Source of the DNA: an uncultured Candidatus Saccharibacteria bacterium | GTDB taxonomy: Bacteria; Patescibacteriota; Minisyncoccia; Phycocordibacterales; Zambryskibacteraceae | Length of the DNA stretch: 64,000 nucleotides | NCBI GenBank assembly: GCA_964618905.1 | Contig: CAZUDK010000002.1 | Coordinates: forward strand, 482-64,481 | Direction: 5' to 3' | Shown here: positions 1 to 64,000 of the stretch, one piece after another | Numbering within the stretch: the first letter of the stretch is position 1 | Layout: every line of letters begins with the position of its first letter | Notes under the pieces: generated by a model | Databases searched by the model: none | What the model saw: the letters and a program-made list of their open reading frames with translations, nothing else | Told to the model about the DNA's origin: nothing | Program-made: the position numbers and the translations under genes

Positions 1-17
1 ACTTTGGGCGCTTAAGC

Positions 18-743
18 TTAAGTAGTAGTAGTAGCTTTAAGCTTTCTTCTAACTACAAGTTCTTGACCGACTGTAAAGAGATTGGTGGTAAGCCAGTATA
101 GAGCAATAACACCGGAAATTTTATAAGAAATAAAAAACACAATAATAGGGAAGAAGTATTTCATTTGCGTCTGCATGCTTCGTGTTAGATTGTCGGTAAA
201 TGAATCTCCTTTTGGAACAGGTTGTTTCTTAAGAGAAACCTGGAATTGCAAGAAAGAGGTTGCGGCAGCCAAGAGGGCTAGGAGGGCGCTTTGCTTGCTT
301 ATATCTATAAAACCAAGAAATGTCGTGTTTATATACTCTGGAACACTGACAAATGAATACAAGATGCTGGGATCTATTACAGGAAAGCCTGCGTGAAGAA
401 AGATCTGATACAGAGCGATTATTATTGGAAGCTGGATTAATACAACAAGTATTCCAGAAAATGGGTTTACTCCTTTTTCTTTATAAAGAGCCATCGTATG
501 ACGAGCCTGTTCTTCCGGTTTGTCTTTATACTTAGCTTTGATTTCTTCTAATTCCGGAGCTATTTCCTGCATTTTCACCTGAGTATGAACAGATTTCCTG
601 GAGAGGGGATACAGGAGCAGGCGCACAAGAACCGTAAGCACTATAACCACTATACCGGCATCCGCCCACGGTAGAATTTGAAATAAAATAACTAAGGCGT
701 TATATAGAGGGTTGAAGAAAAACAAATGGTAAAAAGCTGACAT
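18..743 (-). CDS. yidC: Membrane protein insertase YidC/Oxa1 (short form)
   Basis: 241 aa, multi-TM, typical YidC core; conserved rpmH-rnpA-yidC order. Confidence 0.85.
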   Translation of the reverse strand: MSAFYHLFFFNPLYNALVILFQILPWADAGIVVIVLTVLVRLLLYPLSRKSVHTQVKMQEIAPELEEIKAKYKDKPEEQARHTMALYKEKGVNPFSGILVVLIQLPIIIALYQIFLHAGFPVIDPSILYSFVSVPEYINTTFLGFIDISKQSALLALLAAATSFLQFQVSLKKQPVPKGDSFTDNLTRSMQTQMKYFFPIIVFFISYKISGVIALYWLTTNLFTVGQELVVRRKLKATTTT

Positions 744-752
744 TGGTCGATT

Positions 753-1103
753 TTATCCTTTTTTATCTGAACTAACAAATCCATTCTTTAAAAGCATTTT
801 TTGAAGCTCAGCCTTTATATCTTCTAATTTTAAAGATTCCGCACCGGCTTTTACAGATATAAAGTATAAGCCGTTTTTAAGGCTGGGTAAGAGAGAGGCT
901 GCGGCAGAATAGACCCTGCGTCTAGTTTTATTGCGGATTACTGCGGATTTAGAGACTTTCTTTGATACAGAAACAGCAAATCTTACTTCAGTATTATCAG
1001 GCTCACTATACCGGATGGAAAAATACTTGGAGTAGCCGCCTAATTTACTGCTTATAATTTTTTTGAAGAGGATTCTAGGTATTCTCTTCTTTTTTGGGAG
1101 CAT
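753..1103 (-). CDS. rnpA: Ribonuclease P protein component
   Basis: 116 aa basic protein immediately downstream of rpmH; KTRRRV-type motif. Confidence 0.85.
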   Translation of the reverse strand: MLPKKKRIPRILFKKIISSKLGGYSKYFSIRYSEPDNTEVRFAVSVSKKVSKSAVIRNKTRRRVYSAAASLLPSLKNGLYFISVKAGAESLKLEDIKAELQKMLLKNGFVSSDKKG

Positions 1104-1243
1104 TATTTAGAAGCTGAGAGTTTGGCTCTGCCTTTACGTCTACGACTTTTTATTGTTCTTCGGCCGCCGGAAGTCTTCTGGCGGCTTAAAAAGCCGTGGG
1201 TTTTAGCTCTTTTTCGCTTTTTTGGTTGATATGTCGTAGACAT
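1103..1243 (-). CDS. rpmH: 50S ribosomal protein L34
   Basis: Not in ORF track (<60 aa). Reverse strand translates to [46 protein letters not shown]; stop overlaps rnpA start (TAATG). Confidence 0.9.
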
Positions 1244-1339
1244 TTTTTAACAGGTTATGAACAAATTATAAACACTTTTCGCTTAATTTACAAGTTTTTT
1301 TAAGGGTTCCAAAAAAGATATACTATGTAAAACACAAGT
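1244..1339. promoter_or_regulatory. rpmH-dnaA intergenic region with DnaA-box-like 9-mers (TTATGAACA, TTATAAACA); dnaA promoter and possible oriC part
   Basis: AT-rich, near-consensus TTATNCACA boxes about 1254-1274. Confidence 0.45.
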
Positions 1340-2686
1340 ATGAACTACAAGGAATTATGGAAGGGGGTTTTGGTGGAAATCGAGCTTGGTGTTTCTAAAG
1401 CAAACTTCACCACCTGGTTTAAGGATACTCATATAGTTAAAGAAGAAGGAGGGGTGGTAGTGCTCTCAGTGCCTAATGCCTTTGTTAAAGAATGGCTGCT
1501 GACAAAGTACCACAACACCATCCTTAAATCTTTAAGAAATATAAACAGTTCTATAAGTGCGGTTGAGTATGTAGTTAATAAAGAAGAGTCTCGCCGGCGT
1601 GAAGATAGGGGAATGATGGAGGTTGGAGGCACCAGGGAGCTGCCACTTGAATCATCTCAAATAAACAAGAATGACAACTTAAATCCAAGATACACATTCG
1701 AGACTTTCGTAGTTGGACCATTCAACGAGCTAGCTCATGCCGCTGCCCAAGCCATCATTAAAAAGCCTGGGATTATGTACAACCCACTCTTTATATACGG
1801 CTCCACTGGACATGGTAAGACACACCTCATTCAAGCTATAGGCAACCATGTAAAGACTACCAATCCAAACAAGAAGGTTTACTACATGACTTCCGAACAG
1901 TTCGGCCAAGACTGCATGAACGCTCTCCAAAACCAAAAAATGAGTGTTTTCAAGGAAAAATACCGCCAATATGATGTTCTTATCGTAGATGATATCCAAT
2001 TTTTCTCTGAAAAACAGAAATTCCAAGAAGAACTGTTCCATTTGTTTAATACCCTCTATGACAACAATAAACAGATTATTTTCTCTTCTGATAAACACCC
2101 TCATTTCATAACAGGCCTTGAAGACAGACTTAAATCCAGAATGGCTGCAGGTATGACCGTAGACATACCAACACCAGACCAGGAATCCAGGATGGCTATT
2201 CTTTCTAAGAAAGCAGCCCAGCAAGGACTTCCTTTATCAACTGAGGTCCTAGACTTCCTGGCCAGCACCATCAATGGCAACATTAGAGAGCTTGAAGGTG
2301 TTATAAACACCTTAGCCGTACACTCACAGCTCAAAGGGAAGGAGATAAACATCTCGGATGTTAAAAATTACATAAAGAACAATGCTAAACCTAAAAAAAT
2401 AGCTGCTGTTAAGGATGTGGTTAAGATTATCTCTGATTTCTACAATATTGAAGAAGAAAGTATTTACGAGAAGACTCGGCGAAAGGAAGTTATAAAACCC
2501 AGGCAAGTCATAATGTATATCCTTAGAGAGGATTTCAATATTTCCTATCCATCTATCGGTCAAAAACTTGGAGGAAGAGACCACACTACTGTTATTCATT
2601 CTTGTGAAAAAATTAAAGGAGATATAAAAGAAGATCACACACTGCTGCAAGAAATAGGTCAGATAAGGAATCTTTTAGCTGTCTAA
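1340..2686 (+). CDS. dnaA: Chromosomal replication initiator DnaA
   Basis: 448 aa; Walker A GSTGHGKTHL, Walker B IVDDIQF, C-terminal DNA-binding domain. Confidence 0.95.
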   Translation: MNYKELWKGVLVEIELGVSKANFTTWFKDTHIVKEEGGVVVLSVPNAFVKEWLLTKYHNTILKSLRNINSSISAVEYVVNKEESRRREDRGMMEVGGTRELPLESSQINKNDNLNPRYTFETFVVGPFNELAHAAAQAIIKKPGIMYNPLFIYGSTGHGKTHLIQAIGNHVKTTNPNKKVYYMTSEQFGQDCMNALQNQKMSVFKEKYRQYDVLIVDDIQFFSEKQKFQEELFHLFNTLYDNNKQIIFSSDKHPHFITGLEDRLKSRMAAGMTVDIPTPDQESRMAILSKKAAQQGLPLSTEVLDFLASTINGNIRELEGVINTLAVHSQLKGKEINISDVKNYIKNNAKPKKIAAVKDVVKIISDFYNIEEESIYEKTRRKEVIKPRQVIMYILREDFNISYPSIGQKLGGRDHTTVIHSCEKIKGDIKEDHTLLQEIGQIRNLLAV

Positions 2687-2888
2687 TATCATGTTAAAAA
2701 CTCTGTTAAAAAATGTTGATAACTCAGCATTAAAAAATAACCAAAACAGAAACTTGGAAAAATTATCCATAGTAAAAATTTATTATCCCCAATTAAGCAT
2801 TTATCTCAGCCTTAAAAAGAGGCTAAAAACAAAGCTTTTAAAAGTTTTACACATATCAACACCCCTAATACTAGTAACAAATTAATTT
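2687..2888. promoter_or_regulatory. dnaA-dnaN intergenic AT-rich region with clustered DnaA-box-like motifs; candidate oriC
   Basis: TGTTGATAA (~2714), TTATCCATA (~2764), TTATCCCCA (~2784), TTATCTCAG (~2801) within about 200 bp that is >75% AT. Confidence 0.5.
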
Positions 2889-3995
2889 ATGAAAATAGAA
2901 TGCATTAAAGAAAGACTTGGGGAAGCTGTGGTTAAGGCTGAAAAAATTGCTGGTAAGAATACAACTCTGCCTGCTCTTACTGGATTGTATTTAAATGTTA
3001 AAAATAATTCTTTAAACATTAAAGCTACTAATTTAGATATAGGCATTTCAATAAACATTCCCGTCAAAGTTATAGAGCCCGGAGAAATTGTTGTTCCGGC
3101 AAGTGTCTTGTCGTCTCTTATAAACTCTCTTCCTGATGATAAAAACATAACCATCTCGACTTCTTCAGACAATCAAGTTCTTGATATAAAAACCCAATCG
3201 ACAAAAACCGAGATAAAAGTTCTTCCAAGTGATGATTTTCCAATTATCTCTGAGATTAGTGATGATAAAGCTTTCTCCTTGCCAGCCAGAGACCTTGTAT
3301 TTGGCCTGAAATCAGTCATATACGCAGCTGCAGCAGGGAGTATAAAGCCAGAGCTATCTTCCATATCAATAACCTACGGAGACGGCGTTTTAACATTTGC
3401 TGCCACAGACTCATTCCGTCTTGCTGAAAAGAAAATCAGGACGAAGAAAGTACCTCATTTCAAGCAAATCCTTCTACCTTATAGAAATGCAGTCGAAATA
3501 ATAAAAATCCTTGATAAGGGAGAAACAGAAATATCAATATCCATAGAAGAGCACCAATTAGCTCTGCATTCAGAAAATATTTATATAACTTCCAGAATAA
3601 TAGAGGGAACATTTCCTGACTACAGGCAAATTATTCCGAAAGGTATCAAATCAAAAGCAGTTGTACTAAAGCAAGACCTGATAAATTCTCTTAAAACCAG
3701 CCTTATATTCTCTGATGCGTCTAATCAGATGACGCTGCATATCAGCCCAGCTAAAAATGTTTTCGAAATAGAATCAAAAAACAGCAATGTGGGTGAAAAC
3801 AAATATTCACTCGAAGCAACTCTTGAAGGGGAAGAAATAACTATTAGCGTAAACCATAGATATTTCACCGATTGTTTCTCTTCTATAAATGCAGACAGTA
3901 TCTCTTTGGAATTTGCCGGTGAATCAAGGCCAATACTTATAACACCAATAGGAGATACCAGTTTCTTGTATCTTGTGATGCCAATGAATAGGTAG
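2889..3995 (+). CDS. dnaN: DNA polymerase III beta sliding clamp
   Basis: 368 aa, three-domain clamp architecture, directly after dnaA. Confidence 0.9.
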   Translation: MKIECIKERLGEAVVKAEKIAGKNTTLPALTGLYLNVKNNSLNIKATNLDIGISINIPVKVIEPGEIVVPASVLSSLINSLPDDKNITISTSSDNQVLDIKTQSTKTEIKVLPSDDFPIISEISDDKAFSLPARDLVFGLKSVIYAAAAGSIKPELSSISITYGDGVLTFAATDSFRLAEKKIRTKKVPHFKQILLPYRNAVEIIKILDKGETEISISIEEHQLALHSENIYITSRIIEGTFPDYRQIIPKGIKSKAVVLKQDLINSLKTSLIFSDASNQMTLHISPAKNVFEIESKNSNVGENKYSLEATLEGEEITISVNHRYFTDCFSSINADSISLEFAGESRPILITPIGDTSFLYLVMPMNR

Positions 3996-4002
3996 TTTTT
4001 AA

Positions 4003-4281
4003 TTGCAAAACTCTAATAAGATGAAAAATCTCTCAAATCTTATTCAAAGATTTTCAACTCTTCTTGATAAAAAAACTTTAGTTAAGGAGAGTGTTGCTGC
4101 TGCGATAAAAGAGGCGACAGACCTAACTGTTTCTATAGATAAGATTTCTATAAACGACTCAGTGCTGGAGATAAATACCTCTCCTGCAGTTAAAAGTGAA
4201 ATAATGCTGAAGGCCAATTCAATTCTCTCAGAACTTAAAAATTCCAAAGGAATACACCTATCAAGAATCTTGTATAAGTAA
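4003..4281 (+). CDS. DUF721/DciA-like small protein (possible helicase-loader-family protein)
   Basis: 92 aa immediately after dnaN; C-terminal pattern VLEINTSPAVKSEIMLKANSILSEL resembles the DUF721 'L.V..S.AWA.EL' signature. Confidence 0.4.
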   Translation: MQNSNKMKNLSNLIQRFSTLLDKKTLVKESVAAAIKEATDLTVSIDKISINDSVLEINTSPAVKSEIMLKANSILSELKNSKGIHLSRILYK

Positions 4282-4282
4282 T

Positions 4283-6466
4283 TTAGTTCCCTTCAGTCGA
4301 GGGAACTGATGGAATGATAGGTAGTGTTTGGATCTGTTGGTAAGGATAGTACGGGTTAGCTTGGTTTTGGTTGTTTGGAACAAGACCGTTTCCATAACCA
4401 TTAGCTATTGCCCAATTACGCACAGAATACTCCCAATTCGAGAACTGAGGATCTGCAGAAGGGTTTGCCGGCAGCGGTCCTCTAGGGTTGTCTTTGTATA
4501 CTTTGTAGAGAATGCTGTGTACACCACCGCTTAACCAGTCGCCTCGCAAGACGGGTTTTATGTCTTGATCTACCGGCTCTGGATCAGGGAAGGATTCTGC
4601 TGGCAGGTCTGGCAAAATAGCATCCATAAATTCTCTCCACATAGGAGCTACAACAAGCCCGGAAACCTTTCTAGCCATGGATGTGTTGTCGTTGTTTCCA
4701 GCCCATGTTGCCACAGATATATTTGGCGTATAACCAACTATCCACGCATCTCTGTAGTCGTTAGTGGTACCGGTCTTTACGGCCACATCTCTGTCAGGGA
4801 AGTATAGAGGTGAGTTTGCTCCATATAAAGGTATGCGTGCCACATTATCAGAGAGAATGTCTGAAATCTGTCGAGAAGTTTGTTCAGAAAGAACTCGTCT
4901 TGGAAATGGAGTGTGACTTTCAATAATATCTCCATCTGCCGATTCAATTCTTAAAATAGGATTGTATGGATTGCGGACACCATCATTAGCAAATACAGAA
5001 TAAGCAGAAGCCATATCAAGAGGAGAGACTTCACCACCTCCAAGAACCAAAGAAAGGCCAAATCTTCCTTTGTCTTGAAGGCTCTCTATGCCCATGTTTT
5101 TAGCAAGCTCTACAGAATCATCAAAACCTGCCAAGTACAGAGCTTTTACTGCCGGCACGTTCATAGACTGAGCTAGAGCATTTCTGACTGTTACAGGCCC
5201 CACAAAGCTATTGGTGTAGTTGTCTGGTGCGTAGCATTTATCATCGCTAACTCTGCTTGTAGGGCTGCAGGTTGCTCCAAACTGGGTAGGAACATCAAAT
5301 AAGATAGTGTCGGGAGTATAGCCCTTGTTGAAAAGCTCTGCGTACACGAATGGTTTGAAAGATGAACCCGGTTGCCTGTGAGCAGTAGCGACGTTAAAGT
5401 TGCCTTGCACTTCATCATCGAAATAATCTCTTGAGCCGACCATCACCAAAATATCTCCAGTCTTTGGATCAACAGCTACGAAAGCATCGTTTTTACCATT
5501 GAATTTTTCTTCGTTTATTTTGCCGTATTTCTTTGCTATCTCCTGAGCCTTCAATTGCATATCGTAATCTAGGGTGGTAATAACCCTAAAACCACTGTTT
5601 TGCAGAACATCCTCGCCATATTTATCCACCAGGTAATCTATAACAAAGAAAACAAAGTGCGGAGCTTTGATGCTGTTCGTGTTTTCTCTTGGTTTGAATT
5701 CCACCTTTTCTGTTAAGGCGCTGTTGTATTCTTCTTCGTTTATAAAACCAAGGTCAAACATGTTCTTCAGAACCAGATTCTTTCTGTATTCCAATTCATC
5801 CGTATGTTGCCCGTAAGGGGAGTAATAAGTTGGGGCCTTAGGAATGGCAGCAAGGTATGCCGCTTCTGCAAGGCTTATATCATCCGCACTTTTACCGAAG
5901 AAGCCTTGGGCAGCTTCTTCTATGCCGTAAATATTTCCTCCATAAGGAATTTCATTTAGATATATGTTGAGAATTTCATCCTTAGGCAAAGCTTTGTCCA
6001 GCTTTAAGGCAAGAATAAGCTCTTTAAGTTTTCTAGTCGGAGTCTTGGCTTTGGTTAAGATGGAGTTTTTTACAACCTGTTGGGTTATGGTTGAACCACC
6101 TTGGCTAAATGAGAAGGAGGTGAGGTTTGCGATGACAGCTCGCAAGAAAGAGCTTGGCTTGAAGCCGTGGTGCTCGTAAAAGTCCTGGTCCTCTATGGCA
6201 ATAGTTGCCTGCTTGGCATAGGGAGAAATTTCATCAAAATCGACCGCAACCCGCCTTACATCCTGAGACAAATCATAGAGAAGCACTTTTCCGGTTCGGT
6301 CATATATTTTTGTCGACTGGGATTCTCGTCTTTCAGACAAGTCATCAAGAGCGGGGATGCGCAAAGAAGCCACCCATAGGAAAAAGAATCCAGACAATAT
6401 AAGAGCCGCCGTCGCGGCCATCAAAAGTATGTTGCGCTGCTTGTTTTTCTTCCTTCTCTCCTTCAT
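4283..6466 (-). CDS. Class A penicillin-binding protein (transglycosylase + transpeptidase)
   Basis: 727 aa; GT51 motifs (EDQDFYEHHG, GGSTITQQ), transpeptidase SGSSFKP (SxxK); N-terminal signal anchor; Pro/Tyr/Asn-rich C-terminal tail. Confidence 0.9.
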   Translation of the reverse strand: MKERRKKNKQRNILLMAATAALILSGFFFLWVASLRIPALDDLSERRESQSTKIYDRTGKVLLYDLSQDVRRVAVDFDEISPYAKQATIAIEDQDFYEHHGFKPSSFLRAVIANLTSFSFSQGGSTITQQVVKNSILTKAKTPTRKLKELILALKLDKALPKDEILNIYLNEIPYGGNIYGIEEAAQGFFGKSADDISLAEAAYLAAIPKAPTYYSPYGQHTDELEYRKNLVLKNMFDLGFINEEEYNSALTEKVEFKPRENTNSIKAPHFVFFVIDYLVDKYGEDVLQNSGFRVITTLDYDMQLKAQEIAKKYGKINEEKFNGKNDAFVAVDPKTGDILVMVGSRDYFDDEVQGNFNVATAHRQPGSSFKPFVYAELFNKGYTPDTILFDVPTQFGATCSPTSRVSDDKCYAPDNYTNSFVGPVTVRNALAQSMNVPAVKALYLAGFDDSVELAKNMGIESLQDKGRFGLSLVLGGGEVSPLDMASAYSVFANDGVRNPYNPILRIESADGDIIESHTPFPRRVLSEQTSRQISDILSDNVARIPLYGANSPLYFPDRDVAVKTGTTNDYRDAWIVGYTPNISVATWAGNNDNTSMARKVSGLVVAPMWREFMDAILPDLPAESFPDPEPVDQDIKPVLRGDWLSGGVHSILYKVYKDNPRGPLPANPSADPQFSNWEYSVRNWAIANGYGNGLVPNNQNQANPYYPYQQIQTLPIIPSVPSTEGN

Positions 6467-6522
6467 AAAAATACTATTTTAACACAAATGCATAAAACCT
6501 TCCTCTGTGATAAATTACTCTT

Positions 6523-7926
6523 ATGAATGTAAACGATCTAGAAGAGCTTTTCACCCGCGGGGTTGGAGAATTTATCGATCCTGAAGATTCTTTCAAGAAC
6601 AAAGTTATAAAGAAAGCTGCTGGAGAGTACGATAAAGATATTGTTATAAAGCTTGGAGTAGATCCTACTAAGCCGGATATACATTTAGGTCATGCGGTCA
6701 TTCTCCGCCGCCTAAGGCAATTTCAAGATGTTGGATGTAAAGTAGTTTTTCTTATAGGAGACTTTACCGCCCAGATCGGCGACCCTACAGGCAAGAATAA
6801 AACTCGGCCGGAATTAGAACAATCAAAAGTTGCTGAAAACGCTGAGACTTATATAAATCAAGTTAGCAAGATACTGCGAACGGACAAAGAAGTTTTTTCT
6901 TGGATAAGAAATTCTGACTGGTTTACCAACATCACAGATCTGAATCTGCCTGAAGACTACAAGATAAGTCTGGATATAACTTCCGGCGGCAATACAATCA
7001 AGGCGCCCATTTCCCCGAAGTCGTTTGTAGGGAAGGCTATTGCCTATGAGCGTTCACGCATGCAGATACAAGACCTTGGACTTAAAGATAAAGTGTCGGT
7101 TATAACCCTCTCTGGTTTTCTTTGGACGCTTAAACACATTACTTACAGCAAGATTATAAACAGAGACATGTTTCAAGAGAGAATAAAGTCCGGAGAAGAG
7201 CTTTATATGCACGAGATGATGTACCCAGTTCTTCAAGGCATAGACTCTTCGGTTCTTTCTGAAGTATACGGCTCATGCGACCTGGAAATCGGCGGTACCG
7301 ATCAAACCTACAACATGCTTATGGGCCGAGACATCATGAAGTTTAATTCTCAGGAGCCTCAGTCTGTGATGGCTTTAAAAATAATTCCTGGACTGGACGG
7401 GGTAGAGAAGATGTCCAAATCTTTGAACAACTACATTTCCATAACCGATGAGTCTGGTGATATGTTTGGCAAAGTTATGTCTATTCCCGACAGCTCTATT
7501 GTGGATTATTTCACCTTGGCTACTTATACACCTATGACAGAAGTAAAGGATCTTCAAAGCAGGCTGGATAGCGGCAAGGAGAATCCTAGAGACATAAAAC
7601 TAAGATTAGCTAAAGAAATAGTTTCTATTTACCACGGAGAAAAAGAGGCTGAAAAAGCAGAAAATAATTTTATTGAAACTTTTTCCAAAGGAAGTGTACC
7701 TAAAGACATAAAGGTGGTTAAAACAGTTTCAGGCTCTAAACTCGGCGATCTACTTGTTTCAGAAGGGGTGGTGCCGTCCAAGACTGAATGGAGAAGGCTG
7801 GTTGAAGATGGAGCTGTCAGCAATATGGATTTAAAGGAAAAGATTTCTTCTCCAGATGCTAAGGTTTCCGAAAATACTACATATAAAATAGGCAAGCATC
7901 GGTTTATAAGAATAGAAATACTTTAG
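6523..7926 (+). CDS. tyrS: Tyrosine--tRNA ligase
   Basis: 467 aa; HIGH-type motif (PDIHLGHA), GDFTAQIGDPTGK, KMSKS, C-terminal S4-like domain. Confidence 0.75.
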   Translation: MNVNDLEELFTRGVGEFIDPEDSFKNKVIKKAAGEYDKDIVIKLGVDPTKPDIHLGHAVILRRLRQFQDVGCKVVFLIGDFTAQIGDPTGKNKTRPELEQSKVAENAETYINQVSKILRTDKEVFSWIRNSDWFTNITDLNLPEDYKISLDITSGGNTIKAPISPKSFVGKAIAYERSRMQIQDLGLKDKVSVITLSGFLWTLKHITYSKIINRDMFQERIKSGEELYMHEMMYPVLQGIDSSVLSEVYGSCDLEIGGTDQTYNMLMGRDIMKFNSQEPQSVMALKIIPGLDGVEKMSKSLNNYISITDESGDMFGKVMSIPDSSIVDYFTLATYTPMTEVKDLQSRLDSGKENPRDIKLRLAKEIVSIYHGEKEAEKAENNFIETFSKGSVPKDIKVVKTVSGSKLGDLLVSEGVVPSKTEWRRLVEDGAVSNMDLKEKISSPDAKVSENTTYKIGKHRFIRIEIL

Positions 7927-7940
7927 CTTTGTAAGCAATA

Positions 7941-7985
7941 AAAAACAGCCCCCACATACATGTATGTGGGGGCTGTTTTTAAAAC
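7941..7985. terminator. Bidirectional rho-independent terminator (perfect palindrome cagcccccacatacatgtatgtgggggctg flanked by A5/T5)
   Basis: Between convergent tyrS (+) and the ruvC operon (-). Confidence 0.8.
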
Positions 7986-7988
7986 TGT

Positions 7989-8156
7989 TTAAAACTCGTC
8001 TCTGTCTTCATATGGATCATCATCTTCATCAAGCTCATCATCTTCGAGCTGATCGAGACTTTCGTGATCCTCCTCCTCATCCTCTTCTTCGTCTTCAAAA
8101 TCATCCTCACTAGAAGAGTCTAATTCGTCATTATCTTTATATTCTTCGCTATCCAT
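7989..8156 (-). CDS. Very acidic micro-protein (about 55 aa, D/E-rich) at the end of the ruvB-yebC-ruvC operon
   Basis: Not in ORF track; reverse strand translates to MDSEEYKDNDELDSSSEDDFEDEEEDEEEDHESLDQLEDDELDEDDDPYEDRDEF; lies between ruvC stop and the terminator. Confidence 0.3.
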   Translation of the reverse strand: MDSEEYKDNDELDSSSEDDFEDEEEDEEEDHESLDQLEDDELDEDDDPYEDRDEF

Positions 8157-8225
8157 TTTTTATTATTATTTTTTAATAAAAAACACCATAAATTATTACG
8201 GCATTTTTTGAATGCATTATTTTTA

Positions 8226-8720
8226 TCAGATACTTTTATGGCTGGCAAGATGGGTTATACCCACCGCTATGGCATCTATCTCATCGTCGAGCACTTTATC
8301 CTTATTTGGCAGGCTTATTAGGCGCTCAACCATAGATTTTATCTGCAACTTATTTGCCTTGCCGTAGCCGGTCACGGCTATTTTTATGGCTTGAGGACTG
8401 TATTCGAAAAGCGGCAATCCGGCGCTCGCTGCTTCGAAAATTACCACTCCTCTTGCTTCAGCTACACCTATAGCACTTGTAACATTTTGGTTGAAGAACA
8501 AAGTTTCCACGGCAAAGCTGGATGGTTTATGTTCCTTAACAATTTCCTTGAAGCGCTTACCTATGTTAAGCAGTCGAATTTCTCGGCCATCTTTTGGATT
8601 TGTAACAATACATTCAGAGTGGATTAATTTCTCCTTGCCTTTGTTTTTTTCAAGGACAGCTATACCCAGCCTGTCGAAGCCGGGATCTACAGACACGACT
8701 CTTTGAGAATTAAGCGGCAT
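8226..8720 (-). CDS. ruvC: Holliday junction resolvase RuvC
   Basis: 164 aa; VVSVDPG...GIAVL catalytic N-terminus. Confidence 0.9.
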   Translation of the reverse strand: MPLNSQRVVSVDPGFDRLGIAVLEKNKGKEKLIHSECIVTNPKDGREIRLLNIGKRFKEIVKEHKPSSFAVETLFFNQNVTSAIGVAEARGVVIFEAASAGLPLFEYSPQAIKIAVTGYGKANKLQIKSMVERLISLPNKDKVLDDEIDAIAVGITHLASHKSI

Positions 8721-9243
8721 TAGTATAAACCGACTGGACTTCGTCGTTATCTTCGAGCTCTTCTAAAAGATTCTCCAAAGTTTTTTCTTCTTCTGGAGAA
8801 AGAGGAACTTCCATGTTCGCTGTCCACTCCATTTCTCCTGTTTTGGTGAAAGCCCAAGAAGCTGAACCGGGGCGAGCAAGTTCAAAACCATATTTAGAAA
8901 GGATGTGCTTAACCTCTTGAGCGGCTTTGTTCCTGTTGCTTGTCAGAGCTTCAATCAGCAGGGCTGAGCCTCCCGGACCATAAGATTCATAAGTGATTTG
9001 CTCAAGGTCTTCAGAATCAGCGCCGAGACCCTTTTTCACCGCTCGGTTAATGTTGTCGTTTGGCATGTTGTATTCTTTCGCCTTGTCTATAGCAGCGCGC
9101 AGTATAGGAGAAGAAGTATCTCCTCCTACTTGCTTTGAGGCGGTGGCAATAAGCTTCGCCATTTTTGAAAATATTTTAGATTTAGCCGCATCTGTGCCGG
9201 CTTTCTTATGTTTGATTTTTGACCACTTGTTATGTCCTGACAT
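8710..9243 (-). CDS. yebC: YebC/PmpR family DNA-binding regulator (short, 177 aa)
   Basis: MSGHNKWSKIKHKK N-terminus typical of YebC/DUF28; shorter than the canonical ~240 aa. Confidence 0.8.
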   Translation of the reverse strand: MSGHNKWSKIKHKKAGTDAAKSKIFSKMAKLIATASKQVGGDTSSPILRAAIDKAKEYNMPNDNINRAVKKGLGADSEDLEQITYESYGPGGSALLIEALTSNRNKAAQEVKHILSKYGFELARPGSASWAFTKTGEMEWTANMEVPLSPEEEKTLENLLEELEDNDEVQSVYTNAA

Positions 9244-9312
9244 GTTCCTGGCTTATATTTTTTTAATTTTGGCTACCAGTTTAAAATTTATACCAGTATT
9301 GGCATAAAATAC

Positions 9313-10350
9313 CTATAAAAGTTTTTTCTGTAAATTTTTTGGCAGAGATTTATTCATGTGCTCATATGCTCGGGCTGTTGCCATGCGGCCGCGCGGAGTG
9401 CGCTCGATAAAGCCCAGCTGCAGAAGATAAGGTTCGCTAAACTCTTCGATTGTCGTTGCTTCTTCCGAGAGCGCGGCCGCCAGCGTCCCAAGTCCGACTG
9501 GTCCGCCGCCAAATTTATCAATTATAGTTTCAAGCAGCTTCCTGTCGGAAGGGGATAGCCCTTCTTTATCTATACCAAGAAGCTCTAAGGCCTCTTGCAC
9601 AACTTTTCCATCAAGTATGTTTCTGCCTGCCACCTGAGCGAAGTCTCTAGCTCTTTTGAGAAGATAATTTGCTGTGCGAGGTGTAAATCTGCTTCTTTTA
9701 GCAATTTCTCTCTCAGCTCCATCTTCCATCTTTACACCCAGGATTCCGGCCGATCTGTTTAGAATTTTTTCTATCTCTTCGTTGCTATAGAATTCAAGCC
9801 TGAAAACACCTCCTGAAAAGCGGGAGCGTAGAGGTGAGGAGACTGCCGCTACCCGCGTGGTGGCTGCTATTAAAGTGAACGGTGGAAGCTCGAGCTGGAT
9901 TGTCCTGGCTGACGGCCCTTTACCTATAATGATGTCTAGTACGCCGGATTCCATGGCGGGGTAGAGCACCTCTTCAATGGATTTATTAAGGCGATGGATT
10001 TCGTCTATAAAAAGTATTTCTCCAGAGACTAGGTTGGTTAAAATCGATGCAAGGTCACCGACTTTTTCTATAGCTGGCCCTGATGTCACTTTCAGGTTTC
10101 TATTGGATTCTTTGGCTATAAGATGGGCTAAGGTAGTTTTGCCAAGTCCGGGCGGACCGTAAAAAAGAATGTGTTCGGTAGGGGTGCCTCTCATCGAAGC
10201 CGCATCTAAAAGAATTCGCAGGTTCTTTTTAACCCCTTCTTGGCCTATATATCCGTCCCAATTGGACGGCCTTAGTTCATAATCGAGAAATCCCGCTAGG
10301 CTCTCGTCTACCTGAGTATTCTCCTGTACCTTCTTTGATTTACTTGACAT
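9313..10350 (-). CDS. ruvB: Holliday junction branch-migration ATPase RuvB
   Basis: 345 aa; GPPGLGKTTLA Walker A, AAA+ fold, RuvB C-terminal winged helix. Confidence 0.95.
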   Translation of the reverse strand: MSSKSKKVQENTQVDESLAGFLDYELRPSNWDGYIGQEGVKKNLRILLDAASMRGTPTEHILFYGPPGLGKTTLAHLIAKESNRNLKVTSGPAIEKVGDLASILTNLVSGEILFIDEIHRLNKSIEEVLYPAMESGVLDIIIGKGPSARTIQLELPPFTLIAATTRVAAVSSPLRSRFSGGVFRLEFYSNEEIEKILNRSAGILGVKMEDGAEREIAKRSRFTPRTANYLLKRARDFAQVAGRNILDGKVVQEALELLGIDKEGLSPSDRKLLETIIDKFGGGPVGLGTLAAALSEEATTIEEFSEPYLLQLGFIERTPRGRMATARAYEHMNKSLPKNLQKKLL

Positions 10351-10665
10351 GAAAGATGATATGTGCTAGTTTACATCGTGCACAGTTTAGTTCTGTCCAG
10401 ATCATAAATCTCTAAGCAACGATGCCGCAAGGCGTGCGGACTTTCTTTGAGGACGCTTTTGGTATTCATTTTTAATGAATTGCTGATGCCATCCTTAAAA
10501 GTTTGTTTGGCTTTGGGTTCCGTACCGAAAGTGTTGCTTAGAGATTCATGCGCTGGACTCCCTTCTCTACAATCTTGTTTCATTATTCATGAAAATCTCT
10601 TTGTAACAAGAGGTTTTTTTCTTAAAACATTTTCTTGTAAAGATTTCAAACCTGTGTCCTTTTCT

Positions 10666-12342
10666 TTACTGTATATCAGAAAGATCAACCACTCTTCCAA
10701 GCTCGTCTAAGGATGTATTTCCGGCCAGAACTTTAAGGATTCCAGCCTGTTCTAGAGTAAGAAGTTTTTGGCCTGAAGCAGCTTGGCGGATATCTCTTTC
10801 TGACGGGTTGGTAAGGGCGGCTTTCTCTATTTCAGAGTCCACCAAGATGGCCTCAAAGATACCTATCCTTCCTTTATATCCGATTCCGCCGCACTTATCG
10901 CAACCAACCGGCTCCCAAACCTTCTCTCTTTGTACACCTTCAAGATAAGCCGGATTCAATACTTCAGAAAGAGCTTTATCTATCAGTGCTTTTTTATCGC
11001 CTTCAAGCAGGACTTCTTTTTTGCAGTCTTGGCAGAGCTTTCTGGCTAAACGCTGAGCAATGGAAATATTTATAGCGGAACTTATGACCTTAGGATTAAC
11101 TCCAAGATCCAAGAGCCTTGGGAATGAGCCTGCAGCATTGTTGGTGTGGAGAGTAGAGAGTACCAAGTGTCCGGTAAGGGCTGCGTTTATGGCTACTTCC
11201 GCTGTTTCATCATCTCGGATTTCTCCAACCATTATGACATCTGGGTCTTGCCTCAATGCACTGCGCAGACCCTCAGCAAAAGTGTAATGTTCTTCGGTCT
11301 GAGTTTGAACAATGCCTTCTATGTGGTACTCGATAGGGTTTTCTATGGTTATAACTTTGATCTCCGGATTGTAAATCTTTTTTAAGAAAGCATAGAGAGT
11401 TGTGGTTTTACCTGAGCCGGTAGGGCCGGTAGTAAGAATAAGACCGTTCGGCTTCTGTATTTCTTTTTTGATTATTTCAAGCAGCAGCGGATGGATGCCG
11501 AGCTTTTCAAGCTCTACGGCAATAGAGTTTGGGTTAAGGACTCTAAGTACGAGCGATTCGCCATTTGGCCCCGGCAGGATAGATGTTCTGATTTCTATTT
11601 CAGAGCTGCCTATTTTAATGGAGAATCTTCCGTCTTGAGCGGCATCTTTTATGTTTAGCTTCAGCTCGGATAAAAGTTTGATTCTCGAGAGCAGCAGGTC
11701 GTAGGTATTTTTATCGAAATTAAGAATATCGACCAAGACGCCGTCCAAGCGATACCTGAGACGAACTTTGCTTTCCTCTGGCTCAAGATGTATGTCTGAT
11801 GCCTTAAGGGAGAGGGCGCCGGCGAGCATGATTTCCAAGATATGAGATATGCGGTAGGCCTTTTTCAATCCCATAACTTCATCTATAAGCCCTTTAATGT
11901 CTTTGAGAGAATGAACTTTTTCCGATGTCTCTACTATCTTTTCATTAGAAATATCCAAGGCTCCGGCTCTGGTTTCAGAAGAATAAGACATCTCTTTGTA
12001 TCTGTCCCACACTTTATTTAGGCTGGCATGAGAGGCCATGTAGATTCTCGGTCTGTAACCTCTTTCTTTCAGTGCTTCTATAGCCGCTTGGGCCTTGTCG
12101 CTTTCAGGGGAGAGAACAGCGACATCTATGTCTTTATCAACTGCATTAAAAATGGCAATTTCAGCCGCTCGAGCATCTTCTTCTTTTATTATTCTTAGAG
12201 CATCAGTATCTATAGGATGTACAGAAAGATCGATGTAGGGAACACCGTACTTTTTTGATAGAATTTCGGCCAAACGTTCTTCTTCCTTGGCCCGCATGTT
12301 AGCGAGCTTCTCTTTTTGTTTCTCTTCATTGAACTGAACCAT
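10666..12342 (-). CDS. Type IV pilus / type II secretion assembly ATPase (PilB/GspE family)
   Basis: 558 aa; Walker A GPTGSGKTTT, Asp box, His box, tetracysteine CQDC...CDKCGG. Confidence 0.85.
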   Translation of the reverse strand: MVQFNEEKQKEKLANMRAKEEERLAEILSKKYGVPYIDLSVHPIDTDALRIIKEEDARAAEIAIFNAVDKDIDVAVLSPESDKAQAAIEALKERGYRPRIYMASHASLNKVWDRYKEMSYSSETRAGALDISNEKIVETSEKVHSLKDIKGLIDEVMGLKKAYRISHILEIMLAGALSLKASDIHLEPEESKVRLRYRLDGVLVDILNFDKNTYDLLLSRIKLLSELKLNIKDAAQDGRFSIKIGSSEIEIRTSILPGPNGESLVLRVLNPNSIAVELEKLGIHPLLLEIIKKEIQKPNGLILTTGPTGSGKTTTLYAFLKKIYNPEIKVITIENPIEYHIEGIVQTQTEEHYTFAEGLRSALRQDPDVIMVGEIRDDETAEVAINAALTGHLVLSTLHTNNAAGSFPRLLDLGVNPKVISSAINISIAQRLARKLCQDCKKEVLLEGDKKALIDKALSEVLNPAYLEGVQREKVWEPVGCDKCGGIGYKGRIGIFEAILVDSEIEKAALTNPSERDIRQAASGQKLLTLEQAGILKVLAGNTSLDELGRVVDLSDIQ

Positions 12343-12505
12343 TTAATAATTGTAACAGCTTTTAGCTTTTAACTGGTAGTTTCTGGGGTAAAATAGCCTC
12401 ATTTAAGCTATTGACTTTTACATACAAAGTGTGATATAATTAAAGTATAAGTTCCTTGGAATAAACAGCCGATAGCCGATCCGCTCACTTTTTCTGGAGG
12501 TTGTT

Positions 12506-12874
12506 ATGAAAAGATTGATGCTTGCGCTCGGGCTTGTCATGACGCTCGTGGTGAGCGGCTGTGGTGCTAATATGTACATGACAGCCATAAACCAGTGCGC
12601 CGGTTCATGGCTTCAGATCGAGGATGGCCGCGGGGAAGTCGTGGTTCCCAAACTCAAATACAACGAGTCGGAACCAATCCCATTGTACCTTCTCGACGAC
12701 CAGGAAAAGATCCTGGTCGCGAAAGGTTTTGCCATAGGGACTAACTATCCCCTAGGCACAAAGGTAAGGCGTGTCTATGACTCAAACTCTTCCGCACTCG
12801 GGCCTTCGGAGGAAGTCTGGGAGATTGATGATCTGGAAACGTCGGATTATCAGTCCGGCGGGTGTCGGAGATGA
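12506..12874 (+). CDS. Putative lipoprotein (lipobox VSGC), hypothetical
   Basis: Signal peptide MKRLMLALGLVMTLVVSGC; local GC about 50%, above the surrounding DNA. Confidence 0.55.
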   Translation: MKRLMLALGLVMTLVVSGCGANMYMTAINQCAGSWLQIEDGRGEVVVPKLKYNESEPIPLYLLDDQEKILVAKGFAIGTNYPLGTKVRRVYDSNSSALGPSEEVWEIDDLETSDYQSGGCRR

Positions 12875-13380
12875 GTCCGGTTCAATCAAAGGGCAGGAGC
12901 AAACCGCTCCTGCCCTTTTTTGCGCCCAAAATGCTAGAATGCCTCTGTATGAGACACCTCTCTAAGAGCGCTGAAGATACTAAAGAAATTGCCAGAAACT
13001 TTCTGAATTCCATAGAAGCAAGGAACTCTGCCACGGTTGTCGCCCTTAAAGGAGACCTTGGAGCGGGTAAAACCAATTTCACTCAAGCGGTTGGAGATAT
13101 AATAGGAGTGAAAGAGAATATGCACAGCCCGACATTTGTTATCCAAAAAGTTTATTCTATAGATTGGAAGGGATTTAAAAATCTGGTGCATATAGATGCT
13201 TATAGGATAGAAGAAGAATCCGAGCTTCTGCACCTCGGTTGGGAGGAAATCATCAATGAGTCTGAGAATCTGATATTTATAGAATGGCCTGAGAATGTTG
13301 CGGGTATTATCCCGCAGAGTGCAATAGAAGTATCACTTAAATTTATAGACGAAAACACGAGAGAAATATCCTATGCCTAA
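12862..13380 (+). CDS. tsaE: tRNA t6A37 biosynthesis ATPase TsaE (YjeE)
   Basis: P-loop GDLGAGKTNF, HSPTF motif; the true start may be an internal Met at about 12934. Confidence 0.75.
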   Translation: MSEMSPVQSKGRSKPLLPFFAPKMLECLCMRHLSKSAEDTKEIARNFLNSIEARNSATVVALKGDLGAGKTNFTQAVGDIIGVKENMHSPTFVIQKVYSIDWKGFKNLVHIDAYRIEEESELLHLGWEEIINESENLIFIEWPENVAGIIPQSAIEVSLKFIDENTREISYA

Positions 13381-15769
13381 GAAAACAGAGCACAAAAAAT
13401 TAGTTCTTCTCGACTCGCATGCAATAATTCATCGCGCTTACCATGCCTTGCCTGAGTTCGCTACTTCGCAAGGTGAGCCTACCGGAGCTCTCTACGGTCT
13501 CTCAACCATGCTCATCAAGATGCTTGGAGATTTGAAGCCTGATTATGTCGTTGCTTGCTTCGATCTGCCTGGACCGACTCATAGACACGAAGCTTATGAT
13601 GCTTATAAATCCGGTCGAGCTAAAACCGATGATGCTCTGCATACTCAGCTCGAGAAAGCCAAAGAAGTTTTTAAGGCTTGGGGCATACCAATATACTCGC
13701 ATCCCGGATTTGAAGCCGACGACATTATCGGCACCATAGCAAGCGACCTAAAGAAAGATAAAAGTATAGAAGTGGTTATCGCCTCCGGCGACATGGATAC
13801 TCTTCAGCTCATAGACGGCAGTAGGGTTAAAGTTTATACGCTGAAGAAAGGCATTCAAGACACTATTCTTTACGACGAACAAGCAGTGAAAGACAGGTTC
13901 GGATTTCCACCCAAGCTCTTGCCCGACTTCAAAGGCCTGCGAGGCGATCCTTCAGACAACATCATCGGCATTGCCGGCATTGGAGAGAAGACTGCCACCA
14001 TGCTCATATCCGAGTTCGGTTCCATTGAAAATATTTATAAGGTTTTAAAAAAGAATCCTGAAAAGCTTAAAGAAGCAGGAATTAAGGATAGAATCATCGG
14101 ACTTTTAAATGAAGGGGAAGAGGAGGCTGTTTTCTCCAAGACTCTTGCGACTATCCGCACGGATGCGCCGATAAATTTCTCTCTGCCTAGGCAATGGAAA
14201 GAGTGCGTTGATATGGAAAAAGTTAGCGAGCTTTATACACAGCTTGAGTTCCGTACGATGACAGAAAAAGTAAGAAAGCTTTTAGGTGGTGGCAGCAGTG
14301 AAGAAAATGCAGGAGCAGTTGTTGAGGAGCCGGAAAATCTTGCTGCTTCTGTGGAGCCTGGTGATAAAGATGCAAAAGAGCTTCCTCTGATGCTGTGGGT
14401 TATAGATTCAAATTACACAAATCCGGATATAGAAGACGTGTTTAGGTTTACTAAATCAAAAACTGTTGAGGAAGCGCGTAAAGTTCTGGAGAAAGAGCTT
14501 GATGCGAGAAATGTCAGGAAAGTTTATGAAGATATAGAGAAGCCTCTCATACCTGTAGTCGACAGAATGCATGAAGTTGGCATCAAAATAGATAAAGAGC
14601 TGCTTGAAAAATTATCTAAAAAATACCACAAAGAACTTAACCGGCTGGAGGCAGAGATATGGAAACATGCCGGAGAAGAGTTTAATGTTAATTCGCCTAA
14701 AGTTCTCTCCAAAATTCTTTTTGAAAAGTTGGGCCTTGGAGGCACAAGGCAGAAGAAGACCCCGACAGGAGCACTCTCTACCAAGGAATCAGAGCTAATT
14801 AAACTCAAGGACAGCCATCCTATCATTCAGTGCATCCTAGACTATCGAGAGCTCTCCAAACTTCTCTCTACTTATATAGACGCCATTCCGCCACTACTTG
14901 ATGATGAAGACCGCCTCCACTCGACCTTTATCTTGGCTGGAGCAGCTACCGGCCGCATGGCATCTCAGAATCCTGGCTTGCAGAATATTCCGGTAAAAAC
15001 AGAGCTCGGCAGAGTTATAAGGAATGCCTTTGTCGCAGAGAAAGGTTACAAGCTTATTACTTTGGATTATTCACAGATAGAGCTTCGTATTGCAGCCATT
15101 CTCTCCGGCGATGAGAAGCTGATAGAAATTTTTAAAAATGGCGAAGACGTGCATACGGGAGTTGCTTCAAGAGTCTTCAATGTACCTCCGGAAGATGTGG
15201 ATAAGAGAATGCGCATTAAAGCCAAGACTATAAACTTTGGCATCCTGTTCGGCATGGGAGTCAATGCTTTAAAGACTAATCTTGGCACAGACAGAAAAGA
15301 GGCTCAGGAATTTTATAATGAATATTTTAAAACTTTTACCGGCCTTACGAAGTATCTGGATGAAATAAAAGCCGAGGCCGAAAAGAAGGGATATACGGAA
15401 ACAATGTTTGGCAGAAGAAGATATTTTTCCGGATTCAAATCACCTCTGCCTTATGTGCGAGCTCAAGCCGAGCGCATGGCTATCAACGCTCCTATACAGG
15501 GTACCGAGGCGGACTTGCTCAAAATAGCAATGCGGGAAATTGATGAATATTTAAAGAAAGACAAACTCCAAGACAGCGCCCGCCTTCTTTTGCAAGTGCA
15601 TGACGAACTTGTTTATGAAGTGAAAGAGGGGAAGGTCGAGAGTCTTGCGAAGAAGTTTAAATCGGTAATGGAGAATGTGGTTCCGAAAGATAAATCACTC
15701 GGAGTGCCGGTGATTGTCGAAGCAAGCGAGGGTTATAACTGGGGAGAGACAGAGTCTATTTCCAAATAG
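13373..15769 (+). CDS. polA: DNA polymerase I (5'-3' exonuclease + polymerase; reduced 3'-5' exo region)
   Basis: 798 aa; N-terminal FEN-like domain; pol motifs DYSQIELR, KTINFG, QVHDELVYE. Confidence 0.9.
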   Translation: MPKKTEHKKLVLLDSHAIIHRAYHALPEFATSQGEPTGALYGLSTMLIKMLGDLKPDYVVACFDLPGPTHRHEAYDAYKSGRAKTDDALHTQLEKAKEVFKAWGIPIYSHPGFEADDIIGTIASDLKKDKSIEVVIASGDMDTLQLIDGSRVKVYTLKKGIQDTILYDEQAVKDRFGFPPKLLPDFKGLRGDPSDNIIGIAGIGEKTATMLISEFGSIENIYKVLKKNPEKLKEAGIKDRIIGLLNEGEEEAVFSKTLATIRTDAPINFSLPRQWKECVDMEKVSELYTQLEFRTMTEKVRKLLGGGSSEENAGAVVEEPENLAASVEPGDKDAKELPLMLWVIDSNYTNPDIEDVFRFTKSKTVEEARKVLEKELDARNVRKVYEDIEKPLIPVVDRMHEVGIKIDKELLEKLSKKYHKELNRLEAEIWKHAGEEFNVNSPKVLSKILFEKLGLGGTRQKKTPTGALSTKESELIKLKDSHPIIQCILDYRELSKLLSTYIDAIPPLLDDEDRLHSTFILAGAATGRMASQNPGLQNIPVKTELGRVIRNAFVAEKGYKLITLDYSQIELRIAAILSGDEKLIEIFKNGEDVHTGVASRVFNVPPEDVDKRMRIKAKTINFGILFGMGVNALKTNLGTDRKEAQEFYNEYFKTFTGLTKYLDEIKAEAEKKGYTETMFGRRRYFSGFKSPLPYVRAQAERMAINAPIQGTEADLLKIAMREIDEYLKKDKLQDSARLLLQVHDELVYEVKEGKVESLAKKFKSVMENVVPKDKSLGVPVIVEASEGYNWGETESISK

Positions 15770-15771
15770 TT

Positions 15772-16215
15772 ATGGAAGAGTTCTATCATAAAAATATTTT
15801 TGACGAAGTAGTGGATGTTGATCTTGCGGCCGTCGAAGAAGAGACAGACCTTGTGGGTTCAAAAGGGAAAACTGATTTCAATATCTTCGCTCTAACAGAC
15901 GCCTTTGGAGCCAGAGACAAAAGGAGTGCCTGGGTTCTCTACAGGAAGGCTCTGGCTGCCGGCATGGCTCCAGAAGAAGTTTTTTACAAAATCGTCTGGC
16001 AGATCAAGTCGCTCCTTTTAGCAAAGAAAACTGGCACTGCTGACGAAGCTGGCATGAAAGCCTATCCATACAGCAAAGCCAAAGGTTACTTAAAGAATTT
16101 TCAAGGAAACGAACTGGAGGATTTATCAGAGGAGCTAGTTATCGGCTACCACAATGCCCGAAGAGGAAAAGAGGAGATTGAAACTTTGTTGGAGAAAATG
16201 TTATTGGGGTTGTAA
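15772..16215 (+). CDS. DNA polymerase III delta-subunit (HolA) C-terminal-domain-like protein (truncated)
   Basis: 147 aa; resembles the HolA C-terminal helical domain (LTDAFGARDKRSAWVLYRKALAAG...). Confidence 0.4.
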   Translation: MEEFYHKNIFDEVVDVDLAAVEEETDLVGSKGKTDFNIFALTDAFGARDKRSAWVLYRKALAAGMAPEEVFYKIVWQIKSLLLAKKTGTADEAGMKAYPYSKAKGYLKNFQGNELEDLSEELVIGYHNARRGKEEIETLLEKMLLGL

Positions 16216-16241
16216 AAAATAAATAGCCCAACAGGGTTGGA

Positions 16242-16421
16242 CTATTTAAGGTCATCAAGAATAACGAGTGGAAGATTTGCTGTCTGAACTTCAGCTACAG
16301 TTACCTGTTTACCTTCTGCACGCAGGATCTCTGCGTATTGTCTTGCTGCCATAATAACTTCATCTTCGGCGTAGTCCCTACGCAGCTCGTCTACGTAATC
16401 GCTCAAGCTCATGCGTTCCAT
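16242..16421 (-). CDS. Small hypothetical protein (about 59 aa)
   Basis: The track ORF 16242..16583 runs into the tRNA-Lys gene; trimmed to the internal Met (MERMSLSDYVDEL...). Confidence 0.3.
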   Translation of the reverse strand: MERMSLSDYVDELRRDYAEDEVIMAARQYAEILRAEGKQVTVAEVQTANLPLVILDDLK

Positions 16422-16574
16422 GACTACCTCGGCTCTCGGTGGATGTTTGTGCGTGTTTCCTGTTAGGAAAATAGCATATCCACTGCCAAAATCATAGTAA
16501 GTAATGGTGGTCAGATAATACGCTCGTCGTTCCGCCTGCCAGCAGGCGGGGCTCGCAAAATTTCTCGGGCTTTG

Positions 16575-16647
16575 TGCCCCCACTAGGGATCGAACCTAGG
16601 ACCTTCTCCTTAAAAGGGAGCTGCTCTACCGGCTGAGCTATAGGGGC
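16575..16647 (-). tRNA. tRNA-Lys (anticodon TTT)
   Basis: Cloverleaf read by hand: acceptor GCCCCTA/TGGGGGC, D-arm GCTC-AGCCGGTA-GAGC, anticodon loop CTTTTAA, T-loop TTCGATC; coordinates ±2. Confidence 0.8.
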
Positions 16648-16708
16648 TTAATGCCAGAAACTATACAAAAAAATTAAATATTTGTCGAAATAGAAACACC
16701 TCCTGCTG

Positions 16709-16894
16709 CTATTCAGATTTAACCTTATGATAATTTTTCCATCCGAAAGTATAGAAAAGAGTTCCAAACAGCAGTGTTATTGAGAGGGCATCAAGAATAT
16801 CGTTGTAAGTGCCATTGGCATAAAATGCGAAGAATATAGCAAAGGCCCAGAGAGTTATAAGTTGTTCTTTAGTTATGTTGTAAAAATTTTTCAT
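16709..16894 (-). CDS. Small hypothetical membrane protein (61 aa, 2 TM)
   Basis: Hydrophobic helices; no recognisable family. Confidence 0.4.
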   Translation of the reverse strand: MKNFYNITKEQLITLWAFAIFFAFYANGTYNDILDALSITLLFGTLFYTFGWKNYHKVKSE

Positions 16895-16895
16895 T

Positions 16896-17300
16896 TTAAA
16901 GTGGCATGTCTATGGCAAAGGCGCCGGCGCCAGTCAACAGGAGAGAGAGTGATATTGTGAAGAGGAGAATGTAAAAGACCATGTCACGCTTGAGTATCGA
17001 ACCCTCTGTCCATTCGATGTAGCCTTCGATAGCCATGAAGATAGCAAAGCCGAGAGCCGCTATCTGAGTCCATGCTCCGAAAAGGAGAAGAGCACCGCCT
17101 ACTAGTTGAATGAGTCCGTATATTGAAACCAATCCTTCGGCAGGTTTTAATCTGAGAGTATTAAAAGTTTTGACCCAGCGCTTATTCTCTCCTTTAAATT
17201 TAAGAAGACCAAGGTCTATGAATATGAGACCTATTACAACTCGCAATAAGAACGGTCCTAAAGTTGAGTAAGTTAGAAGTTCTGGGAATGTGTTTAACAT
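16896..17300 (-). CDS. DoxX family membrane protein
   Basis: 134 aa, 4 TM, LLRVVIGLIF...GLIQLVGGALLL pattern. Confidence 0.7.
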   Translation of the reverse strand: MLNTFPELLTYSTLGPFLLRVVIGLIFIDLGLLKFKGENKRWVKTFNTLRLKPAEGLVSIYGLIQLVGGALLLFGAWTQIAALGFAIFMAIEGYIEWTEGSILKRDMVFYILLFTISLSLLLTGAGAFAIDMPL

Positions 17301-17304
17301 ACTT

Positions 17305-17769
17305 TTATATTAGCATGAATAAAGCTATTCCAGTCGCCACTGAAACATTAAGAGATTCTTTCTTTCCCTGCATTGGTATATGCACGTGTGCGTCAGAGAG
17401 TTTCAATAGTTCTGTCGAAACTCCTTCTACTTCATTGCCTACTATAAGGGCAAAGTTGTGTTCTGACTCAAATTCTTTCATGTTCAAAGCGTTTCTTGTT
17501 TGCTCAAGAGAAATTATCTGAAAGCCTTGATGCTTCAGGTCTTCTATAAGATCTTTCGCATCTTTAAAGTATTCCCAGTCGACCATTTTCTCTGCGCCCA
17601 GAGAGACTTTGGCAAAATCTTTTCTTTCTCTGCCGAATCTATCTAAAGGGGCCGGTGTTATGCCAACCAGATAAATTTTCGAAACCCCAAGCCCTTCTGC
17701 GGTGCGGAAAATGGAGCCGGTATTTTCGACGCTTCGAATGTTATCAAGGATTAATATGCAGGTTTTCAT
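17305..17769 (-). CDS. SpoU/TrmH-family RNA 2'-O-methyltransferase (SPOUT)
   Basis: Trimmed to the internal Met (MKTCILILDNIRSVENTGSIFRTAEGLG...); 4-nt overlap with the fpg stop. Confidence 0.7.
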   Translation of the reverse strand: MKTCILILDNIRSVENTGSIFRTAEGLGVSKIYLVGITPAPLDRFGRERKDFAKVSLGAEKMVDWEYFKDAKDLIEDLKHQGFQIISLEQTRNALNMKEFESEHNFALIVGNEVEGVSTELLKLSDAHVHIPMQGKKESLNVSVATGIALFMLI

Positions 17770-18677
17770 TTGTATAATTTTTGGTGCACGGGGCAGAAGT
17801 GGGCCGAACGGCCTCCAACTACTTTGCGTTCTATAACGCCGGAGCATCCGCGCTTAGAACACTTAGTTCCGGTCTTTCTGTATGCGCGATGTCGCTCTTG
17901 GAATTTGCCTCTCTCTCCTTTGATATTTCTGTAGTCGGACATGGAGTCTCCGCCGAAGTCGATGCCTTCTTTCAAAACTGATTTCATTACTTTAAACATC
18001 TCCCGCTTTTTCTTCTCCGGAATTTTTTCTTCTATTGACTCGGGGTGCACGCCTGCTCTCCAAAGGATCTCATCGGAGTATATATTGCCAATGCCTGAAA
18101 TAAGAGATTGATCCAGGAGAACCTGCTTTATTTTTCCTTTCGATCTTTTATTTAATTGGAAATCAAAATCTGAAAATTTAAAATCTTTCTCAAGAGGCTC
18201 CGGGCCTAGGTGCTGCAAGTGCAGACACTGGTCAAGCTCGCTTTCTTTAACCAGCGTAACTTTGGCAAACTTGCGCATGTCTGAGAGTGCCAAGTGCTTG
18301 CCGTTCTCTAGCATCAAAACAAATCGAATGAAAGCATTGAAGGGATCTGAGAGAGGACCTTTCTCGATAGGAGACCATATTCGGCCGCGCTTCTGGTATT
18401 TGCCATACATTATATGGCCGGTCATCTTCATGTGGATAATGATGACCTTGCCGCCAGAGAGATGAATGAGAATATTCTTTGCCCTCCGTTCTGCTTTTAA
18501 TATTTTTTCACCGACTACTGATTTTTTAAAAATTTTGAAGAACTTAGGATCTTTAATATTGTCCTTACCTGCATGATAGGAGCTGTTGTAGCTAGTCCAC
18601 ACATCGAGAATCTTAAGGTCTTTTGCGGTCTGGTTGATGCCGTTGACGGTGGTTTGTACTTCCGGTAGTTCTGGCAT
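17766..18677 (-). CDS. fpg: Formamidopyrimidine-DNA glycosylase / Nei family (Fpg/MutM)
   Basis: N-terminal MPELPEV, H2TH domain, C-terminal zinc finger C..C..C..C. Confidence 0.85.
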   Translation of the reverse strand: MPELPEVQTTVNGINQTAKDLKILDVWTSYNSSYHAGKDNIKDPKFFKIFKKSVVGEKILKAERRAKNILIHLSGGKVIIIHMKMTGHIMYGKYQKRGRIWSPIEKGPLSDPFNAFIRFVLMLENGKHLALSDMRKFAKVTLVKESELDQCLHLQHLGPEPLEKDFKFSDFDFQLNKRSKGKIKQVLLDQSLISGIGNIYSDEILWRAGVHPESIEEKIPEKKKREMFKVMKSVLKEGIDFGGDSMSDYRNIKGERGKFQERHRAYRKTGTKCSKRGCSGVIERKVVGGRSAHFCPVHQKLYK

Positions 18678-18743
18678 GGGCCTAGCTTACAGCTTCTTGC
18701 TGTTAGAGGCCAGTTTTAATTCGAATTTTAGATTTAGCCCTCA

Positions 18744-19319
18744 TTAACCTTTAGAAGCCAAAACTTTAAGAGCATGCTTAACTCTCTCTGAAGCGCCTTC
18801 GATTTCTTGAGAAATTTCTTTAAGTGCATCACGGGCATCTTTCTCTGTGTATCCAAGAGATACCAAGGCTTCGAGAGCATCACTCTCTGCACGCAAATCT
18901 CCAACGGATTCGTTTTCTTTCAAGGCAAGCTTGTCTCGGAGCTCGATAACTATTTTTTCTGCATTCTTTTTACCTATGCCTGAAACTCGGGTCAGATATG
19001 AAGTATCTCCGCTTGAGACTGCTTGTCGTAGCATGACAGGGGTAGCGACATTTAATATGCCAAGAGCTGTGCGCGGGCCAATGCCTGAAATGGTTATCAA
19101 AAGTTCAAATACATCTAAATGCTCTTTGTCTGAAAAGCCGAAAAGATCGAGTGAATTTTCTCTCACCACCTGATGTGTCCATAGGAATATGGAGTTGCCT
19201 ATGTCAGCATCTAAAGTTAAGTCTGTAGGTGTATGCACTTTGTAGCCAACTCCCCCCACATCCACTATAAGAGAATGCATGTCTTTGTATCTAACTGTAC
19301 CTGAAAGGCTTGATATCAT
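18744..19319 (-). CDS. ruvA: Holliday junction DNA helicase RuvA
   Basis: Trimmed to the internal Met (MISSLSGTV...); OB fold and HhH (ISGIGPRTA), C-terminal domain III. Confidence 0.85.
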   Translation of the reverse strand: MISSLSGTVRYKDMHSLIVDVGGVGYKVHTPTDLTLDADIGNSIFLWTHQVVRENSLDLFGFSDKEHLDVFELLITISGIGPRTALGILNVATPVMLRQAVSSGDTSYLTRVSGIGKKNAEKIVIELRDKLALKENESVGDLRAESDALEALVSLGYTEKDARDALKEISQEIEGASERVKHALKVLASKG

Positions 19320-19345
19320 GTTGTAATTAGTGTAGCATTCTCCGC

Positions 19346-19609
19346 ATGCCAATAACACGAGGAGCTAAGAAGGCCTACAGAGCGTCTCTGACAAAGCGCT
19401 CTTTCAATCTTGCCAGAAAGGCCAATGTCTCCAAAGAAGTTAAATCTCTAAAGAAGCTGGTAGCTGCCGGCGATAAGAAAGGTGCTGAGGAACAGATGAG
19501 GTCTGTACAGAAGGCACTCGACAAGGCAGCCAAGGCAAACACATTAGACAAGAATACTGCCTCTCGCAGGAAGTCTCGCTTGGTCAAAATTATTAAGAAA
19601 ATCTCCTAG
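19346..19609 (+). CDS. rpsT: 30S ribosomal protein S20
   Basis: 87 aa basic, AKKAYRASLTKRSFN... Confidence 0.9.
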   Translation: MPITRGAKKAYRASLTKRSFNLARKANVSKEVKSLKKLVAAGDKKGAEEQMRSVQKALDKAAKANTLDKNTASRRKSRLVKIIKKIS

Positions 19610-19681
19610 TGCTCCCGGCAGGAATCGAACCTGCATCGTATCTTCCGCAAAGATATATCCTATCCATTGAACGACGGGAGC
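19610..19681 (-). tRNA. tRNA-Arg (anticodon read as GCG)
   Basis: Acceptor GCTCCCG/CGGGAGC, D-loop AATGGATAG (Arg-like), anticodon stem TATCT/AGATA, loop TTGCGGA, T-loop TTCGATT; abuts the rpsT stop. Confidence 0.7.
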
Positions 19682-19764
19682 GTTTAACGCCGTTTAGATT
19701 ACCACATAGCAATTATAACCCCAAGCACCGCCACAGCCGATGAGTTTCTTGCTAGAATATTTTA

Positions 19765-21555
19765 ATGCAACAAAAATCTTCTACCAGTATCCCTAGCACG
19801 CCATTTTCATTTATATGGTTTTCAGTAAAACCTTATTGGAAGTGGCTTTTTGCTGCGATAGTGCTGGCCTTCTTGAACCAGTTATTCAGCGACCTGACTC
19901 AATATGCTCTCAAAGGTTTTGTAGATTCTGCGTATTTGTACGAGCAAGGCTCCAGTTCTCTACAAACGGTATTCTTGTGGATTTTTGCCGGTCCAGCACT
20001 TCTTCTGCTAACAGTGATCGTGATAAGAACAAACGGCTTCATGATGAACTATCTAACTGTTCACGCTCGCACCAGTGCGATAAAAAGGCTTTTTGAATAT
20101 CTGTCTCTCCACAGCTTGTCATATTTCAACAATAGATTTTCCGGAACTCTTTCAAGCAAGGTTAATATTATCTCAGGAAATATTTCTCGCCTTATAGGCC
20201 ATTTTGTTCATAGCATTTTAGGAACTTTGTTTTCACTAGGCATAACTCTACTGCTTATAGGTTCTGCTTCCAATACCTTGGCGATAATGTTCGCTTCAGG
20301 TTTTGCGATGCTTATACCCATTAACTTCTTCCTTACTAGAAAACAAATAAGGCTTTCCGAGAAAATGGCAGAAACCAAAGCAAGGTTGCAGGGGCAGGTT
20401 GTAGATGCCGTGATGAATATCGCTGCCGTTCAGCAGTATGCAAGGCGCAACCATGAACTGGATAGGTTGGAGCAGGCTATAGATGAACATCGAGAAGCAG
20501 ACGTTGAGGGCAACAATTTCCGGGAGAAGGTGCTTGCCTTTAATAATGTAATCGTTTGGGTATTTATTTCTGTGATTGTTGTCTGGGCATTTGTGCTTTG
20601 GTCCAGAACTGAGATAAGCGCCGGCGAGCTGGTGATGATAACAACTCTTACTATGGGATTCATGAGGATTCTGACTCATATTGGCCAGCATCTAAACAAC
20701 ATTATGGAATTTTACGGTGAGGTGAAAAACGGCTTGAATGAAATTGTTCAGCCGCACAGTATTATCGACAAGACTGGTGCCAAAAAGTTGGAGATAAGTG
20801 GGGGTTCTGTCAGCTTCCAGAATGTCGCATTTACTTACGACCGAGACAGCAGGGGAATATTCGGGGACCTATCTCTTGAGGTAAAAGGAGGAGAAAAGGT
20901 TGGCATAGTAGGTACGAGTGGAGCAGGTAAAACCACTCTCATGAAGCTCCTTCTGCGCCAGCATGATGTAAGCGGCGGAAGCATTGCCATAGATGGCCAG
21001 GATATAAGAGATGTTACGCAGAATAGTTTACGCGGCAATATCTCGGTCGTACCGCAAGAGCCGATGCTGTTCCATCGCACTATTCGTGAGAATATTCTCT
21101 ACGGCAAGCTTGATGCTACTGAAGAAGAAATGATAGAAGTGGCCAAGAAAGCTCAAGCACATGATTTCATAGAATCCTTACCTGACAAATATGATTCGTT
21201 GGTGGGTGAGCGCGGGGTTAAACTCTCTGTCGGTCAGAGGCAGCGCATAGCTATTGCTCGAGCTTTTCTTAAAAATGCCCCTATTCTTATTCTTGATGAG
21301 GCGACAAGCGCTCTGGACAGCGAGAGCGAAGTAGCTGTACAGGAGTCATTACATGCTCTGATGGAAGGTAAAACTGTCTTCGCTATTGCTCATCGCCTTT
21401 CAACACTCCGTGAAATGGATAGAATACTCGTGTTTAAAGAAGGAGAGATAGTTGAAGATGGTACGCATCAAGAGCTTTTGAAAAATAAGAAAGGAGTCTA
21501 CACTTCGCTCTGGGAACATCAGGCGGGGGGATTTATAAAAGAGGATGAAAATTAA
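19765..21555 (+). CDS. ABC exporter, fused permease/ATPase (MsbA/multidrug type)
   Basis: 596 aa; 6 TM then NBD with Walker A GTSGAGKTT, signature LSVGQRQR, Walker B ILDEATSALD. Confidence 0.9.
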   Translation: MQQKSSTSIPSTPFSFIWFSVKPYWKWLFAAIVLAFLNQLFSDLTQYALKGFVDSAYLYEQGSSSLQTVFLWIFAGPALLLLTVIVIRTNGFMMNYLTVHARTSAIKRLFEYLSLHSLSYFNNRFSGTLSSKVNIISGNISRLIGHFVHSILGTLFSLGITLLLIGSASNTLAIMFASGFAMLIPINFFLTRKQIRLSEKMAETKARLQGQVVDAVMNIAAVQQYARRNHELDRLEQAIDEHREADVEGNNFREKVLAFNNVIVWVFISVIVVWAFVLWSRTEISAGELVMITTLTMGFMRILTHIGQHLNNIMEFYGEVKNGLNEIVQPHSIIDKTGAKKLEISGGSVSFQNVAFTYDRDSRGIFGDLSLEVKGGEKVGIVGTSGAGKTTLMKLLLRQHDVSGGSIAIDGQDIRDVTQNSLRGNISVVPQEPMLFHRTIRENILYGKLDATEEEMIEVAKKAQAHDFIESLPDKYDSLVGERGVKLSVGQRQRIAIARAFLKNAPILILDEATSALDSESEVAVQESLHALMEGKTVFAIAHRLSTLREMDRILVFKEGEIVEDGTHQELLKNKKGVYTSLWEHQAGGFIKEDEN

Positions 21556-22022
21556 AACCCCAAATATTCCAAGAATTTTTCTACCCAAGGAAGCTCGTGA
21601 TATTCCTCTTCAAGAAATTTTGATAAGTTCGAGTGCAGCTTATCTACATCTGTTTTGTCTCCCAAAGGAACTACTATAAGAGGCATAAAAAATTTTTTTG
21701 ATTTCAAAAGTATTTTTGGATGTGAGTGCTCTTCATCTATCCAGAAGGATTGCAGGGTCGAATATGGGTAGAATATGTTTTCTCTAGTAATACCTTTTTC
21801 TGTAACTGAGACATCTATGATCTCGGGCTCGTGATTAAGAAAGAGGGTCAGAGAAAAAACGCTTATCAATATTAAGATGGCAAGTATGATGTTGCCAAAA
21901 ATGATAAGGGTGATGGCTATGGCTGTGACGATTATGCCCATGGCCCAGAACCAGTCGGCGCTGCGCTCCTTGTGTTCATATTCCGGCGCACCCCATTCCA
22001 TTTTGAAGGATTCTCTGCGCAT
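21552..22022 (-). CDS. Hypothetical membrane protein (2 TM + soluble domain; possibly a bacterial PH-like DUF304 type)
   Basis: 156 aa; two N-terminal hydrophobic helices. Confidence 0.35.
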   Translation of the reverse strand: MRRESFKMEWGAPEYEHKERSADWFWAMGIIVTAIAITLIIFGNIILAILILISVFSLTLFLNHEPEIIDVSVTEKGITRENIFYPYSTLQSFWIDEEHSHPKILLKSKKFFMPLIVVPLGDKTDVDKLHSNLSKFLEEEYHELPWVEKFLEYLGF

Positions 22023-22044
22023 GTTTGTAAAATAATTTTAGCAC

Positions 22045-22090
22045 ATAAAAAACAACACCCTGCCAGATTGCACAGGCTGGCAGGGTGTTT
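22045..22090 (-). terminator. Rho-independent terminator (caccctgccag...ctggcagggtg, then T-run on the minus strand)
   Basis: 11-bp stem; the minus-strand reading ends in TTGTTTTTT. Confidence 0.7.
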
Positions 22091-22104
22091 GACGGGAGCT
22101 GCCG

Positions 22105-22536
22105 TCAGGCCGCAGGAGGCAGGGGATGAAGCTCGGCAGTGAGCTGATCTTCGAATTTCTCAATGGCGGACAGCATCGATTCGATTCTCTTCATGGTTGT
22201 GAGTGGGGGTGAATTGCGGTGCATGCCGTCGATATAGAACTTGAGATCCTTGAGAGCAACTATGGCAGTGCCATTTCCTGGAGAAGTGTCTGTGAAGGAC
22301 TGGATAATTCCATCGAGCTGCCCGTCATACATCTTGGCAGTCTCGTCTTCGAGCCAGTGCCGGGTTTGCCGTTCGTATTGAGGATAAGCAACAAGCTCCT
22401 CGCGAACCTTCACCAATGCTTTCTTCAGAGCAGCGATGTCATTCCCGATTTGTCGCAGAATCTTCACCTGCCTGTTCCTTTTGGCGCGCTCGAAGGAGAT
22501 AGGCACAGAATTGCTGACGCGCATAGCTGCCTCCAA
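22105..22536 (-). CDS. Hypothetical protein, GC-rich orphan gene
   Basis: 143 aa (likely start MRVSN...); about 50-57% GC against about 40% nearby; sits next to tRNA-Ser. Confidence 0.4.
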   Translation of the reverse strand: MEAAMRVSNSVPISFERAKRNRQVKILRQIGNDIAALKKALVKVREELVAYPQYERQTRHWLEDETAKMYDGQLDGIIQSFTDTSPGNGTAIVALKDLKFYIDGMHRNSPPLTTMKRIESMLSAIEKFEDQLTAELHPLPPAA

Positions 22537-22605
22537 TTCAAGGATTTAAGAAGAACGCGATGACTAATAAAATCATGCCACAACTCATCAGTAAAGGCTA
22601 ATGTT

Positions 22606-22693
22606 TGGCGGAGGGGGTGGGATTCGAACCCACGGTGCCTTGCGACACTCTTGTTTTCAAGACAAGTGCGATAGACCACTCTGCCACCCCTCC
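22606..22693 (-). tRNA. tRNA-Ser (anticodon TGA), CCA encoded
   Basis: GGAGGGG acceptor, anticodon loop CTTGAAA, long variable arm, T-loop TTCGAAT, 3' GCCA. Confidence 0.85.
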
Positions 22694-22733
22694 TGGTTTG
22701 AATATCAAAACACAAGAAATTTCTTAAAGCAAT

Positions 22734-22973
22734 CTATCTCTCATCTACCACTTCCACTTCGTATTTTCTAGCAACGAAGAAGTAATAAATTATTTCCAGT
22801 ATTCCAAGTGTGTTAAGTACCAAGATTGCAACAAACCAGTATCTTTGTCTCAAGCTGGCAGCTTTCCATAAAGCTAAACCTTTCCAGAAAAGTATCCATA
22901 ATACTAATCCAACAAGGACAATTGGGTGCATCCCAAACCAGTCAGCGGCGCTGTTTATAGATTCTGTAGTCAT
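22734..22973 (-). CDS. Small hypothetical membrane protein (79 aa, 2 TM)
   Basis: Hydrophobic; W/Y-rich. Confidence 0.4.
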   Translation of the reverse strand: MTTESINSAADWFGMHPIVLVGLVLWILFWKGLALWKAASLRQRYWFVAILVLNTLGILEIIYYFFVARKYEVEVVDER

Positions 22974-23032
22974 GTATTAATAATACATCAGAAAAGAAGC
23001 AGTTTCTAATAAAAACTGCTATATTCAAACAG

Positions 23033-23410
23033 ATGAGATTGATAGGAATAGATTACGGAGAGAAGCGGGTCGGCATAGCTTCTACGGATGAATCCGGAGA
23101 ATTTGCTTTGCCTAGGGAAGTTTTACCCAATGATGAAAATCTCTTTAAGAAAGTCTTGGATTTGATAGAGAAGGAAGGGGTTGAAGCTGCTGTCTTAGGT
23201 GAATCAAGGAATTTGGACGGCACGCCCAATCCCATAATGAAAAAAATTCTTGATTTCAAATCCGAGCTTGAAGAAGCTGGTGTAAAAGTTTTCTTGCATC
23301 CGGAAGTTTTCACAACCATGGAAGCACGCCAGCTTCAAGGGCAGACTGGTATGACAGATGCTTCTGCAGCGGCGCTAATACTTAAAAGTTTTATTGATTC
23401 AAACAAATGA
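23033..23410 (+). CDS. yqgF: Putative pre-16S rRNA nuclease YqgF/RuvX (RuvC-like)
   Basis: MRLIGIDYGEKRVGIA N-terminus. Confidence 0.8.
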   Translation: MRLIGIDYGEKRVGIASTDESGEFALPREVLPNDENLFKKVLDLIEKEGVEAAVLGESRNLDGTPNPIMKKILDFKSELEEAGVKVFLHPEVFTTMEARQLQGQTGMTDASAAALILKSFIDSNK

Positions 23411-23739
23411 CAATCTCTATAGATGATTTCAAAAAAGTTGAGATAAAAATCGGCAAGATACTTTTTGTCGAACCGATAGAAAAGAGCGACAAGCTCCTCA
23501 AACTCTCAGTAGATTTTGCAGAAGGGGAGCCTCGCCAAGTACTCTCCGGTATTAAAAAATATTTTTCGCATCCTGAAGATCTTGCCGGTGTGAAATGCGC
23601 TTTCGCTACAAACCTCGAGCCAAGGCAGATGATGGGTATGGAAAGTCAGGCAATGCTCCTTGCTGCCTCTTCAGAAGATGGCGCTTTTTCTGTTTTGAGA
23701 GTTTCAGATGAGATTCCTGCCGGTACTAAGATAAACTAA
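23407..23739 (+). CDS. Standalone tRNA-binding domain protein (CsaA/Trbp111/MetRS C-terminal-like OB fold)
   Basis: 110 aa; FKKVEIKIGKIL...KLLKLSVDFAEGEPRQVLSGI pattern. Confidence 0.7.
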   Translation: MTISIDDFKKVEIKIGKILFVEPIEKSDKLLKLSVDFAEGEPRQVLSGIKKYFSHPEDLAGVKCAFATNLEPRQMMGMESQAMLLAASSEDGAFSVLRVSDEIPAGTKIN

Positions 23740-23745
23740 ATGTAG

Positions 23746-23829
23746 TGGGCACGAGAGGATTTGAACCTCCACCCCCTTGCGAGGACTGCGACCTGAACGC
23801 AGCGCGTCTACCAATTCCGCCACGTGCCC
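23746..23829 (-). tRNA. tRNA-Leu (anticodon CAG)
   Basis: GGGCACGTGGCGGAATTGGTAGACGCGCTGCGTTCAGGTCGCAG...; near-identical in its 5' half to E. coli tRNA-Leu(CAG); long variable arm. Confidence 0.85.
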
Positions 23830-23870
23830 GTGCAAAAAGAATACAATATGTGGTAATATCGTGCCATTCA

Positions 23871-23943
23871 GGGCGATTAGCTCAGTTGGTAGAGCAATCC
23901 GTTTACACCGGAAAGGTCGGGGGTTCAAGTCCCTCATCGCCCA
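23871..23943 (+). tRNA. tRNA-Val (anticodon TAC)
   Basis: GGGCGATTAGCTCAGTTGGTAGAGC...anticodon loop TTTACAC...GGTTCAAGTCCCTCATCGCCCA. Confidence 0.85.
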
Positions 23944-24172
23944 CAACGACTCGCGAGAAGAGCGAGCAAGCTCTTCGAGTGAAATGTCGTTTTGTAGCGA
24001 AGAGGTACTTGAAAGCCGGAGCGCGTCGGCGCGAGGCGGGGTCGAGCAAATTTTCAGCAGAAAATTATGCGTGACCAAGTCCCTCATCGCCCACCATGCT
24101 CCCTGTCGCTAAGGCGGCGTGAGCTGCACTCGGATATAATGAACGAGCCAGCTCCTTCATTAATCTTCGTTT
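23944..24172. repeat. Structured GC-rich spacer holding a 19-nt copy of the tRNA-Val 3' end (24076-24094) and repeat copy A (gcgtcggcg...aattttcagcagaaaattatgcgtg...gctccct)
   Basis: Exact 19-nt duplicate caagtccctcatcgcccac; hairpins gaagagc/gctcttc and aattttc-agca-gaaaatt; homologous to 55855-55950. Confidence 0.6.
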
Positions 24173-24244
24173 GCTCCCGTAGTTAAATGGATATAACGAC
24201 TCCCTTCTAAGGAGTAGTTCTAGGTTCGATTCCTGGCGGGAGCA
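24173..24244 (+). tRNA. tRNA-Arg (anticodon TCT)
   Basis: GCTCCCGTAGTTAAATGGATATAAC...anticodon loop CTTCTAA...GGTTCGATTCCTGGCGGGAGCA. Confidence 0.85.
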
Positions 24245-24245
24245 C

Positions 24246-24989
24246 ATGACTAATTTGGACTCCTACATTCTATACGAAGACGAACACATCCTTGTAATCA
24301 ACAAACCTGCTGGACTTGTAGTGCATCCGGATGGCGGGACAGAAGAGCCGAGCGTATCCGAGTGGTTTGCTCTAAAGTATCCGCAGTCCAAGAATGTAGG
24401 TGAGCCAATGAATGTCGGAAATGGAAAGATAATTGAGAGGCCGGGTGTAGTGCATCGGATAGATAGAGAAACCAGCGGAGTGCTTCTTCTTGCTAAAACT
24501 AATCAAGGTTTTGATGTACTAAAGAAGCAATTTCAAAACAGAGAGATAGAAAAGATTTATCATTTTTTTGTATATGGATTGGTAAAGGATGATTTCGGTA
24601 CAATCCGGCTCTCTATTGGCAGAAGTGCATCGAACTTCAAAAAGAAGTCTGCTGAAAAAGGCGCCAGAGGAGAAAAGAGGGAAGCGCTGACATATTTCAA
24701 GACTCTTAAAAGACTGCCTGAGGAAAAAGCTACGTTTGTTGAAGCAAAACCCAAGACCGGCAGGACGCATCAGATACGAGTGCATTTCAAAGCCATTCAT
24801 CACCCGCTTGTTGGAGACAAGTTATATGCTCCGAAGAAGCCTCTACTCCTTGGTTTTGACCGTTTGGCTCTGCATGCTCGTTCAGTATCTTTTATAAATG
24901 TCTCCGGCCAAGAAATTAAAGTGGAAGCCCCATATCCTGAGGATTTTCAGAATGCTCTCGACAAGGTTGAATATATTGTGTTAGATTAA
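24246..24989 (+). CDS. RluA-family pseudouridine synthase
   Basis: 247 aa; [16 protein letters not shown] catalytic Asp motif. Confidence 0.8.
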
Positions 24990-25435
24990 TGTCCACTATG
25001 AATAGAGTATTATCACCAGTAAAGATAGAAGACAGACAGAAAATCGACTTCCGAGCCGGAGACACAGTTCGCGTCTGGCAGAAAATCCAAGAAAAAGGAA
25101 AGACTCGCCTGCAGGCTTTTGAGGGTTTAGTGCTCGCTCGCAAGCATGGCAAGGAAGCAGGAGCTACCTTTACCGTGCGCAGAGTAAGTTCCGGCGTTGG
25201 AGTAGAAAAAGTTTTCCCGCTCTATTCTCCTATGATAGATAAAATAGAAGTTCTCAAGCGTTCAAAGGTTCGCCGATCCAAGCTTTATCACATCAGAGAA
25301 AAGGCTGCCAAGGATATCCGAAGACAAATGAGAAATATTCGATTGGCTAAAGACGAGCCGGAAGATGATGTCCTGGAGGCAGAAATTTCCGAAGCTCCAG
25401 AAGAGGCAGTTGAAGAAACTTCGGAGGAAAAGTAA
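24989..25435 (+). CDS. rplS: 50S ribosomal protein L19 with acidic C-terminal extension
   Basis: FRAGDTVRV...[12 protein letters not shown] core. Confidence 0.85.
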
Positions 25436-25472
25436 TATAAACTTGTCCTCTTTGGTAAATATATAAGGCTTT

Positions 25473-25555
25473 GCGCGGGTGTTGAAATTGGTAGACAAGC
25501 ATCCTTGAGGTGGATGTGCCCTTAGGGCGTGGAGGTTCAAGTCCTCTCCCGCGCA
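25473..25555 (+). tRNA. tRNA-Leu (anticodon GAG)
   Basis: GCGCGGG acceptor, D-loop AATTGGTAGAC, anticodon loop TTGAGGT, long variable arm. Confidence 0.8.
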
Positions 25556-25658
25556 CAAAAAACCGAGGGTTTTCGAGAAGTTCTAGTCCTCTACGTGACC
25601 AAGTCTTCTGATAATGATATAAAAGAATTCCCGCTAGGCTATAATTAGCTGGCAAGAT

Positions 25659-25731
25659 GGTGCCTATGGTGTAACGGTTAACACTCAAGTTTGTGGAACT
25701 TGCAATTCGGGTTCGATTCCCGGTAGGCACC
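25659..25731 (+). tRNA. tRNA-His (anticodon GTG) with encoded G-1
   Basis: G-1 pairs with discriminator C73; U8; D-stem GTGT/ACAC; anticodon loop TTGTGGA. Confidence 0.8.
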
Positions 25732-25735
25732 CAAG

Positions 25736-25924
25736 ATACAAAATTGATTGTCCTTTCTAATGAAGGGCAATTTTGTTATCTTAAGAAAAGCTAAACGGGA
25801 ATCGAACAGGAAGGGGGTCGGGGAAACTCTAGTTTCCCCGTGGAGGAAGGCAGGGCGAAGCCCGTCGGAAAACCGAGGGTTTCCGAGGAGTGAGATAGCG
25901 TAGCGTCCCGGTAGGCACCCAAAA
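25736..25924. repeat. Spacer downstream of tRNA-His: hairpin (ggggaaac/gtttcccc), module aaaaccgagggtt(t/c)ccga(g)gag (also at ~25557), and a 17-nt duplicate of the tRNA-His 3' end at 25906-25922
   Basis: Direct repeat tcccggtaggcacccaa at 25718-25734 and 25906-25922. Confidence 0.55.
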
Positions 25925-26509
25925 ATGAAAATAATTGGAATAGATTTGGATGATACTCTTCTTAACTTGAATGGAACATTCATCAAATTCCTTAACTTAA
26001 ATTATGATACGGCTTATGCAAGAGAGAATTTAACTTCTCCATTTTTTGAGGAATCTTTTGATATTACTAAAGAAGATGTATTGAAAAGGCTGCATGAATT
26101 CTATAACTCCGAACACCATGCAGAAGCAGAGCCTATCGAAGGCGCTCCAGAAGCTCTGGCAAGATTAGCTGAGGCAAATGAACTTCACATTGTTACAGCT
26201 TCGCCGGAAGAGATGAAAGATAGGATTGAGGCATGGTTAGGGAAGAATTTTACAAACAGGTTTAAGGGAATTCACTTCACCAGGAAAAGCATTTTTGATA
26301 ACTCAGTGAGAAATAAGAAGGACATTTGTGCAGAACTGGGGATTGAAGTGTTTATAGATGATGCTTTGCATAATGCTGAGGATATATCTTCAGCTGGTAT
26401 ACCTGTTTTTCTTCTGGATTCACCTTGGAACCAGAAATCAATAAATTCTCCTCTTGTAACTAGGGTTCATTCTTGGGATGATATAATTAATAAACTAGCA
26501 ATAAACTAG
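25925..26509 (+). CDS. HAD-superfamily 5'(3')-deoxyribonucleotidase-like hydrolase
   Basis: N-terminal IGIDLDDTL (DxD motif), FIDDALHNAE. Confidence 0.6.
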   Translation: MKIIGIDLDDTLLNLNGTFIKFLNLNYDTAYARENLTSPFFEESFDITKEDVLKRLHEFYNSEHHAEAEPIEGAPEALARLAEANELHIVTASPEEMKDRIEAWLGKNFTNRFKGIHFTRKSIFDNSVRNKKDICAELGIEVFIDDALHNAEDISSAGIPVFLLDSPWNQKSINSPLVTRVHSWDDIINKLAIN

Positions 26510-26555
26510 ATAGTAACGAAAGACTTATCATCTCGTCCTAATAAATACATAAAAC

Positions 26556-26930
26556 ATGGCAATTTACAGAACCACAGATCATGATGAGATCCGCAAATGG
26601 GTAGAAGAGAAAGGCGGAGAGCCTGCCGTTATCAAAGGTGTCAGCGGGTCAGAAGGTGAGGGAATATTAACATTGGTTTTTGGTCAGCCGGGGCCGGATG
26701 TGCAGGTCATCAGTTGGCAGGAGTTTTTCAACACTTTTGAAGACAACGAGTTGCGCTTTAGGTATGAGGATCCTGTACCTGCAGATGAAGCAGGTTGGGA
26801 TTTTGGATTCGAAGGCAGGGATGAACCTATGGATGAAAATGATGAGACGGAACTTCCGGAGGAAATGGATGATGTGGATGAAAATATGTTTCCTAGTGCT
26901 CCGGCCGATGAAGATGGCAGGATTCTATAG
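26556..26930 (+). CDS. Hypothetical protein with acidic C-terminal tail
   Basis: 124 aa; MAIYRTTDHDEIRKWVEEKGGEPA...; no confident family. Confidence 0.4.
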   Translation: MAIYRTTDHDEIRKWVEEKGGEPAVIKGVSGSEGEGILTLVFGQPGPDVQVISWQEFFNTFEDNELRFRYEDPVPADEAGWDFGFEGRDEPMDENDETELPEEMDDVDENMFPSAPADEDGRIL

Positions 26931-26986
26931 GTGCCAGACTAACTTTCTCAGCTAGATGCCTCAGCTTCAGCAAGCTATAATGAGAC

Positions 26987-27547
26987 ATGGCTCGAGTTAG
27001 GTATCTTCATCATATTTTGCGCGATACTCTTATCGTTCTTGCTAGCATAGTTCTTGCATACCTTCTTTTAAAAGAAGGCGCTATAGAAAGTTTCTTAGCT
27101 TCTACAGGAGACTCGCTTATAATCTCAAGCTTCCTGGCGGGAGCATTTTTTACTTCAATCTTCACCATAGCGCCTGCGGGGGTGGCGCTTGTAGCCATCG
27201 GCCAGTCTTATCATCCGCTAGCTGTCGCTCTCTTTGGTGCATTGGGAGCTATGTGTGTTGATCTCGGTTTGCTTCTGCTCGTTAGAAAAGATTTAACGAG
27301 TGCTGAGATGATAGCTGGCAAGGTATTTCGTTTCCGCAGGCTTATTATCAAAGGTTTTCACTTTGGTTTGCTTAAATGGTTTGCATTTATTGCAGGCATA
27401 TTTCTTATAGCTTCTCCTGCCCCTGACGAGGTAGGGCTGTTTCTCTTAGGTGCTTCCAAGATTAATTCTAAATTGCTGCCTGCTGTTTTCTTTACAGCTA
27501 ACTTTTTAGGTATTTGGGCGATTCTGTCTATTGCAGCCGCTCTGTAA
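26987..27547 (+). CDS. Hypothetical integral membrane protein (about 5 TM)
   Basis: 186 aa hydrophobic. Confidence 0.45.
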   Translation: MARVRYLHHILRDTLIVLASIVLAYLLLKEGAIESFLASTGDSLIISSFLAGAFFTSIFTIAPAGVALVAIGQSYHPLAVALFGALGAMCVDLGLLLLVRKDLTSAEMIAGKVFRFRRLIIKGFHFGLLKWFAFIAGIFLIASPAPDEVGLFLLGASKINSKLLPAVFFTANFLGIWAILSIAAAL

Positions 27548-28142
27548 AATTGCAGGGTGGTATACTGCTTCTATGGAAGAACTTTTAAGGTTTATTGAAC
27601 TCACTCAGAAATTTAAAGCAGTAAGGCGCCAGGTAATTCTTGCCAGAGAAGACAGAAATGAAAATGATGCTGAACACAGTTTCCAGCTTGCGATTGTAGG
27701 TTGGTATATCATTTTCTCGAAAGGATTAGATCTTGATATGAGCAAAGTTTTTAAATATTCTTTGGCTCATGATTTGGTGGAAGTTTATGCTGGCGATGTT
27801 CCGTTCAATCATGCCGATCATTCGCATAAGCACACAAAGGAAGAAGAAGCTCTAAAGCAAATAGAGAGCGAGTTTCCTGAATTCAAAGATTTTCAGGAAG
27901 CAGTATCTGCGTATGAAAAGAGGGAAGACAAGGAAAGCAGATTTGTATATGCCTTGGATAAAATTTTACCAGTTCTTAATATTTATTTGGACAAAGGACA
28001 TTCGTGGAAAGTCCATGATATTTCTATGGAAGAAATAATTAAACATAAGAAAGATAAAGTTTCTCTTTCACCAGAGATTGCAAAGTATTTTGAAATTCTT
28101 TTGAATATTTTGGATAAAGAACAGAAGCTTCTTTTTAATTAA
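27531..28142 (+). CDS. HD-domain phosphohydrolase (YfbR-like 5'-deoxynucleotidase family)
   Basis: H...HD metal motif (AEHSF...LAHDLVEVYAGD); TTG start in track, probable ATG start at about 27573. Confidence 0.65.
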   Translation: MQPLCKIAGWYTASMEELLRFIELTQKFKAVRRQVILAREDRNENDAEHSFQLAIVGWYIIFSKGLDLDMSKVFKYSLAHDLVEVYAGDVPFNHADHSHKHTKEEEALKQIESEFPEFKDFQEAVSAYEKREDKESRFVYALDKILPVLNIYLDKGHSWKVHDISMEEIIKHKKDKVSLSPEIAKYFEILLNILDKEQKLLFN

Positions 28143-28651
28143 TTTTTTAGTGTGAAGCGGTAAGGTTTTTCTGCCCACTTGCCGGCATAGGCTACTCCGA
28201 TGCGCGGAGAGCGAAGAATGTTTTTCTTCGGCACAGGTTCTCCTTCTTCTATCCAGAGGCCGGAAGCTGGCGCCAGCTTCCGGCCGTTTAATCCTTTATC
28301 TATTTTAAGCTCTCGGCACAAGATACCCGGCCCTTTTAAATTTTCCGTGCCGCGAATAAGAATCGCTGCGGGAAAATCTTTTTCTTCCGTAACAATATTA
28401 AGCATCCAGTACATGCCATAAATGAAATATACGTAAATGCTGCCGCCTGATTCATACATTACTTCAGTGCGCCGAGTCTTAGCTTTGGAAGAGTGGCTGG
28501 CAAGGTCGTGTGGTCCGATATAAGCTTCAACTTCTGTTATCTTCTCTCTTATTATTTTTCCATTAATTTTCCTAACCAGAATCTTGCCTAAAAGTTCCGG
28601 CGCTACTTCAAGAGTTTTTCTGTTAAAAAATGCATGAGGCAAATTTTTCAT
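28139..28651 (-). CDS. mpg: DNA-3-methyladenine glycosylase (Mpg/AAG family)
   Basis: 170 aa; LEVAPELLGKIL...EVEAYIG...GGSIYVYFIYGMYWMLN. Confidence 0.8.
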   Translation of the reverse strand: MKNLPHAFFNRKTLEVAPELLGKILVRKINGKIIREKITEVEAYIGPHDLASHSSKAKTRRTEVMYESGGSIYVYFIYGMYWMLNIVTEEKDFPAAILIRGTENLKGPGILCRELKIDKGLNGRKLAPASGLWIEEGEPVPKKNILRSPRIGVAYAGKWAEKPYRFTLKN

Positions 28652-28766
28652 CTCATACGAAATTTATGTTTGATAAAATTGCCGTAAGGAATATAACATT
28701 TATTTCGTACCGGATTCATGGCAAAGAGTATAACGCGCAAGATAGAATTATGATACGCTTATAAGC

Positions 28767-29426
28767 ATGAATTTATCCCCGAATTGGGCCAAGACCATTC
28801 TGTTTCTCTTGGTGTACATGCTGTCGGGTCTTGTCCTTATAGTCATCATAGAAGGTCTGTTGTCTGGAACAGATCTTACTCCTCTCAATGTTGCTATCGA
28901 ACAAGCAATGACTCATATCCGCACGCCTTTTCTGACCAACTTGATGATAGCCGTTACGCATATAGGCAGCCCATTTGCACTGTTTTTCATATCCTGCTTT
29001 CTTTCTCTGGTGTTATTTCTCAGGAAAGATATCCGCAATGGACTTATCTTTTTAACTTCAATGATTCTTTCCGTAGTGTCATTCGTGGTTCTCAAGGAAG
29101 TGTTCCAAGTTTCTCGCCCAGGCTCTGAATTCTTGGATTTCACCAGCTGGAGTTTCCCAAGCGGCCACGCTACGGTAGCCACAGCTTTCTTCTTTGCCTT
29201 GGCGCATGCTTTCTTTGGTTGGTCTAAAGGAACCTTACATAAAATGTTTTTAGTGGCAGGATCAATTTTAGGAGCAGCTCTAGTATCTTTCTCTCGTCTT
29301 TATTTAGGAGCGCATTGGACCCTTGATATATTGGCCGGCATAGCTCTCGGCCTTCTTTCTGTAAGTTTTACTGTTTTAGCTTTCAGTGCTCTCACCAGAG
29401 GCGATTATCGTTTCAAACCTCGATAG
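28767..29426 (+). CDS. PAP2-family membrane phosphatase (undecaprenyl-diphosphatase-like)
   Basis: KDIRNG...SFPSGHA...SRLYLGAHW motifs. Confidence 0.75.
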   Translation: MNLSPNWAKTILFLLVYMLSGLVLIVIIEGLLSGTDLTPLNVAIEQAMTHIRTPFLTNLMIAVTHIGSPFALFFISCFLSLVLFLRKDIRNGLIFLTSMILSVVSFVVLKEVFQVSRPGSEFLDFTSWSFPSGHATVATAFFFALAHAFFGWSKGTLHKMFLVAGSILGAALVSFSRLYLGAHWTLDILAGIALGLLSVSFTVLAFSALTRGDYRFKPR

Positions 29427-29481
29427 GACTTAATTCTAAGTATGGTAAAATGCTGAGACTTATTAGTTAAGTTTTATATTC

Positions 29482-30273
29482 ATGAATGAATTTATAAAAG
29501 GGGAGGAAGGTAAAAGATTTATACGGATAGGTTTTATGGCCTTGGTGCTTCTAACAGTATTTTTAGCTATGGAAGTGATAGGAGCTGTTAAAAGCTTGGG
29601 AGAGCCGGCTGTGGCCGAGCACACTATTTCTGTGACAGGTTCAGGCGAAGCAATCGCTGTGCCGGACTTGGCAACTTTCTCTTTCAGTGTATCTGCCGAT
29701 GCTGATACTGTATCTGCCGCTCAAGAGCAGGTAACAAAAAATGTTGATACCGTGCTTGCTGCGCTCAAGAATCTCGGCATTGAAGAAAGAGATATCAAAA
29801 CTACAAACTATTCTCTTTATCCAAAGTACATTTATCAGCAGTCAGTATGTACTCCAGTATCTTGTCCTCCAGGAAGGCAGGTTGCTGACGGATTCACAGC
29901 TACTCACTCTATCTCTGTAAAGCTGCGTGATACAGAGCTTGCAGGAGAAGCGCTTGCAGCAGTAGGAGAAGCTGGCGCTACAAACATTTCCGGCATTAAC
30001 TTCACAACTGAGAACCCGGAAGAGGTCATCCAAGAAGCTCGAGAGATGGCAATAGAGAAAGCACAGGAGAGTGCCAAAGAGCTTGCTCACAACTTGGGAG
30101 TACGCTTGGGCGAAGTAGTAACTTACTATGACAGTTCAGCTGGTCAGCCTGTGCCTTATGTTTATGGTTCAGGTAATGATGTAGCAGTCTTCAAAGAAAG
30201 TGCAGTTCCTACAATTCCTCAAGGAGAGAATAAGGTTAATGTGAATGTGACAGTGGTGTACGAGATTCACTAA
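29482..30273 (+). CDS. SIMPL/DUF541 domain secreted protein
   Basis: Signal anchor; ISVTGSGEAIAVPDLATFSFSV... Confidence 0.7.
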   Translation: MNEFIKGEEGKRFIRIGFMALVLLTVFLAMEVIGAVKSLGEPAVAEHTISVTGSGEAIAVPDLATFSFSVSADADTVSAAQEQVTKNVDTVLAALKNLGIEERDIKTTNYSLYPKYIYQQSVCTPVSCPPGRQVADGFTATHSISVKLRDTELAGEALAAVGEAGATNISGINFTTENPEEVIQEAREMAIEKAQESAKELAHNLGVRLGEVVTYYDSSAGQPVPYVYGSGNDVAVFKESAVPTIPQGENKVNVNVTVVYEIH

Positions 30274-30294
30274 TTTCATCAGAAGATTGATTTT

Positions 30295-30326
30295 GAAAAG
30301 CCCTGCAGAAGAGGGGCTTTTCTAAT
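30295..30326 (+). terminator. Rho-independent terminator (gaaaagccc-tgcagaaga-gggcttttc + T)
   Basis: After the SIMPL gene. Confidence 0.65.
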
Positions 30327-30355
30327 GTTTGACATACTCGTCTATTGTGATATAA

Positions 30356-30922
30356 TTGAAAAAGATTAAATCACGTACTCAGTGCTCAGGAGGAGTCATG
30401 AATAGCTTGCCAGAACGAGGATGGGTTGTCGCTTTCGACATTTCGGAGAAATTCGGAATGTTTGATACCGGACTATTGAGCATCCCTTTCCATTTGGATT
30501 TCCATGGAAGAGTGATGGTCTCTTACGGCAGTATGGATATAGTCCAAGGGTCAGTGCCAAGATTGCCTCTCATAGGAAAAGAAGTAATCTTCTGTGTGAA
30601 GGAAGGCATGGCAAACCCTTGGGTCTACGAGGAGGAGTGGCGAATAGCAGCGGCGATGTACCAGAAGACGATGAAATTGTATATTGATGCATTGTCGTCT
30701 TCGGTTTCTTTTTCTCCTCTCAACCCGCAGAGCCTCGAATCTCATCAATGGTGGCGCCGGGTGCTCGATATACCAGATGAGGAAGTCCTCACGGAGAAAG
30801 CGCTCAAGAAGTATTACAGGAGGGCTGCCAAGAAGGTTCATCCGGACAAAGATGGCGCCCATGCCGCGATGGTTGCAGTCAATCAGGCTTATGCGGCAGC
30901 CAAGGAGTTCATTCGTAATTAA
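30356..30922 (+). CDS. J-domain protein (C-terminal DnaJ domain with HPD) and a novel N-terminal domain
   Basis: KKYYRRAAKKVHPDKDGAHAAMVAVNQAY; likely start at MNSLPERG; GC up to 57%. Confidence 0.65.
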   Translation: MKKIKSRTQCSGGVMNSLPERGWVVAFDISEKFGMFDTGLLSIPFHLDFHGRVMVSYGSMDIVQGSVPRLPLIGKEVIFCVKEGMANPWVYEEEWRIAAAMYQKTMKLYIDALSSSVSFSPLNPQSLESHQWWRRVLDIPDEEVLTEKALKKYYRRAAKKVHPDKDGAHAAMVAVNQAYAAAKEFIRN

Positions 30923-30925
30923 CAA

Positions 30926-30965
30926 GGGCGCGCACAAATATCATGGTGCGCGCCCTTTCTGTTTG
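30926..30965 (+). terminator. Rho-independent terminator (gggcgcgcac...gtgcgcgccc + TTTCTGTTT)
   Basis: 10-bp GC stem. Confidence 0.8.
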
Positions 30966-31040
30966 CATTCATTATTTTCTTATAGTATAGTAATTTCGCG
31001 CCCGAGGAGGGGCGTTTTTTAGACCTTAAAACTAGATTGT

Positions 31041-31223
31041 ATGTCGAAAATCTCTAACTACATCAAAGATTCCAGAGGAGAGCTGAAGCACGTGGCTTGG
31101 CCTACTCGCAAGCAGTCGATAGTTCTTACTATCCTGGTTATTGCCGTGTCCATACTCTCTTCTCTTTATTTAGGATTTTTCGATTATCTCTTCTCCCTTA
31201 TACTCCAGAAATTTGTCCTCTAA
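31041..31223 (+). CDS. secE: Preprotein translocase subunit SecE
   Basis: 60 aa, single TM, immediately upstream of nusG. Confidence 0.8.
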   Translation: MSKISNYIKDSRGELKHVAWPTRKQSIVLTILVIAVSILSSLYLGFFDYLFSLILQKFVL

Positions 31224-31238
31224 TTTATTTAATCAAAC

Positions 31239-31784
31239 ATGGCTAAGCAAAAAATAGAAGAAGGAAGAAACTGGTACGTCATCCACACTTATGCAGGATA
31301 TGAAAATGCGGTGATGAGGAATCTCAAGCAGCGCATCGAGTCTCTTGGTATGGAAGACAAGATATTTAATGTCATAGTGCCTACGGAAAAGAAGATAAAG
31401 ATAAAGGGAGGCAAGAGGGTAGAGGAGGAAGAAAAGATTTACCCGGGCTACATCTTGGTAGATATGATAGTAACTGACGACTCGTGGTATGTGGTGCGAA
31501 ACACTCCTCGCGTAACCGGCTTCGTCGGCTCTGGTGTGTATCCGGTGCCTATAGACAAGAAGGAGGTAGATGCGCTCTTTGTTCGCATGAATGCAGACAA
31601 GCCGGCACACACTATCAATCTCCAGCAAGACGATGCGGTGCTTATTGTGGACGGGCCGTTTAAGGACCTTGAAGGCAAAGTTTCCGAGATAGACAACGAG
31701 CGCGGCAAGGTCAAAGTTCTGGTCAATATGTTCGGTCGCGAGACCCCAGTGGAGCTCGACCCGTTGCAGGTCAAGAAGATTTAA
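31239..31784 (+). CDS. nusG: Transcription termination/antitermination factor NusG
   Basis: NGN and KOW domains; WYVIHTYAGYENAV... Confidence 0.9.
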   Translation: MAKQKIEEGRNWYVIHTYAGYENAVMRNLKQRIESLGMEDKIFNVIVPTEKKIKIKGGKRVEEEEKIYPGYILVDMIVTDDSWYVVRNTPRVTGFVGSGVYPVPIDKKEVDALFVRMNADKPAHTINLQQDDAVLIVDGPFKDLEGKVSEIDNERGKVKVLVNMFGRETPVELDPLQVKKI

Positions 31785-31806
31785 GGTAATCTAGCACTCT
31801 AAAGTT

Positions 31807-32229
31807 ATGGCAAAAAAAGTAGTAAAAATTCTAAAGCTTCAGATTCCGGGAGGACAGGCAGTACCCGGCCAACAGCTTGGTCCGGTGCTCGGAGGTGCCG
31901 GCATTCAGATAGGTGAATTCGTAAAGAGATTTAACGACGAGACCAGGGATCGCATGGGCGAAACTGTGCCTGTGGTTGTAGAGGTTTATGATGACAGAAG
32001 CTATGGCATGACCTACAAGGTTGAGCCAGCTTCCGCGCTGATCCTCAAGGCAGTCGGCAAGCCAAAAGGTTCCGGCAAGAATGTAACTTCCAAAGTAGGC
32101 TCTATCTCCAAGTCTCAGCTCAAGGAAATTGCCGAGAAGAAGATGCCCGATCTCAATGCTAATGATGTAGAGGGTGCCATGCAGATTATCGCTGGCACTG
32201 CCCGAAGCATGGGTGTCGAGGTAAAATAA
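31807..32229 (+). CDS. rplK: 50S ribosomal protein L11
   Basis: KLQIPGGQA...PPVGPALG-like core. Confidence 0.9.
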   Translation: MAKKVVKILKLQIPGGQAVPGQQLGPVLGGAGIQIGEFVKRFNDETRDRMGETVPVVVEVYDDRSYGMTYKVEPASALILKAVGKPKGSGKNVTSKVGSISKSQLKEIAEKKMPDLNANDVEGAMQIIAGTARSMGVEVK

Positions 32230-32249
32230 ATTTTTAAAATTTTGTGCCC

Positions 32250-32285
32250 ACAAAGCCCCGCTGTCGCGGGGCTTTGCTTTTAAAT
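32250..32285 (+). terminator. Rho-independent terminator (caaagccccgc-tgtc-gcggggctttg + CTTTT)
   Basis: Directly after rplK; no rplA follows. Confidence 0.8.
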
Positions 32286-32393
32286 TAGACCATAGAATTT
32301 ACGGTATGTCGTTTTATTTTTTGTCTATTAATAAGTAAACTGACGACAGACCATAGGGTATAAAGCCATCAAACTCACTCTGAGGAGGAAAAA

Positions 32394-33020
32394 ATGGAAG
32401 CCGAACTGGTGAGAAGGATCATTCAGGAGGCATCTCAGTCCACCTTCCTGACACCTCGAGAGAGGTATACGGATGATGTGAGACAGGCTGTGGACTTCGC
32501 CGAGAGGGCAAGGCAGGTTGGGTGTCGAGTAGTTTTGACTCAAGGTACGTTCGACCTCACACATATAGGCCACGCAAGGTATGTAAGGGAAGCCAAAAAT
32601 CAAGGTCATGTCTTGATAGTTGGAGTGGACGATGATGCAAAAGCACGCAAGCGCAAGGGTGAAAATCGCCCTGTTGTTCCTCTAGAGGAACGCGCTGAGA
32701 TGCTTACGCACTTGAGGTATGTCGATCTTGTTGTGCTGAAACGCGCTGAGGACGAAAAGTGGTATCTTATCAAGAGCATTCATCCGGATGTTCTAATAGC
32801 TGTTGAGGGAACGTACGACGAGGAGGAAGTCATTGCTCTCTCCAAATTATGTGGAGATATTGTTGTCCTTCCTCGGCAAGCCGAAACGAGTACAAGCGCG
32901 AAAGTTCGCAAGCTGGTGCTCGATGGAGCTGAGAATCTTACGCAGGAACTCGTCTCCAAGATACCGATTTTCGTGCATGAGATTTACGAGGGTCTCAAGA
33001 AGAATGGAACGGCATCATGA
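32394..33020 (+). CDS. Cytidylyltransferase-like nucleotidyltransferase (TagD/RfaE-II family, HxGH motif)
   Basis: GTFDLTHIGHARYVREAK...VGVDDD...LRYVD; first gene of the GC-rich island. Confidence 0.65.
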   Translation: MEAELVRRIIQEASQSTFLTPRERYTDDVRQAVDFAERARQVGCRVVLTQGTFDLTHIGHARYVREAKNQGHVLIVGVDDDAKARKRKGENRPVVPLEERAEMLTHLRYVDLVVLKRAEDEKWYLIKSIHPDVLIAVEGTYDEEEVIALSKLCGDIVVLPRQAETSTSAKVRKLVLDGAENLTQELVSKIPIFVHEIYEGLKKNGTAS

Positions 33021-33862
33021 AAGCGCTTATATGCTATATGCCGGTCCTGCATCAAGGATATCTTGACTTCATTGATAGACATCCTGATGCTGACGCCCTG
33101 CTTATCTTCGGACAAGACATCATTAATCGATTTGATTGGCTGAAGAGAAAGGAAATTAGAGCAGTCGATCCTCGCATAATGTCTTTATCTGTCTGCGCCG
33201 CAGTCCGCCCCGGGCTGAATGTGTATGTGATGGATGAGGCATATGCGCGTCTTCTTAAGGAGTCTGAGTCGAAGCTTGTCTTCGCAGATGAGGAAGAATC
33301 CCGTGAAGTTGCCCGGCAGATGTTTGCCGGATGCGATGTAAGCTTTGATAAAGTTTTTCTTCGATGGGATAGGACCAAAATTGCCGAAAGCGAAGTTGTT
33401 AACGGTTTTCCTATCGCTTCGGAAAGGGTCCACCAACTGTTCATGCAAGAAGCCTCGGAAGTCAGCCAGCAGAGTTCTGATTGGTGGCGGCAAGTGGGGG
33501 CAGTGCTTGTTTCCGGAGATAAGAAGATTGTCGCCTGCAACAGGCATATTCCTTCTGACCATACTCCTTATGTTGTGGGCGATCCTCGGAATCTGCTCAA
33601 GAGGGGGGTGGGGATAGAGATAACAAGCGTCCTCCATTCCGAAGCTGCAGTAATTGCTCAAGCAGCAAGAGAGGGTGTCTCCACGGTTGGAGCGCGCCTT
33701 TATGTGACCACCTTCCCTTGTCCTTACTGTGCCAATGTTCTCGCACACACAGGAATATCTGAGCTGTACTTCAGCTCTGGTTATTCTGTTCTGGACGGGG
33801 CTGGCCTGTTGGAACGTGCAGGCATCAAGATCTTTCAGGTCGTAGACCAACAGACCTCCTGA
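33017..33862 (+). CDS. dCMP/CMP deaminase-family protein with ~130-aa N-terminal extension
   Basis: HSEAAVI (HAE zinc motif) ...TFPCPYCAN (PCxxC); N-terminal domain unassigned. Confidence 0.7.
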   Translation: MKALICYMPVLHQGYLDFIDRHPDADALLIFGQDIINRFDWLKRKEIRAVDPRIMSLSVCAAVRPGLNVYVMDEAYARLLKESESKLVFADEEESREVARQMFAGCDVSFDKVFLRWDRTKIAESEVVNGFPIASERVHQLFMQEASEVSQQSSDWWRQVGAVLVSGDKKIVACNRHIPSDHTPYVVGDPRNLLKRGVGIEITSVLHSEAAVIAQAAREGVSTVGARLYVTTFPCPYCANVLAHTGISELYFSSGYSVLDGAGLLERAGIKIFQVVDQQTS

Positions 33863-33869
33863 AAATAAT

Positions 33870-34331
33870 TCAGGGGGTCTGTTTCTTTTTTTGAAATCCA
33901 ATACTTGTCTTTAGTTTTTCCCTTCCTTTACCTTCTTTTTCGCCAACTACAACATGAGCATGAAGGTGAGTGATGGTCGCCCCCGTATATTCTGGCTTGC
34001 CGAATCTCATAAGTAATATGCCGCCTTTCATTTTGAATTCTTTCTCAGCCCATTTGGTTAGATGTATCAATTCTTGTGCCGCTTTAGGACTAAGTTCGCT
34101 GACATTTTCTATGTGCTTTTTATGGACAAGCAATAAGTGCAATTTAGATCCTTCATACGGGTAGTCATTTTTAGTTATAAGCCATTTGTCTGTTTCTTTA
34201 ATAATAGGAGCGTCGTGATATTTTTTGAAGTATTTTGGACAGAATGGACATACGCCTTCCTTTTGTATTTCTACCATTTGTTTTCTTTGTGCTGGAACGC
34301 GAGCGTTGGATATATTCATCAATTTCTTCAT
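33870..34331 (-). CDS. HIT-family nucleotide hydrolase/transferase
   Basis: CPFCP and the histidine triad HLHAHVV; trimmed to the Met at MKKLMNIS. Confidence 0.7.
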   Translation of the reverse strand: MKKLMNISNARVPAQRKQMVEIQKEGVCPFCPKYFKKYHDAPIIKETDKWLITKNDYPYEGSKLHLLLVHKKHIENVSELSPKAAQELIHLTKWAEKEFKMKGGILLMRFGKPEYTGATITHLHAHVVVGEKEGKGREKLKTSIGFQKKKQTP

Positions 34332-34357
34332 GTACGAGATATTATCAGGTTCTCGAA

Positions 34358-34388
34358 ATAAAAAAAGCCGGCACGAAAGTGCCGGCTC
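34358..34388 (-). terminator. Rho-independent terminator after folA (gccggcac-gaaa-gtgccggc + T7 on the minus strand)
   Basis: A-run on the plus strand precedes the hairpin. Confidence 0.7.
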
Positions 34389-34400
34389 CCAACACAAAGC

Positions 34401-34895
34401 TCATCGAATTCGCCTGTGTATCTCCCGTGTGAAGTCGAACTCGTTGCGTTTATCTGCTTGATGATTCATTGACCAGACAAGCCTCCACGTATCTTTATTC
34501 CATTCAGGAAAGAAAGTGTCTCCTTCGACTTCCGCATGAACGCGAGTCAGATAAAGCTCCTCAGCATGTGGTAGGGCAAGTGCGTAAACTTGTGCTCCGC
34601 CAATAATGAAAATATCTTCACGCTGAGACATTTTCAAAATCGGCTCCCACTCATGTACATAGGTTACGTTAGGCCGCTCATACGGAATGCACCTAGTCAA
34701 GACGATATTGTCCCTTTCGGGAAGAGGTTGGCCTAATTCGTACACTATACTGCGGAAGGTGTTGCTTCCCATCACTACTGGATGACCTTTAGTAATCCTC
34801 TTAAACCAGTGCAGGTCATCGCGGAGTCGCCATGGGGTGGTATTGTTCCTCCCGATAACTCCATTCTCTGCGACAGCAGCGATAATCTTGAGCAT
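34401..34895 (-). CDS. folA: Dihydrofolate reductase
   Basis: 164 aa; IAAVAENGVIG...PW...GHPVVMGSNTF...IIGGAQVY. Confidence 0.85.
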   Translation of the reverse strand: MLKIIAAVAENGVIGRNNTTPWRLRDDLHWFKRITKGHPVVMGSNTFRSIVYELGQPLPERDNIVLTRCIPYERPNVTYVHEWEPILKMSQREDIFIIGGAQVYALALPHAEELYLTRVHAEVEGDTFFPEWNKDTWRLVWSMNHQADKRNEFDFTREIHRRIR

Positions 34896-34906
34896 AAGTC
34901 CTCCTG

Positions 34907-35806
34907 CTAGATGGCCACTGGGATACCCTTGATTCCCGGATGAGGCTTATAATCGGAAAGCTCGAAGTCATCCGGACGCATCTCGAAGATGTTTGTACTG
35001 TAGGTATTCAGCGTGAGTGTAGGAAGCTTGCGCGGCTCCCGCTTGAGCATCTCTTCCACGTACGGAATCTGGTCCACATAAATGTGGGCATCAGAGAAGC
35101 TGTGGATATACTTGTAGGGAATTGTTCCCGTGGCCCGAGCAAGTCCTAATAGAGCACCACCACCATACTGAATCATGTTCGCCGGTACTCCTACCGGAAA
35201 GTCAGCTGAACGCTGGAACATATGTAGCACGAGACGCATGCCAGGTAGGACACGGGCATGCATCCAGCCATGGCACGGAGCTACCACTGTCTTTTGCTGT
35301 TTGCCTCGTCCTCGCCCGATGTACTGGGGAATCCAGGGGGTCACGAAGTGGGTGCGAAGCTGGGGTTCATCGGTGATCTGCTCCACCAGATGTTGTATCT
35401 GGTTGAAAGGAGGACCTTCTCTGGTAGGGAAATTGTGGAAGGCTTCTCCATAAGCACCTAAGCCTCCGGTTCCCGTAGGAACACCGCGCTTCTGGCACTT
35501 TTTCTCAGTCCACCAATCTTTCCACCAGTTGCAGCCGAACTCCTCGAGTCCATCGAGAGAATTGACCCCATTAAAGAAAGCAAAAATCTCGCCCACTGCG
35601 GCTTTCCAAAACGGGATATTCCTCTCCGTGATGAGAGGAATGCCGTTCTCAAGAAGGAAGTGCATAGGCGGCGGAGCCATGTACGTTAGAGCAGGAACAC
35701 CTTGTTGGCTCTCTACTTCTTCTCCTTCTTCGAGAATGAGTCGGAGACAATCGCGATACTGCGTATCCGGCGTTCTCTCCTCGTACGGCTTGTAAGTGGG
35801 ATGCAT
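34907..35806 (-). CDS. Divergent thymidylate synthase-family enzyme (ThyA, or a ThyA-like pyrimidine hydroxymethylase)
   Basis: VAPCH nucleophile, QRSADFPVGVPANMIQY, C-terminal DYKPHPGIKGIPVAI match ThyA; regions equivalent to Arg21 and Arg126/127 diverge. Confidence 0.7.
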   Translation of the reverse strand: MHPTYKPYEERTPDTQYRDCLRLILEEGEEVESQQGVPALTYMAPPPMHFLLENGIPLITERNIPFWKAAVGEIFAFFNGVNSLDGLEEFGCNWWKDWWTEKKCQKRGVPTGTGGLGAYGEAFHNFPTREGPPFNQIQHLVEQITDEPQLRTHFVTPWIPQYIGRGRGKQQKTVVAPCHGWMHARVLPGMRLVLHMFQRSADFPVGVPANMIQYGGGALLGLARATGTIPYKYIHSFSDAHIYVDQIPYVEEMLKREPRKLPTLTLNTYSTNIFEMRPDDFELSDYKPHPGIKGIPVAI

Positions 35807-35917
35807 CTGTCATCCTTTCGTTGTCTGTTAGTTGTAAAGATCGTTGCCTGGCGCAATACTACGTATTTTGAGGCTTTTCTGCAATCAGGTATCATTAAGA
35901 TTAAGGAATATACAGTT

Positions 35918-36340
35918 ATGATTCTAAAGGTTAAAAAACTACATCCAGAAGCTAAGCTGCCAATTTTCGCCCATCCCGGAGATGCCGGCATGGACCTCTT
36001 CGCATTTGAGGATGTGGAGGTCCCAAGCGGCCGGTCAGCAAAGATCAGAGTCGGAATATCTCTTGAAATACCAGAAGGATATGTTGGCTTATGCTGGGAT
36101 AAGAGCGGACTATCAATGAACCACGGCATAAAAGTTCTTGGTGGGGTGATTGACTCTGGCTTTAGGGGCGAACTCGTTGTGGCAGTATTCAATCTTGGGC
36201 CAGAAAACTATACTTTTCATAAAGGCGACAAGGTTATGCAAATACTGATTCAAAAGGTGGAAAATCCGGAAATTGTTGAAGCAGAGGAACTTTCTGATTC
36301 AGCACGCGGAGAAAATGGCTTTGGCAGCACAGGAAAATGA
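35918..36340 (+). CDS. dut: dUTP diphosphatase
   Basis: Trimmed to the Met at MILKVKK (RBS aaggaata); GDAGMDL, GVIDSGFRGEL motifs. Confidence 0.85.
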   Translation: MILKVKKLHPEAKLPIFAHPGDAGMDLFAFEDVEVPSGRSAKIRVGISLEIPEGYVGLCWDKSGLSMNHGIKVLGGVIDSGFRGELVVAVFNLGPENYTFHKGDKVMQILIQKVENPEIVEAEELSDSARGENGFGSTGK

Positions 36341-37911
36341 TTAAGCAGCAAATCGAAAATTCAGTTAAGAACGCACTCTCCGAACTTGGACTAGGGGATA
36401 TGAATTTTGTGGTGGAACATCCGGCTCGCATAGAGTTTGGAGACTACTCTACGAATGCGGGTATTATTACAGGCAAGGGTGAGGAGATTGCAGAATATTT
36501 GAAATCGAATCTTCCAAAGGAAGTTGAAAGAGTGGAACTAAAGGGCGGCTTCATCAATTTCTTTCTGTCTAAAGAATTTTTCAAAAAGAGCATTGGAGAA
36601 ATTATTAAAAATGGAGAAAGTTTTGGGAAGAATGACAATCTAGAAGGCCAGAAAACAATCATTGAGTACACAGACCCGAATCCATTCAAGGAATTCCATA
36701 TCGGGCATTTGATGTCTAATGCTGTCGGCGAAGCTGTTTCAAGAATCATTGAGTGGAATGGAGCAGAGGTTAAGAGAGCCTGCTACCAGGGTGATGTGGG
36801 TATGCATGTAGCCAAAGCTGTGTGGGGAATGATGAAAGGGGAGAAAGATCCGTATGCCGCAGGCAACAGGGCATATGAAGATGATGAAGATGCGAAGAAA
36901 GAAATACAGCGAATAAACAAAGAAATATATGAAGGCGGAGGAGATGTAAAAGACCTTTGGGAGAGAGGGCGTCAGGAAAGTTTAGATGCTTTTGAAAAAA
37001 TATATAAAAAACTTGGAACAAAGTTTGATTACTTTTTCTTTGAATCAGAGACAGGAAAGGTTGGCCAGAAAATCGTCGAGGAGAATATTGGCAAGGTGTT
37101 TGAAGAATCTGACGGAGCAGTTGTTTTCAAGGCGGAGAAATATGACCCAAAACTTCATACCCGCGTTTTCATAAATTCAGAAGGCTTGCCGACATACGAA
37201 GCTAAAGAGCTTGGACTTGCACAGGTTAAGCACGAAAAATATCCGTACGATAAATCCATTGTAGTAACTGGCAATGAAGTAGATGGTTACTTTAAGGTTT
37301 TGCTTGAAGCGATGAAGCAAGTTCTGCCGAAGCTTGCAGAGAAGACAGAACATATCTCTCACGGCATGCTGCGTTTGCCGACAGGTAAGATGTCCTCGCG
37401 CACTGGAGATGTCATTACTGCTGAAGAACTCTTAGAGCAGGTTAAGGAGAAGACAGAAGGCAATGAGGAGGTTGCTATAGGAGCTATCAAGTATATGATC
37501 CTGCGTCAGGAAATTGGCGGAAATATAATTTTCGATATGGAAAAGTCTGTTTCGACAGAAGGAGACTCCGGAGTATATTTGCAATATGCATATGCAAGGT
37601 CTTGTTCGATTCTGGAGAAGGCAAACGGGCAGGCAGACCCAGAAGGTGTGAGAGAGAATGTGCAGAAGGTGGAAAAACTTTTATACAGATTTCCGGAAGT
37701 GGTCGAGAGGGCTATGCACGGCTTCTCGCCGAATTTAGTTACAACATATCTGACAGAGCTTGCAGGTGCTTTTAATAATTTTTATGCGCATGAGCAGGTC
37801 ATCGGCGATTCGCCGGAGGCGCTTTACCGCTTGGCGGTGGTGGAGGCTTTCAATAAGGTGATGAAGAACGGATTAGAGGTCCTGGGTATTCCAGCTCCTG
37901 AGAGAATATAA
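36337..37911 (+). CDS. argS: Arginine--tRNA ligase
   Basis: 524 aa; HIGH (FHIGHLMSNA), YLQYAYARSCSIL signature, DALR anticodon-binding domain. Confidence 0.9.
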   Translation: MIKQQIENSVKNALSELGLGDMNFVVEHPARIEFGDYSTNAGIITGKGEEIAEYLKSNLPKEVERVELKGGFINFFLSKEFFKKSIGEIIKNGESFGKNDNLEGQKTIIEYTDPNPFKEFHIGHLMSNAVGEAVSRIIEWNGAEVKRACYQGDVGMHVAKAVWGMMKGEKDPYAAGNRAYEDDEDAKKEIQRINKEIYEGGGDVKDLWERGRQESLDAFEKIYKKLGTKFDYFFFESETGKVGQKIVEENIGKVFEESDGAVVFKAEKYDPKLHTRVFINSEGLPTYEAKELGLAQVKHEKYPYDKSIVVTGNEVDGYFKVLLEAMKQVLPKLAEKTEHISHGMLRLPTGKMSSRTGDVITAEELLEQVKEKTEGNEEVAIGAIKYMILRQEIGGNIIFDMEKSVSTEGDSGVYLQYAYARSCSILEKANGQADPEGVRENVQKVEKLLYRFPEVVERAMHGFSPNLVTTYLTELAGAFNNFYAHEQVIGDSPEALYRLAVVEAFNKVMKNGLEVLGIPAPERI

Positions 37912-37989
37912 AGCTCAGCATTTACAATTAACTTTTATTATTGTAAAGTTCTGACAGAAATTGAACCCTTTCCCAACCTTGGAGGCATT

Positions 37990-38607
37990 ATGATCCTTAC
38001 CTTTAGTGGTCCATCCTGCGCAGGCAAGAGCACTATAATCAAGGCAGTATGCTGGCAGGACAAAAGCTTCCGAGTGCCGGTCTCATTCACCACTCGCCTC
38101 CTGATGGAAGGAGAGATAGAGGGGGATGACTACAATCATCGAACACGCGAGAGATTCGCTGATTTGGTAGGCGAGCGACATTTTGCAGAATGGGCAGAGC
38201 ATTTAGGGTATTTCTACGGTACCCCCAAGGATGCTATTGAAGAGATAATCAGTGCAGGGTATAACATTCTCATGGATCTCAACTGCAGTGGCGCCCGGCA
38301 AATCAAAATATTGTATCCGGATGCCGTGAGCTGCTTTATTCGTCCGCCGGACCTCGAAACGCTCGAGAGGCGCATAAGGAAAAGGCGGCGGGGAGAGAGT
38401 GAGGAAGACATCTGGAGAAGGCTGGCGATCGCCCGTAGCGAGATAGATCAGAGAGGGTGGTTCGATTACTGCATTACCAACGAAAAGTTGGAGGATGCGG
38501 TTGATGAAGTTCTTGCGGTCATCCAGAAGGTGCGGATTCGAGATGAACACGATGACATGGATGACTCTAGCAGAACGTCCCTGCCACGGATTCCTGGGTT
38601 CGTTTGA
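37990..38607 (+). CDS. Guanylate kinase-like nucleoside-monophosphate kinase
   Basis: P-loop GPSCAGKST, TTR...GE..G.DY; GC-rich (48-58%); acidic C-terminal tail. Confidence 0.65.
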   Translation: MILTFSGPSCAGKSTIIKAVCWQDKSFRVPVSFTTRLLMEGEIEGDDYNHRTRERFADLVGERHFAEWAEHLGYFYGTPKDAIEEIISAGYNILMDLNCSGARQIKILYPDAVSCFIRPPDLETLERRIRKRRRGESEEDIWRRLAIARSEIDQRGWFDYCITNEKLEDAVDEVLAVIQKVRIRDEHDDMDDSSRTSLPRIPGFV

Positions 38608-38609
38608 AT

Positions 38610-38650
38610 TAGCAGCCGGAGCGCATACGCGCTCCGGCTTTATGTTTCAG
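38610..38650 (+). terminator. Rho-independent terminator (agccggagcgc-atac-gcgctccggct + TTTATGTTT)
   Basis: Perfect 11-bp GC stem. Confidence 0.8.
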
Positions 38651-38700
38651 GTATACTCATAAGGTTTTGTAAAGAGGGTCTTAGTGCTAGGATATTCACC

Positions 38701-41700
38701 ATGAATGAAAAGTCTGACAGAGCCAAGAGGGAAGAGAAGATACTCTCTTTCTGGCAGGAAAAAAATATTTTCAAAAAAACTCTGGAGAAGGATGCTCCTA
38801 AGGGGGAATTTGTATTTTACGAAGGTCCGCCGACCGCAAACGGCCGGCCGGGCATTCACCACCTTGAAGCCCGTGCTTTCAAGGATGCTATCCCGCGATA
38901 CAAGACCATGCGCGGATATCATGTGCGCCGAAAGGCTGGCTGGGACACACATGGCTTGCCGGTAGAGCTTGAGGTTGAGAAACAGCTTGGCATAAGCTCA
39001 AAAAAACAAATTGAAGAGTATGGCATAGCCAAGTTCAATGAGGAGTGCAAGAAAAATGTCTGGAAGTATGTGGACGAATGGATAGACTTTACTAAGAGGA
39101 TAGGTTACTGGGTGGACTTTGACGATGCATACATTACTTACAAAAATCCGTACATAGAATCTGTCTGGAATGTGATCGCTCGTGCGGATGAAAGAGGTCT
39201 TCTATACAAGGATTATAAGGTGGTTCCGTGGTGTCCAAGGTGCGGTACTGCTCTTTCTTCACACGAGCTGGCGCAAGGATATGCAGATGTTAAAGATTTG
39301 TCTGTGTATGCAAAATTTAAAATTGTCGGATTCGATAACGCCTATTTCCTAGCATGGACTACTACACCATGGACTCTGCCGGGCAATGTCGCTCTGGCAG
39401 TCGGTGCAGACATCACATACGTTGAAGCTAAGGTTGGGGAAGATATCTTTGTCTTAGCTAAAGACAGGCTTTCAGTACTCGAAGAGTCATATGAGATAAT
39501 CGCTGAGCACAAGGGTTCGGAGATGGTCGGCATGGAGTACGAGCCTCTGTATCCTTTCCTTAAAGAAAATTATAAAGGCGAAGGCTTGGAGAAAGCATAT
39601 AAAGTTTACACAGCAGATTTTGTGAACACAGAAGATGGTACAGGCATTGTTCATACGGCTGTGATGTACGGCCAAGATGACTTTGCTCTTGGTACGAAAA
39701 TTGGCTTGCCAAAGTACCATTTAGTAGATGAATCCGGGCATTTTCTGCCAGAAGCAGGCTTCCTTGCAGGCAAGTTTGTAAAAGATGAAGAAACTGCCGT
39801 CGAGATCATTAAAGACTTGGCTCATAGAGGACTCTTCTTTAAGAAAGAGAAATATGAGCACTCGTATCCTCACTGTTGGAGGTGTAAGACGCCTCTTATC
39901 TACTATGCCCGAGATTCCTGGTATATCAGGATGTCTGAGCTCCGCGACAAGCTGGTAAGCGAAAACGAGAAAATAAATTGGGAGCCGAATTATATAAAAG
40001 AAGGCCGCTTCGGCGAGTGGCTTCGAGAGGTTAAAGATTGGGCGCTATCCCGTGAGCGCTACTGGGGCACGCCTTTGCCAGTATGGGAGTCCGAGACCAG
40101 TAAGAAAATCGTTGCCGGTTCCATAGAGACTCTTAAAAAGTATACAAAGAGATCTGACAACAAGTATTTTATGATGCGGCACGCTGAGGCCATGAGCAAC
40201 GCCAAGAATGTGCTCGATCCTCAAGGCGATCCGAACAATCATCTTACAGATAAGGGCAGAGCAGAGGCAGTCAGGACTTCAGAAGAACTGAAAGGCAAAG
40301 AAATAGAATTGATACTGACTTCTCCATTTATTCGCACTAAAGAGACAGCAGAGATAGTAAGGAAGGAACTAGGTTTGCCGAAAGAGAGTGTTGTGGTGGA
40401 TGATCGCTTGCACGAAGCCAATGAAAAAGACTTTAAGCTGGTGCGCAAGCGCCTGGGCGAATTCATTTACTGGCTAGACAAAAAATATTTGGGCAGAAAT
40501 ATTCTTATAGTGTCGCACGGAAATCCTCTCTGGGTTTTGGAGAGAATTTCAGACTGGAAAGACAGCGACAATTTCGAGGGGGATAAGATGCTTGCCACTG
40601 CTGAAGTTCGAGAGCTGAATTTTGCTCCCATGCCGCACAATGAAGATTATGAGCTTGATCTTCATAAGCCTTACATAGATGAAGTAGTGCTTGAGAAAGA
40701 CGGCGAAGAGTACAGGCGAACCAAGGAAGTCATGGATGTCTGGCTCGACTCAGGTTCAATGCCTTTCGCTCAGGACCATTATCCTTTCTCAGGCAAACTA
40801 ATGTATCCAGCAGACTTCATATCTGAAGCTATCGACCAGACACGCGGCTGGTTTTACACTCTGCATGCCGTTGGAATGATTATGGAGAGAGGTCATGCAT
40901 ACAACAATGTTATTTGCCTCGGCCACATACTTGATGCAGAAGGCAAGAAGATGTCTAAGTCTATCGGCAATGTGGTAAATCCGTGGGAGGCCATGGACAA
41001 ATACGGAGTGGATGTACTTCGCATGTGGATGTATTCGGTTAATCAGCCCGGAGAATCCAAGAACTTTGATGAACGCACTGTCGATGAGCTGAGCAAGCGA
41101 GTCTTTAATCTCTTAGACAACGTGTATGCGTTTTATGAAATGTACAAATTGCCGAATGATTCAAGCGAAGGAGATGGAGAAAAAGTTCATATTCTTGACA
41201 GGTGGATATTGGCTCGACTCAGCGAGTTGGTAGATTTCTCTTCTGAGATGCTGGATCAATATAAATTGCTTGAGCCAACGCGCGCCATGCGAGAGTTTAT
41301 TGATGATCTTTCTACGTGGTACTTGCGCCGCTCGAGAGATAGATTAAAAGAAGGGGATGCTGGCGCTAAGGAGACATTGCATCAAGTCCTTATTACTCTG
41401 TCTAAAATTTTAGCTCCTTTCGCTCCGTTTACGGCGGAAGAGTTGTATCGGAATCTTCGTGAGGAGGATGAACCAGAGAGTGTTCATCTTTGTGCCTGGC
41501 CTGAAGTGAAGCGTTCGCTCTTTTCTATGTTCAGAAAGGATGATTCTTCTAAAATTATTGAAGATATGAAGGAGGTGAGGAGGATTACAACCCTTGCCCT
41601 CAGTGAAAGGCAGAATGCGGGTATAAAAGTGCGTCAGCCGCTCGCTAAACTCGAAATTAAAAATTGGAAGCTTGGCAAAGAATATGAGGAAATCATCAAG

Positions 41701-41955
41701 GATGAGGTAAACGTCAAAGAAGTTTTAGAGAATCCTCAACTTGATACAGAGGTAAGACTCGATACCAGTATCACCCCCGAGCTTGAAGAAGAAGGAAAAA
41801 TGCGCGAAGTAATAAGGCGTATTCAGGATCTGCGCAAAGAAAAGAATCTGAATCCGGGCGAGACAATGGAGTATGATCTGCCGGAAGAAGAGAGAGAACT
41901 TTTTGCAAAATACAGAGAAGAAATAAAGAAAGCTACAAATATAGAATTAAAGTGA
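38701..41955 (+). CDS. ileS: Isoleucine--tRNA ligase with an inserted histidine-phosphatase (PGAM-like) domain
   Basis: 1084 aa; editing-domain TTTPWTLPGN, WCPRCGT, KMSKS, DVWLDSGS; inserted block YFMMRHAE...LTDKGRAEA...ILTSPFIRTKETAEIV...IVSHGN at about aa 490-620. Confidence 0.85.
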   Translation: MNEKSDRAKREEKILSFWQEKNIFKKTLEKDAPKGEFVFYEGPPTANGRPGIHHLEARAFKDAIPRYKTMRGYHVRRKAGWDTHGLPVELEVEKQLGISSKKQIEEYGIAKFNEECKKNVWKYVDEWIDFTKRIGYWVDFDDAYITYKNPYIESVWNVIARADERGLLYKDYKVVPWCPRCGTALSSHELAQGYADVKDLSVYAKFKIVGFDNAYFLAWTTTPWTLPGNVALAVGADITYVEAKVGEDIFVLAKDRLSVLEESYEIIAEHKGSEMVGMEYEPLYPFLKENYKGEGLEKAYKVYTADFVNTEDGTGIVHTAVMYGQDDFALGTKIGLPKYHLVDESGHFLPEAGFLAGKFVKDEETAVEIIKDLAHRGLFFKKEKYEHSYPHCWRCKTPLIYYARDSWYIRMSELRDKLVSENEKINWEPNYIKEGRFGEWLREVKDWALSRERYWGTPLPVWESETSKKIVAGSIETLKKYTKRSDNKYFMMRHAEAMSNAKNVLDPQGDPNNHLTDKGRAEAVRTSEELKGKEIELILTSPFIRTKETAEIVRKELGLPKESVVVDDRLHEANEKDFKLVRKRLGEFIYWLDKKYLGRNILIVSHGNPLWVLERISDWKDSDNFEGDKMLATAEVRELNFAPMPHNEDYELDLHKPYIDEVVLEKDGEEYRRTKEVMDVWLDSGSMPFAQDHYPFSGKLMYPADFISEAIDQTRGWFYTLHAVGMIMERGHAYNNVICLGHILDAEGKKMSKSIGNVVNPWEAMDKYGVDVLRMWMYSVNQPGESKNFDERTVDELSKRVFNLLDNVYAFYEMYKLPNDSSEGDGEKVHILDRWILARLSELVDFSSEMLDQYKLLEPTRAMREFIDDLSTWYLRRSRDRLKEGDAGAKETLHQVLITLSKILAPFAPFTAEELYRNLREEDEPESVHLCAWPEVKRSLFSMFRKDDSSKIIEDMKEVRRITTLALSERQNAGIKVRQPLAKLEIKNWKLGKEYEEIIKDEVNVKEVLENPQLDTEVRLDTSITPELEEEGKMREVIRRIQDLRKEKNLNPGETMEYDLPEEERELFAKYREEIKKATNIELK
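40160..40565 (+). other. In-frame histidine-phosphatase (phosphoglycerate-mutase/SixA-like) domain inside ileS
   Basis: RHAE (RHG), LTDKG..QA-type, SHG motifs in order; continuous reading frame. Confidence 0.7.
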
Positions 41956-41988
41956 GGTTGCCAATTACAAGATTGAAAATTAATTCCC

Positions 41989-42501
41989 GTGTCTTATCAC
42001 ATATACACTACGGATGCCTTGGTGCTGTCGCATAGACCATTGCGAGAAGCCGACAGGATATATTCGATACTTACAAGAGACTTTGGACTCATTCAAGCTT
42101 CAGCGTCAGGTGTGCGTAAGGAGCAGTCAAAATTGAGAGGTTCTCTTGAGCCTTTTTCATTTTCCAAAATGTCGCTTGTGAAGGGTAAAGAATATTGGCG
42201 CATTACGAACGCTGTTTTTGAAAGATATGCAGATAAACATTTTGCCGCTCCTTTTGCACTTCTAGAGAAGCTTATGGCAGGGGAGAGTGAACATTCCGAG
42301 CTTTTTGGCGATATTGAGGAAGAGATACGTCATTATAGTGTGTCAGATGAATTGGCTGAAGCTCGCATGGTTTCAAAAATGCTTTTCCATCTTGGTTATA
42401 TGGAATATGAGGATCTTAACCTAGATAAAAAAGACTTAGTTAAGGCAATAAATAAAGGCATAAAGGCGAGCGGATTGGCAGATCAGAGGGTTTATAACTG
42501 A
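41989..42501 (+). CDS. recO: RecO-like recombination mediator (N-terminal OB domain only, truncated)
   Basis: 170 aa; DALVLSHRPLREADRIYSILTRDFGLIQASASGVRKEQSKLRGSLEPFS aligns with the RecO N-terminus; no zinc-finger C-terminus. Confidence 0.5.
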   Translation: MSYHIYTTDALVLSHRPLREADRIYSILTRDFGLIQASASGVRKEQSKLRGSLEPFSFSKMSLVKGKEYWRITNAVFERYADKHFAAPFALLEKLMAGESEHSELFGDIEEEIRHYSVSDELAEARMVSKMLFHLGYMEYEDLNLDKKDLVKAINKGIKASGLADQRVYN

Positions 42502-42564
42502 CGCTAAAATCAGCTCAGCCAATAAATTATTTAAAGAAATTTTACTAAATGTTACAATGATGCG

Positions 42565-44019
42565 ATGAACGGTGAAGAAAAGAGCAGTGTAGAAAAATTA
42601 AAGGAGAAGCTTTATTCTCGCACGAGATACAAGAAGCCGACCGATCAGCGTTCAAATATTGAACAGCCTGAAGACAGGCCTCAAGTAGCAGAAAAGTGGG
42701 ATACGCCGGAACTTGATGAGATGCTTCAGCATGACAGGCGCCTGCCTGAACCTTATCCAATCATGAAAAAAATTTTTGTATTTGCTCTATTGTTCTTCAT
42801 AGGAACTTTAGCTATAACAGCCTTTATCTTTCTGGGCGGTTCAAACTTTATCTCTTCCAAGAATGTGGATATAAGCGTATCCGGGCCAGCATCTATCAGC
42901 GCAGGAGATGTGCTGGAGCTCGGCATTACGATATCGAACAAAAATAATGCCGATCTGCAGGTAGCAAATTTGTCTATTCAGTATCCTCAAGGCAGTCATG
43001 AGGCCGATAATCCAGAACATGCCATTACTTATGTAAGGGAAGAGCTTGGAGCTATAGGTTCCGGAGATGAGTTGAATAAAATCGAGAGAGTTATCCTCTT
43101 CGGCGAAGAAGGTGAGGTCAAGCAGATTAAAATATCAGTAGAGTATAGAATAAGCGGCTCGAACGCTACTTTCTATAAAGATAAGATATACGAAATAACC
43201 ATTGGCGAACCTCCGTTAACCATGATTATTGATCAGCCTGACTCAGTGAATTCCGGAGACGCTTTTAATACCAATGTTACAGTTTCTTCTGCTTCAACCG
43301 AAGTGCTTAGGAACGTGGTTGTGAAGGCTGATTATCCTCCTGGCTATTCTCTGATATCTTCGCAGCCGCAACCCCTGACCGGCGAAAATTTCTGGTCTCT
43401 TGGAGACATGCCGCCGGGCAGTGAAAAGACTTTGACTCTCAAAGGCCACTTGCTCGGAGAAAATCAGGAGAAAAGAACTTTTCACTTCACTGTCGGTGTA
43501 GGAGATCCGGGCCTAAGCGGCATCATACTTGGTGCAGACCTTGTTTCTTTATCCGATACGGTCAGCATAGCAAGGCCGTCCGTCAGTTTGTCTTTGGCGC
43601 TGGATGGCGATGAGAGTTTTGAACACAATTTAAAGGCAGGTGATTTTGTTTCTGCGGATATTCGTGTACGTAACAATCTTTCAGACAAAATAGTCGGACC
43701 GAAGCTTGTAGTGCATCTTTCGGGAACAGCACTTGATGAAAATTCTGTTTCTTCATCAGGCGGTGTATATGATAGACAAAACAATACTATTACTTGGAAT
43801 CTTGTGAATTTGTTTGGACAGCCGGAGATTCTGCCCGGTGCTGACGGAGAAGTTAATCTCAGATTCAGGTCGCTTGAAGACGCCGGTGAGCCGGCAGGAG
43901 AAATTAATATAGAAGTTTCCTTCAGCGGTCGGTCCGTGGGTGAAATTTCAAGGGAGATCGGCTCTGAACTGGAAAGACTCATAAAAGTCTCAGCCGAAAC
44001 AGGTTTCCAGCCTGAGTAA
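42565..44019 (+). CDS. Membrane-anchored surface protein with repeated β-sandwich (CARDB/DUF11-like) domains
   Basis: Cytoplasmic N-terminus, one TM (FVFALLFFIGTLAITAFIFLGG), then repeated Ig-like segments. Confidence 0.45.
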   Translation: MNGEEKSSVEKLKEKLYSRTRYKKPTDQRSNIEQPEDRPQVAEKWDTPELDEMLQHDRRLPEPYPIMKKIFVFALLFFIGTLAITAFIFLGGSNFISSKNVDISVSGPASISAGDVLELGITISNKNNADLQVANLSIQYPQGSHEADNPEHAITYVREELGAIGSGDELNKIERVILFGEEGEVKQIKISVEYRISGSNATFYKDKIYEITIGEPPLTMIIDQPDSVNSGDAFNTNVTVSSASTEVLRNVVVKADYPPGYSLISSQPQPLTGENFWSLGDMPPGSEKTLTLKGHLLGENQEKRTFHFTVGVGDPGLSGIILGADLVSLSDTVSIARPSVSLSLALDGDESFEHNLKAGDFVSADIRVRNNLSDKIVGPKLVVHLSGTALDENSVSSSGGVYDRQNNTITWNLVNLFGQPEILPGADGEVNLRFRSLEDAGEPAGEINIEVSFSGRSVGEISREIGSELERLIKVSAETGFQPE

Positions 44020-44054
44020 AGAACTTTGTTCGGAAAGCTGCTACAATACTGGCA

Positions 44055-45227
44055 ATGTCGGAAAAAGACCCTGAATTAATGGAAAAAATCGTCTCTCTCG
44101 CCAAGAGGCGGGGATTCGTGTATCAAAACTCAGAGATATATGGAGGCTTCGCTGGTTTTTGGAATTATGGGCACTACGGCTCGATTCTCAAGGAAAATAT
44201 AAAAAACTTATGGAAACGTAGATTTGTCTTTGATCGGGATGATGTATTCATCATTGATACTTCCATTATTTCCAATCCTAAAGTTCTTGAAGCTTCCGGC
44301 CATGTTTCCACTTTTGGCAATGAAATCTTCAAAACAGAAGTTGGTACTGGTGAAGATGCGGCAGTTTCTCATCTGCGTCCTGAGACAGCGCAAGGTATCT
44401 TCGTAGATTTTAAGAATGTGGTTGATGTGCATCATCCCCAGCTGCCTTTTGGTGTGGCGCAGATAGGAAAATCTTTCCGTAATGAAATTGCACCAAGAGA
44501 TTTTATTTTCCGTTCACGTGAGTTTGAACAGATGGAGGTTGAATACTTTGTACGACCGGAGAATTGGGGGGCATCCTTTGAAGAATGGCACGGCGTAATT
44601 CATGCTTTTGCGAAAGAGATCGGTATTCCTAAGGAACATTTGTATGATCTGGAAGTACCTGATGATGAAAGAGCTCACTATTCTAAGCGCACCATAGATT
44701 TTGAATTTGATTATCCATTCGGCAGAAAAGAGCTATGGGGTCTTGCTTATCGAACTGATTTTGACCTAAAGAATCATAATCTGGATTATTTTGATGAAAA
44801 GACAGGGGAGAGAATCGTGCCTCATGTCATAGAACCATCGCTCGGCGTGGACCGAACGTTTCTTGCGGTTTTGGTATCTGCATATACAGAAGATGAAATG
44901 GCTGGCGAGAAAAGAAGCTATTTGAAGCTTCCTAAAAATATTGCTCCTGTAAGAGCAGCAGTATTTCCTCTTCTTAAAAATAAGCCTGAGCTCGTATCAA
45001 AGGCCAGGGAAGTATACGAAATGCTGAAAAAGGATATTCCGAATGTCGTTTGGGATGACAACGGCAACATAGGCAAGCGCTACAGAAGGCAGGATGAGAT
45101 CGGCACTCCTCACTGCATAACTATAGATTTCGATACTCTTGAAGATGGCACAGTAACAGTCCGCGACAGAGATACTGGCGACCAGAAAAGAATCAAAATA
45201 GAAGATTTGAAAGAAGTGCTTTCCTGA
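44055..45227 (+). CDS. glyS: Glycine--tRNA ligase (alpha2 type), short
   Basis: EIYGGFAGFWNYGHYG, motif 2 FRNEIAPRDFIFRSREFEQME. Confidence 0.7.
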   Translation: MSEKDPELMEKIVSLAKRRGFVYQNSEIYGGFAGFWNYGHYGSILKENIKNLWKRRFVFDRDDVFIIDTSIISNPKVLEASGHVSTFGNEIFKTEVGTGEDAAVSHLRPETAQGIFVDFKNVVDVHHPQLPFGVAQIGKSFRNEIAPRDFIFRSREFEQMEVEYFVRPENWGASFEEWHGVIHAFAKEIGIPKEHLYDLEVPDDERAHYSKRTIDFEFDYPFGRKELWGLAYRTDFDLKNHNLDYFDEKTGERIVPHVIEPSLGVDRTFLAVLVSAYTEDEMAGEKRSYLKLPKNIAPVRAAVFPLLKNKPELVSKAREVYEMLKKDIPNVVWDDNGNIGKRYRRQDEIGTPHCITIDFDTLEDGTVTVRDRDTGDQKRIKIEDLKEVLS

Positions 45228-45243
45228 TGTATTCTAAGCCTTC

Positions 45244-46512
45244 ATGAAATACAAGAAAACAACTCTGCCAAACGGCCTTAGGATAATTACTGTTCCTACA
45301 AATGATAATCCGTCTGTAACAGTGATGGTGCTTGCAGAAACCGGATCAAATTATGAGTCCAAATCACAAAACGGACTCTCTCATTTCCTCGAACACATGC
45401 TGTTTAAAGGCACAGCCAAACGCCCGACATTTATGGATATAGCCCTCGACCTTGAAAATATAGGTGCAGAGAGCAACGCTTTCACTTCCAACGAATATAC
45501 TGGATATTATGCTAAGGCGGAGAAAAGGCATTTCGACAAGCTTTTGGATGTCGTGTCGGATATGTATTTAAATCCATCTTTTCCGGAAGCCACTTTGGAG
45601 AAAGAGCGCGGAGTTATCCTGCAAGAAATCAGCATGTATGAAGACTTGCCTAAGCAAAAGGTTTGGAGTGTGCTTCAAGAGCTTTTGTACGGAGACTCTC
45701 CAGCCGGCCGAACAATTTTAGGTCCAAAGGAAAATATAAAGAATTTTTCCAGAAAAGATTTTGTGAAATATAGGGACTCACATTACATTGCCGAGAAGAC
45801 TATTGTTGTTATATCGGGTGATGTTGAAAACAGGGAAGCTGTTAAGAGTGTAAAGAATTATTTCAAAAACATTCCTTCCGGCAAGAAGCTTTCAAAAGCA
45901 AAGGTTGTCGAGAAGCAGAAGGCTCCGGCTCTCAGTATTTTAAAGAAGAAGACTGACCAAACGCATCTTGTTCTTGCATTCAGGGGATACAAGGCAAGCG
46001 ACAAGAGATCTACTACCTTGCTCTTGCTCGCCTATATTATGGGTAAGGGATTTTCTTCGAGATTGTTCCAGAAAATGAGGGAAGAGATGGGAGCTTGCTA
46101 TTATGTCAGCTCAGAAGTAGATGAGTACACTGATCATGGAACATTTGTCATTCCGGCCGGCATTGAATCTAAAAGAATTGGAGAAGTGATCAAGGCTCTA
46201 TTAGGAGAATGTCAAAAATTTATAGATAAAGAAGTGCCTGAAGAAGAATTGGATAAGGCTAAGGAGTATTGCATCGGCAGGCTGTACATGAATCTTGAGA
46301 CAAGCGATGCTCTGGCGAGCTTCTATGCAGATCAAGAAGTTGCCGCCTCTGTCCTCAAGACTCCAAAGGAAATAGAAAAAGAGATCCGTTCTATAACAGC
46401 CAAGGATATAAAAAAGGTTGCCAAGGACGTCTTTAAGAATGAGAATCTTAATCTGGCTATTATTGGAGATATAAAAGATCAGTCAAGGATCAAGAAGATT
46501 CTTCATTTCTAG
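45244..46512 (+). CDS. M16-family (pitrilysin/insulinase-like) zinc peptidase
   Basis: HFLEHMLFKGT (HxxEH). Confidence 0.8.
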   Translation: MKYKKTTLPNGLRIITVPTNDNPSVTVMVLAETGSNYESKSQNGLSHFLEHMLFKGTAKRPTFMDIALDLENIGAESNAFTSNEYTGYYAKAEKRHFDKLLDVVSDMYLNPSFPEATLEKERGVILQEISMYEDLPKQKVWSVLQELLYGDSPAGRTILGPKENIKNFSRKDFVKYRDSHYIAEKTIVVISGDVENREAVKSVKNYFKNIPSGKKLSKAKVVEKQKAPALSILKKKTDQTHLVLAFRGYKASDKRSTTLLLLAYIMGKGFSSRLFQKMREEMGACYYVSSEVDEYTDHGTFVIPAGIESKRIGEVIKALLGECQKFIDKEVPEEELDKAKEYCIGRLYMNLETSDALASFYADQEVAASVLKTPKEIEKEIRSITAKDIKKVAKDVFKNENLNLAIIGDIKDQSRIKKILHF

Positions 46513-46607
46513 CGCTCTTATCTCTAGAGTGCTATCATGGGGCTAATGAATCCTTAAGCCATATTATGCTTGGGGAAGCAGGCATTTAATTTAATGTCTA
46601 TTGTCTA

Positions 46608-47672
46608 ATGAATGAAGGAAAACAACTGGATATATCCTTTGTCAGCTGGTTTCGAGCAGCTTTGGTTGTGCTTTTGATAGTAGCCCTTTTTGTCCTCAGA
46701 GATTTATTGCTGGTCATTTTAACTTCAGTTGTTATAGCTTCTGCTATTGAACCTGCTTCAGCATGGGCCAAGAAACGAAAAATTCCGCGTCTTCCAACTG
46801 TAATATTTGTTTATGCATTTTCCAGCTTAATGCTGGCAGGCATATTTTACTTCCTGCTACTGCCGCTGCTTGGTGAAGTTTCCAGCTTCATCAGAGAATT
46901 ACCCGGTCTTTCCGCAGTTCCAAATGCTACCTCTACTTTTTCTGCACCTTCTGCCTCCGGAATTTTCTCGAATTTTAAGGCGCCGGTTTCTATAAGCGAA
47001 GCAACCAGCTATCTCAATTCATTTGCTGATTCGATATCTCAAGGTGTCTTCTCCAGCGTCTCATTGGTTTTCGGTGGAGTTTTGTCACTGGTTCTTATAG
47101 TCGTTCTCTCGTTTTATCTTGCGGTTCAAGAAGACGGTGTCAGCAAGTTCTTAAAAATAATTTCTCCATTCAAACATGAGAAATACATCATTGATGTATG
47201 GAAGCGATCTCAGAGAAAAATAGGTCTTTGGATGCAAGGTCAGATACTTCTCGGCGTGCTTGTGGCTGTTATAACCTACTTAGGTCTTGTGCTTATCGGC
47301 GTAGATAATGCTCTTCTTCTGGCTGTTCTCTCAGGTATATTCGAACTTATTCCGCTTTTCGGTCCGGTACTTGCTGCTATTCCGGCTATGTTCGTAGCTT
47401 TTGCCGGCGGCGGCATGTCCGAGCTCCTGTTGGTTGCCGGCTTGTATCTGATCATTCAGCAATTTGAAAATCATTTGTTATATCCTTTGGTAGTGAAGAA
47501 AGTTGTCGGCGTGCCGCCGCTGGTTTCTATAATCGCTCTTATTGTAGGCGGGCAGCTTGCCGGCTTCTTGGGCATACTAATTTCGGTACCTGTCGCTACA
47601 GCTATCATGGAGCTTTTGTCTGATTTTGAGAAGCAGAAAAGCGCTAAATCCTCTCTGTCTGAATCTGCCTAA
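46608..47672 (+). CDS. AI-2E family transporter (PerM/UPF0118)
   Basis: 354 aa, about 8 TM, typical AI-2E topology. Confidence 0.7.
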   Translation: MNEGKQLDISFVSWFRAALVVLLIVALFVLRDLLLVILTSVVIASAIEPASAWAKKRKIPRLPTVIFVYAFSSLMLAGIFYFLLLPLLGEVSSFIRELPGLSAVPNATSTFSAPSASGIFSNFKAPVSISEATSYLNSFADSISQGVFSSVSLVFGGVLSLVLIVVLSFYLAVQEDGVSKFLKIISPFKHEKYIIDVWKRSQRKIGLWMQGQILLGVLVAVITYLGLVLIGVDNALLLAVLSGIFELIPLFGPVLAAIPAMFVAFAGGGMSELLLVAGLYLIIQQFENHLLYPLVVKKVVGVPPLVSIIALIVGGQLAGFLGILISVPVATAIMELLSDFEKQKSAKSSLSESA

Positions 47673-47674
47673 AT

Positions 47675-49096
47675 ATGCCAAAGGATAAAAGTTTTTACAT
47701 CACAACTACTCTTCCGTATGTTAATGCCGATCCGCACATCGGCTTCGCCATGGAGATAATCCGCGCGGACGTTATTGCCCGCTGGAAAAAGCTGCAAGGG
47801 TATGAAGTGTTTTTCAACACTGGCACTGATGAACACGGACAGAAAGTTTGGCAGAAAGCCGAGGAGAGAGGAGTAGACCCTCAGGCCTATGTCGACGAAT
47901 ATGCGGAGAAGTTCAAAGAGCTCATACCGCTTCTAGGCATAAGCCAGAATATTTACTTTAGCCGCACAACAGATGCTAATCATGTGGCCGCTGCTCAAGA
48001 ATTCTGGCGAAGATGTTTTGATGCCGGTGACATATATAAGAGGGAATATACGATCAAGTACTGCGTTGGATGCGAGCTTGAGAAAACGGATTCTGAAATA
48101 GAAAATGGCAGGTGTATTTTGCATCCAAACTTGGAACTTGAAATAAGGGAAGAAGAAAATTACTTTTTCCGTTTTTCTAAATACCAAGAAGCTCTGCTTA
48201 AGATGTATGAAGACAATCCTGATTTTGTCATTCCGGATTTCAGGTTTAATGAAATAAAATCTTTTGTATCAAGGGGTTTGGAAGATTTCTCCATATCAAG
48301 GCTCAAGGAAAAAATGCCGTGGGGAGTGCCAGTGCCGGATGATGATGAACATGTCATGTACGTCTGGTTTGATGCTTTGGTGAATTATATTTCTGCTCTT
48401 GGTTGGCCGGAGAATAAAGATAATTTTGAGAAGTTTTGGGTCGGAGGCTGCCCGACTCAATACGCAGGCAAGGATAATCTGCGTCAACAATCCGCCATGT
48501 GGCAGGCAATGCTCATGTCTGCAGGGCTTTCAAATTCTCACCAGATAGTGATAGACGGCTTCATCACTTCCGGCGGCCAGAAGATGTCTAAGTCTCTTGG
48601 CAATACAATAAACCCCGTGGAATTGGTAGATAAATACAGTGCGGAGGCACTGCGCTATTTTGTCTGCCGAGAGCTTTCTACTTTTGAAGATTCGGATTTT
48701 ACTTGGCAGCGATTTAGCGAAACGTATAACGCAAACTTGGCAAACGGCTTAGGCAACCTGACTGCGCGAATCATGAAGCTTGCAGAGTCTAATCTTGATG
48801 TTCCTGTCGAAATTTCTGAAGACTTGCATCAAACCCTGACCGAACTTCTGGACAATTTTGAGATTCAAAAGGCAATGAATCACATATGGGGAGAGATAGG
48901 AGAACTTGATGCCGAGATACAAGAAAAGAAGCCTTGGGAGACGAAAGACGGGGATGTTATCGCGGACTTTGTGCGCAAGCTCTCGCACATCGGATACTCT
49001 CTGCAGCCATTCATGCCGGAGACAAGTGGAAAGATCCTCTCTGCTATAAAGGCAAATAAAATGCCGGAAACACTTTTCCCGAGGAAAGATGCCTAA
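47675..49096 (+). CDS. metG: Methionine--tRNA ligase (core only; no C-terminal tRNA-binding domain)
   Basis: PYVNADPHIGFAME, zinc-knuckle CVGC...C, KMSKSLGN. Confidence 0.85.
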   Translation: MPKDKSFYITTTLPYVNADPHIGFAMEIIRADVIARWKKLQGYEVFFNTGTDEHGQKVWQKAEERGVDPQAYVDEYAEKFKELIPLLGISQNIYFSRTTDANHVAAAQEFWRRCFDAGDIYKREYTIKYCVGCELEKTDSEIENGRCILHPNLELEIREEENYFFRFSKYQEALLKMYEDNPDFVIPDFRFNEIKSFVSRGLEDFSISRLKEKMPWGVPVPDDDEHVMYVWFDALVNYISALGWPENKDNFEKFWVGGCPTQYAGKDNLRQQSAMWQAMLMSAGLSNSHQIVIDGFITSGGQKMSKSLGNTINPVELVDKYSAEALRYFVCRELSTFEDSDFTWQRFSETYNANLANGLGNLTARIMKLAESNLDVPVEISEDLHQTLTELLDNFEIQKAMNHIWGEIGELDAEIQEKKPWETKDGDVIADFVRKLSHIGYSLQPFMPETSGKILSAIKANKMPETLFPRKDA

Positions 49097-49865
49097 ATAT
49101 TTTGACATACATTCACACCTCAACTTCTCTGATTATGAGAAAGACTGGGACGAGGTAATCGGCAGGCTTAGAGAGACAGAGACTAGCACCATAGTTGTCG
49201 GCACGGATTACGAGTCTTCCAAGAAGGTGGTGGAACTGGCGGACAGATACGAAGAAATCTATGCTTGCATTGGCCAGCACCCTGTCGACAAGCAGGAGCA
49301 CTTTGATATATCAAAGTATTCTGAGTTGGTTAATCATCCTAAAGTAGTTGCAATAGGGGAATGCGGCATGGATTTTTTTCATGCAAAGAAAGAGGAAGAT
49401 TTCGAGAGGCAAAAGAAGCTGTTCCTCGACCAGGTAGAATTTGCAGTCGAGCATGACAAGCCCATTATGATACATGCTAGAGATGCATATGCGGACTTGT
49501 TGGATATACTTGAGCCTTTGAAGAAAGAATATGGAGAGAAGCTGCGCGGCGATGTGCACTTCTTTGCTGGAGATGTTGAAACTGCCAAAAGATTTTTAGA
49601 TATTGGATTCACAATGTCTTTCACGGGGGTAATTACGTTTGCCAGAGACTACGACGAGGTAATAAAGTTTCTGCCGCTTGATTCTATAATGTCCGAGACT
49701 GATGCGCCTTTCGTCGCACCGGTGCCATACAGAGGCAAGCGCAATGAGCCGAGTTATGTGAGCGAAGTGGTGAAGAAAATAGCCCAGATAAGAGGGGAGG
49801 ATGAAGGTTTGGTTCAAAAAGCCTTAGTTTCCAATGCATTTCGGGTATTCAAAATAACTATTTGA
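49089..49865 (+). CDS. tatD: TatD-family metal-dependent DNase
   Basis: YFDIHSHL...GECGMDF... Confidence 0.8.
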   Translation: MPKYFDIHSHLNFSDYEKDWDEVIGRLRETETSTIVVGTDYESSKKVVELADRYEEIYACIGQHPVDKQEHFDISKYSELVNHPKVVAIGECGMDFFHAKKEEDFERQKKLFLDQVEFAVEHDKPIMIHARDAYADLLDILEPLKKEYGEKLRGDVHFFAGDVETAKRFLDIGFTMSFTGVITFARDYDEVIKFLPLDSIMSETDAPFVAPVPYRGKRNEPSYVSEVVKKIAQIRGEDEGLVQKALVSNAFRVFKITI

Positions 49866-50081
49866 CAATTTTTGTAAATTATGTATACTTAAAAAGTGCA
49901 GACGTTTCTCGGTTTGTGCTGAGTCCGTTCGTCGGACAAGATAGTGGAACAGGGACCGCTCAACATCTCCCCAATTTTGAGTGAGTAACTGCCTTAATGG
50001 CGGGGTTTATTATGAGTAATACACCACTTACTCATAATAAAGTTCTTTCCGTGGCTTCTGGCCACTGCAGTACATATATGC

Positions 50082-50115
50082 GCCCGGCTTCGGCTGGGCG
50101 CTTTTTCTTTGTATG
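50082..50115 (+). terminator. Rho-independent terminator (gcgcccggc-ttcg-gctgggcgc + TTTTTCTTT)
   Basis: Within the 350-bp metG/tatD-rpsF intergenic region. Confidence 0.7.
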
Positions 50116-50216
50116 TTGCGGTTTTTTAATGCAAGTGTTAATGTACTTGAGTCTTTCTGTAAGTTCCGCTTAAGGTGGAATTCATAGGAGGTTTAATAGC
50201 TAAAAGGATTAAATCC

Positions 50217-50699
50217 ATGGCCAATACAGAAGACCGCGGCGAGACAGTTGTGTATGAAATAGGATACTTGGTGCTGCCAAGCATCCCTGAAGAAAATGTC
50301 TCAAATGTGGTCGATTCTATCAAGAAAATAGTTGAGAAAAATAGCGGTAAGGAAATTGACTCCGAAGCTCCGCACAAGAGAAATCTTGCTTATCCGATGT
50401 CTAAGGTGGTCGGTGCATCAAAGTATGTTGCGACTGATGCTTATGTCGGTTGGATTAAGTTTGAAGTCGAGCCAGAGAAGATAGGGGATATAAAATCAGA
50501 AGTTGAAGCTTTGAATGAAATTCTCCGCTTCCTGCTTATCAAGGCTCCACGAGAGACCATGTTTACTTTCGCCAGTGTTAAGAATCTTAATGAGGCTTCT
50601 GATCAGACAGAAGAATCCGCAGAAGAATCAGATGAAGGTGAAGAATCTTTAGATGAGGATTCCGATTCTGAAATTGATGAGGATGACGTGGTAGAATAG
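50217..50699 (+). CDS. rpsF: 30S ribosomal protein S6 with acidic C-terminal tail
   Basis: Trimmed to MANTEDRGETVVYEIGYLV (RBS aaaaggatt); rpsF-ssb-rpsR operon. Confidence 0.85.
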   Translation: MANTEDRGETVVYEIGYLVLPSIPEENVSNVVDSIKKIVEKNSGKEIDSEAPHKRNLAYPMSKVVGASKYVATDAYVGWIKFEVEPEKIGDIKSEVEALNEILRFLLIKAPRETMFTFASVKNLNEASDQTEESAEESDEGEESLDEDSDSEIDEDDVVE

Positions 50700-50723
50700 A
50701 AACATAGAATTAACTTCATCAAA

Positions 50724-51164
50724 ATGTATCTAAACAAAGCCATAATAATAGGCAATCTAACCCGAGATCCAGAGCTGCGCTCACTTCCTTCCGGCATTCA
50801 GGTTTGTTCATTCTCACTCGCTACAAATAGAGTTTGGAAAGACAAGAACGGAGCTAGGCAGGAATCGACTGATTATCACAATATAGTGGTTTTCGGCAGA
50901 CAGGCGGAAACTGCCGCACAATTCCTCAAGAAAGGCTCAAGCGCCCTAGTTGAAGGCAGGATGCAGACGAGAAGCTGGGATGCTTCGGATGGCTCTAAGA
51001 AGTACAGAACAGAAGTTGTGGCTGATAGAGTGCAGTTTGGTCCCAAGAGGGACGGAGCTTCCTCCGGCAGCTATTCTTCTGAATCAAAAGAAGATAATTC
51101 TGCACCTATCGACACCATAGAATATCCGACCGAAGAGATTAATGCGGATGATATACCCTTCTAG
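50724..51164 (+). CDS. ssb: Single-stranded DNA-binding protein
   Basis: OB fold, C-terminal DDIPF tip. Confidence 0.9.
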   Translation: MYLNKAIIIGNLTRDPELRSLPSGIQVCSFSLATNRVWKDKNGARQESTDYHNIVVFGRQAETAAQFLKKGSSALVEGRMQTRSWDASDGSKKYRTEVVADRVQFGPKRDGASSGSYSSESKEDNSAPIDTIEYPTEEINADDIPF

Positions 51165-51272
51165 CTAAATTAACGAACGGAGTGAGTATAATTTACTTAC
51201 CCTCCAAAATTTTGCGAAGCAAAACTTAGGAGGGTCATTATTTTCAAACTCGCTTCGCTCATAAGAAAATAA

Positions 51273-51473
51273 ATGAAACAAGACTACTTCAAAGAAAATA
51301 ATATAGGACACATCGACTACAAGGATGTTGATACACTTAGGAAGTTTTTGACTACGCACGCGCGCATTCAGTCTCGCAAGAGAACAGGCATTTCTTCAAA
51401 GCATCAGAGAGAGCTTTCGGTTGCAATAAAGCGCGCTCGCTTCCTTGGCCTGCTTCCTTACGTCTCAAGATAG
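51273..51473 (+). CDS. rpsR: 30S ribosomal protein S18
   Basis: 66 aa; [14 protein letters not shown]...GLLPY. Confidence 0.9.
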
Positions 51474-51563
51474 GCGTCATAGAGTAGACTAGAGCAAAAT
51501 AGTACGAAAAACTTTGCAAAGTTTTTCGTACTATTTTGTTTGTGTAGGCCTGTTACTCTGATT

Positions 51564-52127
51564 TTAGGAAACGCGGTCAGTGTACTGGCCGGTGTCTGTG
51601 TTAACTCGGATTATGTCTCCTTCTTTTATGAACATAGGTACTTGGATTTCTGCTCCTGTTTCGAGCTTCACTACTTTAGTTGCGTTCTGAGCAGTATTTC
51701 CTTTAACCGCGGGATGAGCTTCTGTAACTTTCAATTCCACTTTGATAGGGGGCTTGAGGCCGATAATCTTTTCATCAAAGACGAGCGCCTCTACCAAGCT
51801 ATTTTCTTTTATGAATTTGGAAGCATTGCCAACCATAGATTCAGGCAAACTGAATCGTTTGGAAGGATCATTCGGCTCAGAGAACCAGAATTCACCTCGG
51901 TTGTTATAAAGATACTTGATTTCTTTTTTGCTGAGATCAGCTTCTTCAGCTTTCTCAGAAGCATGGAACGAGTTTTCTACGATGCGGCCGGAAATAATAT
52001 TTCGCAGCTTAGTGGCGTTTACCGGCTTTCTCTGCTGTTTTCTAAAGACGTGTGAAGAGAGCACCTCGTAGGGTTCGTCATTATAGATGATAAATTTTCC
52101 TTCTTTGATTTCGTTATATTCCAACAT
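51564..52127 (-). CDS. efp: Elongation factor P
   Basis: 187 aa; three β-barrel domains. Confidence 0.85.
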   Translation of the reverse strand: MLEYNEIKEGKFIIYNDEPYEVLSSHVFRKQQRKPVNATKLRNIISGRIVENSFHASEKAEEADLSKKEIKYLYNNRGEFWFSEPNDPSKRFSLPESMVGNASKFIKENSLVEALVFDEKIIGLKPPIKVELKVTEAHPAVKGNTAQNATKVVKLETGAEIQVPMFIKEGDIIRVNTDTGQYTDRVS

Positions 52128-52157
52128 AGAAAGCTATTTTACACATAAATCCGGCAA

Positions 52158-52196
52158 ACACAAAAGCCCCGCGCGTCGCGGGGCTTTTGTGTTTAA
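52158..52196. terminator. Rho-independent terminator for recA (aaaagccccgcg-cgtc-gcggggctttt)
   Basis: Between the recA stop and the efp start on the minus strand. Confidence 0.8.
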
Positions 52197-53230
52197 GCTT
52201 CCTGCATTTTCTTCCTGATCTCTTTCAGAATTTCTCCTGCTATTTTTTTGTTCTCTTTAAGGAATTGGCGGGTAGAGTCATAGCCTCGGCCGAGCTTTTC
52301 TTCACCATACGAGTAGCTTGAACCTGATTTCTGGATGACTCCAAACTTCTCTCCAAGCGCGATGATTTCACCTTCGCGTGAGATACCCTCGTTGTACATC
52401 AGGTCGAACTCGGTTTGCTTGAAAGGGGAGGCGACTTTGTTCTTGACCACCTTCACTCTTATGCGACCGCCCATAATTTCATCACCTTTCTTTATCTGTG
52501 CGATTCTTCTGATGTCTAGCCGCACCGAAGAATAAAACTTCAAAGCTTTGCCGCCGGGAGTGGTTTCCGGATTGCCAAACATCACGCCTATCTGCATGCG
52601 GATTTGGTTTATGAATATTACGACAGTCTTGGACTTGGCAGTTATGGCGGTTAGTTTTCTAAGAGCTTGGCTCATCAGTCTGGCTTGCTTGCCGACGTGG
52701 TGCGCGCCCATATCTCCCTCTATTTCATCCTTTGGAGTAAGAGCGGCTACTGAGTCTATGACAATGACATCCATTTTGCCGGAGCGGACTAGGGAGTCCA
52801 CTATCTCAAGGGCCTGCTCACCAGTGTCTGGCTGCGAGATAAGCAGCTCTTCGATTTTTACTCCCAATCGCTTGGCGTATTCCGGATCCATGGCATGTTC
52901 GGCATCTATAAAGGCGCAGATACCTCCAAGCTTCTGAGCTTCTGCCACCACATGCAGAGAGAGGGTAGTCTTGCCTGAAGATTCAGGACCGAATATTTCT
53001 ATTATTCTTCCTCTTGGCAGACCTCCGACACCAAGGGCAATATCGAGACCTATTGAGCCGGTAGGGATGGCATCCACCCCGACTCTTGGCTTGTCTCCAA
53101 GCTTCATAATAGCTTCCTCGCCGAATTTTACTCTTATTGCATCGAGGGTTGAATCAATATTGTTATCCTTGGCCGCTGCTTTCAGTTCAGGTTTCGGACT
53201 AGCCTGCTTTGTTTTCTTGTTTGTTGCCAT
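52193..53230 (-). CDS. recA: Recombinase RecA
   Basis: [10 protein letters not shown] Walker A, L1/L2 loops. Confidence 0.95.
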
Positions 53231-53232
53231 AA

Positions 53233-53580
53233 TTAGTTGACCATCACTTGCACGGATTTCTCAGCTTCTCGGCCGTATCTGTCTCGTGTTTTAACTGTTA
53301 ATATGCTGGTGCCAGGGGATATAGTCAGCTCTTCGCTCCAGAAACCATTTTTGTCTGTGAATATCTGTCTGCCGTTGAGAGTTATCCAAGCGGCATTTTT
53401 AGCTATACCTTCGATGTTTACCAATGATGATACGGAAGAACCGTTTTCTGGAGTTAAGATTTTCAACTGTGGTCCAAGTACTAAGAATCGGGCTTGGAAG
53501 CCAGCGTAAGCGGCGAATACTATAAATAATATTACGAATGCTGCATGCCTTATAGAAATGTTTTTTATTCTATTCATCAT
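53233..53580 (-). CDS. Hypothetical signal-anchored small protein (Ig-like soluble domain)
   Basis: 115 aa; one N-terminal TM; overlaps the ftsK start by 4 nt. Confidence 0.4.
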
Positions 53581-55760
53581 AAATCTGCTTCGTTGTTAAA
53601 TTCCTCGCTACCAACACCTTCTGGTTTTATGAGAACATCTCTCGGCTTGGCGCCTTCTCCCGGCCCTATAACACCTCTCTCTTCCAGTATATCCATTAAT
53701 CTGGCGGCTCGTGCATATCCTACCCTCAGTTTCCTTTGGAGGAATGATGTTGATGCTTTTCCGGCTTCAATCACTGTTTGTCTTGCATCCTCATAAAGAT
53801 CATCTTCGTCCTGACCGTCTTCAAATGAAGAGGAGAATATAGCATTTGGCTGGCCAGTATCTCCCGACAAATTGATTTCATCCATCAGTTCGTCCGCATA
53901 GTTATCCTTGAGATATTTTACTACAGATTTTACTTCTCCTTCAGAAATATAAGCAGATTGGATGCGTGTAGGTTTAGACATTTCGCCGTCGAGGCAAAGC
54001 ATATCTCCGGCACCTAGAAGTTTCTCGGCACCGGCTGAATCGAGGATGGTGCGAGAGTCTATCTGTGATGAGACTTGCAGAGCTATGCGGGCAGGGACAT
54101 TTGCTTTGATCAGACCGGTGATGACATTTACAGAAGGTCTTTGGGTAGAAAGGATCAGATGGATACCAACTGCGCGGCTCATCTGCGCCAGCCGAACTAT
54201 GGCTGCTTCAAGCTCCCTTGGGTATGCCTGCATCAGGTCGGCTAGCTCGTCTATTATAACCACAATGTATGGCATCGGTTCAGGGCCTTCTTTGTCATCC
54301 TCAGATTTATCTTTAAGAGAGGGGAGGAATACGTTCTTATGATAAGAGTTTATGTCTCGAACAGCTTCTTTTTCCAAGACTCCATATCGTCTGTCCATTT
54401 CCTTGGCCACCCATTTGAGTGAAAGGATAGCCTTTTTAGCATCGGTAATAACCGGAGTTAAGAGGTGAGGGATCTGGTTATACAGCGTCAATTCCACTCT
54501 CTTAGGGTCTATCATGATGAACTTCAGGTTTTCCGGAGGATTTCTGAATAGAAGGGAATTGATAATGGCATGTATAGTTACAGATTTACCTGATCCGGTA
54601 GCTCCTGCTATGAGAAGGTGAGGCATCTTTGCCAAATTTGCAAAATGCGACTTGCCTGAAATATCACGGCCAAGAGAGACGAGTAGGGGCTTTTCAGACT
54701 GGGAGTATTCATCTTCAGATAGGAGACTGCCTAATCCTATGGTTGCTTTCTGAGTATTTGGAACTTCTATACCAACCAGAGATTTGCCTGGAATTGGCGC
54801 CTCTATGCGCACAGGGTGGGCAGCTAGGGCAAGCTCCAAGTTGGTCTGAAGTCCGAGGATTTTAGATAGCTTCACTCCTTCGGCCGGCTTGAGGGCGTAT
54901 CTGGTTACAGAAGGGCCGATGGAGATTTCATCCATCTCTACCACGATACCAAAGTTTAGTAAGGTTCGTTTTATAAGGTTTGCATTAGCCTTGATATCTC
55001 CAACACCCGGCTTACCCTTGTCTTTATCCAGAAGCGACAAAGGAGGAGGACTCCATTTCTTGCCGCTTTTGCGTCCAAGAAATGGAGTGAATCCTTCAGA
55101 CTCTTTCTTGCTCTTGGCATTGCTGGTGAAAGTTTTGACCTTGGCTTCCTTACTCTCCTCTTCTGCTTCTTCAGGCAGATTGTCTATAGCTCGGCTTACA
55201 GCTATGGATTCTTCTTCATCAAGATCATCAGCAACCTCTTTCTCTCCGAAGAACCTGTCGATAAGTGCACTGAAGCTGTCTTTGAGCGAGGTGTCAAAGA
55301 TAATAAGCAAAGATACGAGAACAAGGGCGATTAAAATGATTGAACTTGCATATACATCAAACAAAGACATCATTGGGTCTGAAATCAGAGCACCTGCTAC
55401 TCCGCCTTGGTTATTGAACCAGAGATTGGTTAATCCAAGTGAAGAAATGAAGAAAAGCAAAGAGCCAAAAACTTGTGGTATGGCAAAACTTCTTTCGCGG
55501 GCTTGAAAGAAAGCAATAGAGAGTATCAGAAGAGCTATAGCTAAGAGGTAGTATCCGATGCCGAACAATAGAGACAAGAATCCGTACACGCTCTCCCCTG
55601 CTCTTCCTGCTATTCCGAATGCTCCCAAGAGAAGGAAGATAGCCAAGACAGTAGTGAGGATGCCGAATATAGCATTAAGAGTCTCCTCAGAAACATGTTC
55701 TAAGAAATTTGATTTTATTGTTTCGGAATTCTTGGATTTCTTTTTACCTTTCTTCGCCAT
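53577..55760 (-). CDS. ftsK: DNA translocase FtsK/SpoIIIE
   Basis: N-terminal TM segments, Walker A AGATGSGKS, C-terminal gamma winged helix. Confidence 0.9.
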   Translation of the reverse strand: MAKKGKKKSKNSETIKSNFLEHVSEETLNAIFGILTTVLAIFLLLGAFGIAGRAGESVYGFLSLLFGIGYYLLAIALLILSIAFFQARERSFAIPQVFGSLLFFISSLGLTNLWFNNQGGVAGALISDPMMSLFDVYASSIILIALVLVSLLIIFDTSLKDSFSALIDRFFGEKEVADDLDEEESIAVSRAIDNLPEEAEEESKEAKVKTFTSNAKSKKESEGFTPFLGRKSGKKWSPPPLSLLDKDKGKPGVGDIKANANLIKRTLLNFGIVVEMDEISIGPSVTRYALKPAEGVKLSKILGLQTNLELALAAHPVRIEAPIPGKSLVGIEVPNTQKATIGLGSLLSEDEYSQSEKPLLVSLGRDISGKSHFANLAKMPHLLIAGATGSGKSVTIHAIINSLLFRNPPENLKFIMIDPKRVELTLYNQIPHLLTPVITDAKKAILSLKWVAKEMDRRYGVLEKEAVRDINSYHKNVFLPSLKDKSEDDKEGPEPMPYIVVIIDELADLMQAYPRELEAAIVRLAQMSRAVGIHLILSTQRPSVNVITGLIKANVPARIALQVSSQIDSRTILDSAGAEKLLGAGDMLCLDGEMSKPTRIQSAYISEGEVKSVVKYLKDNYADELMDEINLSGDTGQPNAIFSSSFEDGQDEDDLYEDARQTVIEAGKASTSFLQRKLRVGYARAARLMDILEERGVIGPGEGAKPRDVLIKPEGVGSEEFNNEADL

Positions 55761-55854
55761 CTGTAAATAATTTGTGTATTCATCATATCACAGGCTTGAA
55801 GACAGAAAGAGTATTTAAAACAAAAAGGAATAATGATTTTCGTGCCTTGCGCAG

Positions 55855-55950
55855 CCGCGTCGGCGGCGAGCAGAGCAGAATTTTCAGCAGAAAATTACGC
55901 GTGCAAAGAAAGTCTAATATTGCTCCCTAGATAGCTAGGTAGTGTCTTTG
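55855..55950. repeat. Repeat copy B (gcgtcggcg...aattttcagcagaaaattacgcgtg...gctccct), homologous to 23944-24172
   Basis: About 55-100 nt of shared sequence, including an identical 18-nt hairpin aattttc-agca-gaaaatt. Confidence 0.55.
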
Positions 55951-56069
55951 AAAGGGTTGCAAATCTTGTCCATTAAGATGATAATGGACTTACTTGCAAT
56001 AAGAGACAAAATGTGCTCAAATAAAGGACAAGTAAAGAGACAATAAAGGACTCTTAAAAGACAATAAAA

Positions 56070-56867
56070 ATGTCCAATATAAGCCACAGATCCCAAAGAC
56101 TCGCTTCTGCCGTGTATTTGCTGACGAACTTTTTTGGTGACCAAGAGCCTTTAAAGTGGAAGCTTCGTTCTCTCGCTTCAGAACTTGTCTCTTATTCAAA
56201 TTCTATTAAAGACAATTATTCCGCAATCACCGATTGCAAGCTGAAAGCAGCTTCTGTCACTGAAGAGATAAAAAGTTTTCTAAATGTCTCTAAGACGGCA
56301 GGTCTTGTATCTGAAACAAATCATTCACTGATAATTCCTGAGCTGAATAAATACATTGAATTAGTTGCTGTACCTGAGGGTATTTCGGATGTTCTCAATA
56401 TTGGAGAGGAAACTCATCCAGAAGAAAAGTCTAATCTTAACCTGACTGAAAAAGAAAGCTTAAAAATAAAGGACAGAATTTCTCAATCTGCAGATCATGT
56501 AGAGGAAAAAAGGCAGTATCTGCCTGAAGTTTCTGAACACACTCAGAGTGAAAGGGTATCTTTAGAAGGTAATTACAAACCTGGATCAAGTCGCTTTATA
56601 AGCAAAAACAACGAAAAGGCTAGCTTGGATTCAAACAAAAACGCTCAACTCAAAGACTTCGGCGCAGTGTCCGTTAAAAGAAATAGCCGTCAGAGCGCTA
56701 TAGTAAGCCTTCTTAAGCGCAAGAAAGAAATAATGATAAAGGACGTCTCCCCTCTTATAAGTAATTGCAGCGAGAAGACTATCCAGCGCGAACTTCTGGC
56801 TATGGTTAAGGCCGGCATTCTTGTTAAACATGGAGAAAAGCGCTGGAGTAGGTACTCTTTGGCTTAA
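56070..56867 (+). CDS. Hypothetical protein with C-terminal winged-helix DNA-binding domain (putative regulator)
   Basis: C-terminus SRQSAIVSLLKRKKEIMIKDVSPLISNCSEKTIQRELLAMVKAGILVKHGEKRWSRYSL is wHTH-like. Confidence 0.45.
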   Translation: MSNISHRSQRLASAVYLLTNFFGDQEPLKWKLRSLASELVSYSNSIKDNYSAITDCKLKAASVTEEIKSFLNVSKTAGLVSETNHSLIIPELNKYIELVAVPEGISDVLNIGEETHPEEKSNLNLTEKESLKIKDRISQSADHVEEKRQYLPEVSEHTQSERVSLEGNYKPGSSRFISKNNEKASLDSNKNAQLKDFGAVSVKRNSRQSAIVSLLKRKKEIMIKDVSPLISNCSEKTIQRELLAMVKAGILVKHGEKRWSRYSLA

Positions 56868-57261
56868 GCGTGCCTATAGAGTATCAACATAGATTCTTCT
56901 TGCTTAAATGGCTTAAATAGATTACTATTGATGAGCAGATAGCCCTGCTAGGCTGCCTCATTTGAGGGTAAGTCATTGCATAATGACCACAGGCTCTAAC
57001 ATGGTTATCCACAAGTAATTTAACGTTTATTTCATACTCATCCTATAATGGATGAGTGCGAATTGATTATTATTGGGCTTACTTGCACACCTATTAAACT
57101 GACGCGCATTAGCGCAGGCCTTAGGCCAACGGTTTGATAGGTGTGCAGGCTTGCCGGCAAAGGCTTATCCGTTGTCGGCAATTAATACCCGCTTTGCAAC
57201 CTCTACGAATTATTAGAAATCATTGAGGAAGCAACAGCGCATTAAAAAAATAGAATTACAA
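56868..57261 (+). promoter_or_regulatory. Long structured 5' leader / candidate cis-regulatory RNA upstream of the surface-protein gene
   Basis: Hairpin actcatcc-TATAAT-ggatgagt; 11-bp long-range helix tgcacacctat/ataggtgtgca enclosing gcgc/gcgc and ggcc/ggcc hairpins; gccggc palindrome. Confidence 0.4.
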
Positions 57262-59172
57262 ATGATTAGAACAAAAATCGCAACGATCGGCCTCAGCATG
57301 GCACTCGTTCTTGGCGTTGCTGTTACACCAGCATCCGCTCAGAGCATTGCAGAGCTTCAGGCTCAGATCAATGCGCTTATGGCACAGCTTGCCGCACTGC
57401 AGGGAGGAACCACAGTTTCAACTGGAGTTACCTTTACTCAGGATTTGACCATCGGCAGCACTGGTGCAGAAGTAACTGCTCTTCAGCAGATGCTTGTTTC
57501 TCAGGGTTACCTTGTTATGCCGCAGGGCGTAGCATTTGGTTACTTCGGTTCTCTTACTCAGGCAGCTGTGGCTAAGTGGCAGGCAGCAAACGGAGTTTCT
57601 CCTGCAGCTGGCTACTGGGGTCCTGTTTCTAGGGCTCGCGCAGCAGCTCTTGGTGTTACCGGCGGTACAACAACTGGCGGTACAGTTACCGGCGGTACAA
57701 CAACTGGCGGTACTATCAGCACTCCTGGTGTAGAGGGTACTCTTTCTGCAGTTCTCTCATCTGAGGGTTCTGGAGCAGAGCTTAGCGAAGGTGAAAACAA
57801 GGAGGTTGTCATGGGCATTGAGCTCGAGGCAGACCAGTCTGACATCCGCGTTGAAAGAATTCAGGTAAACCTTGATACTACTGAGGATGAAGACTTCTAC
57901 AGAGACTTCGCAGACAAGATCTACATTATGAGCGGAGACACCGTTCTCGCTTCTCGCGACATTGATGACGATACCGTAGTAGAGGATTCAAGTGGAAACC
58001 TATCCATTACCCTCTCTGGTATGAACTTCGTTGTTGCTGAGGGTGAAGAAGAGGTTATCACTATTGCTCTTGACGCTCTGTCGAACATCGACTCAGCAGA
58101 TGAGGGTAAGACATTGTCTCTTACAATCCCAGTTAACGGTATCCGAGGTGTTGACGGAGCAGGTATCAACGAATACGCTCCTGACACTGCTATCACTCAG
58201 TCCTTTGACACTGAGGGTGTAACAGCAGGTGATCTTGACCTTTCTGAAGGTGACACTAATCCTGATGTAAACTCAGTTGTCTTCATAGACGAAGATGAGG
58301 AAACAGAAGGAGTTCTGATGCTCGCTTTCGATCTTGAGGCAAATGATCAGGATGTAACTGTTGATGACATTCCAGTTGGATTCACATCTGCTGGTGATGA
58401 AGTTGACGGTGCAGCAAACCGCATCATCCTTAAGAGAGATGGTAAGACCATTGACAGCATTAGCGTTCCTGCTTCTGCAGGCATGTTCTACCTAGCAACC
58501 TTCGATAACCTCGATGAGGATATTGATGAGGGTGATACAGCAGAATTCGAGGTTTATGTTGACCTCAACGATGCTGATCTCACAACATTTGCTTCTGGTA
58601 CAACCATGTACGCTACTACAACAGCTAGCGACTCTGGTTGGGATGTCGAGGATTCAAACGGCGACGATGTAACACCGGATGGTGGTACAGTTACTGGCGG
58701 AACTATGACCTTCCGCACAGGTGGACTCTCAGTTGAGTCTAGAAGCACCAGTGCACAGTCATTCCCTCAGGAGACTGTAGCTAACAGCTACGCTACCTAC
58801 ACTATCTCCTTTGACGTAACAGCATTCGACGACGATGCATACATCTACAACGGTGCAGCATCATCTACTGCAGCAAGCACTGCAAGCCAGGGTGTTGGTT
58901 ATGACATCGAAGGTGGATGGACAGGTGGTACAGAATCCCCTGTACTCAGCTCTACAGCTGATACAAGCGGCAGCTACTTCGTAGTTGAAGAGGGCCAGAC
59001 AGAGACATTCACTCTCACTGTAACCCTTAACGCAACTACAACTGGTACTTACGCAGTTGAACTCACTGACGTTGCTTCTGCAACATCAGCAACTGAAACA
59101 GGCAGCGTAAGCACTGTAGTTGACCAGGACGATCAGGCATTCCAGACTGACTTCGTCTACATCCCTTCCTAA
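57262..59172 (+). CDS. Secreted surface protein: signal peptide, coiled coil, peptidoglycan-binding domain, Gly/Thr linker, acidic Ca-binding-like β-rich C-terminus
   Basis: The track start at 57223 is TTG; ATG at 57262 gives MIRTKIATIGLSMALVLGVAVTPASA. PG_binding_1-like block at about aa 80-140; D-rich DxDxD segments. Confidence 0.6.
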   Translation: MIRTKIATIGLSMALVLGVAVTPASAQSIAELQAQINALMAQLAALQGGTTVSTGVTFTQDLTIGSTGAEVTALQQMLVSQGYLVMPQGVAFGYFGSLTQAAVAKWQAANGVSPAAGYWGPVSRARAAALGVTGGTTTGGTVTGGTTTGGTISTPGVEGTLSAVLSSEGSGAELSEGENKEVVMGIELEADQSDIRVERIQVNLDTTEDEDFYRDFADKIYIMSGDTVLASRDIDDDTVVEDSSGNLSITLSGMNFVVAEGEEEVITIALDALSNIDSADEGKTLSLTIPVNGIRGVDGAGINEYAPDTAITQSFDTEGVTAGDLDLSEGDTNPDVNSVVFIDEDEETEGVLMLAFDLEANDQDVTVDDIPVGFTSAGDEVDGAANRIILKRDGKTIDSISVPASAGMFYLATFDNLDEDIDEGDTAEFEVYVDLNDADLTTFASGTTMYATTTASDSGWDVEDSNGDDVTPDGGTVTGGTMTFRTGGLSVESRSTSAQSFPQETVANSYATYTISFDVTAFDDDAYIYNGAASSTAASTASQGVGYDIEGGWTGGTESPVLSSTADTSGSYFVVEEGQTETFTLTVTLNATTTGTYAVELTDVASATSATETGSVSTVVDQDDQAFQTDFVYIPS

Positions 59173-59211
59173 TCTAGGATAGGATCTCGATCAGAGTAAT
59201 ATCTGATTGAC

Positions 59212-59248
59212 AACAAAAAACCGCCTTCGGGTGGTTTTTTGTTGTCTG
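59212..59248 (+). terminator. Rho-independent terminator (aaaaaaccgcc-ttcg-ggtggtttttt)
   Basis: Classic hairpin plus T7. Confidence 0.85.
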
Positions 59249-59409
59249 AATGATGAGAAGGATGATTTGAGCTTATTCACATGATATGAACACGTTATAC
59301 ACATTATGTCTACTTGACATGAAATGTAGCGGGTCTAAGGTTGAGCTATTACATAGTGCCTGTTTTCAGCGTTCCCTAGCGGAAATCGCCCATTAATCCA
59401 TAAAAATCC

Positions 59410-62400
59410 ATGAAAAAATCAATTATCGGCTCAGCAGTAATTGCCCTGTTCCTGCTCGCAGGCCAAGTTCATGCGGCAAATGATAGTGTGGCTAGTCTAA
59501 AGATAGACACTGCCCCTACTGCTGGAATAGAAGCTTCTGTAACAGCCGGAGAATCTCTATCCCTTACTGTAATATCATTAGATAGCAATGATGTTGCCAC
59601 TACTACAGAGGGCACTCTTTCTGTAAGTCTTAGTGATGATAATAGTGGAGGAATCTTTACTACCGGGCATGCAACTACTGGTGCTTGTGATTCTGATATT
59701 TGGAACAACGATACTGATGGTATCGGAACAGGAACTCAAAGAGGTTTCTGCTACTCCAACACAACTACTGGTACCTACACTATAACTGCAACAGCAGGTG
59801 AACTCAGCACTACATTTGAAGTAACCGTTAATGCAGCTCCGCAAGTAACCATAGTAAGCAGTGAACATGCTCCATACAGCACAATTCAAGAGGCTATATA
59901 TGACGCTGTCGCAGGAGACACTATTTTGGTACATGAAGCTACTTACAATGTATCTTCCGCTATAAATGTTGATAAAGCTGTAACTATAAAATCAGCCGAA
60001 GGAGAATCTCCTGTAATCATCAGCACAGTAGACGGTTATCAAGGAGTCTTTCAGTTGGATGCAGACGGAGCGGTGCTAGATGGATTGGAAATCCACACTG
60101 CCTCAAGTCTTACAAATCCTGTTGCAGTTCTAGTTAGGGCAGATAATGTTATCGTCCGCAATCTGGTTATTGTTCAAGAGGCAGACAGCTTTAATGCAGC
60201 TCTACAGGTAGTAGATGCAAGGTCTGGTGTGCAAATACTCAATAACAATGTCACAGGCGGTGCAATAGGTTTAGGCAAGGCAACCAACTCTACTGTTACC
60301 GGCAACTCTGTTAGTGATGTTAAGACAGAAGGTATCTTCAGTGCTTTTGGTTCAGGACAGGTTCTTACTCTCTCAGATAATGATATAAGCAACTATGGTT
60401 CAGGTATGACCGCTATAAAGTTTGTCGATGAGCCTGCTTCGATAAATGCTATTACTGACAGTCAAGCAGCCAAGGCTACTGAACTTATCGAATCAAACAA
60501 TGTTAGTGATGTAGAAATTGCAGGTAATGATTATGGCAGCATACAAATAGCTGATGGTCTTTACTACTCAACACTTCAGGATGCAGTAAATGCAACTAAT
60601 CCTATAGGGGGTGATGTTATAGAGTTGAACAAGGATGTTACCATCTCAGAAGAGGTGATTATTAATAAGCCTCTAACAATAAATGGAAATGATCACACAT
60701 TGTTTGCTCAAATCGATAATTCTGCAAATGACAATTCTAACAATGCGGGACTTGGAATTGTAGGGGTTACGGGTGGTGATGTAACAATCAATGACCTTAC
60801 AATTGATGGCACAGGAAGTACGGAAATACACGACATTAATATATTTGATGCCGGTGTTGTAACTCTTAATGGAGTAACTGTAAAGAACGCTACTAAGGCG
60901 GGTATAACTATAAACGGTTCTGATGTGACTGTGAATAATATCACAACTAAAGATAATGCATGGGGCGGCATCAATATTGACCTTGCTGCGGATGTGGTTA
61001 ATCCAGCAACAGCTCTTACTGTGACTGGTACAAGCATTCATGATGAAACTGGTCCTGATATATGGCGTGATGACAATACGAAAGCTGTTACATTTAGTGA
61101 CACAGAGAATCAGTATTCAAGCAGTTCTTATACCCATGACACAGATATAGAAGGTACAGTCTGGGGCATAAAATCAGTAACAGTTAATAATGAGAATGAA
61201 TTGACTGACGCACTATCAGATCCACTTATTGAAACAATCATGTTTGGGTCAGACATTACAATGAGCACTCAGCTTAATATCACACGTTCAGTAACAATTA
61301 ACGGTGCAGGACACACTCTCAGCACTACTGCAGATAACGGATCAGTAATTGAGATCAAGGCGAATGATGTTGTGATTAAAAACCTCATAGAAGATGCAGA
61401 TGGTACTACTGGAAATCGTGGAATCAACATATATAAGGTGACAGGAATATTGTTGGACAACGTAACTGCTGAGAATAATGCTAAGAACGGAATAGTAGTT
61501 AATGGCTCAACTGTAACTGTAAACAACATATCAACTGCTAATAACGGTTGGGAGGGAATAGATGTTGATATGGGAGGACTCGTAACCACACTCGCTAGTC
61601 TTACAGTGAATGGTACAAGCGTGCACAACGAAGCCAAAGCTGCTATCCGCATTGATGATGCTTCAAAGGTACCAACTCCTGTTGTATTAGATACTAATAA
61701 CCAGTACACAGCTTCAACTACCGCAACACTTACTGATTACTTCTTGAATACAAAGAACATTAAAACATCTTCTGATACAACGGAAACGAGCACGGTAGGT
61801 GATATTAAAGTAACTGTAGAGATTCCTGCTGGCATGATAATAAAAGGTAATACATCATGGGATGGAACAATTGAACCCCCAACTGCAACAACAGCAACAG
61901 TGACCTTAGCAGGATTCGACACTGAAGTTACATCTGCGATTGCAATAGGCTCAAGTGATTCAGATTTGACCTTTGATAAGGCGGTCAGATTAACCTTTGA
62001 AGGTCAGGCAGGCAAAAGGGCGGGTTGGTACAATCACGCTGGTAATTTTGAGGAGATAATTGATACTTGCTCATCTGACTCTCAGACTGTAGGTGATGCA
62101 TTAACAGATGGCGGTAACTGCAAGATTGACGTAGGTTCTGACTTGGTGGTTTGGACAAGACACTTCACAACCTTTGTTACTTACACACAGACTTCTGCTC
62201 AGGCGCCAGCATCTTCCGGTGGAGGAGGCGGCGGAACAGTATTCTGCTCAGACACCAGAACAAGTTTCTGCCAGTCTGCTGAAGAAGTAGAAGGAGAGGT
62301 CTTGGGTGCCTTCACTGAAGCTGAAAGGCAAGCCCAGATTGCAGATATTCGCAATCAGCTTATCTCTCTGATCGGTCAGCTCATAAATATGCTGCAAGCT

Positions 62401-62433
62401 GAACTTGAAGCAGCTCAGGCCCAGCAGAGTTAA
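59410..62433 (+). CDS. Large secreted right-handed β-helix (pectate-lyase-fold-like) repeat protein, 1007 aa
   Basis: Signal peptide MKKSIIGSAVIALFLLAGQVHA; repeated NxxGxxV β-helix rungs; internal ~200-aa duplication; C-terminal GGGGGG + CxxxxxxxC + coiled coil. Confidence 0.6.
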   Translation: MKKSIIGSAVIALFLLAGQVHAANDSVASLKIDTAPTAGIEASVTAGESLSLTVISLDSNDVATTTEGTLSVSLSDDNSGGIFTTGHATTGACDSDIWNNDTDGIGTGTQRGFCYSNTTTGTYTITATAGELSTTFEVTVNAAPQVTIVSSEHAPYSTIQEAIYDAVAGDTILVHEATYNVSSAINVDKAVTIKSAEGESPVIISTVDGYQGVFQLDADGAVLDGLEIHTASSLTNPVAVLVRADNVIVRNLVIVQEADSFNAALQVVDARSGVQILNNNVTGGAIGLGKATNSTVTGNSVSDVKTEGIFSAFGSGQVLTLSDNDISNYGSGMTAIKFVDEPASINAITDSQAAKATELIESNNVSDVEIAGNDYGSIQIADGLYYSTLQDAVNATNPIGGDVIELNKDVTISEEVIINKPLTINGNDHTLFAQIDNSANDNSNNAGLGIVGVTGGDVTINDLTIDGTGSTEIHDINIFDAGVVTLNGVTVKNATKAGITINGSDVTVNNITTKDNAWGGINIDLAADVVNPATALTVTGTSIHDETGPDIWRDDNTKAVTFSDTENQYSSSSYTHDTDIEGTVWGIKSVTVNNENELTDALSDPLIETIMFGSDITMSTQLNITRSVTINGAGHTLSTTADNGSVIEIKANDVVIKNLIEDADGTTGNRGINIYKVTGILLDNVTAENNAKNGIVVNGSTVTVNNISTANNGWEGIDVDMGGLVTTLASLTVNGTSVHNEAKAAIRIDDASKVPTPVVLDTNNQYTASTTATLTDYFLNTKNIKTSSDTTETSTVGDIKVTVEIPAGMIIKGNTSWDGTIEPPTATTATVTLAGFDTEVTSAIAIGSSDSDLTFDKAVRLTFEGQAGKRAGWYNHAGNFEEIIDTCSSDSQTVGDALTDGGNCKIDVGSDLVVWTRHFTTFVTYTQTSAQAPASSGGGGGGTVFCSDTRTSFCQSAEEVEGEVLGAFTEAERQAQIADIRNQLISLIGQLINMLQAELEAAQAQQS

Positions 62434-62465
62434 TTCAGAAATCTTCTTAGAAACTTAGAAAAGTC

Positions 62466-62504
62466 AAAACCGTCCCCTGCAGATATCTGTGGGGGACGGT
62501 TTTC
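62466..62504 (+). terminator. Rho-independent terminator (aaaaccgtcccc-...-gggggacggtttt)
   Basis: Stem of about 11 bp plus T-run. Confidence 0.8.
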
Positions 62505-62527
62505 GGTGTATGGGGTAGAATATTATC

Positions 62528-63496
62528 ATGAGACGTAAAATTTCTAATCTCTTTATTCCGAGCAAGCGCAATAAAGGTATCCCTTCTCTCCTGTCTTCTA
62601 AATCTTTCTGGGCAGCGCTTTCTTTGATTGCGTTTATAGAAGTATATGTGCTGGTTGCTCCGGTATTTTTGCCAATATTTGGCATAAATACAGCTTCTGT
62701 TCTGCCTAAGGTCATAGCTACTTTGACCAATGAAGCTCGTGTGGAAAATGGTCTTAGCAAGCTGAATATAAATGAAACTCTCACATATGCCGCTCAAGCG
62801 AAAGCTGATGACATGGCCGAAAAAGGTTACTTCGCTCATCAGTCTCCGGACGGCTCGCAGCCTTGGGACTGGATATCCAGAGAAGGATACAAGTACAGCT
62901 ATGCCGGAGAAAACTTGGCTGTGAACTTCTCTGACTCTGAAAAGGTGGTAGAGGCGTGGATAGATTCACCCACACACAAACTCAATTTAATGGGACCAAG
63001 ATATACGGAAGTCGGTATTGCTGTTTCGAGAGGAATGTACAAAGGCAGGGAGGCGGATTTCGTGGTGCAGATGTTTGCTACCCCTGCTCAAATTTCCGAG
63101 CCTTCGATTTCTTCTGGAATTGAAGATAGAGAAGAAAAGAATCATTCAGAGATTGCTAATTTAGATAACAATTCAAACTCAGGTTCAAACCAAAAGGTGC
63201 TTGCCGCTCAAACTCAAACATCAGCATTGCCGGCAAGCGCAGAATCAAGAATAGTATCCGCGCCTCGAACTTACTCCAAGTATGCATATCTCATGGTAGC
63301 TATCTTTTTCTTGGTGATACTTGCCAGCGGAGCACTTCTTTCAAAGTATAGGCACAGCAAGGCGGCTACCATAAGAGCTTTGCTGATAATACTTACAATA
63401 CTGGGAATACTATTTTTCAACAGTCGGATAGCTTTCAGCCCTATCGAATTACCCGTGGACAATCAGAATGCGGCAGTAGTGCTTTCTGCCATATAA
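62528..63496 (+). CDS. Membrane-anchored CAP/SCP/PR-1 (YkwD-like) domain protein
   Basis: N-terminal TM, CAP domain (GYFAHQSPDG...GENLA...W..SP.H..N), C-terminal TM. Confidence 0.7.
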   Translation: MRRKISNLFIPSKRNKGIPSLLSSKSFWAALSLIAFIEVYVLVAPVFLPIFGINTASVLPKVIATLTNEARVENGLSKLNINETLTYAAQAKADDMAEKGYFAHQSPDGSQPWDWISREGYKYSYAGENLAVNFSDSEKVVEAWIDSPTHKLNLMGPRYTEVGIAVSRGMYKGREADFVVQMFATPAQISEPSISSGIEDREEKNHSEIANLDNNSNSGSNQKVLAAQTQTSALPASAESRIVSAPRTYSKYAYLMVAIFFLVILASGALLSKYRHSKAATIRALLIILTILGILFFNSRIAFSPIELPVDNQNAAVVLSAI

Positions 63497-63585
63497 TCTA
63501 AACATGCGTTACTTCGACAAAGACTTTTTTAAATTCTTTTTTGCCTTTTTATTGCTGCTGTCGCTGGGTATAAGGATAGTTGTTT

Positions 63586-64000
63586 ATGCTCGTTCGTATC
63601 TGTAGAAAAAGTCTCTTACTTGCTCTCTTCTCTCTTGCTCTGGCAAGGCCTGCATACTCGGCACTTATAAATATAAATACTGCCCCACCAGCTGAACTTG
63701 AAACTCTCGAAGGCATCGGCCCTTCATACGCAGATAGGATAGTAGATTATCGAGAGACTGTGGGACCGTTTGATTCCAAGATTGAAATCATGAATGTCAG
63801 CGGAATCGGCGAAGCCACCTATTTAAAAATCAAAGACTTCATAACCGTTGGTTCCTCTGACTCTTCGGCTGCTGCGAAAGAAATAGAAGATTCAGAAATT
63901 TCAAAAGCAGAGCATTCAGATTCGCAAGAAGAAGATCCGGATTTTTATTCTTTTAATGATTTAAGCATAGGACGGGATAGGATAGGTTCGACCGGCAGCC
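63586..64000 (+). CDS. comEA: ComEA-like competence protein (helix-hairpin-helix DNA-binding), 3'-truncated by the window end
   Basis: Signal peptide, then ININTAPPAELETLEGIGPSYADRIVDYRETVGPFDSKIEIMNVSGIGEATYLKIKDFI; no stop before position 64000. Confidence 0.7.
   Translation, partial: MLVRICRKSLLLALFSLALARPAYSALININTAPPAELETLEGIGPSYADRIVDYRETVGPFDSKIEIMNVSGIGEATYLKIKDFITVGSSDSSAAAKEIEDSEISKAEHSDSQEEDPDFYSFNDLSIGRDRIGSTGS

Follow-up and report, generated by a model that had tools for sequence, protein, structure and literature searches.

Few enzymes are as conserved or as well studied as thymidylate synthase, which is also a drug target; its four phosphate arginines are called "invariant" in textbooks. 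The locus studied here, in a window of 64,000 nucleotides (the whole stretch of DNA analyzed), raises the question of what a ThyA-family protein does when part of this set appears to be replaced. The gene could still serve ordinary thymidylate synthesis, or its product could act on another nucleotide, catalyze another reaction, or be a relic. We put the probability at roughly 85% that it encodes a housekeeping thymidylate synthase of Paceibacteria-type Patescibacteria (CPR), which would work by the standard ThyA mechanism with a two-arginine phosphate site.

A full-length ThyA in the window

The open reading frame picked out by the first-pass annotation, which had been made from the sequence alone, is real and its coordinates are exact:

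34907..35806, minus strand: thyA, 299 amino acids, full-length ThyA (on the basis of the ORF, Pfam, TIGRFAM, AF2 and Foldseek)

The gene starts with ATG and has a ribosome binding site of the AGGA type. Its product belongs to the ThyA family: Pfam PF00303 matches residues 16-294 (E=4.4e-55; 187.1 bits, cutoff 24.3), and the NCBIfam equivalog TIGR03284 is passed with 142.6 bits (cutoff 108.35); for each of the narrower PRK01827 sub-models the score is under the cutoff. The top sequence match in the PDB is a bacterial ThyA (6auj, E=8e-33, ~30% identity). We built an AlphaFold2 (AF2) model from 63 sequences of the clade described below (pLDDT 91.8, pTM 0.91). When this was compared with the PDB using Foldseek, the 50 matches listed (of 396 with E<=0.001) were all thymidylate synthases, and the TM-score to E. 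coli ThyA, normalized to the E. coli chain, was 0.92. A search of the 64-kb window found neither another ThyA nor a ThyX motif. Horizontal transfer as judged by composition was considered (GC z=2.2 for thyA) and rejected, given that the genes for L11, NusG and Gmk are similar in this respect. The first-pass annotation had not mentioned the minus strand, the second insertion (in the Cys loop), the clade-wide extent of the changes, or the linkage to a HIT-family gene.

Active-site residues and insertions

We mapped residues using HMMER alignments to the ThyA chains of the PDB and a MAFFT alignment with E. coli ThyA (L001:2362-3156:-), and the two agree. The features that matter for the argument are:

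35690..35710, minus strand: residues 33-39, SQQGVPA, equivalent in the alignments to the E. coli D20-R21-T22-G23-T-G-T loop
35474..35512, minus strand: residues 99-111, TEKKCQKRGVPTG, insertion after Trp98 (=W83) at the eukaryote-type insert site
35348..35359, minus strand: residues 150-153, L-R-T-H; Arg151 (=Arg126') kept, Thr152 (=Arg127') replaced
35291..35332, minus strand: residues 159-172, IPQYIGRGRGKQQK, insertion of 7 residues, rich in Gly, Arg and Lys, in the loop that precedes the catalytic Cys
35273..35275, minus strand: codon of the catalytic nucleophile Cys178 (=E. coli Cys146), invariant in all alignments

The protein had been described as a divergent member of the family with its catalytic core whole and Asn at the uracil-specifying position, and this description stands. 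The strings quoted in its favor are all present: APCH (with Cys178), FQRSAD, VPANMIQY (with Asn210) and the C-terminal DYKPHPGIKGIPVAI; the C-terminal tail PVAI is kept. The catalytic and proton-transfer residues Cys178, His179, Glu73 and Tyr119 match C146, H147, E58 and Y94 of the E. coli enzyme, and Trp95 and Trp98 match the folate residues W80 and W83. Also kept are Arg199 (R166), Ser200 (S167), Asp202 (D169), the uracil-specifying Asn210 (N177), His241 (H207) and Tyr243 (Y209). The enzyme would convert dUMP and 5,10-methylene-THF to dTMP and DHF. Cys178 would attack C6 of dUMP, with the uracil read by Asn210 and the 3'-OH held by His241 and Tyr243; Glu73, Tyr119 and His179 would carry out the proton transfers, and Trp95, Trp98 and the PVAI tail would enclose the folate during the transfer of hydride.

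The phosphate site is different. Of the classical set of four arginines, Arg126' and Arg166 are present and Arg21 and Arg127' are absent, a pattern that is clade-wide, with a few exceptions given below. E. coli D20-R21-T22-G23 aligns with S33-Q34-Q35-G36, and the proposed replacement of Arg21 is borne out, since HMMER and MAFFT both place Gln34 there with no conserved Arg nearby. The RR dyad, reported as lost, is only half lost: S125-R126-R127-I128 aligns with L150-R151-T152-H153, so that Arg127 is replaced by Thr152, but Arg126 is kept as Arg151. We also checked whether the arginines might simply have shifted in register. The equivalent of Arg126 is present and unshifted; those of Arg21 and Arg127 are absent, and the alignments contain no conserved Arg a few residues from either position. 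Two classical phosphate ligands are truly substituted. In the same protein, Thr47 of E. coli is changed to Glu and Lys48 to Arg. Among the classical ligands, the phosphate would be left with Arg199 (Arg166), Ser200 and Arg151' (Arg126'), and the two outer, mutation-tolerant arginines would have given way to Gln34, which is variable in the clade, and to Thr152', which is conserved.

The protein also carries insertions. The W/K-rich insertion of the first-pass annotation had been delimited wrongly: its NWWKDW is the canonical folate motif with W80 and W83, and the true insert is the segment TEKKCQKRGVP (~10 residues) after Trp98, which in alignments to 5by6 and 3kgb falls at the site of the eukaryotic-type ThyA insert and whose K, K and R are invariant among close relatives. 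Ahead of the catalytic Cys, the loop is longer by 7 residues (PWIPQYIGRGRGKQQKTVVAPCH versus AWNVGELDKMALAPCH), and its insertion is the block of lowest pLDDT in the AF2 model (68). Measured from W133 to C146, this loop has 21 residues in 23 of 38 clade representatives and 14 in E. coli; it has 14 in 38 of 71 canonical representatives, and 27 in 26 others, possibly through an alignment artefact. There are also an N-terminal extension of 13 residues and one extra residue before the C-terminus. This architecture, with the longer, basic and flexible Cys loop, the insert after Trp98 and the two terminal additions, is inherited across the clade.

Comparison with synthases lacking phosphate arginines

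Canonical ThyA (E. coli, L. casei, human; EC 2.1.1.45) and the protein of the window are alike in fold (TM 0.92), in Cys146, Glu58, Tyr94, His147, Asp169, Asn177, His207, Tyr209, the folate Trp residues and the C-terminal tail, in Arg166, Ser167 and Arg126', in the coupling to DHFR, and in the use of the eukaryote-type insert site for the insertion after Trp83. They differ in overall sequence (~30% identity), in Arg21 (Gln) and Arg127' (Thr), in the 7 added Cys-loop residues, the 13-residue N-terminal extension and the added C-terminal residue, and in clade (separate in 292/300 bootstraps, see below).

The structure of an L. casei R179T mutant (1bo7) is among the Foldseek matches listed, and this mutant, which is reported to retain activity, has the same Thr at Arg127'/Arg179'. 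Morse et al. in 2000 reportedly found the L. casei double mutant R23I/R179T to be still active, which would provide an uncharged residue at Arg21/Arg23 as well. These are laboratory point mutants on a canonical scaffold, whereas the substitutions described here are natural and ancient, and are accompanied by loop insertions. Replacement-set mutagenesis showed Arg179 of L. casei to be permissive, with Ala, Thr, Lys and Glu tolerated (PMC6005164). A natural parallel is the synthase of the Vibrio/VAAP clade, which has Gly at Arg127' and is active with a Km(dUMP) of 27 uM; its authors regarded it as the first natural loss among the four arginines (PMC6005164). The VAAP enzyme (Vibrio parahaemolyticus) and our clade share a clade-wide natural loss of Arg127', which in VAAP leaves the enzyme active with a modestly raised Km (PMC6005164). 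In contrast, VAAP has Gly rather than Thr, keeps Arg21, is a typical gammaproteobacterial ThyA and lacks the HIT linkage, whereas the present clade is two arginines short, far more divergent, and a different deep clade. Because both of the lost positions tolerate substitution in the literature (PMC6005164), the four-Arg set is better seen as typical of the family than as a strict requirement for activity.

A deep clade of Patescibacteria ThyA

We next consider the relatives. The 120 nearest homologs are 59-76% identical and come from MAGs of Parcubacteria, Paceibacterota and Kaiserbacteria type. They have Gln at position 21 in 114 cases and Thr at 127 in 116, while His at 128 and Arg126 are found in all 120; the substitutions are well beyond chance. 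Four close homologs retain Arg21. Four sequences of this alignment show an apparent M166/K167, possibly through an alignment shift. The residues for catalysis and for base, sugar and folate binding do not vary among the 120 close homologs, and of 38 representatives of the wide clade at least 89% keep them.

An exhaustive HMMER search yielded, as representatives at 50% identity, 6831 sequences at E<=0.001, of which 72 reach E<=1e-30. About 40 representatives (50% identity clusters) have a non-Arg residue at position 21 together with L-[RK]-T-H at 125-128, and canonical sequences in the same alignment have D-R-T-G and S-R-R. Position 21 is variable in this wider clade (Q, T, P, A, V, I); Thr at 127 is present in 92% of it and in 0% of canonical ThyA. 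Further residues conserved specifically in the clade are Arg11, Asp14, Glu61, Ser118, Gly180 and Arg277, as well as Arg62, which corresponds to Lys48 changed to Arg in 100%. Phylogenetic placement, suggested in the first-pass annotation as a check, puts the protein outside canonical bacterial ThyA: by neighbor joining (NJ), a crude distance method under which the exact clade boundary is unstable, 35 core representatives stand apart from 71 canonical ones in 292/300 bootstraps. The support for the exact bipartition is low (11/200) because boundary sequences wander, and the split between core and canonical sequences is robust. Sequences of the clade share a mean identity of 0.39, canonical ThyA sequences 0.43, and the two groups 0.30 with each other. 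Scanning the species genomes of GTDB for the motif, we found at least 378 genomes with a relative, most with titles naming Patescibacteria-group lineages and the rest "uncultured bacterium" or other labels; those reading Saccharibacteria, Gammaproteobacteria, Methylococcaceae and the like are probably automated mislabels. Our literature searches did not find a paper on a CPR ThyA variant, on a link between HIT and ThyA, or on the HIT/nucleotidyltransferase/deaminase module described below. On this comparative evidence, the changes at Arg21 and Arg127' are the mark of a deep Patescibacteria clade of ThyA, and not private to one gene.

The loss of two residues regarded as invariant could also be read as decay, the protein being a non-catalytic relic. 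Considering that the ORF is intact, that no catalytic residue varies over hundreds of sequences with a mean identity of 39%, that the operon structure is conserved and that the AF2 model is confident, we regard a relic as extremely improbable. We take this clade-wide two-arginine synthase to be almost certainly active and housekeeping.

We also looked for a compensating arginine. In the narrow clade, both insertions contain invariant Lys/Arg residues. Over the wide clade we found no conserved replacement arginine, the Arg of WIPQYxxR being present in only ~22/38. Arg11 in the N-terminal extension, conserved at 89%, was examined as a compensator and discarded: it and the Arg21 loop are at opposite ends of helix A, it co-varies with Glu61/Arg62, and we infer that its role is structural. 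The view that the insertions are the compensation is unproven, since one clade member, P0133, has them together with both classical arginines. Given two missing ligands and no universal substitute Arg, affinity for dUMP may be low, or may rely on something unseen. The activity of the enzyme, its two-arginine grip on the phosphate and any compensation by Thr152/His153 or by the loop insertion are what we infer. With both arginines in P0133, Arg21 alone in P0028-type sequences and Arg21 in the four close homologs, and with no universal new Arg, the pattern looks like relaxed, not redirected, constraint on the two outer phosphate ligands.

The thymidylate gene cluster

The genes around thyA in the window are:

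31239-31784, plus strand: NusG
31807-32229, plus strand: L11
32394..33020, plus strand: cytidylyltransferase-like protein (RfaE domain II/TagD-like; PF01467), overlapping the deaminase gene by 4 nt
33017..33862, plus strand: dCMP deaminase (PF00383 and PDB 4p9c), convergent with the thyA operon
33870..34331, minus strand: HIT-family protein (Pfam HIT/DcpS_C), third gene of the thyA-folA-HIT operon
34401..34895, minus strand: folA (DHFR), 164 amino acids (PF00186, E=3e-53)
35918..36340, plus strand: dUTPase (PF00692, E=7e-26), divergent from thyA, with 111 nt between the two genes
36337-37911, plus strand: ArgRS
37990-38607, plus strand: Gmk
38701-41955, plus strand: IleRS

The locus is thus a cellular housekeeping one, with ribosomal-protein/NusG genes on one side and aminoacyl-tRNA synthetase genes on the other. 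The start of folA is 11 nt past the thyA stop, with an AGGAGG ribosome binding site in the gap, and the DHF formed would be recycled by this co-transcribed DHFR; dUMP would be supplied by the neighboring dUTPase and dCMP deaminase. The HIT protein (149-153 aa) has an HLHAH motif and Hint-like PDB matches. The deaminase domain comprises residues ~138-275, behind an uncharacterised N-terminal domain of ~135 aa with an HxGY motif. The cytidylyltransferase-like protein most resembles RfaE domain II, TagD and the ethanolamine-phosphate cytidylyltransferases (TIGR02199 at 110 bits, under its cutoff; PDB matches 3elb and 1coz).

This locus bears directly on the proposal that the protein resembles the phage dUMP and dCMP hydroxymethylases, and could be a hydroxymethylase of dUMP or some other paralogue that modifies C5, like those of SPO1-type phages, and not a methylase. 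Asn177 is indeed common to ThyA and dUMP hydroxymethylases (PMC5175136), and identity to characterised ThyA is merely ~30%. Against this, the gene sits in a housekeeping locus that contains ribosomal-protein/NusG and aminoacyl-tRNA synthetase genes, in a window where no other thymidylate synthase was seen; it is translationally linked to DHFR, needed only when DHF is the product; the closing C-terminal tail, Trp80/Trp83 and Tyr94 are retained; the TIGR03284 equivalog cutoff is exceeded; and in one related locus (L119, below) a canonical ThyA is found in its place. The coupling to DHFR implies by established biochemistry that DHF is produced, i.e., reductive methylation. The likeness to phage enzymes does not hold for T4 dCMP hydroxymethylase gp42 either. 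Although gp42 shares the ThyA fold and, with Lys, likewise has no Arg at position 21, BLASTP gives only E=0.73; in gp42 DSRR is intact, residue 177 is Asp, and there is no C-terminal tail. In the CMP hydroxymethylases MilA/BcmA, also of ThyA fold, changes in the phosphate/sugar site alter substrate choice; these enzymes are marked by Lys in place of Arg126', Ala in place of Ser167 and Asp in place of Asn177, whereas the window ThyA has Arg151, Ser200 and Asn210 (PMC5175136). PHROGs places synthases and hydroxymethylases alike in phrog_160 ("thymidylate synthase") and could not tell them apart. A match from Bacillus phage SBSphiJ2, taken up as a candidate dUMP hydroxymethylase, turned out to be a canonical DRTG/DSRR ThyA. 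A hydroxymethylase is therefore, in our estimate, very improbable.

Conservation of the module and exchange of its ThyA

We surveyed synteny in 80 related genome loci, with informative cases as denominators. Directly downstream of the clade ThyA and on the same strand there is a HIT gene in 74/75 cases, in the arrangements ThyA-HIT (47) and ThyA-DHFR-HIT (26). Of the other genes, the deaminase and the nucleotidyltransferase-like one are found in 60/61 loci, DHFR within 4 kb of ThyA in 40/55, and SHMT divergently upstream of ThyA in 44/66. SHMT, ThyA and DHFR form the classical thymidylate cycle. The block is kept in clade members only 39-48% identical, despite unrelated flanks (e.g., L093), and in L088 ThyA, nucleotidyltransferase and deaminase form a single same-strand operon. 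Fusions of HIT and ThyA in one protein were found in two cases, P0152/P0282 (P0152 is HRH31222.1) and P0175. In the reverse test, a HIT-family search of metagenomes, the clade ThyA is immediately upstream in 41/43 informative loci. We know of no role for HIT in textbook dTMP synthesis, and this counts against ordinary synthesis as the best explanation.

The HIT linkage speaks for the suggestion, made already in the first-pass annotation, that substrate handling may be altered. With the two outer arginines gone and the 5' side of the site thereby open, the enzyme might methylate a deoxyuridine nucleotide with a substituted or extended phosphate, such as dUDP or a dUMP-X made by the RfaE-II-like nucleotidyltransferase, or receive dUMP directly from its HIT partner within a complex, and HIT would then free or supply the monophosphate. 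HIT enzymes cleave NMP-X bonds; HIT adjoins ThyA almost without exception (74/75 genomes, 41/43 in the reverse search, two fusions); a homolog of sugar/alcohol-phosphate nucleotidyltransferases and the deaminase with the HxGY N-domain belong to the module (60/61 loci, one operon in L088); and there is no conserved substitute Arg. However, the module is also found with other types of ThyA. The locus L119 has a HIT, an N-domain deaminase, a nucleotidyltransferase and a DHFR 41-46% identical to those of the window, together with a canonical ThyA with all four arginines (NRTG, DRR, 14-residue loop), whose identity is 50% with E. coli ThyA and 30% with the window ThyA. L171 has an intermediate type, R21-less but RR-containing, with Pro at 21 and W-R-R-H. 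Within the module the clade enzyme and canonical ThyA are interchangeable, as seen in a single case of canonical replacement (L119) and one intermediate type (L171). The module is thus not dependent on an open cage. Moreover, both arginines are kept in the clade member P0133; position 21 is variable, and not re-specialised; the cluster holds dUTPase and a dCMP-type deaminase, which make plain dUMP; and every ThyA-fold enzyme known to us uses a nucleoside monophosphate. With L119, L171 and P0133 all against tying the module to the cage, we give a substituted phosphate less than one chance in ten, and consider altered handling improbable. A more elaborate version, in which ThyA, HIT, the RfaE-II-like nucleotidyltransferase and the N-domain dCMP deaminase form a Patescibacteria-specific complex or pathway for making thymidylate, with the 5'-phosphate of the pyrimidine deoxynucleotide held by a partner or substituted (HIT-bound, or as an NDP-X carrier), is a long shot; if true, a 5'-phosphate held or substituted in this way would account for the dispensable outer phosphate ligands of ThyA.

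Ordinary thymidylate synthesis is the reading that we favor over altered handling, on account of the thymidylate-cycle cluster and of the canonical ThyA in the same module. That a four-arginine enzyme can occupy this place suggests that the variant ThyA does the ordinary reaction on ordinary dUMP, and the comparison with L119 is the strongest available argument for this.

Implications

This is a large, undescribed branch of ThyA in which two of the four "invariant" arginines are replaced. Residue-based rules for recognizing functional ThyA would wrongly exclude this two-arginine clade. Hundreds of bacterial species relying on a ThyA without two of the four arginines constitute a natural experiment on how far the phosphate cage is required and on the part that loop insertions may have in making up for the missing residues. 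The HIT partner and the nucleotidyltransferase/deaminase pair, finally, point to uncharacterised deoxynucleotide metabolism in salvage-dependent organisms.

Conserved gene neighborhood of the clade ThyA

The clade ThyA (the Patescibacteria branch in which Arg21 and Arg127' are mostly replaced) is directly followed downstream by a HIT protein gene in 74 of 75 genomes, and a nucleotidyltransferase-deaminase pair was found alongside ThyA in 60 of 61 related loci. In the window, these neighbors are:

32394-33020 (+), RfaE-domain-II/TagD-like nucleotidyltransferase (NTase), with a 4-nt overlap with the deaminase gene
33017-33862 (+), dCMP deaminase with an extra N-terminal domain of ~135 aa, carrying the motif YMPVLHQGYLDF
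33870-34331 (-), Patescibacteria-specific HIT protein, motifs NxR..GxCPFC..YH..HLHAH

The motif YMPVLHQGYLDF of the deaminase N-terminal domain recalls HxGH. At locus L088, ThyA, NTase and deaminase form a single operon, and in two lineages HIT is joined to the N-terminus of ThyA as a fusion, in one of which HLHGQ replaces HLHAH. The fusion proteins are P0152/P0282 and P0175; a further site of the HIT/ThyA observation is locus L090 (6001-7395).

About half of the related loci carry a protein of ~195-200 aa between HIT and deaminase (e.g., L002 7512-8099; L006 7441-8049), which has no Pfam match and is missing from the window. Elsewhere in the window, a region of ~9 kb (16574-25732) holds eight scattered tRNA genes, two each for Arg and Leu and one each for Lys, Ser, Val and His. 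In the IleRS (38701-41955, +, 1084 aa), residues 490-574 form a histidine-phosphatase (PF00300) segment that lies between the two halves of the catalytic domain, an architecture shared by the relatives L002, L004, L091 and L092.

ThyA types and active-site variation

The HIT/deaminase/NTase/DHFR module also houses other ThyA types: a fully canonical one with 50% identity to E. coli ThyA (L119 3903-4799, -) and an intermediate one with Pro at position 21 and WRRH (L171 ~1353-2190, -). It looks as if the thyA gene was swapped in situ.

In our alignment of representatives, some otherwise canonical ThyA groups naturally lack Arg126 (S-S-R-H or S-A-R-H), and in some Arg127 is replaced by G or A (representatives without one or the other: P0184, P0198, P0219, P0231, P0232, P0240, P0242, P0250; P0182, P0209, P0214, P0230). 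With several such groups, the loss of a single phosphate arginine is therefore commoner in nature than the literature states.

At position 177, which specifies the pyrimidine, Asp takes the place of Asn in certain clade members, L091 6001-6918 (P0280/P0150 cluster) and P0138; these share the DHFR/HIT/deaminase context. Their ThyA might methylate dCMP, with deamination coming second.

What the first reader, a model, noticed from the sequence alone, without database searches (positions are those of the whole stretch)
40160..40565. Isoleucyl-tRNA synthetase with an in-frame histidine-phosphatase (PGAM/SixA-like) domain insertion
The 1084-aa IleRS (editing motif TTTPWTLPGN, KMSKS, DVWLDSGS) carries an extra block of about 130 aa between the PLPVW segment and the DVWLDSG motif. 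That block shows the ordered signature of the histidine-phosphatase superfamily. RHAE matches the catalytic RHG; LTDKGRAEA matches the LT.kG..QA loop; ILTSPFIRTKETAEIV matches the SPL.RA.QTA helix; IVSHGN matches the SHG proton donor. The reading frame is continuous, so this is a domain fusion and not a separate gene. I know of no described aminoacyl-tRNA synthetase with such an insertion. A phosphatase or phosphotransfer module inside a synthetase could couple aminoacylation or editing to a phospho-signal, or dephosphorylate a nucleotide or 2',3'-cyclic-phosphate tRNA end.
Basis: partly seen in the sequence, partly recalled or inferred. Interest (0 to 1): 0.75.

Follow-up and report, generated by a model that had tools for sequence, protein, structure and literature searches.

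The report
Phosphatase domain nested inside isoleucyl-tRNA synthetase
The isoleucyl-tRNA synthetase of this candidate-phyla-radiation bacterium carries a complete, apparently active histidine phosphatase spliced into one of its surface loops; hundreds of related species share this arrangement, sister lineages keep the same phosphatase as a separate gene directly in front of the synthetase gene, and its substrate is unknown.

Summary
Confirmed and extended. ORF 38701-41955 is one continuous 1084-aa type-2 IleRS. Relative to P. megaterium IleRS2 it has a clean 161-aa insertion (aa 483-643, nt 40147-40629) in the CP2 zinc-knuckle hairpin.

The insert is a histidine phosphatase, branch 1:
- Pfam PF00300, E 1e-19, 71 bits against a cutoff of 21.7.
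- AF2 domain model pLDDT 92, with Foldseek TM about 0.8 to PhoE, PspA, RosC and GpgP.

It is not an artefact or a one-off. At least 571 GTDB species of Parcubacteria/Paceibacteria encode it, and the 80 best loci all have it embedded in ileS. In 268 distinct embedded domains the catalytic set R493/H494/R545/E572/H606 is essentially invariant, while the median column is 46% conserved.

New finding: in sister CPR lineages the same phosphatase is a stand-alone gene of about 190 aa immediately upstream of an insert-less ileS (8 of 8 examined, two with overlapping stop/start). Relatives also carry tandem or second-site phosphatase copies.

I conclude it is an active phosphatase genetically partnered with IleRS. 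The substrate is unknown. No description was found in the searchable literature. It is closer to PhoE/CobC than to SixA, and the proton donor is E572, not the SHG histidine.

The parts
38701..41955 (+). ileS::His_Phos_1 gene, 1084 aa, a single continuous ORF
   Evidence: TIGR00392 scores 883.5 bits. Pfam finds tRNA-synt_1, His_Phos_1, Anticodon_1 and DUF5915.
38851..38862 (+). Class I signature motif in its non-canonical form, GIHH (aa 51-54; GXHH type)
   Evidence: The motif class is described in PMC10485003. H53 is invariant and H54 is at least 90% conserved in 42 homologues.
39358..39387 (+). CP1 editing-domain motif TTTPWTLPGN (aa 220-229)
   Evidence: T220-N229 are invariant in 42 homologues.
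40072..40146 (+). CP2 hairpin, N-side flank (PLPVW...IETLKKYT, aa 458-482). The CxxC zinc-knuckle cysteines are lost here.
   Evidence: P. megaterium IleRS2, the split-form IleRSs and a few fused relatives keep CxxC at this position.
40147..40629 (+). Inserted histidine phosphatase domain (aa 483-643), short form lacking the cap segment of about 35 aa
   Evidence: Boundaries. Pfam PF00300. AF2 domain model pLDDT 91.9, pTM 0.88. Foldseek TMq 0.76-0.83 to RosC, HFP, PhoE, GpgP and PspA. Cap deletion seen in the alignment, and domain length is bimodal across species.
40177..40185 (+). RHA motif: R493, nucleophile H494, and A495 in place of the usual G
   Evidence: In 268 embedded domains: R in 267, H in 268; at 495, G in 252 and A in 13.
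40333..40335 (+). R545 (SPFIRT), the second phosphate-pocket arginine
   Evidence: R in 267 of 268; invariant.
40414..40416 (+). E572 (RLHE), the predicted general acid/proton donor
   Evidence: E in 260 and D in 7 of 268. It aligns to the RLRE motif of PhoE.
40516..40518 (+). H606 (VSHGN), the second pocket histidine
   Evidence: H in 266 of 268; the other two are truncated sequences.
40630..40758 (+). CP2 hairpin, C-side flank through DVWLDSGS (aa 644-686). The second pair of zinc-knuckle cysteines is lost.
   Evidence: D653, H655, P657 and D660 are invariant.
40948..40962 (+). KMSKS loop (aa 750-754)
   Evidence: K750-K753 are invariant and S754 is at least 90% conserved.
36337..37911 (+). 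argS, the conserved upstream syntenic neighbour
   Evidence: The same synteny is seen.
37990..38607 (+). Guanylate kinase gene, sitting in the slot where split-form genomes carry the stand-alone phosphatase gene
   Evidence: (TIGR03263 172.9 bits against a cutoff of 160.45).
41989..42501 (+). recO, the conserved downstream syntenic neighbour
   Evidence: Synteny.

Best explanation
**What it is.** The gene encodes the cell's type-2 (GXHH-class) IleRS. A whole histidine-phosphatase gene (PF00300 branch 1, PhoE/CobC/PspA-like) has been inserted in frame at the tip of its CP2 zinc-knuckle hairpin.

**Chemistry (inferred from the family).** The domain is a working phosphomonoesterase. H494 attacks the phosphate to form a phospho-histidine. 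R493, R545 and H606 hold the phosphate. E572 protonates the leaving group.

**Partnership with IleRS (shown genetically).** The phosphatase is a dedicated partner of IleRS in this branch of the candidate phyla radiation. In some lineages it is a separate gene of about 190 aa directly upstream of ileS, often translationally coupled to it. In the Parcubacteria/Paceibacteria lineage of the window it sits inside IleRS.

**Function (inferred, not shown).** I infer that it acts on a phosphate ester connected with the IleRS-tRNA-nucleotide system. Candidates are a phosphorylated tRNA end or a nucleotide product or by-product, rather than an unrelated metabolite. Insertion at CP2 fixes it next to the catalytic/editing body.

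**Status of each step.**
- Shown: insertion, fold, catalytic-residue conservation, distribution, split/fused gene pairing.
- Inferred: enzymatic activity, physical or functional coupling, substrate class.
For: **Identity and fold**
-.

**Insertion point**
- Exact insertion point in CP2: together with the HUP boundaries 40-168/513-632 given in PMC10485003.

**Selection for catalysis**
- In 268 non-identical embedded domains the five catalytic residues are 97-100% conserved, against a median column conservation of 0.46.
- The insert is 33-60% identical among homologues whose whole proteins are 62-71% identical.

**Breadth**
- All 120 top homologues are fused.
- 165 representatives of 50%-identity clusters have E<=1e-30.
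- At least 571 GTDB species encode a relative, and the best 80 are all embedded in ileS.

**Partnership with ileS**
- 8 of 8 stand-alone phosphatases scoring at least 146 bits to the insert profile lie immediately upstream of an insert-less ileS.
- The pair persists even where the argS adjacency is broken. In L091 and L093 the stop and start overlap by 4 nt.
- A weaker relative (130 bits) is not next to ileS.
- Fused genomes lack a phosphatase gene in that slot.
- The stand-alone protein corresponds end to end to the insert: NNKYYVLRHGE...GEIKELN versus DNKYFMMRHAE...AEVRELNF.

**Where and how often it is attached**
- An end-to-end N-terminal fusion would be the easiest route, needing only loss of a stop codon. 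It is not seen. In all 165 full-length fused proteins the domain sits at the CP2 site.
- Repeated accretion on IleRS: tandem copies (P0254, P0189) and a second copy at a second loop (P0231, P0183).

**Charge**
- Stand-alone partners are unusually basic: median pI 9.9 and net charge +16, against -1 to -2 for embedded domains and -5 for other relatives (Mann-Whitney p=4e-10).
- This fits polyanion (RNA) binding that becomes unnecessary once the domain is tethered.
Against: - No substrate is identified and no activity was measured.
- The nearest characterised relatives (PhoE, PspA, CobC, RosC, GpgP) are all small-molecule phosphatases. SixA and PGAM5-type macromolecule phosphatases rank lower.
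- No histidine phosphatase is known to act on RNA ends (my own knowledge).
- A tRNAIle-only repair function has no obvious rationale.
- The domain's orientation relative to the IleRS active sites could not be read from the model, because no coordinates or PAE were available.
- β1 runs from the junction to the RHA motif. By inference, the active site therefore lies at the end of the domain distal to the hairpin.
- The basic charge of stand-alone forms is not universal: P0277 is -1, P0301 is -10, P0336 is 0. It may partly reflect Lys-rich proteomes.
- Conserved adjacency in tiny, translation-gene-rich CPR operons can arise without direct functional coupling.
- The trees are NJ only and poorly resolved.
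Confidence: 0.5

Rival explanations
1. Housekeeping small-molecule phosphatase with no mechanistic link to aminoacylation. A broad-specificity PhoE/GpmB/PspA-type enzyme happened to sit in the argS-ileS operon. It was captured in a permissive surface loop of IleRS, and the fusion only guarantees co-expression and stability in a streamlined genome.
For: - The best sequence and fold matches are small-molecule phosphatases, and NCBIfam hits are to dPGM_arch, CobC and PspA.
- Long forms and stand-alone forms keep the cap subdomain typical of metabolite phosphatases.
- IleRS loops in this clade also accept unrelated domains: a P-loop kinase-like domain in P0192 and an HD domain in P0084. This suggests the scaffold tolerates insertions generally.
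- CPR genomes are compact, with conserved translation-gene clusters.
Against: - The pairing is with ileS specifically. It survives loss of the argS adjacency, and two pairs have overlapping stop/start.
- The domain is never seen as the trivial N-terminal fusion. It is always at CP2, with additional copies again on IleRS.
- The cap that defines metabolite specificity is deleted in about 45% of fused species, apparently repeatedly, while the catalytic core stays invariant.
- Stand-alone partners are often extremely basic, up to +34 net charge in 188 aa.
Confidence: 0.3
2. Protein phosphatase (SixA/PGAM5/Sts-like). The domain removes phospho-His/Ser/Thr from IleRS itself or from a partner. One example would be reversing inactivating phosphorylation of the synthetase by a HipA-type toxin kinase. 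Another would be linking translation to a phosphorelay.
For: - The window's short form lacks the cap, so the pocket should be open as in SixA.
- SixA and PGAM5 are among the significant fold matches (ranks 29-50).
- One split locus has a response-regulator/HATPase_c gene directly upstream of the phosphatase (L093).
- From my own knowledge, HipA-family kinases do target aaRSs.
Against: - SixA membership fails (40.3 bits against 74.5; 30.8 bits in PDB against 94 for PhoE).
- The ancestral and stand-alone forms are capped.
- No kinase is conserved in the neighbourhood.
Confidence: 0.1
3. Catalytically dead structural module. The domain merely replaces the zinc knuckle as a rigid cap of the CP2 hairpin, or adds a tRNA-contact surface.
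For: - Most fused IleRSs, including the window, have lost the four knuckle cysteines that split forms keep.
- The window has RHA instead of RHG.
Against: - The catalytic pentad is near-invariant in 268 sequences while the rest of the domain drifts. A scaffold would not need it.
- Ala at the G position occurs in only 13 of 268 and is a conservative change.
Confidence: 0.05
4. Artefact: a frameshift, chimeric assembly or mis-joined contig makes two genes look like one.
For: None was found. The only formal basis is that the window comes from a metagenome-type assembly.
Against: - The ORF is continuous.
- An identical protein exists in NCBI (P0004).
- 80 of 80 independent GTDB genomes and all 165 full-length proteins show the same nested architecture at the same site.
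- The IleRS halves flank the insert exactly.
- GC content matches the rest of the gene.
Confidence: 0.01

Closest known systems
Bacterial type-2 IleRS (P. megaterium IleRS2, PDB 8C8U-8C9D; T. thermophilus IleRS, 1ILE)
   Same: - Alignable end to end (823 and 756 bits).
- Shares the PPTANG...HH signature region, the CP1 editing domain, KMSKS and the Anticodon_1 + DUF5915 C-terminus.
- Shares the first zinc site (C178/C181/C392/C395, invariant).
- The GXHH motif equals the engineered or natural hyper-mupirocin-resistant form (PMC10485003).
   Different: - A 161-aa phosphatase is inserted at chain residue 478, inside the second CxxC...CxxC knuckle of CP2.
- The knuckle cysteines are lost in the window.
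PhoE/YhfR broad-specificity phosphatase (1EBB/1H2E) and its relatives PspA (4IJ5), CobC (6NRU, 6E4B), RosC (9EMU), HFP (9MMH) and GpgP (4PZ9)
   Same: - Same α/β histidine-phosphatase fold (TMq 0.76-0.83).
- Best sequence matches in the PDB (94 to 70 bits).
- Same RHG...R...E...H catalytic constellation.
   Different: - Here the domain is nested in another enzyme.
- All NCBIfam equivalog cutoffs are missed by a wide margin.
- The window's copy has deleted the cap subdomain that shapes the substrate pocket.
CP1 editing domain of class Ia synthetases, and other accessory catalytic modules on aaRSs (e.g. NCBIfam NF040702, 'IleRS, N-acetyltransferase domain-containing')
   Same: - A second catalytic domain is nested in or appended to the synthetase polypeptide.
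- aaRS Rossmann folds are known hosts for insertions (PMC13114784).
   Different: - The inserted chemistry is phosphomonoester hydrolysis, which has no known role in aminoacylation or editing.
- The window matches NF040702 only through its IleRS part (340.7 bits against a cutoff of 1999).
Bifunctional RNase H/acid phosphatase (Rv2228c type, NCBIfam NF005567) and PFK-2/FBPase-2
   Same: - A branch-1 histidine phosphatase is fused to a nucleic-acid enzyme (RNase H) or to a P-loop kinase.
- The relative P0192 carries both a phosphatase and a P-loop kinase-like insert.
   Different: - Those are end-to-end fusions, not loop insertions.
- Scores are far below the family cutoffs (39.4 bits against 326).
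SixA phosphohistidine phosphatase
   Same: - Minimal size, and no cap in the window's short form.
- Same superfamily (rank 50).
   Different: - TIGR00249 scores 40.3 bits against a cutoff of 74.5.
- The ancestral long and stand-alone forms are capped, PhoE-like proteins.

Membership tests
Isoleucyl-tRNA synthetase (class Ia, type 2) | Equivalog HMM TIGR00392 above its curated cutoff | tested here: met
   883.5 bits against a cutoff of 621.4.
Isoleucyl-tRNA synthetase (class Ia, type 2) | Class I signature motifs HIGH (or its GXHH variant) and KMSKS | tested here: met
   GIHH at aa 51-54 and KMSKS at aa 750-754. Both are conserved in 42 homologues. The GXHH variant is documented for IleRS2 in PMC10485003.
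Isoleucyl-tRNA synthetase (class Ia, type 2) | CP1 editing domain with the Thr-rich motif | tested here: met
   TTTPWTLPGN at aa 220-229 is invariant. The editing-domain PDB chains 1WK8 and 1UE0 match aa 193-391.
Isoleucyl-tRNA synthetase (class Ia, type 2) | Type-2 C-terminal region (helical anticodon-binding domain plus DUF5915; no C-terminal zinc-binding domain) | tested here: met
   PF08264 at aa 833-981 and PF19302 at aa 1017-1079. The best PDB matches are IleRS2 structures.
Isoleucyl-tRNA synthetase (class Ia, type 2) | Ile-tRNAIle synthesis and Val editing activity | not testable with these tools
   Needs biochemistry.
Histidine phosphatase superfamily, branch 1 (PF00300) | Pfam model above its gathering score | tested here: met
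   71.1 bits against 21.7, E 1.3e-19.
Histidine phosphatase superfamily, branch 1 (PF00300) | RHG motif with the nucleophilic histidine after β1 | tested here: met
   R493-H494-A495. In 268 embedded domains H is present in 268 and R in 267. The G position is A in the window and in 12 others.
Histidine phosphatase superfamily, branch 1 (PF00300) | Second Arg and second His of the phosphate pocket, plus an acidic proton donor | tested here: met
   R545 in 267 of 268; H606 in 266 of 268; E572 as E in 260 and D in 7. These align with the PhoE catalytic residues.
Histidine phosphatase superfamily, branch 1 (PF00300) | α/β fold of the superfamily | tested here: met
   AF2 domain model pLDDT 91.9. 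Foldseek gives 302 PDB matches at E<=1e-3, and all 50 top matches shown are histidine-phosphatase-fold proteins, TMq up to 0.83.
Histidine phosphatase superfamily, branch 1 (PF00300) | Phosphatase (or mutase) activity via a phospho-histidine intermediate | not testable with these tools
   Inferred only from residue conservation.
SixA phosphohistidine phosphatase | TIGR00249 equivalog cutoff | tested here: not met
   40.3 bits against 74.5. PDB 1UJB scores 30.8 bits against 94 for PhoE.
Cofactor-dependent phosphoglycerate mutase (dPGM) | dPGM equivalog models above cutoff | tested here: not met
   dPGM_arch scores 57.9 against 225, and the other gpm models score at most 32 bits against 261-320. 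Only the N-terminal half aligns.
PhoE / CobC / PspA-type capped small-molecule phosphatases | Equivalog cutoffs, and presence of the cap subdomain between the catalytic Glu and the second His | tested here: not met
   ribazole_cobC scores 31.8 against 162.9, and PspA scores 37.5 against 350. The cap segment of about 35 aa is deleted in the window, though present in long-form relatives. This is the closest family by similarity but not a member by the curated criteria.
Mupirocin-hyper-resistant IleRS2 (GXHH class) | G/A-X-H-H in place of H-X-G-H | tested here: met
   GIHH in the window. Among fused PPTAN-type homologues, 89 have GxHH and 43 have AxHH.
Mupirocin-hyper-resistant IleRS2 (GXHH class) | Millimolar Ki for mupirocin | not testable with these tools
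   Needs an enzyme assay.

The most novel reading that the evidence does not exclude
The phosphatase is a third catalytic site of the synthetase and acts on RNA. It would remove a blocking 2'/3'-phosphate (or pyrophosphate) from the A76 end of tRNAIle, or another RNA-linked phosphate, so that damaged or toxin-modified tRNA can be recharged. Stand-alone versions would bind tRNA through their own highly basic surface, while fused versions borrow IleRS's tRNA grip. This would be the first synthetase with built-in tRNA end-healing, and the first RNA-directed branch-1 histidine phosphatase.
Probability: 0.2. Interest if true: 0.9.

Novelty: new variant of a known kind. Interest (0 to 1): 0.68.

Why it matters
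Aminoacyl-tRNA synthetases are among the best-studied enzymes. Their accessory domains have repeatedly revealed new biology, such as editing, signalling and resistance.

Here a phosphatase with an intact catalytic centre is tied to IleRS in two genetic formats, neighbour gene and nested domain. This holds across hundreds of species of the candidate phyla radiation, whose biology is largely unknown and which cannot be cultured alone. No phosphomonoester is part of the textbook aminoacylation or editing cycle. So either there is an unrecognised phosphate-dependent step or quality control around tRNAIle charging in these organisms, or this is a clear natural example of a neighbour gene being transplanted into a permissive loop of an essential enzyme.

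Both readings can be tested directly with recombinant protein. The split/fused pair gives a ready-made control, and the CP2 hairpin is identified as an insertion-tolerant site for engineering class I synthetases.

Tried and rejected
**Searches with limited or no yield**
- Word-indexed search with the insert alone found only three stand-alone proteins, because of word-sharing limits. The full-length search, the exhaustive search and the profile search were needed.
- Exact look-up of the window's protein found no contig on record.
- The afdb50 fold library was unavailable, so I could not list UniProt/AFDB entries with this architecture.
- Rfam found no T-box or other leader upstream of ileS, only tRNAs.

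**Things I could not determine**
- Inter-domain geometry (distance from H494 to the synthetic and editing sites or the tRNA path). The structure tool returns no coordinates or PAE.
- The origin of each insert. The NJ tree of phosphatase domains is poorly resolved and contaminated by split HMM envelopes of short forms, so I draw no conclusion about independent origins from it.
- Polarity and number of fusion events. The NJ tree of IleRS cores places the one PFATG-type split form (L001) inside a fused clade. This is suggestive of more than one fusion or fission event, but it is not robust.
- Zinc-knuckle retention. My regular expression failed there, so retention and loss were read from alignments instead.
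- Specific families for the extra domains in relatives. The P-loop domain of P0192 and the HD domain of P0084 matched only weakly: APS kinase, shikimate kinase and Pnkp1 at E of 0.02-0.06, and HDIG below cutoff.

**Readings considered and rejected**
- Recent horizontal acquisition: GC and GC3 of the insert match the host gene.
- A second phosphatase gene in the window: none in any of the six frames.
- SixA or dPGM membership: curated cutoffs are not met.
Full report
**1.
- The window has one uninterrupted ORF at 38701..41955 (+) of 1084 aa.
- It is an isoleucyl-tRNA synthetase: NCBIfam TIGR00392 scores 883.5 bits against a cutoff of 621.4.
- Pfam finds tRNA-synt_1, Anticodon_1 and DUF5915, which is the type-2 C-terminus.
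- Between the two halves of the synthetase, Pfam finds PF00300 His_Phos_1. The whole protein gives E=1.3e-19 and 71.1 bits against a gathering score of 21.7. Residues 471-670 alone give E=1.7e-21. That is far beyond chance.

**2. Exact anatomy of the insertion.**
- The best solved relative is Priestia megaterium IleRS2 (8C8W, 823 bits), followed by T. thermophilus IleRS (1ILE). In the alignment, query residues 482 and 644 both abut chain residue 478.
- The insertion is therefore a clean 161 aa, aa 483-643 (nt 40147-40629). Nothing from the host is deleted.
- In PmIleRS2 the catalytic HUP core is residues 40-168 and 513-632 (PMC10485003). Position 478 therefore lies in the CP2 connective peptide.
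- More precisely, it lies at the tip of a hairpin closed by a CxxC...CxxC zinc knuckle: 'WECEGC...TCPVC' in PmIleRS2.
- A few fused relatives keep these cysteines (P0061, P0068, P0084, P0086, P0098, P0115). The window and most others have lost them.
- The first zinc site (C178, C181, C392, C395) is invariant.
- The class I signature is GIHH. This is the non-canonical GXHH form that confers mupirocin hyper-resistance on IleRS2.
- The editing motif and KMSKS are intact and invariant. This looks like the cell's working IleRS.

**3. The insert is a folded histidine phosphatase that appears active.**
- AlphaFold2 on a 42-sequence alignment gives pLDDT 84.9 and pTM 0.75 for the whole protein, with the insert at pLDDT of roughly 80-95.
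- The domain alone gives pLDDT 91.9 and pTM 0.88.
- Foldseek against the PDB returns only histidine-phosphatase folds at the top: RosC, HFP 9MMH, PhoE 1H2E, GpgP and PspA, with TMq 0.76-0.83. SixA appears only at rank 50.
- A profile of 22 inserts matches PhoE best (94 bits), then PspA, then CobC. SixA scores 31 bits.
- No NCBIfam equivalog cutoff is reached for dPGM, SixA, CobC or PspA.
- By the family's established mechanism, H494 is the nucleophile, R493/R545/H606 form the phosphate pocket, and E572 (RLHE) is the proton donor.
- In 268 non-identical IleRS-embedded domains, R493 is kept in 267, H494 in 268, R545 in 267 and H606 in 266. E572 is E in 260 and D in 7. The median column keeps its commonest residue in only 46% of sequences.
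- The insert is 33-60% identical among homologues whose whole proteins are 62-71% identical. It evolves faster than the synthetase core, but its catalytic centre is frozen.
- The window has RHA rather than RHG, which is a minority state (13 of 268).

**4. It is a lineage trait, not a curiosity of one genome.**
- All 120 best full-length homologues (59-68% identity, 1051-1302 aa) carry PF00133 plus PF00300. They are named Zambryskibacteria, Nomurabacteria, Paceibacterota, Minisyncoccia or Parcubacteria.
- An exhaustive HMMER scan of 1.84 billion cluster representatives with the junction-plus-insert query found 165 representatives at E<=1e-30.
The 80 best loci all have the domain embedded in the IleRS ORF. 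Their names add Adler-, Taylor-, Kaiser-, Vogel- and Campbellbacteria.
- NCBI taxonomy places these groups in the Parcubacteria group of Patescibacteria.
- Domain length is bimodal. A long form of 188-211 aa has the usual cap segment. A short form of 146-162 aa, which includes the window, has about 35 aa deleted between E572 and the helix preceding H606.
- On a rough NJ tree the short form appears many times.
- The fused architecture occurs in two IleRS2 subtypes: PPTAN...G/AxHH (132 sequences) and PFATG...HxGH (about 24). Both carry it at the same site and with the same 'PHNxxxELDLH' C-side linker.

**5. The new finding: the same phosphatase is the upstream neighbour of ileS in sister lineages.**
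- Searching with the insert profile, the best stand-alone hits are PF00300 proteins of about 180-220 aa from Patescibacteria, scoring 146-189 bits.
- I looked up the genomic context of eight of them: P0277, P0279, P0314, P0294, P0320, P0301, P0323 and P0336.
- All eight lie immediately upstream of an IleRS of 935-995 aa that has no insert, and are co-directional with it.
- The surrounding synteny matches the window's: smpB | ... argS - HP - ileS - (x) - recO - DUF11/CLIPPER protein - class II aaRS. The window has thyA, dut, argS, gmk, ileS::HP, recO, a DUF11 protein and a class II aaRS.
- Fused relatives L009 and L010 have argS followed by ileS::HP, with no phosphatase gene in the slot.
- In L091 and L093 other genes separate argS from the pair, yet HP and ileS stay together with a 4-nt stop/start overlap. 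The tie is therefore to ileS, not argS.
- A weaker relative (P0344, 130 bits) is not next to ileS.
- The stand-alone protein corresponds to the insert from end to end: 'NNKYYVLRHGE...GEIKELN' versus 'DNKYFMMRHAE...AEVRELNF', at 33-37% identity. A whole gene's worth of protein was nested.
- The split-form IleRSs are only 35-44% identical to the window's. They fall into two further subtypes, and they keep the zinc-knuckle cysteines.

**6. Further accretion on IleRS in relatives.**
- P0254 has two tandem phosphatase domains in CP2, and the fragment P0189 has four.
- P0231 and P0183 have a second copy in the loop just before the anticodon-binding domain. That loop is disordered in the window's model (aa 820-827).
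- P0192 has a P-loop kinase-like domain in the loop after DxWFESGS.
- P0084 has a C-terminal HD domain.
- In all 165 full-length fused proteins the first phosphatase domain is at the CP2 site. None is a simple N-terminal fusion, although that would only need loss of a stop codon.

**7. A charge contrast between stand-alone and embedded forms.**
- The 65 best stand-alone relatives have median pI 9.9 and net charge +16. One example, P0279, is +34 in 188 aa.
- Embedded domains are near neutral (net -1 to -2), and weaker stand-alone relatives are acidic (net -5). The difference gives Mann-Whitney p=4e-10.
- The excess charge lies mainly in the N-terminal core.
- The neighbouring IleRSs are not acidic in those genomes. 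Attraction to a polyanion such as tRNA therefore fits better than attraction to IleRS.
- The trait is not universal, and Lys-rich proteomes may contribute. I treat it as suggestive only.

**8. Interpretation.**
- Shown: a complete branch-1 histidine phosphatase is nested in CP2 of a type-2 IleRS. Its catalytic centre is under strong purifying selection. The architecture is ancient and widespread in Parcubacteria/Paceibacteria. The same phosphatase is a dedicated upstream gene partner of ileS in sister lineages.
- Inferred: the domain is an active phosphomonoesterase, and it works with IleRS. This is classic Rosetta-stone logic, reinforced by translational coupling, by site-specific nesting instead of trivial end fusion, and by repeated duplication on the same host.
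- I put about 0.5 on a real functional coupling. The substrate would then most plausibly be a phosphate ester on tRNA or on a nucleotide product or by-product.
- I put about 0.3 on a housekeeping metabolite phosphatase that is merely co-expressed. Its closest characterised relatives are all small-molecule enzymes.
- I put about 0.1 on a protein-phosphatase role, about 0.05 on a dead scaffold replacing the zinc knuckle, and about 0.01 on an artefact.
- I could not measure how the phosphatase active site faces the synthetase, because model coordinates are not exposed.
- From the secondary structure, β1 (aa 488-493) runs from the junction to the RHA motif. The active site is therefore probably at the end of the domain distal to the hairpin.

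**9. Novelty.**
- Full-text searches combining IleRS or aaRS with histidine phosphatase, CPR or Parcubacteria found no description.
- A 2026 survey of 96,219 IleRS sequences with annotated domain architectures does not mention a phosphatase.
- A 2026 catalogue of domain insertions mentions only editing domains for aaRSs.
- NCBI has a curated model for 'IleRS with GNAT domain' but none for this architecture.
- The proteins are public, but annotated simply as IleRS or 'class I tRNA ligase family protein'.
- I therefore rate it a new variant of a known kind: a synthetase with an accessory catalytic module. It is undescribed as far as the accessible literature shows, and the library searched covers open-access papers and bioRxiv only.

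Noticed in passing
window 38851-38862 (aa 51-54): The IleRS signature motif is GIHH, the non-canonical GXHH form reported to give IleRS2 hyper-resistance to mupirocin. Among fused PPTAN-type homologues, 89 have GxHH and 43 have AxHH.
   Followed up: partly
window 40087-40146 and 40690-40722; compare L001-L007 ileS: The second zinc knuckle of CP2 (CxxC...CxxC) is lost in the window and in most fused IleRSs. It is retained in every split-form IleRS examined and in a few fused ones. The phosphatase may have taken over the structural role of the zinc.
   Followed up: partly
relatives P0254, P0189, P0231, P0183, P0192, P0084: IleRSs of this clade carry further accretions: two to four tandem phosphatase domains, a second phosphatase at a second loop before the anticodon-binding domain, a P-loop kinase-like insert after DxWFESGS, and a C-terminal HD domain. 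P0084 also has a degenerate signature region ('KPVLHTM').
   Followed up: partly
stand-alone phosphatases P0274-P0342 (e.g. L002 5001-5567): The ileS-linked stand-alone phosphatases are unusually basic (median pI 9.9, net charge up to +34 in 188 aa). Embedded domains are near neutral.
   Followed up: partly
window 37990-38639: A bona fide guanylate kinase gene occupies the argS-ileS slot where split-form genomes have the phosphatase gene. It is followed by a strong terminator-like hairpin (11 pairs, 9 of them G-C) at 38614-38639, so ileS may have its own promoter.
   Followed up: partly
window 34907-49096: This stretch is dense with synthetase and nucleotide-metabolism genes: thyA (-), dut, argS, gmk, ileS::HP, recO, a DUF11 protein, a short (390 aa) class II aaRS with tRNA-synt_2b and HGTP_anticodon, an M16 peptidase, an AI-2E transporter, and a 473-aa MetRS-like class I enzyme. 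The order is conserved in L009 and L010.
   Followed up: partly
window 16574-25732: There is a cluster of eight tRNA genes according to ARAGORN. Rfam at the gathering threshold lists seven of them; tRNA-Leu(gag) at 25473-25556 is missing from the Rfam list. No tRNA-Ile is in the window.
   Followed up: no
L031 (JBASWV010000014.1, 3257 bp); many CAY*/CAZ* contigs in L012-L090: One fused-IleRS contig is binned in a 'Candidatus Nitrosotenuis' (archaeal) MAG, which is probably mis-binning. Many TPA assemblies carrying this Parcubacteria-type gene are labelled 'uncultured Candidatus Saccharibacteria', which looks like a generic CPR label.
   Followed up: no
L093 1702-4017; L091 576-3755; L002 2725-3154: Various genes are inserted upstream of the HP-ileS pair in split genomes: an HD-domain protein plus a response-regulator/HATPase_c protein (L093), a restriction-modification set with AIPR, a D12 methyltransferase and DpnI (L091), and a HicA toxin pair (L002).
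   Followed up: no

Follow-up and report, generated by a model that had tools for sequence, protein, structure and literature searches.

A composite surface-protein region of a Patescibacteria genome with a recurrent C-terminal helix tail that may hold proteins on the envelope

The region between ftsK and comEA is a composite of two units, genes 1 and 2 and genes 3 and 4. It lies in the window, which is the whole 64,000-nucleotide stretch of DNA that was analysed. The gene 3 protein ends in a helix tail that is apparently an undescribed, widespread and lineage-wide module. The explanation preferred here is that this tail retains the protein of a composite locus non-covalently on the envelope, via a helix bundle or a partner, and it is given about an even chance. 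If it is true, one tail would keep proteins of many kinds on the envelope. The genome is that of an ultra-small Patescibacteria (Paceibacteria/CPR) cell that makes peptidoglycan, as a class A PBP is encoded within the window.

Two gene pairs between ftsK and comEA

Genes 1 and 2 are bordered on the left by ftsK (53577..55760, minus strand; Pfam FtsK_SpoIIIE, FtsK_gamma, FtsK_alpha, and FtsK_4TM), which is divergent from gene 1 and occurs in the same place, facing the same way, in 73 of 80 related loci. It is followed by four consecutive plus-strand open reading frames, as the preliminary description had it: gene 1 (56070..56867), gene 2 (57262..59172), gene 3 (59410..62433), and gene 4 (62528..63496). 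The right border is comEA (63586..64000, plus strand, running past the window end), whose assignment is borne out by HHH_3 at E = 1e-19. In relatives it lies directly or shortly 3′ of gene 2, as 6 loci show. Individual terminators had been proposed for all four genes, and they are present after two of them. Gene 2 is followed by a hairpin with a 17-bp stem, a UUCG loop, and a T-run (59209..59246, plus strand; dG −28.4 kcal/mol, z −7.2), and gene 3 by a hairpin with a 17-bp stem and a T-run (62466..62503, plus strand; dG −29.9 kcal/mol, z −5.4). The 3′ ends of gene 1 (z 0.13) and gene 4 (z 1.5) have no strong hairpin/T-run terminator.

A single dedicated four-gene apparatus, as first proposed, is not supported, for the order ftsK-gene 1-gene 2 is conserved across related loci that lack gene 3. 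In 74 of 80 such loci a gene 2 homolog comes after gene 1, and the pair adjoins a divergent ftsK in 73-74 of the 80 related genomes. A gene 3 homolog occurs at none of the 80 gene 2 loci, and no gene 3 relative adjoins a gene 2-like gene. The gene 3 type recurs in independent loci with the gene 4 type, not with gene 2. Within ~1.43 Mb, all six CAP genes of the gene 4 type follow an anchored surface protein, which is tail-bearing in five cases. Among proteins with the gene 3 β-sandwich, a CAP gene comes next in 3/3 with the tail and in 0/2 without it; the independent tail loci with readable downstream sequence are a small sample of ~7. The link between CAP and tail is not absolute, since one CAP gene follows a protein anchored by PG_binding_1 alone (L031), and beside the small "gene B" tail proteins there is no CAP gene. 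Genes 1 and 2 would represent a conserved Paceibacteria core, with genes 3 and 4 as a cassette specific to the lineage that was inserted ahead of comEA, after gene 2. Within 1.2 kb of gene 2, anchor-bearing genes number 14 downstream versus 4 upstream (p = 0.0009, from loci that are not independent). A tail-bearing gene is near gene 2 in only 5 of ~65 gene 2 loci.

Control regions and proteins of the four genes

Gene 1 encodes 265 aa. An N-terminal helical domain of unknown type is conserved, the linker after it is variable, and a DeoR-like winged HTH occupies the C-terminal part (~200-265). The earlier assignment of a winged helix holds for the family, in which 13 of 25 members match HTH_DeoR (best E = 2e-5), whereas the window protein itself stays below the Pfam cut-off (16.5 bits versus 21, E = 0.007). 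It has no solved-structure relative at E < 0.09. The promoter/operator region (55957..56069, plus strand) contains hexamers and ARRGACAA boxes. The upstream direct repeats noted previously are confirmed, with GACAATAAA occurring exactly twice in 64 kb (56039-56047 and 56060-56068), both times as part of an ARRGACAA box. This box has 24 copies versus 12.2 expected, and four of them are in 56002-56064, on the same strand at 56002-09, 56024-31, 56036-43, and 56057-64, with promoter-like hexamers interleaved. Many genomes share the layout ATAATGGAC..TTGCAATAAAGGACA..TAnAAT..AAAGGACA..AAAGACA ahead of their gene 1 homologs. The cluster of AAAG(G)ACA boxes in the promoter of gene 1, which encodes a DeoR-like winged HTH protein, is a putative operator.

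The gene 2 promoter region (57005..57049, plus strand) consists of an invariant TTATCCACA box (57005-57013), a −35 TTAACG (57020-25), and a −10 TATAAT (57044-49), the two hexamers matching at 10/12 positions. In an alignment of 20 genomes (A4), TATCC.CA and the TAT of the −10 are invariant. The structured 5′ leader (57148..57264, plus strand) has a hairpin P1 at ~57153-57179 with the conserved loop GGCUUAUCCGUU, and a long-range helix P2/P2a around UUAGAAAU..GAGGAAG; the leader as a whole ends at the ATG. RNAalifold gives compensatory changes in 11 of 18 pairs, and 92.3% of cells are paired versus 81.4% in shuffles (0/500) and 32-50% in slid controls. A covariance model (R1) matches 21 loci once each, in every case at the gene 2 ATG, and nothing else in 1.4 Mb, and the leader has no Rfam match. 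In 21 genomes the conserved leader ends at the gene 2 ATG, which supports the start at 57262. Expression of gene 2 would run from a strong promoter through the conserved structured leader to a strong terminator.

The claim that these are secreted or envelope proteins is supported, and the four genes are judged true cell-surface genes; the Pfam domains predicted for genes 2 to 4, PG_binding_1, Beta_helix, and CAP, all score above their cut-offs. Gene 2 encodes 636 aa from ATG 57262, as described before. A signal peptide (1-26) precedes a three-heptad helix, SIAELQAQINALMAQLAALQ, at 28-47 (nt 57343-57402), and then PG_binding_1 at ~59-130 (36.3 bits versus 23), a disordered T/G linker containing (TGGTTTGGTV)x2, and four tandem acidic Ig-like β-sandwiches at ~159-636. 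The acidic region had been called Ca-binding-like, which is not upheld, as no family match supports it and the region folds as these β-sandwiches (AF2 model, mean pLDDT 80). The family comprises at least 649 homologs of ~640 aa and spans at least 471 species genomes. Its near-invariant helix is the most conserved segment: column identity is 0.81 in the helix, 0.76 in PG_binding_1, and 0.44-0.58 across the Ig domains. The gene 2 protein is likely to be a major wall-bound surface protein, comprising a Sec signal, helix, PG_binding_1 anchor, flexible linker, and Ig-like domains.

Gene 3 encodes a secreted protein of 1007 aa. Its signal peptide is followed by an N-terminal β domain at ~25-145 (low confidence) and three right-handed β-helix modules (147-300, 378-565, and 589-768). 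Beta_helix scores 39.1 bits versus a cut-off of 25.9, and Pectate_lyase_5 scores 40.2 versus 24.3. The AF2 model and fold matches show that the β-helix is not a low-complexity artefact. The last two modules are an internal duplication, and the repeats recognised earlier align at 402-579 versus 608-776 with 38% identity (E = 5e-30). A conserved β-sandwich (790-929) is followed by a G6 linker, a CX7C loop, and the tail at 954-1006 (nt 62269-62427), which consists of GEVLGAFT and a helix at 970-1006; the GGGGGG run, the Cys pair CSDTRTSFC, and the terminal helix are read from the translation as reported.

Gene 4 encodes a membrane protein of 322 aa with a CAP domain, and this identification stands at 72.7 bits versus 21.1 (E = 6e-20). 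A conserved, cytoplasmic motif at the N-terminus, a TM segment at ~25-60, the extracellular CAP domain (66-183), a VLAA-motif linker, and TMs at ~248-275 and ~277-306 follow each other. Hydropathy thus agrees with the proposed TM helices at both ends, one being N-terminal and two C-terminal, and these three would hold the protein in the membrane. His104, Glu128, and His150 of the CAP domain are invariant across the family (alignment A9). DalA, a related bacterial CAP-type protein, binds peptidoglycan non-covalently (PMC10470522). Gene 4 scores below the DalA family cut-off.

The C-terminal helix tail

The tail module consists of a linker rich in G and S, the motif G[EQ]VLGAFT, and a ~35-residue amphipathic helix whose a, b, d, and e heptad positions are hydrophobic. 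Neither Pfam nor NCBIfam has a model that covers it. A profile built from the tails of gene 3 and P0003 gives 42 matches among 1.84 billion representatives. Of 39 matches after rescoring, 37 are no more than 12 aa from the C-terminus, 35 have the VLG motif, and 26 have an N-terminal signal peptide. The module ends many unrelated secreted passengers, among them subtilase S8, ice-binding-like, InlB B-repeat, HYR/Ig, β-helix, and YDG/MBG domains.

The tail is interchangeable with the wall anchors PG_binding_1 and LysM at the same slot. In the gene 3 homolog P0002 (50% identity), PG_binding_1 stands behind the linker and VLGA that gene 3 also has; the slot is taken by LysM and a TM helix in P0004, and by the helix in P0003. 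The "gene B" orthologs 3′ of gene 2 have either the helix alone (L019, L020, and L053) or the helix with PG_binding_1 (L016, L029, and L032). P0134 has a tail-type helix with a secreted passenger on one side and PG_binding_1 on the other, so that it cannot be a TM segment. In P0154, P0147, P0164, and L088, PG_binding_1 comes first and then the helix. VLGA also occurs before PG_binding_1 domains and in the gene 4 linker, so it is not helix-specific.

The terminal coils of genes 2 and 3 had been described as matching. The likeness is real but short, being confined to 19 columns (hhalign probability 42%, E = 2.6e-4). These columns are Q/A/L-rich, and the likeness could be convergent coiled-coil composition. 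The tail profile matches the gene 2 helix weakly and always in the identical register. In the hhalign alignment the tail "GA|FT" stands opposite the gene 2 signal-peptidase site "SA|QS". The helix-PG_binding_1 arrangement at the gene 2 N-terminus is the same kind of fusion as in tail proteins. The suggestion that the coils form a complementary pair of their own is not supported; both are instances of a lineage-wide helix module that occurs on many proteins.

Retention on the envelope and alternative explanations

After Sec export, the tail helix would join a multi-helix bundle or dock on an envelope-fixed partner, so that the gene 3 protein is kept non-covalently on the cell surface with its β-helix outward. 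Both the retention function and the binding partner are inferred. There are two candidate partners. Evidence from gene neighbourhood is strongest for the co-encoded CAP membrane protein of gene 4; sequence resemblance and anchor-slot swaps back the second, a helix-PG_binding_1 "hub" of which gene 2 is an example. The CAP protein is a candidate at least equal to gene 2.

The preliminary description placed the gene 3 C-terminus on the gene 2 N-terminus, the coils joining both proteins head-to-tail within a four-gene surface-display or S-layer apparatus. The adjacency of the two genes in the window, their similar helices, the position of the near-invariant gene 2 helix directly beside the PG anchor, and the enrichment of anchor-bearing genes just 3′ of gene 2 are in line with this. 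It is nevertheless unlikely, because gene 3 homologs are missing at 80/80 gene 2 loci, gene 3 relatives are not beside gene 2-like genes and pair with gene 4 in independent loci, the tail is present on dozens of unrelated proteins, and strong terminators split genes 2, 3, and 4.

A sorting or processing signal, in which G[EQ]VLGA is cleaved or processed by the adjacent CAP protein (invariant His/Glu/His) as its dedicated membrane factor, is similarly improbable. It would explain the extreme C-terminal position, the conserved short motif before the helix, the alignment of this motif with the gene 2 signal-peptidase site, and the recurrent polytopic membrane neighbour with its conserved putative metal-binding or catalytic residues. 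Such a pair would parallel LPXTG/sortase and PEP-CTERM/exosortase. However, the motif is followed by neither a TM segment nor a basic stop-transfer tail, and the helix is amphipathic and Q-rich, with a Kyte-Doolittle value that a hand estimate puts short of the TM threshold. VLGA is also seen ahead of folded PG_binding_1 domains and within the gene 4 linker, and P0134 has the helix internally, ahead of PG_binding_1. CAP domains are not known to be transpeptidases or peptidases of the sorting-factor kind, which counts against this explanation as well.

Equally doubtful is that the helices are homo-oligomerisation elements only, the helix-only proteins being released and the gene 2/3 likeness being generic coiled-coil composition. 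They would, for instance, trimerise β-helix proteins and PG_binding_1 modules for avidity. Tailspike-like β-helix proteins are typically trimers, the a/b/d/e pattern fits bundles of at least three helices, and the profile similarity to the gene 2 helix is weak. In contrast, the tail is found on very small and monomer-type passengers (Ig domains, subtilase), orthologs exchange it for PG_binding_1 at the same position, and the specific CAP neighbourhood is left unexplained.

A direct lipid anchor, with the helix in the plane of or inserted into the outer leaflet of the cytoplasmic membrane, would suit the fairly hydrophobic consensus (mean Eisenberg H 0.27), its broad apolar face, and the thin envelopes of CPR cells, but is highly improbable given the low hydrophobic moment (0.11-0.13), the net charge of −3 and the Glu, Asn, and Arg throughout the gene 3 helix, and the presence of the same helix type in P0134, where it has an extracellular domain on either side, and in the wall-bound gene 2 protein, where it is at the mature N-terminus.

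The β-helix of gene 3 matches the folds of PL6 alginate lyases, P22 tailspike, and phage depolymerases; gene 3 encodes a tailspike- or polysaccharide-lyase-like protein that probably binds or cuts glycans. The Ig-like folds of gene 2 match, among others, PrgB Ig domains, antigen I/II, and the S-layer protein SbsB, and the gene 2 architecture, with a wall anchor at the N-terminus and Ig-like domains arrayed behind it, is like that of S-layer proteins.

Gene order and the division into two units

Four consecutive plus-strand reading frames lie where the preliminary description placed them. Gene 1 (56070-56867, 265 aa) encodes a candidate winged-helix protein, gene 2 (57262-59172) a PG_binding_1 and Ig-like protein of 636 aa, or 649 aa from an alternative in-frame TTG upstream at 57223, gene 3 (59410-62433, 1007 aa) a beta-helix protein, and gene 4 (62528-63496, 322 aa) a CAP protein. 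All of the domains predicted for them (PG_binding_1, Beta_helix, Pectate_lyase_5, CAP) exceed the curated cut-offs. A divergent ftsK precedes gene 1, and the gene after gene 4 is comEA, as an HHH_3 match confirms. Of the terminators proposed for each gene, two exist, 3' of gene 2 (dG -28.4 kcal/mol, z -7.2) and gene 3 (dG -29.9, z -5.4), with nothing comparable after genes 1 and 4. Both were located by eye and folding, and were missed by a promoter/terminator scan, probably because A/U-extended stems consume the T-run.

The window is chromosomal DNA, and its housekeeping genes encode IleRS, ArgRS, MetRS, PolA, RecA, FtsK, a type IV pilus ATPase, and a class A PBP. The last indicates that the cell makes peptidoglycan. 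The isoleucyl-tRNA synthetase-like ORF (38701-41955, plus strand, 1084 aa) has a His_Phos_1 (histidine-phosphatase) match inside the synthetase at residues 490-574. A 484-aa ORF at 42565-44019 (plus strand) contains a DUF11 repeat, of a domain often seen in surface proteins, and lacks matches to PG_binding_1 and to the C-terminal tail of gene 3; it may be another envelope protein.

The four genes had been regarded as one dedicated surface-display unit, and comparison with other genomes contradicts this. When the window proteins were compared by tblastn with 80 loci centred on gene 2 homologs, the order ftsK (minus), gene 1 homolog (plus), gene 2 homolog (plus) was present in 73-74 of the 80. 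Gene 3 homologs were present in none of these loci and a gene 4 homolog in one, while comEA lay a short way 3' of gene 2 in six. Only three relatives of gene 3 were detectable among 5.8 billion clustered proteins, and none of the three has a gene 2-like gene beside it. Because gene 3 is missing at the 80 gene 2 loci and its relatives do not neighbour gene 2-like genes, genes 3 and 4 resemble a cassette that has entered the space between gene 2 and comEA.

The site downstream of gene 2 behaves as a variable hotspot. The region is generally variable and has IS200-like genes in ~16 loci. Genes for C-terminally anchored secreted proteins are found downstream of gene 2 in 14 cases (all within 1.2 kb) and upstream in 4 (binomial p = 0.0009, from loci that are phylogenetically non-independent). 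The IS200-like (Y1_Tnp) gene, as at L005:12035-12757 and in ~16 other loci 3' of gene 2, encodes ~225 aa with 40-50% identity between genomes, and may be a domesticated transposase. Just 3' of another gene 2 homolog (L083:12326-13570) is a protein with Dockerin_1-type repeats, an acidic G/S linker, an internal helix of the tail type, and a C-terminal TM helix.

Genes 1 and 2 and their control regions

In the gene 1 family a helical domain at the N-terminus is conserved, the linker after it varies, and the C-terminal segment is strongly conserved. The N-terminal domain has no recognisable relative in a PDB sequence profile search, which gave nothing significant. The C-terminal winged helix noted earlier is partly borne out: the DeoR-like winged HTH (HTH_DeoR, PF08220) is matched by 13 of 25 family members (E <= 0.01, best 2e-5), but the window protein itself reaches 16.5 bits, under the cut-off of 21. 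Its best winged-helix match in the PDB is BlaI, at E = 0.15.

The direct repeat reported upstream of gene 1 is exact: the window has two copies of GACAATAAA, each a short way 5' of gene 1. The copies belong to a cluster of four ARRGACAA boxes (56002-56064), and this box is over-represented in the window with 24 copies against 12.2 expected. The promoter of gene 1 (55957-56069, plus strand) is conserved across many loci, and comprises 3-4 AAAG(G)ACA boxes between and after -35/-10-like hexamers. Conserved boxes in the gene's own promoter suggest autoregulation, and they are a candidate operator for the gene 1 protein.

The gene 2 protein consists of a signal peptide, a 20-residue helix SIAELQAQINALMAQLAALQ, PG_binding_1, a disordered T/G linker, and four Ig-like domains. 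The a and d positions of the helix are 100% I/L over 3 heptads, and AF2 models a single helix at residues 29-46. This helix has the highest mean column identity in the family (0.81), followed by PG_binding_1 (0.76) and the Ig domains (0.44-0.58). PG_binding_1 (PF01471) scores 36.3 bits against a cut-off of 23 (E = 6e-9), and is modelled as a three-helix bundle (69-80, 97-109, and 121-129; pLDDT ~80-90). The acidic C-terminal three quarters had been called Ca-binding-like; matches to RTX, cadherin-like, or DxDxDG families are absent in Pfam and NCBIfam at E <= 0.1, and AF2 with fold matches gives four Ig-like beta-sandwiches instead. These resemble the Gram-positive adhesin stalks of PrgB and antigen I/II and, more weakly, the S-layer protein SbsB. 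Relatives of gene 2 bear the annotation 'peptidoglycan-binding domain-containing protein' and are assigned to Parcubacteria or Patescibacteria. The family occurs in at least 471 species-representative genomes, comprising Zambryski-, Adler-, Kaiser-, Wolfe-, and Campbellbacteria and other Paceibacteria.

An alignment of 20 genomes 5' of gene 2 contains an invariant TTATCCACA box (57005-57013, plus strand), a -35/-10 pair, and a conserved leader. The box lies ~10 nt 5' of the -35, and the sequence TTATCC is common to the box and the hairpin loop of the leader; the box may be bound by a regulator. The structured 5' leader (57148-57264, plus strand) is conserved in 21 loci; outside the window it lies just 5' of the gene 2 homolog in L004-L020, L041, L052, L053, L055, L058, and L082. 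It folds into a long-range helix and a hairpin, the hairpin having the conserved loop GGCUUAUCCGUU and a stem that co-varies. Compensatory changes are seen in 11 of 18 pairs, and the paired share of alignment cells is 92%, whereas shuffles give 81% (0 of 500) and slid controls 32-50%. With a covariance model, the leader is found exactly once per locus in the 21 loci, always ending at the gene 2 ATG, with zero further matches in 1.4 Mb. Rfam 15 has no match to it at the gathering threshold or at E <= 1. The leader is a new RNA motif backed by covariation. More distant gene 2 loci (L045, L059, L076) have a different conserved leader.

A promoter and a terminator that are both strong, together with a long structured leader, are often seen in abundant envelope proteins. 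Gene 2 has all three, which fits an abundant, regulated envelope protein. An S-layer protein is recognised by self-assembly into a 2D lattice and by its place among the most abundant proteins of the cell. The architecture and expression signals of gene 2 are suggestive of such a protein.

Gene 3, gene 4, and the C-terminal tail

The internal repeats described for gene 3 are borne out at ~180 aa each (402-579 against 608-776, 38% identity, E = 5e-30). The protein was split before this self-comparison; self-BLAST of the whole protein dropped the repeats. Beta_helix (PF13229) scores 39.1 bits against a cut-off of 25.9, and Pectate_lyase_5 (PF20585) 40.2 against 24.3. The AF2 model (mean pLDDT 68, with the beta-helix modules mostly at 75-95) contains three right-handed beta-helix modules, a beta-sandwich at 790-929, a G-rich linker that is disordered, and a terminal helix of 37 residues. 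Foldseek matches it to PL6 alginate lyases and P22-type tailspikes (E = 5e-6) and to phage depolymerases, at low TM-scores (0.1-0.26) and 8-13% identity. Such folds bind or cleave glycans, so that gene 3 could be either an adhesin or a glycan-active enzyme. Right after the poly-Gly linker is a CX7C loop (C[ST]xxxT[ST]FC; FCSDTRTSFC at residues 947-956), found also in the tail-bearing proteins P0127 and P0152, which may be closed by a disulfide.

The end of gene 3 (residues 954-1006) is referred to as the tail, and comprises G[EQ]VLGAFT and an amphipathic helix of ~35 residues. Past the common beta-sandwich and G/S linker, the relatives of gene 3 diverge in anchor type. P0002 (50% identity) has GEVLGA and then PG_binding_1, P0004 has LysM and then a TM helix, and P0003 has a helix like that of gene 3. 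An exhaustive search of 1.84 billion representative proteins with a two-helix-tail profile found 42 proteins. The two-sequence helix HMM was later replaced by a 36-tail HMM, and on rescoring with the latter 37 of 39 matches lay within 12 residues of the C-terminus, 35 had the V[LF]G motif, and 26 had an N-terminal signal peptide, several of the others being fragments. The consensus is G[EQ]VLGAFT..E[RK]QAQIA.I[KR].QL.SLI.QLI.LLQAQLAAA..G. The protein bodies that precede it are mutually unrelated, and include subtilase, ice-binding-like, InlB B-repeat, HYR/Ig, beta-helix, and YDG/MBG domains as well as very small proteins. A metagenome scan with a narrow tail profile gave six independent loci, mostly from 0.1-um-filtered Hainich groundwater, and the tail ends the ORF in all six. 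Pfam and NCBIfam have no model covering the tail, and literature searches found no description of it. A further large-database search with the tail profile (375 candidates, 3 short matches) was uninformative. One apparent ftsK-gene 1-tail gene arrangement, in L086, was rejected, as it has no homology to ftsK or gene 1.

The tail helix also occurs together with PG_binding_1 and interchanges with it. It stands directly before PG_binding_1 in P0134, between two extracellular parts, and after PG_binding_1 in P0154, P0147, P0164, and L088. A two-gene cassette 3' of gene 2 has orthologs that are 38-61% identical in the protein body and differ in the C-terminal anchor: L019, L020, and L053 end in the helix alone, and L016, L029, and L032 end in a gene 2-like short helix with PG_binding_1. 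This co-occurrence and alternation mark the tail helix as a module used at the anchoring end of surface proteins in Paceibacteria. The N-terminal helix and PG_binding_1 of gene 2 are the same combination as in these fusions, set at an N-terminus. The position between extracellular parts in P0134 shows that the helix is not a TM segment, and a TM role is ruled out by composition as well. A T1SS/T9SS-type C-terminal signal is ruled out on general grounds, as the proteins carry Sec signals at the N-terminus, the cells are monoderm, and the tail forms a helix and not a beta-sandwich.

The likeness of the coils of genes 2 and 3, on which the preliminary description built a dedicated complex of the two proteins, is real (hhalign 42% probability, E = 2.6e-4) and modest, with 19 columns. 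The tail profile also gives ~30 matches to gene 2 homologs, at E = 0.006-0.9 and always in the same register. Such a complex would account for the shared helix, yet the 80 gene 2 loci are without gene 3, and the complex is improbable.

The TM segments reported at both ends of gene 4 are present, one N-terminal and two TM-like ones C-terminal. CAP/SCP (PF00188) scores 72.7 bits against a cut-off of 21.1, and H104, E128, and H150 are invariant in 6 homologs. The family has a cytoplasmic N-terminal motif, a TM segment, CAP, a linker with its own VL[GA] motif, and two C-terminal TMs. Gene 4 falls under the NCBIfam cut-offs for YkwD (TIGR02909, 108.8 against 171) and DalA (NF052539, 62.2 against 200); judged by these profiles, it is related to both and a member of neither. 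DalA, the nearest curated relative, is reported to bind peptidoglycan non-covalently (PMC10470522).

Genes of the gene 4 family are linked to genes for anchored secreted proteins. All six in the ~1.43 Mb examined lie within three genes 3' of one, on the same strand; five follow a tail-bearing gene (the window, L002, L085, L088, and L089), and the sixth, in L031, follows a protein anchored by PG_binding_1 alone. Three of the six metagenome tail loci have a gene 4 homolog just 3' of the tail gene. Among proteins sharing the gene 3 beta-sandwich, CAP follows 3 of 3 with the tail and 0 of 2 ending in PG_binding_1 or LysM/TM. Two small ORFs (~76-96 aa) follow the tail gene at L085:351-881 and L087:3345-3812, and in L085 they stand between the tail gene and the CAP gene.

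With this linkage, the CAP protein could act on the tail as a processing signal. The motif G[EQ]VLGA[FS]T (gene 3 residues 962-969, window 62293-62316) is a candidate for either a processing site or a structural cap. It recurs before tail helices, before PG_binding_1, and inside linkers of many Paceibacteria secreted proteins, and is found in P0002, P0154, P0147, L088, L026, L037, L083, and gene 4-family linkers. Compared to an LPXTG signal, the gene 3 tail lacks the LPXTG motif, the TM segment, and the basic tail; its amphipathic helix has Q, E, R, and N among its residues, and the last residues of the protein, ...AAQAQQS, include no basic one. Processing by the CAP protein is an unlikely role for the tail.

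Proposed retention at the envelope and comparison with known systems

Comparative genomics suggests that the tail would retain its protein on the envelope via helix-helix assembly. The partner may be the co-encoded CAP membrane protein (gene 4) or a hub in which a helix is joined to PG_binding_1, such as gene 2. Positions a, b, d, and e of the tail helix are apolar over ~5 heptads, and AF2 models a single helix at 970-1006; the apolar pattern suits bundles of at least three helices. The same pattern could serve a pure homo-oligomerisation element whose protein is released. The tail's alternation with wall anchors speaks against this reading, which is improbable. Direct lipid binding, which the broad apolar face of the helix would allow and its place between two extracellular parts in P0134 speaks against, is very improbable.

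A wider reading of retention by helix assembly is put forward tentatively, and is possible rather than probable. Paceibacteria (CPR) would have an undescribed retention system of their own, in which the members of a diverse surface proteome (among them proteases, Ig arrays, and beta-helix proteins resembling adhesins or depolymerases) are marked by a 'VLGA-helix' tail at the C-terminus. These proteins would be captured by a three-TM CAP protein encoded next to them, by the helix-PG_binding_1 hubs of the gene 2 family, or by both. The system would be a coiled-coil counterpart of dockerin-cohesin or LPXTG-sortase, with the hub gene controlled via the structured leader RNA.

CPR/Patescibacteria make up a large share of bacterial diversity, and most live host-attached. 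Almost nothing has been established about their envelopes at the molecular level. In a 2026 review, attachment is attributed to type IV pili, and the S-layers seen by microscopy are left without a molecular identity (PMC13293708). A recognisable tail would make the displayed surface proteome of Paceibacteria predictable from sequence, and from this proteome come candidate factors for host recognition and host degradation. For a major protein of the wall or S-layer, the gene 2 family is a concrete candidate, and the pairing of tail and CAP gives bacterial CAP-domain proteins a testable role. The readings of the tail, gene 2, CAP, and the leader are within reach of tests by peptides, heterologous expression, or metaproteomics, for which the organism need not be cultivated.

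The closest analogy for the possible working of the tail is cohesin-dockerin, as in the cellulosome with its SLH-anchored scaffoldin. In both, unrelated secreted proteins have one short C-terminal module, and the proposed hold by a wall-bound partner is non-covalent. In contrast, the tail is a single amphipathic helix without Ca-binding EF-hand repeats, gene 3 has no Dockerin_1 (PF00404) match in its tail, and a cohesin-like receptor has not been identified. Sortase/LPXTG, exosortase/PEP-CTERM, and archaeosortase/PGF-CTERM likewise place a short motif and a C-terminal segment on diverse secreted proteins, and in these systems, as with tail genes, a dedicated membrane protein is sometimes encoded next door. 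Unlike sortase and exosortase signals, the tail has neither a TM helix nor a basic tail, and its neighbour is a CAP-domain protein outside the sortase and exosortase families.

The CAP domain of gene 4 has the conserved His/Glu/His of bacterial CAP/SCP proteins (YkwD; DalA of Rhodobacter), whereas gene 4 is a three-TM membrane protein and not a lipoprotein. The three modules of gene 3 resemble right-handed beta-helix glycan-active proteins (PL6, P22-type tailspikes, depolymerases, and the Pectate_lyase_5 'adhesive domain'), but the likeness is at fold level (TM-scores 0.1-0.26, identity 8-13%). In gene 2 tandem Ig-like domains come after an N-terminal anchor, similar to S-layer proteins (Geobacillus SbsB; C. 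difficile SlpA HMW/LMW was also compared); its anchor is PG_binding_1 with a helix in place of SLH or CWB2, and identity to the fold matches is ~10%.

The interchangeable, non-covalent wall anchors of monoderms (PG_binding_1, LysM, SLH, CWB2; 'choice-of-anchor') offer the last comparison, and the tail would work on a principle like theirs. Gene 2 has a bona fide PG_binding_1, and PG_binding_1 or LysM fills the C-terminal slot in relatives of gene 3. In gene 3 itself a helix outside any curated family replaces the known wall-binding folds. Judged from sequence comparison, the anchoring or docking module and the leader RNA motif would both be new, in a lineage whose envelope biology is largely unknown.
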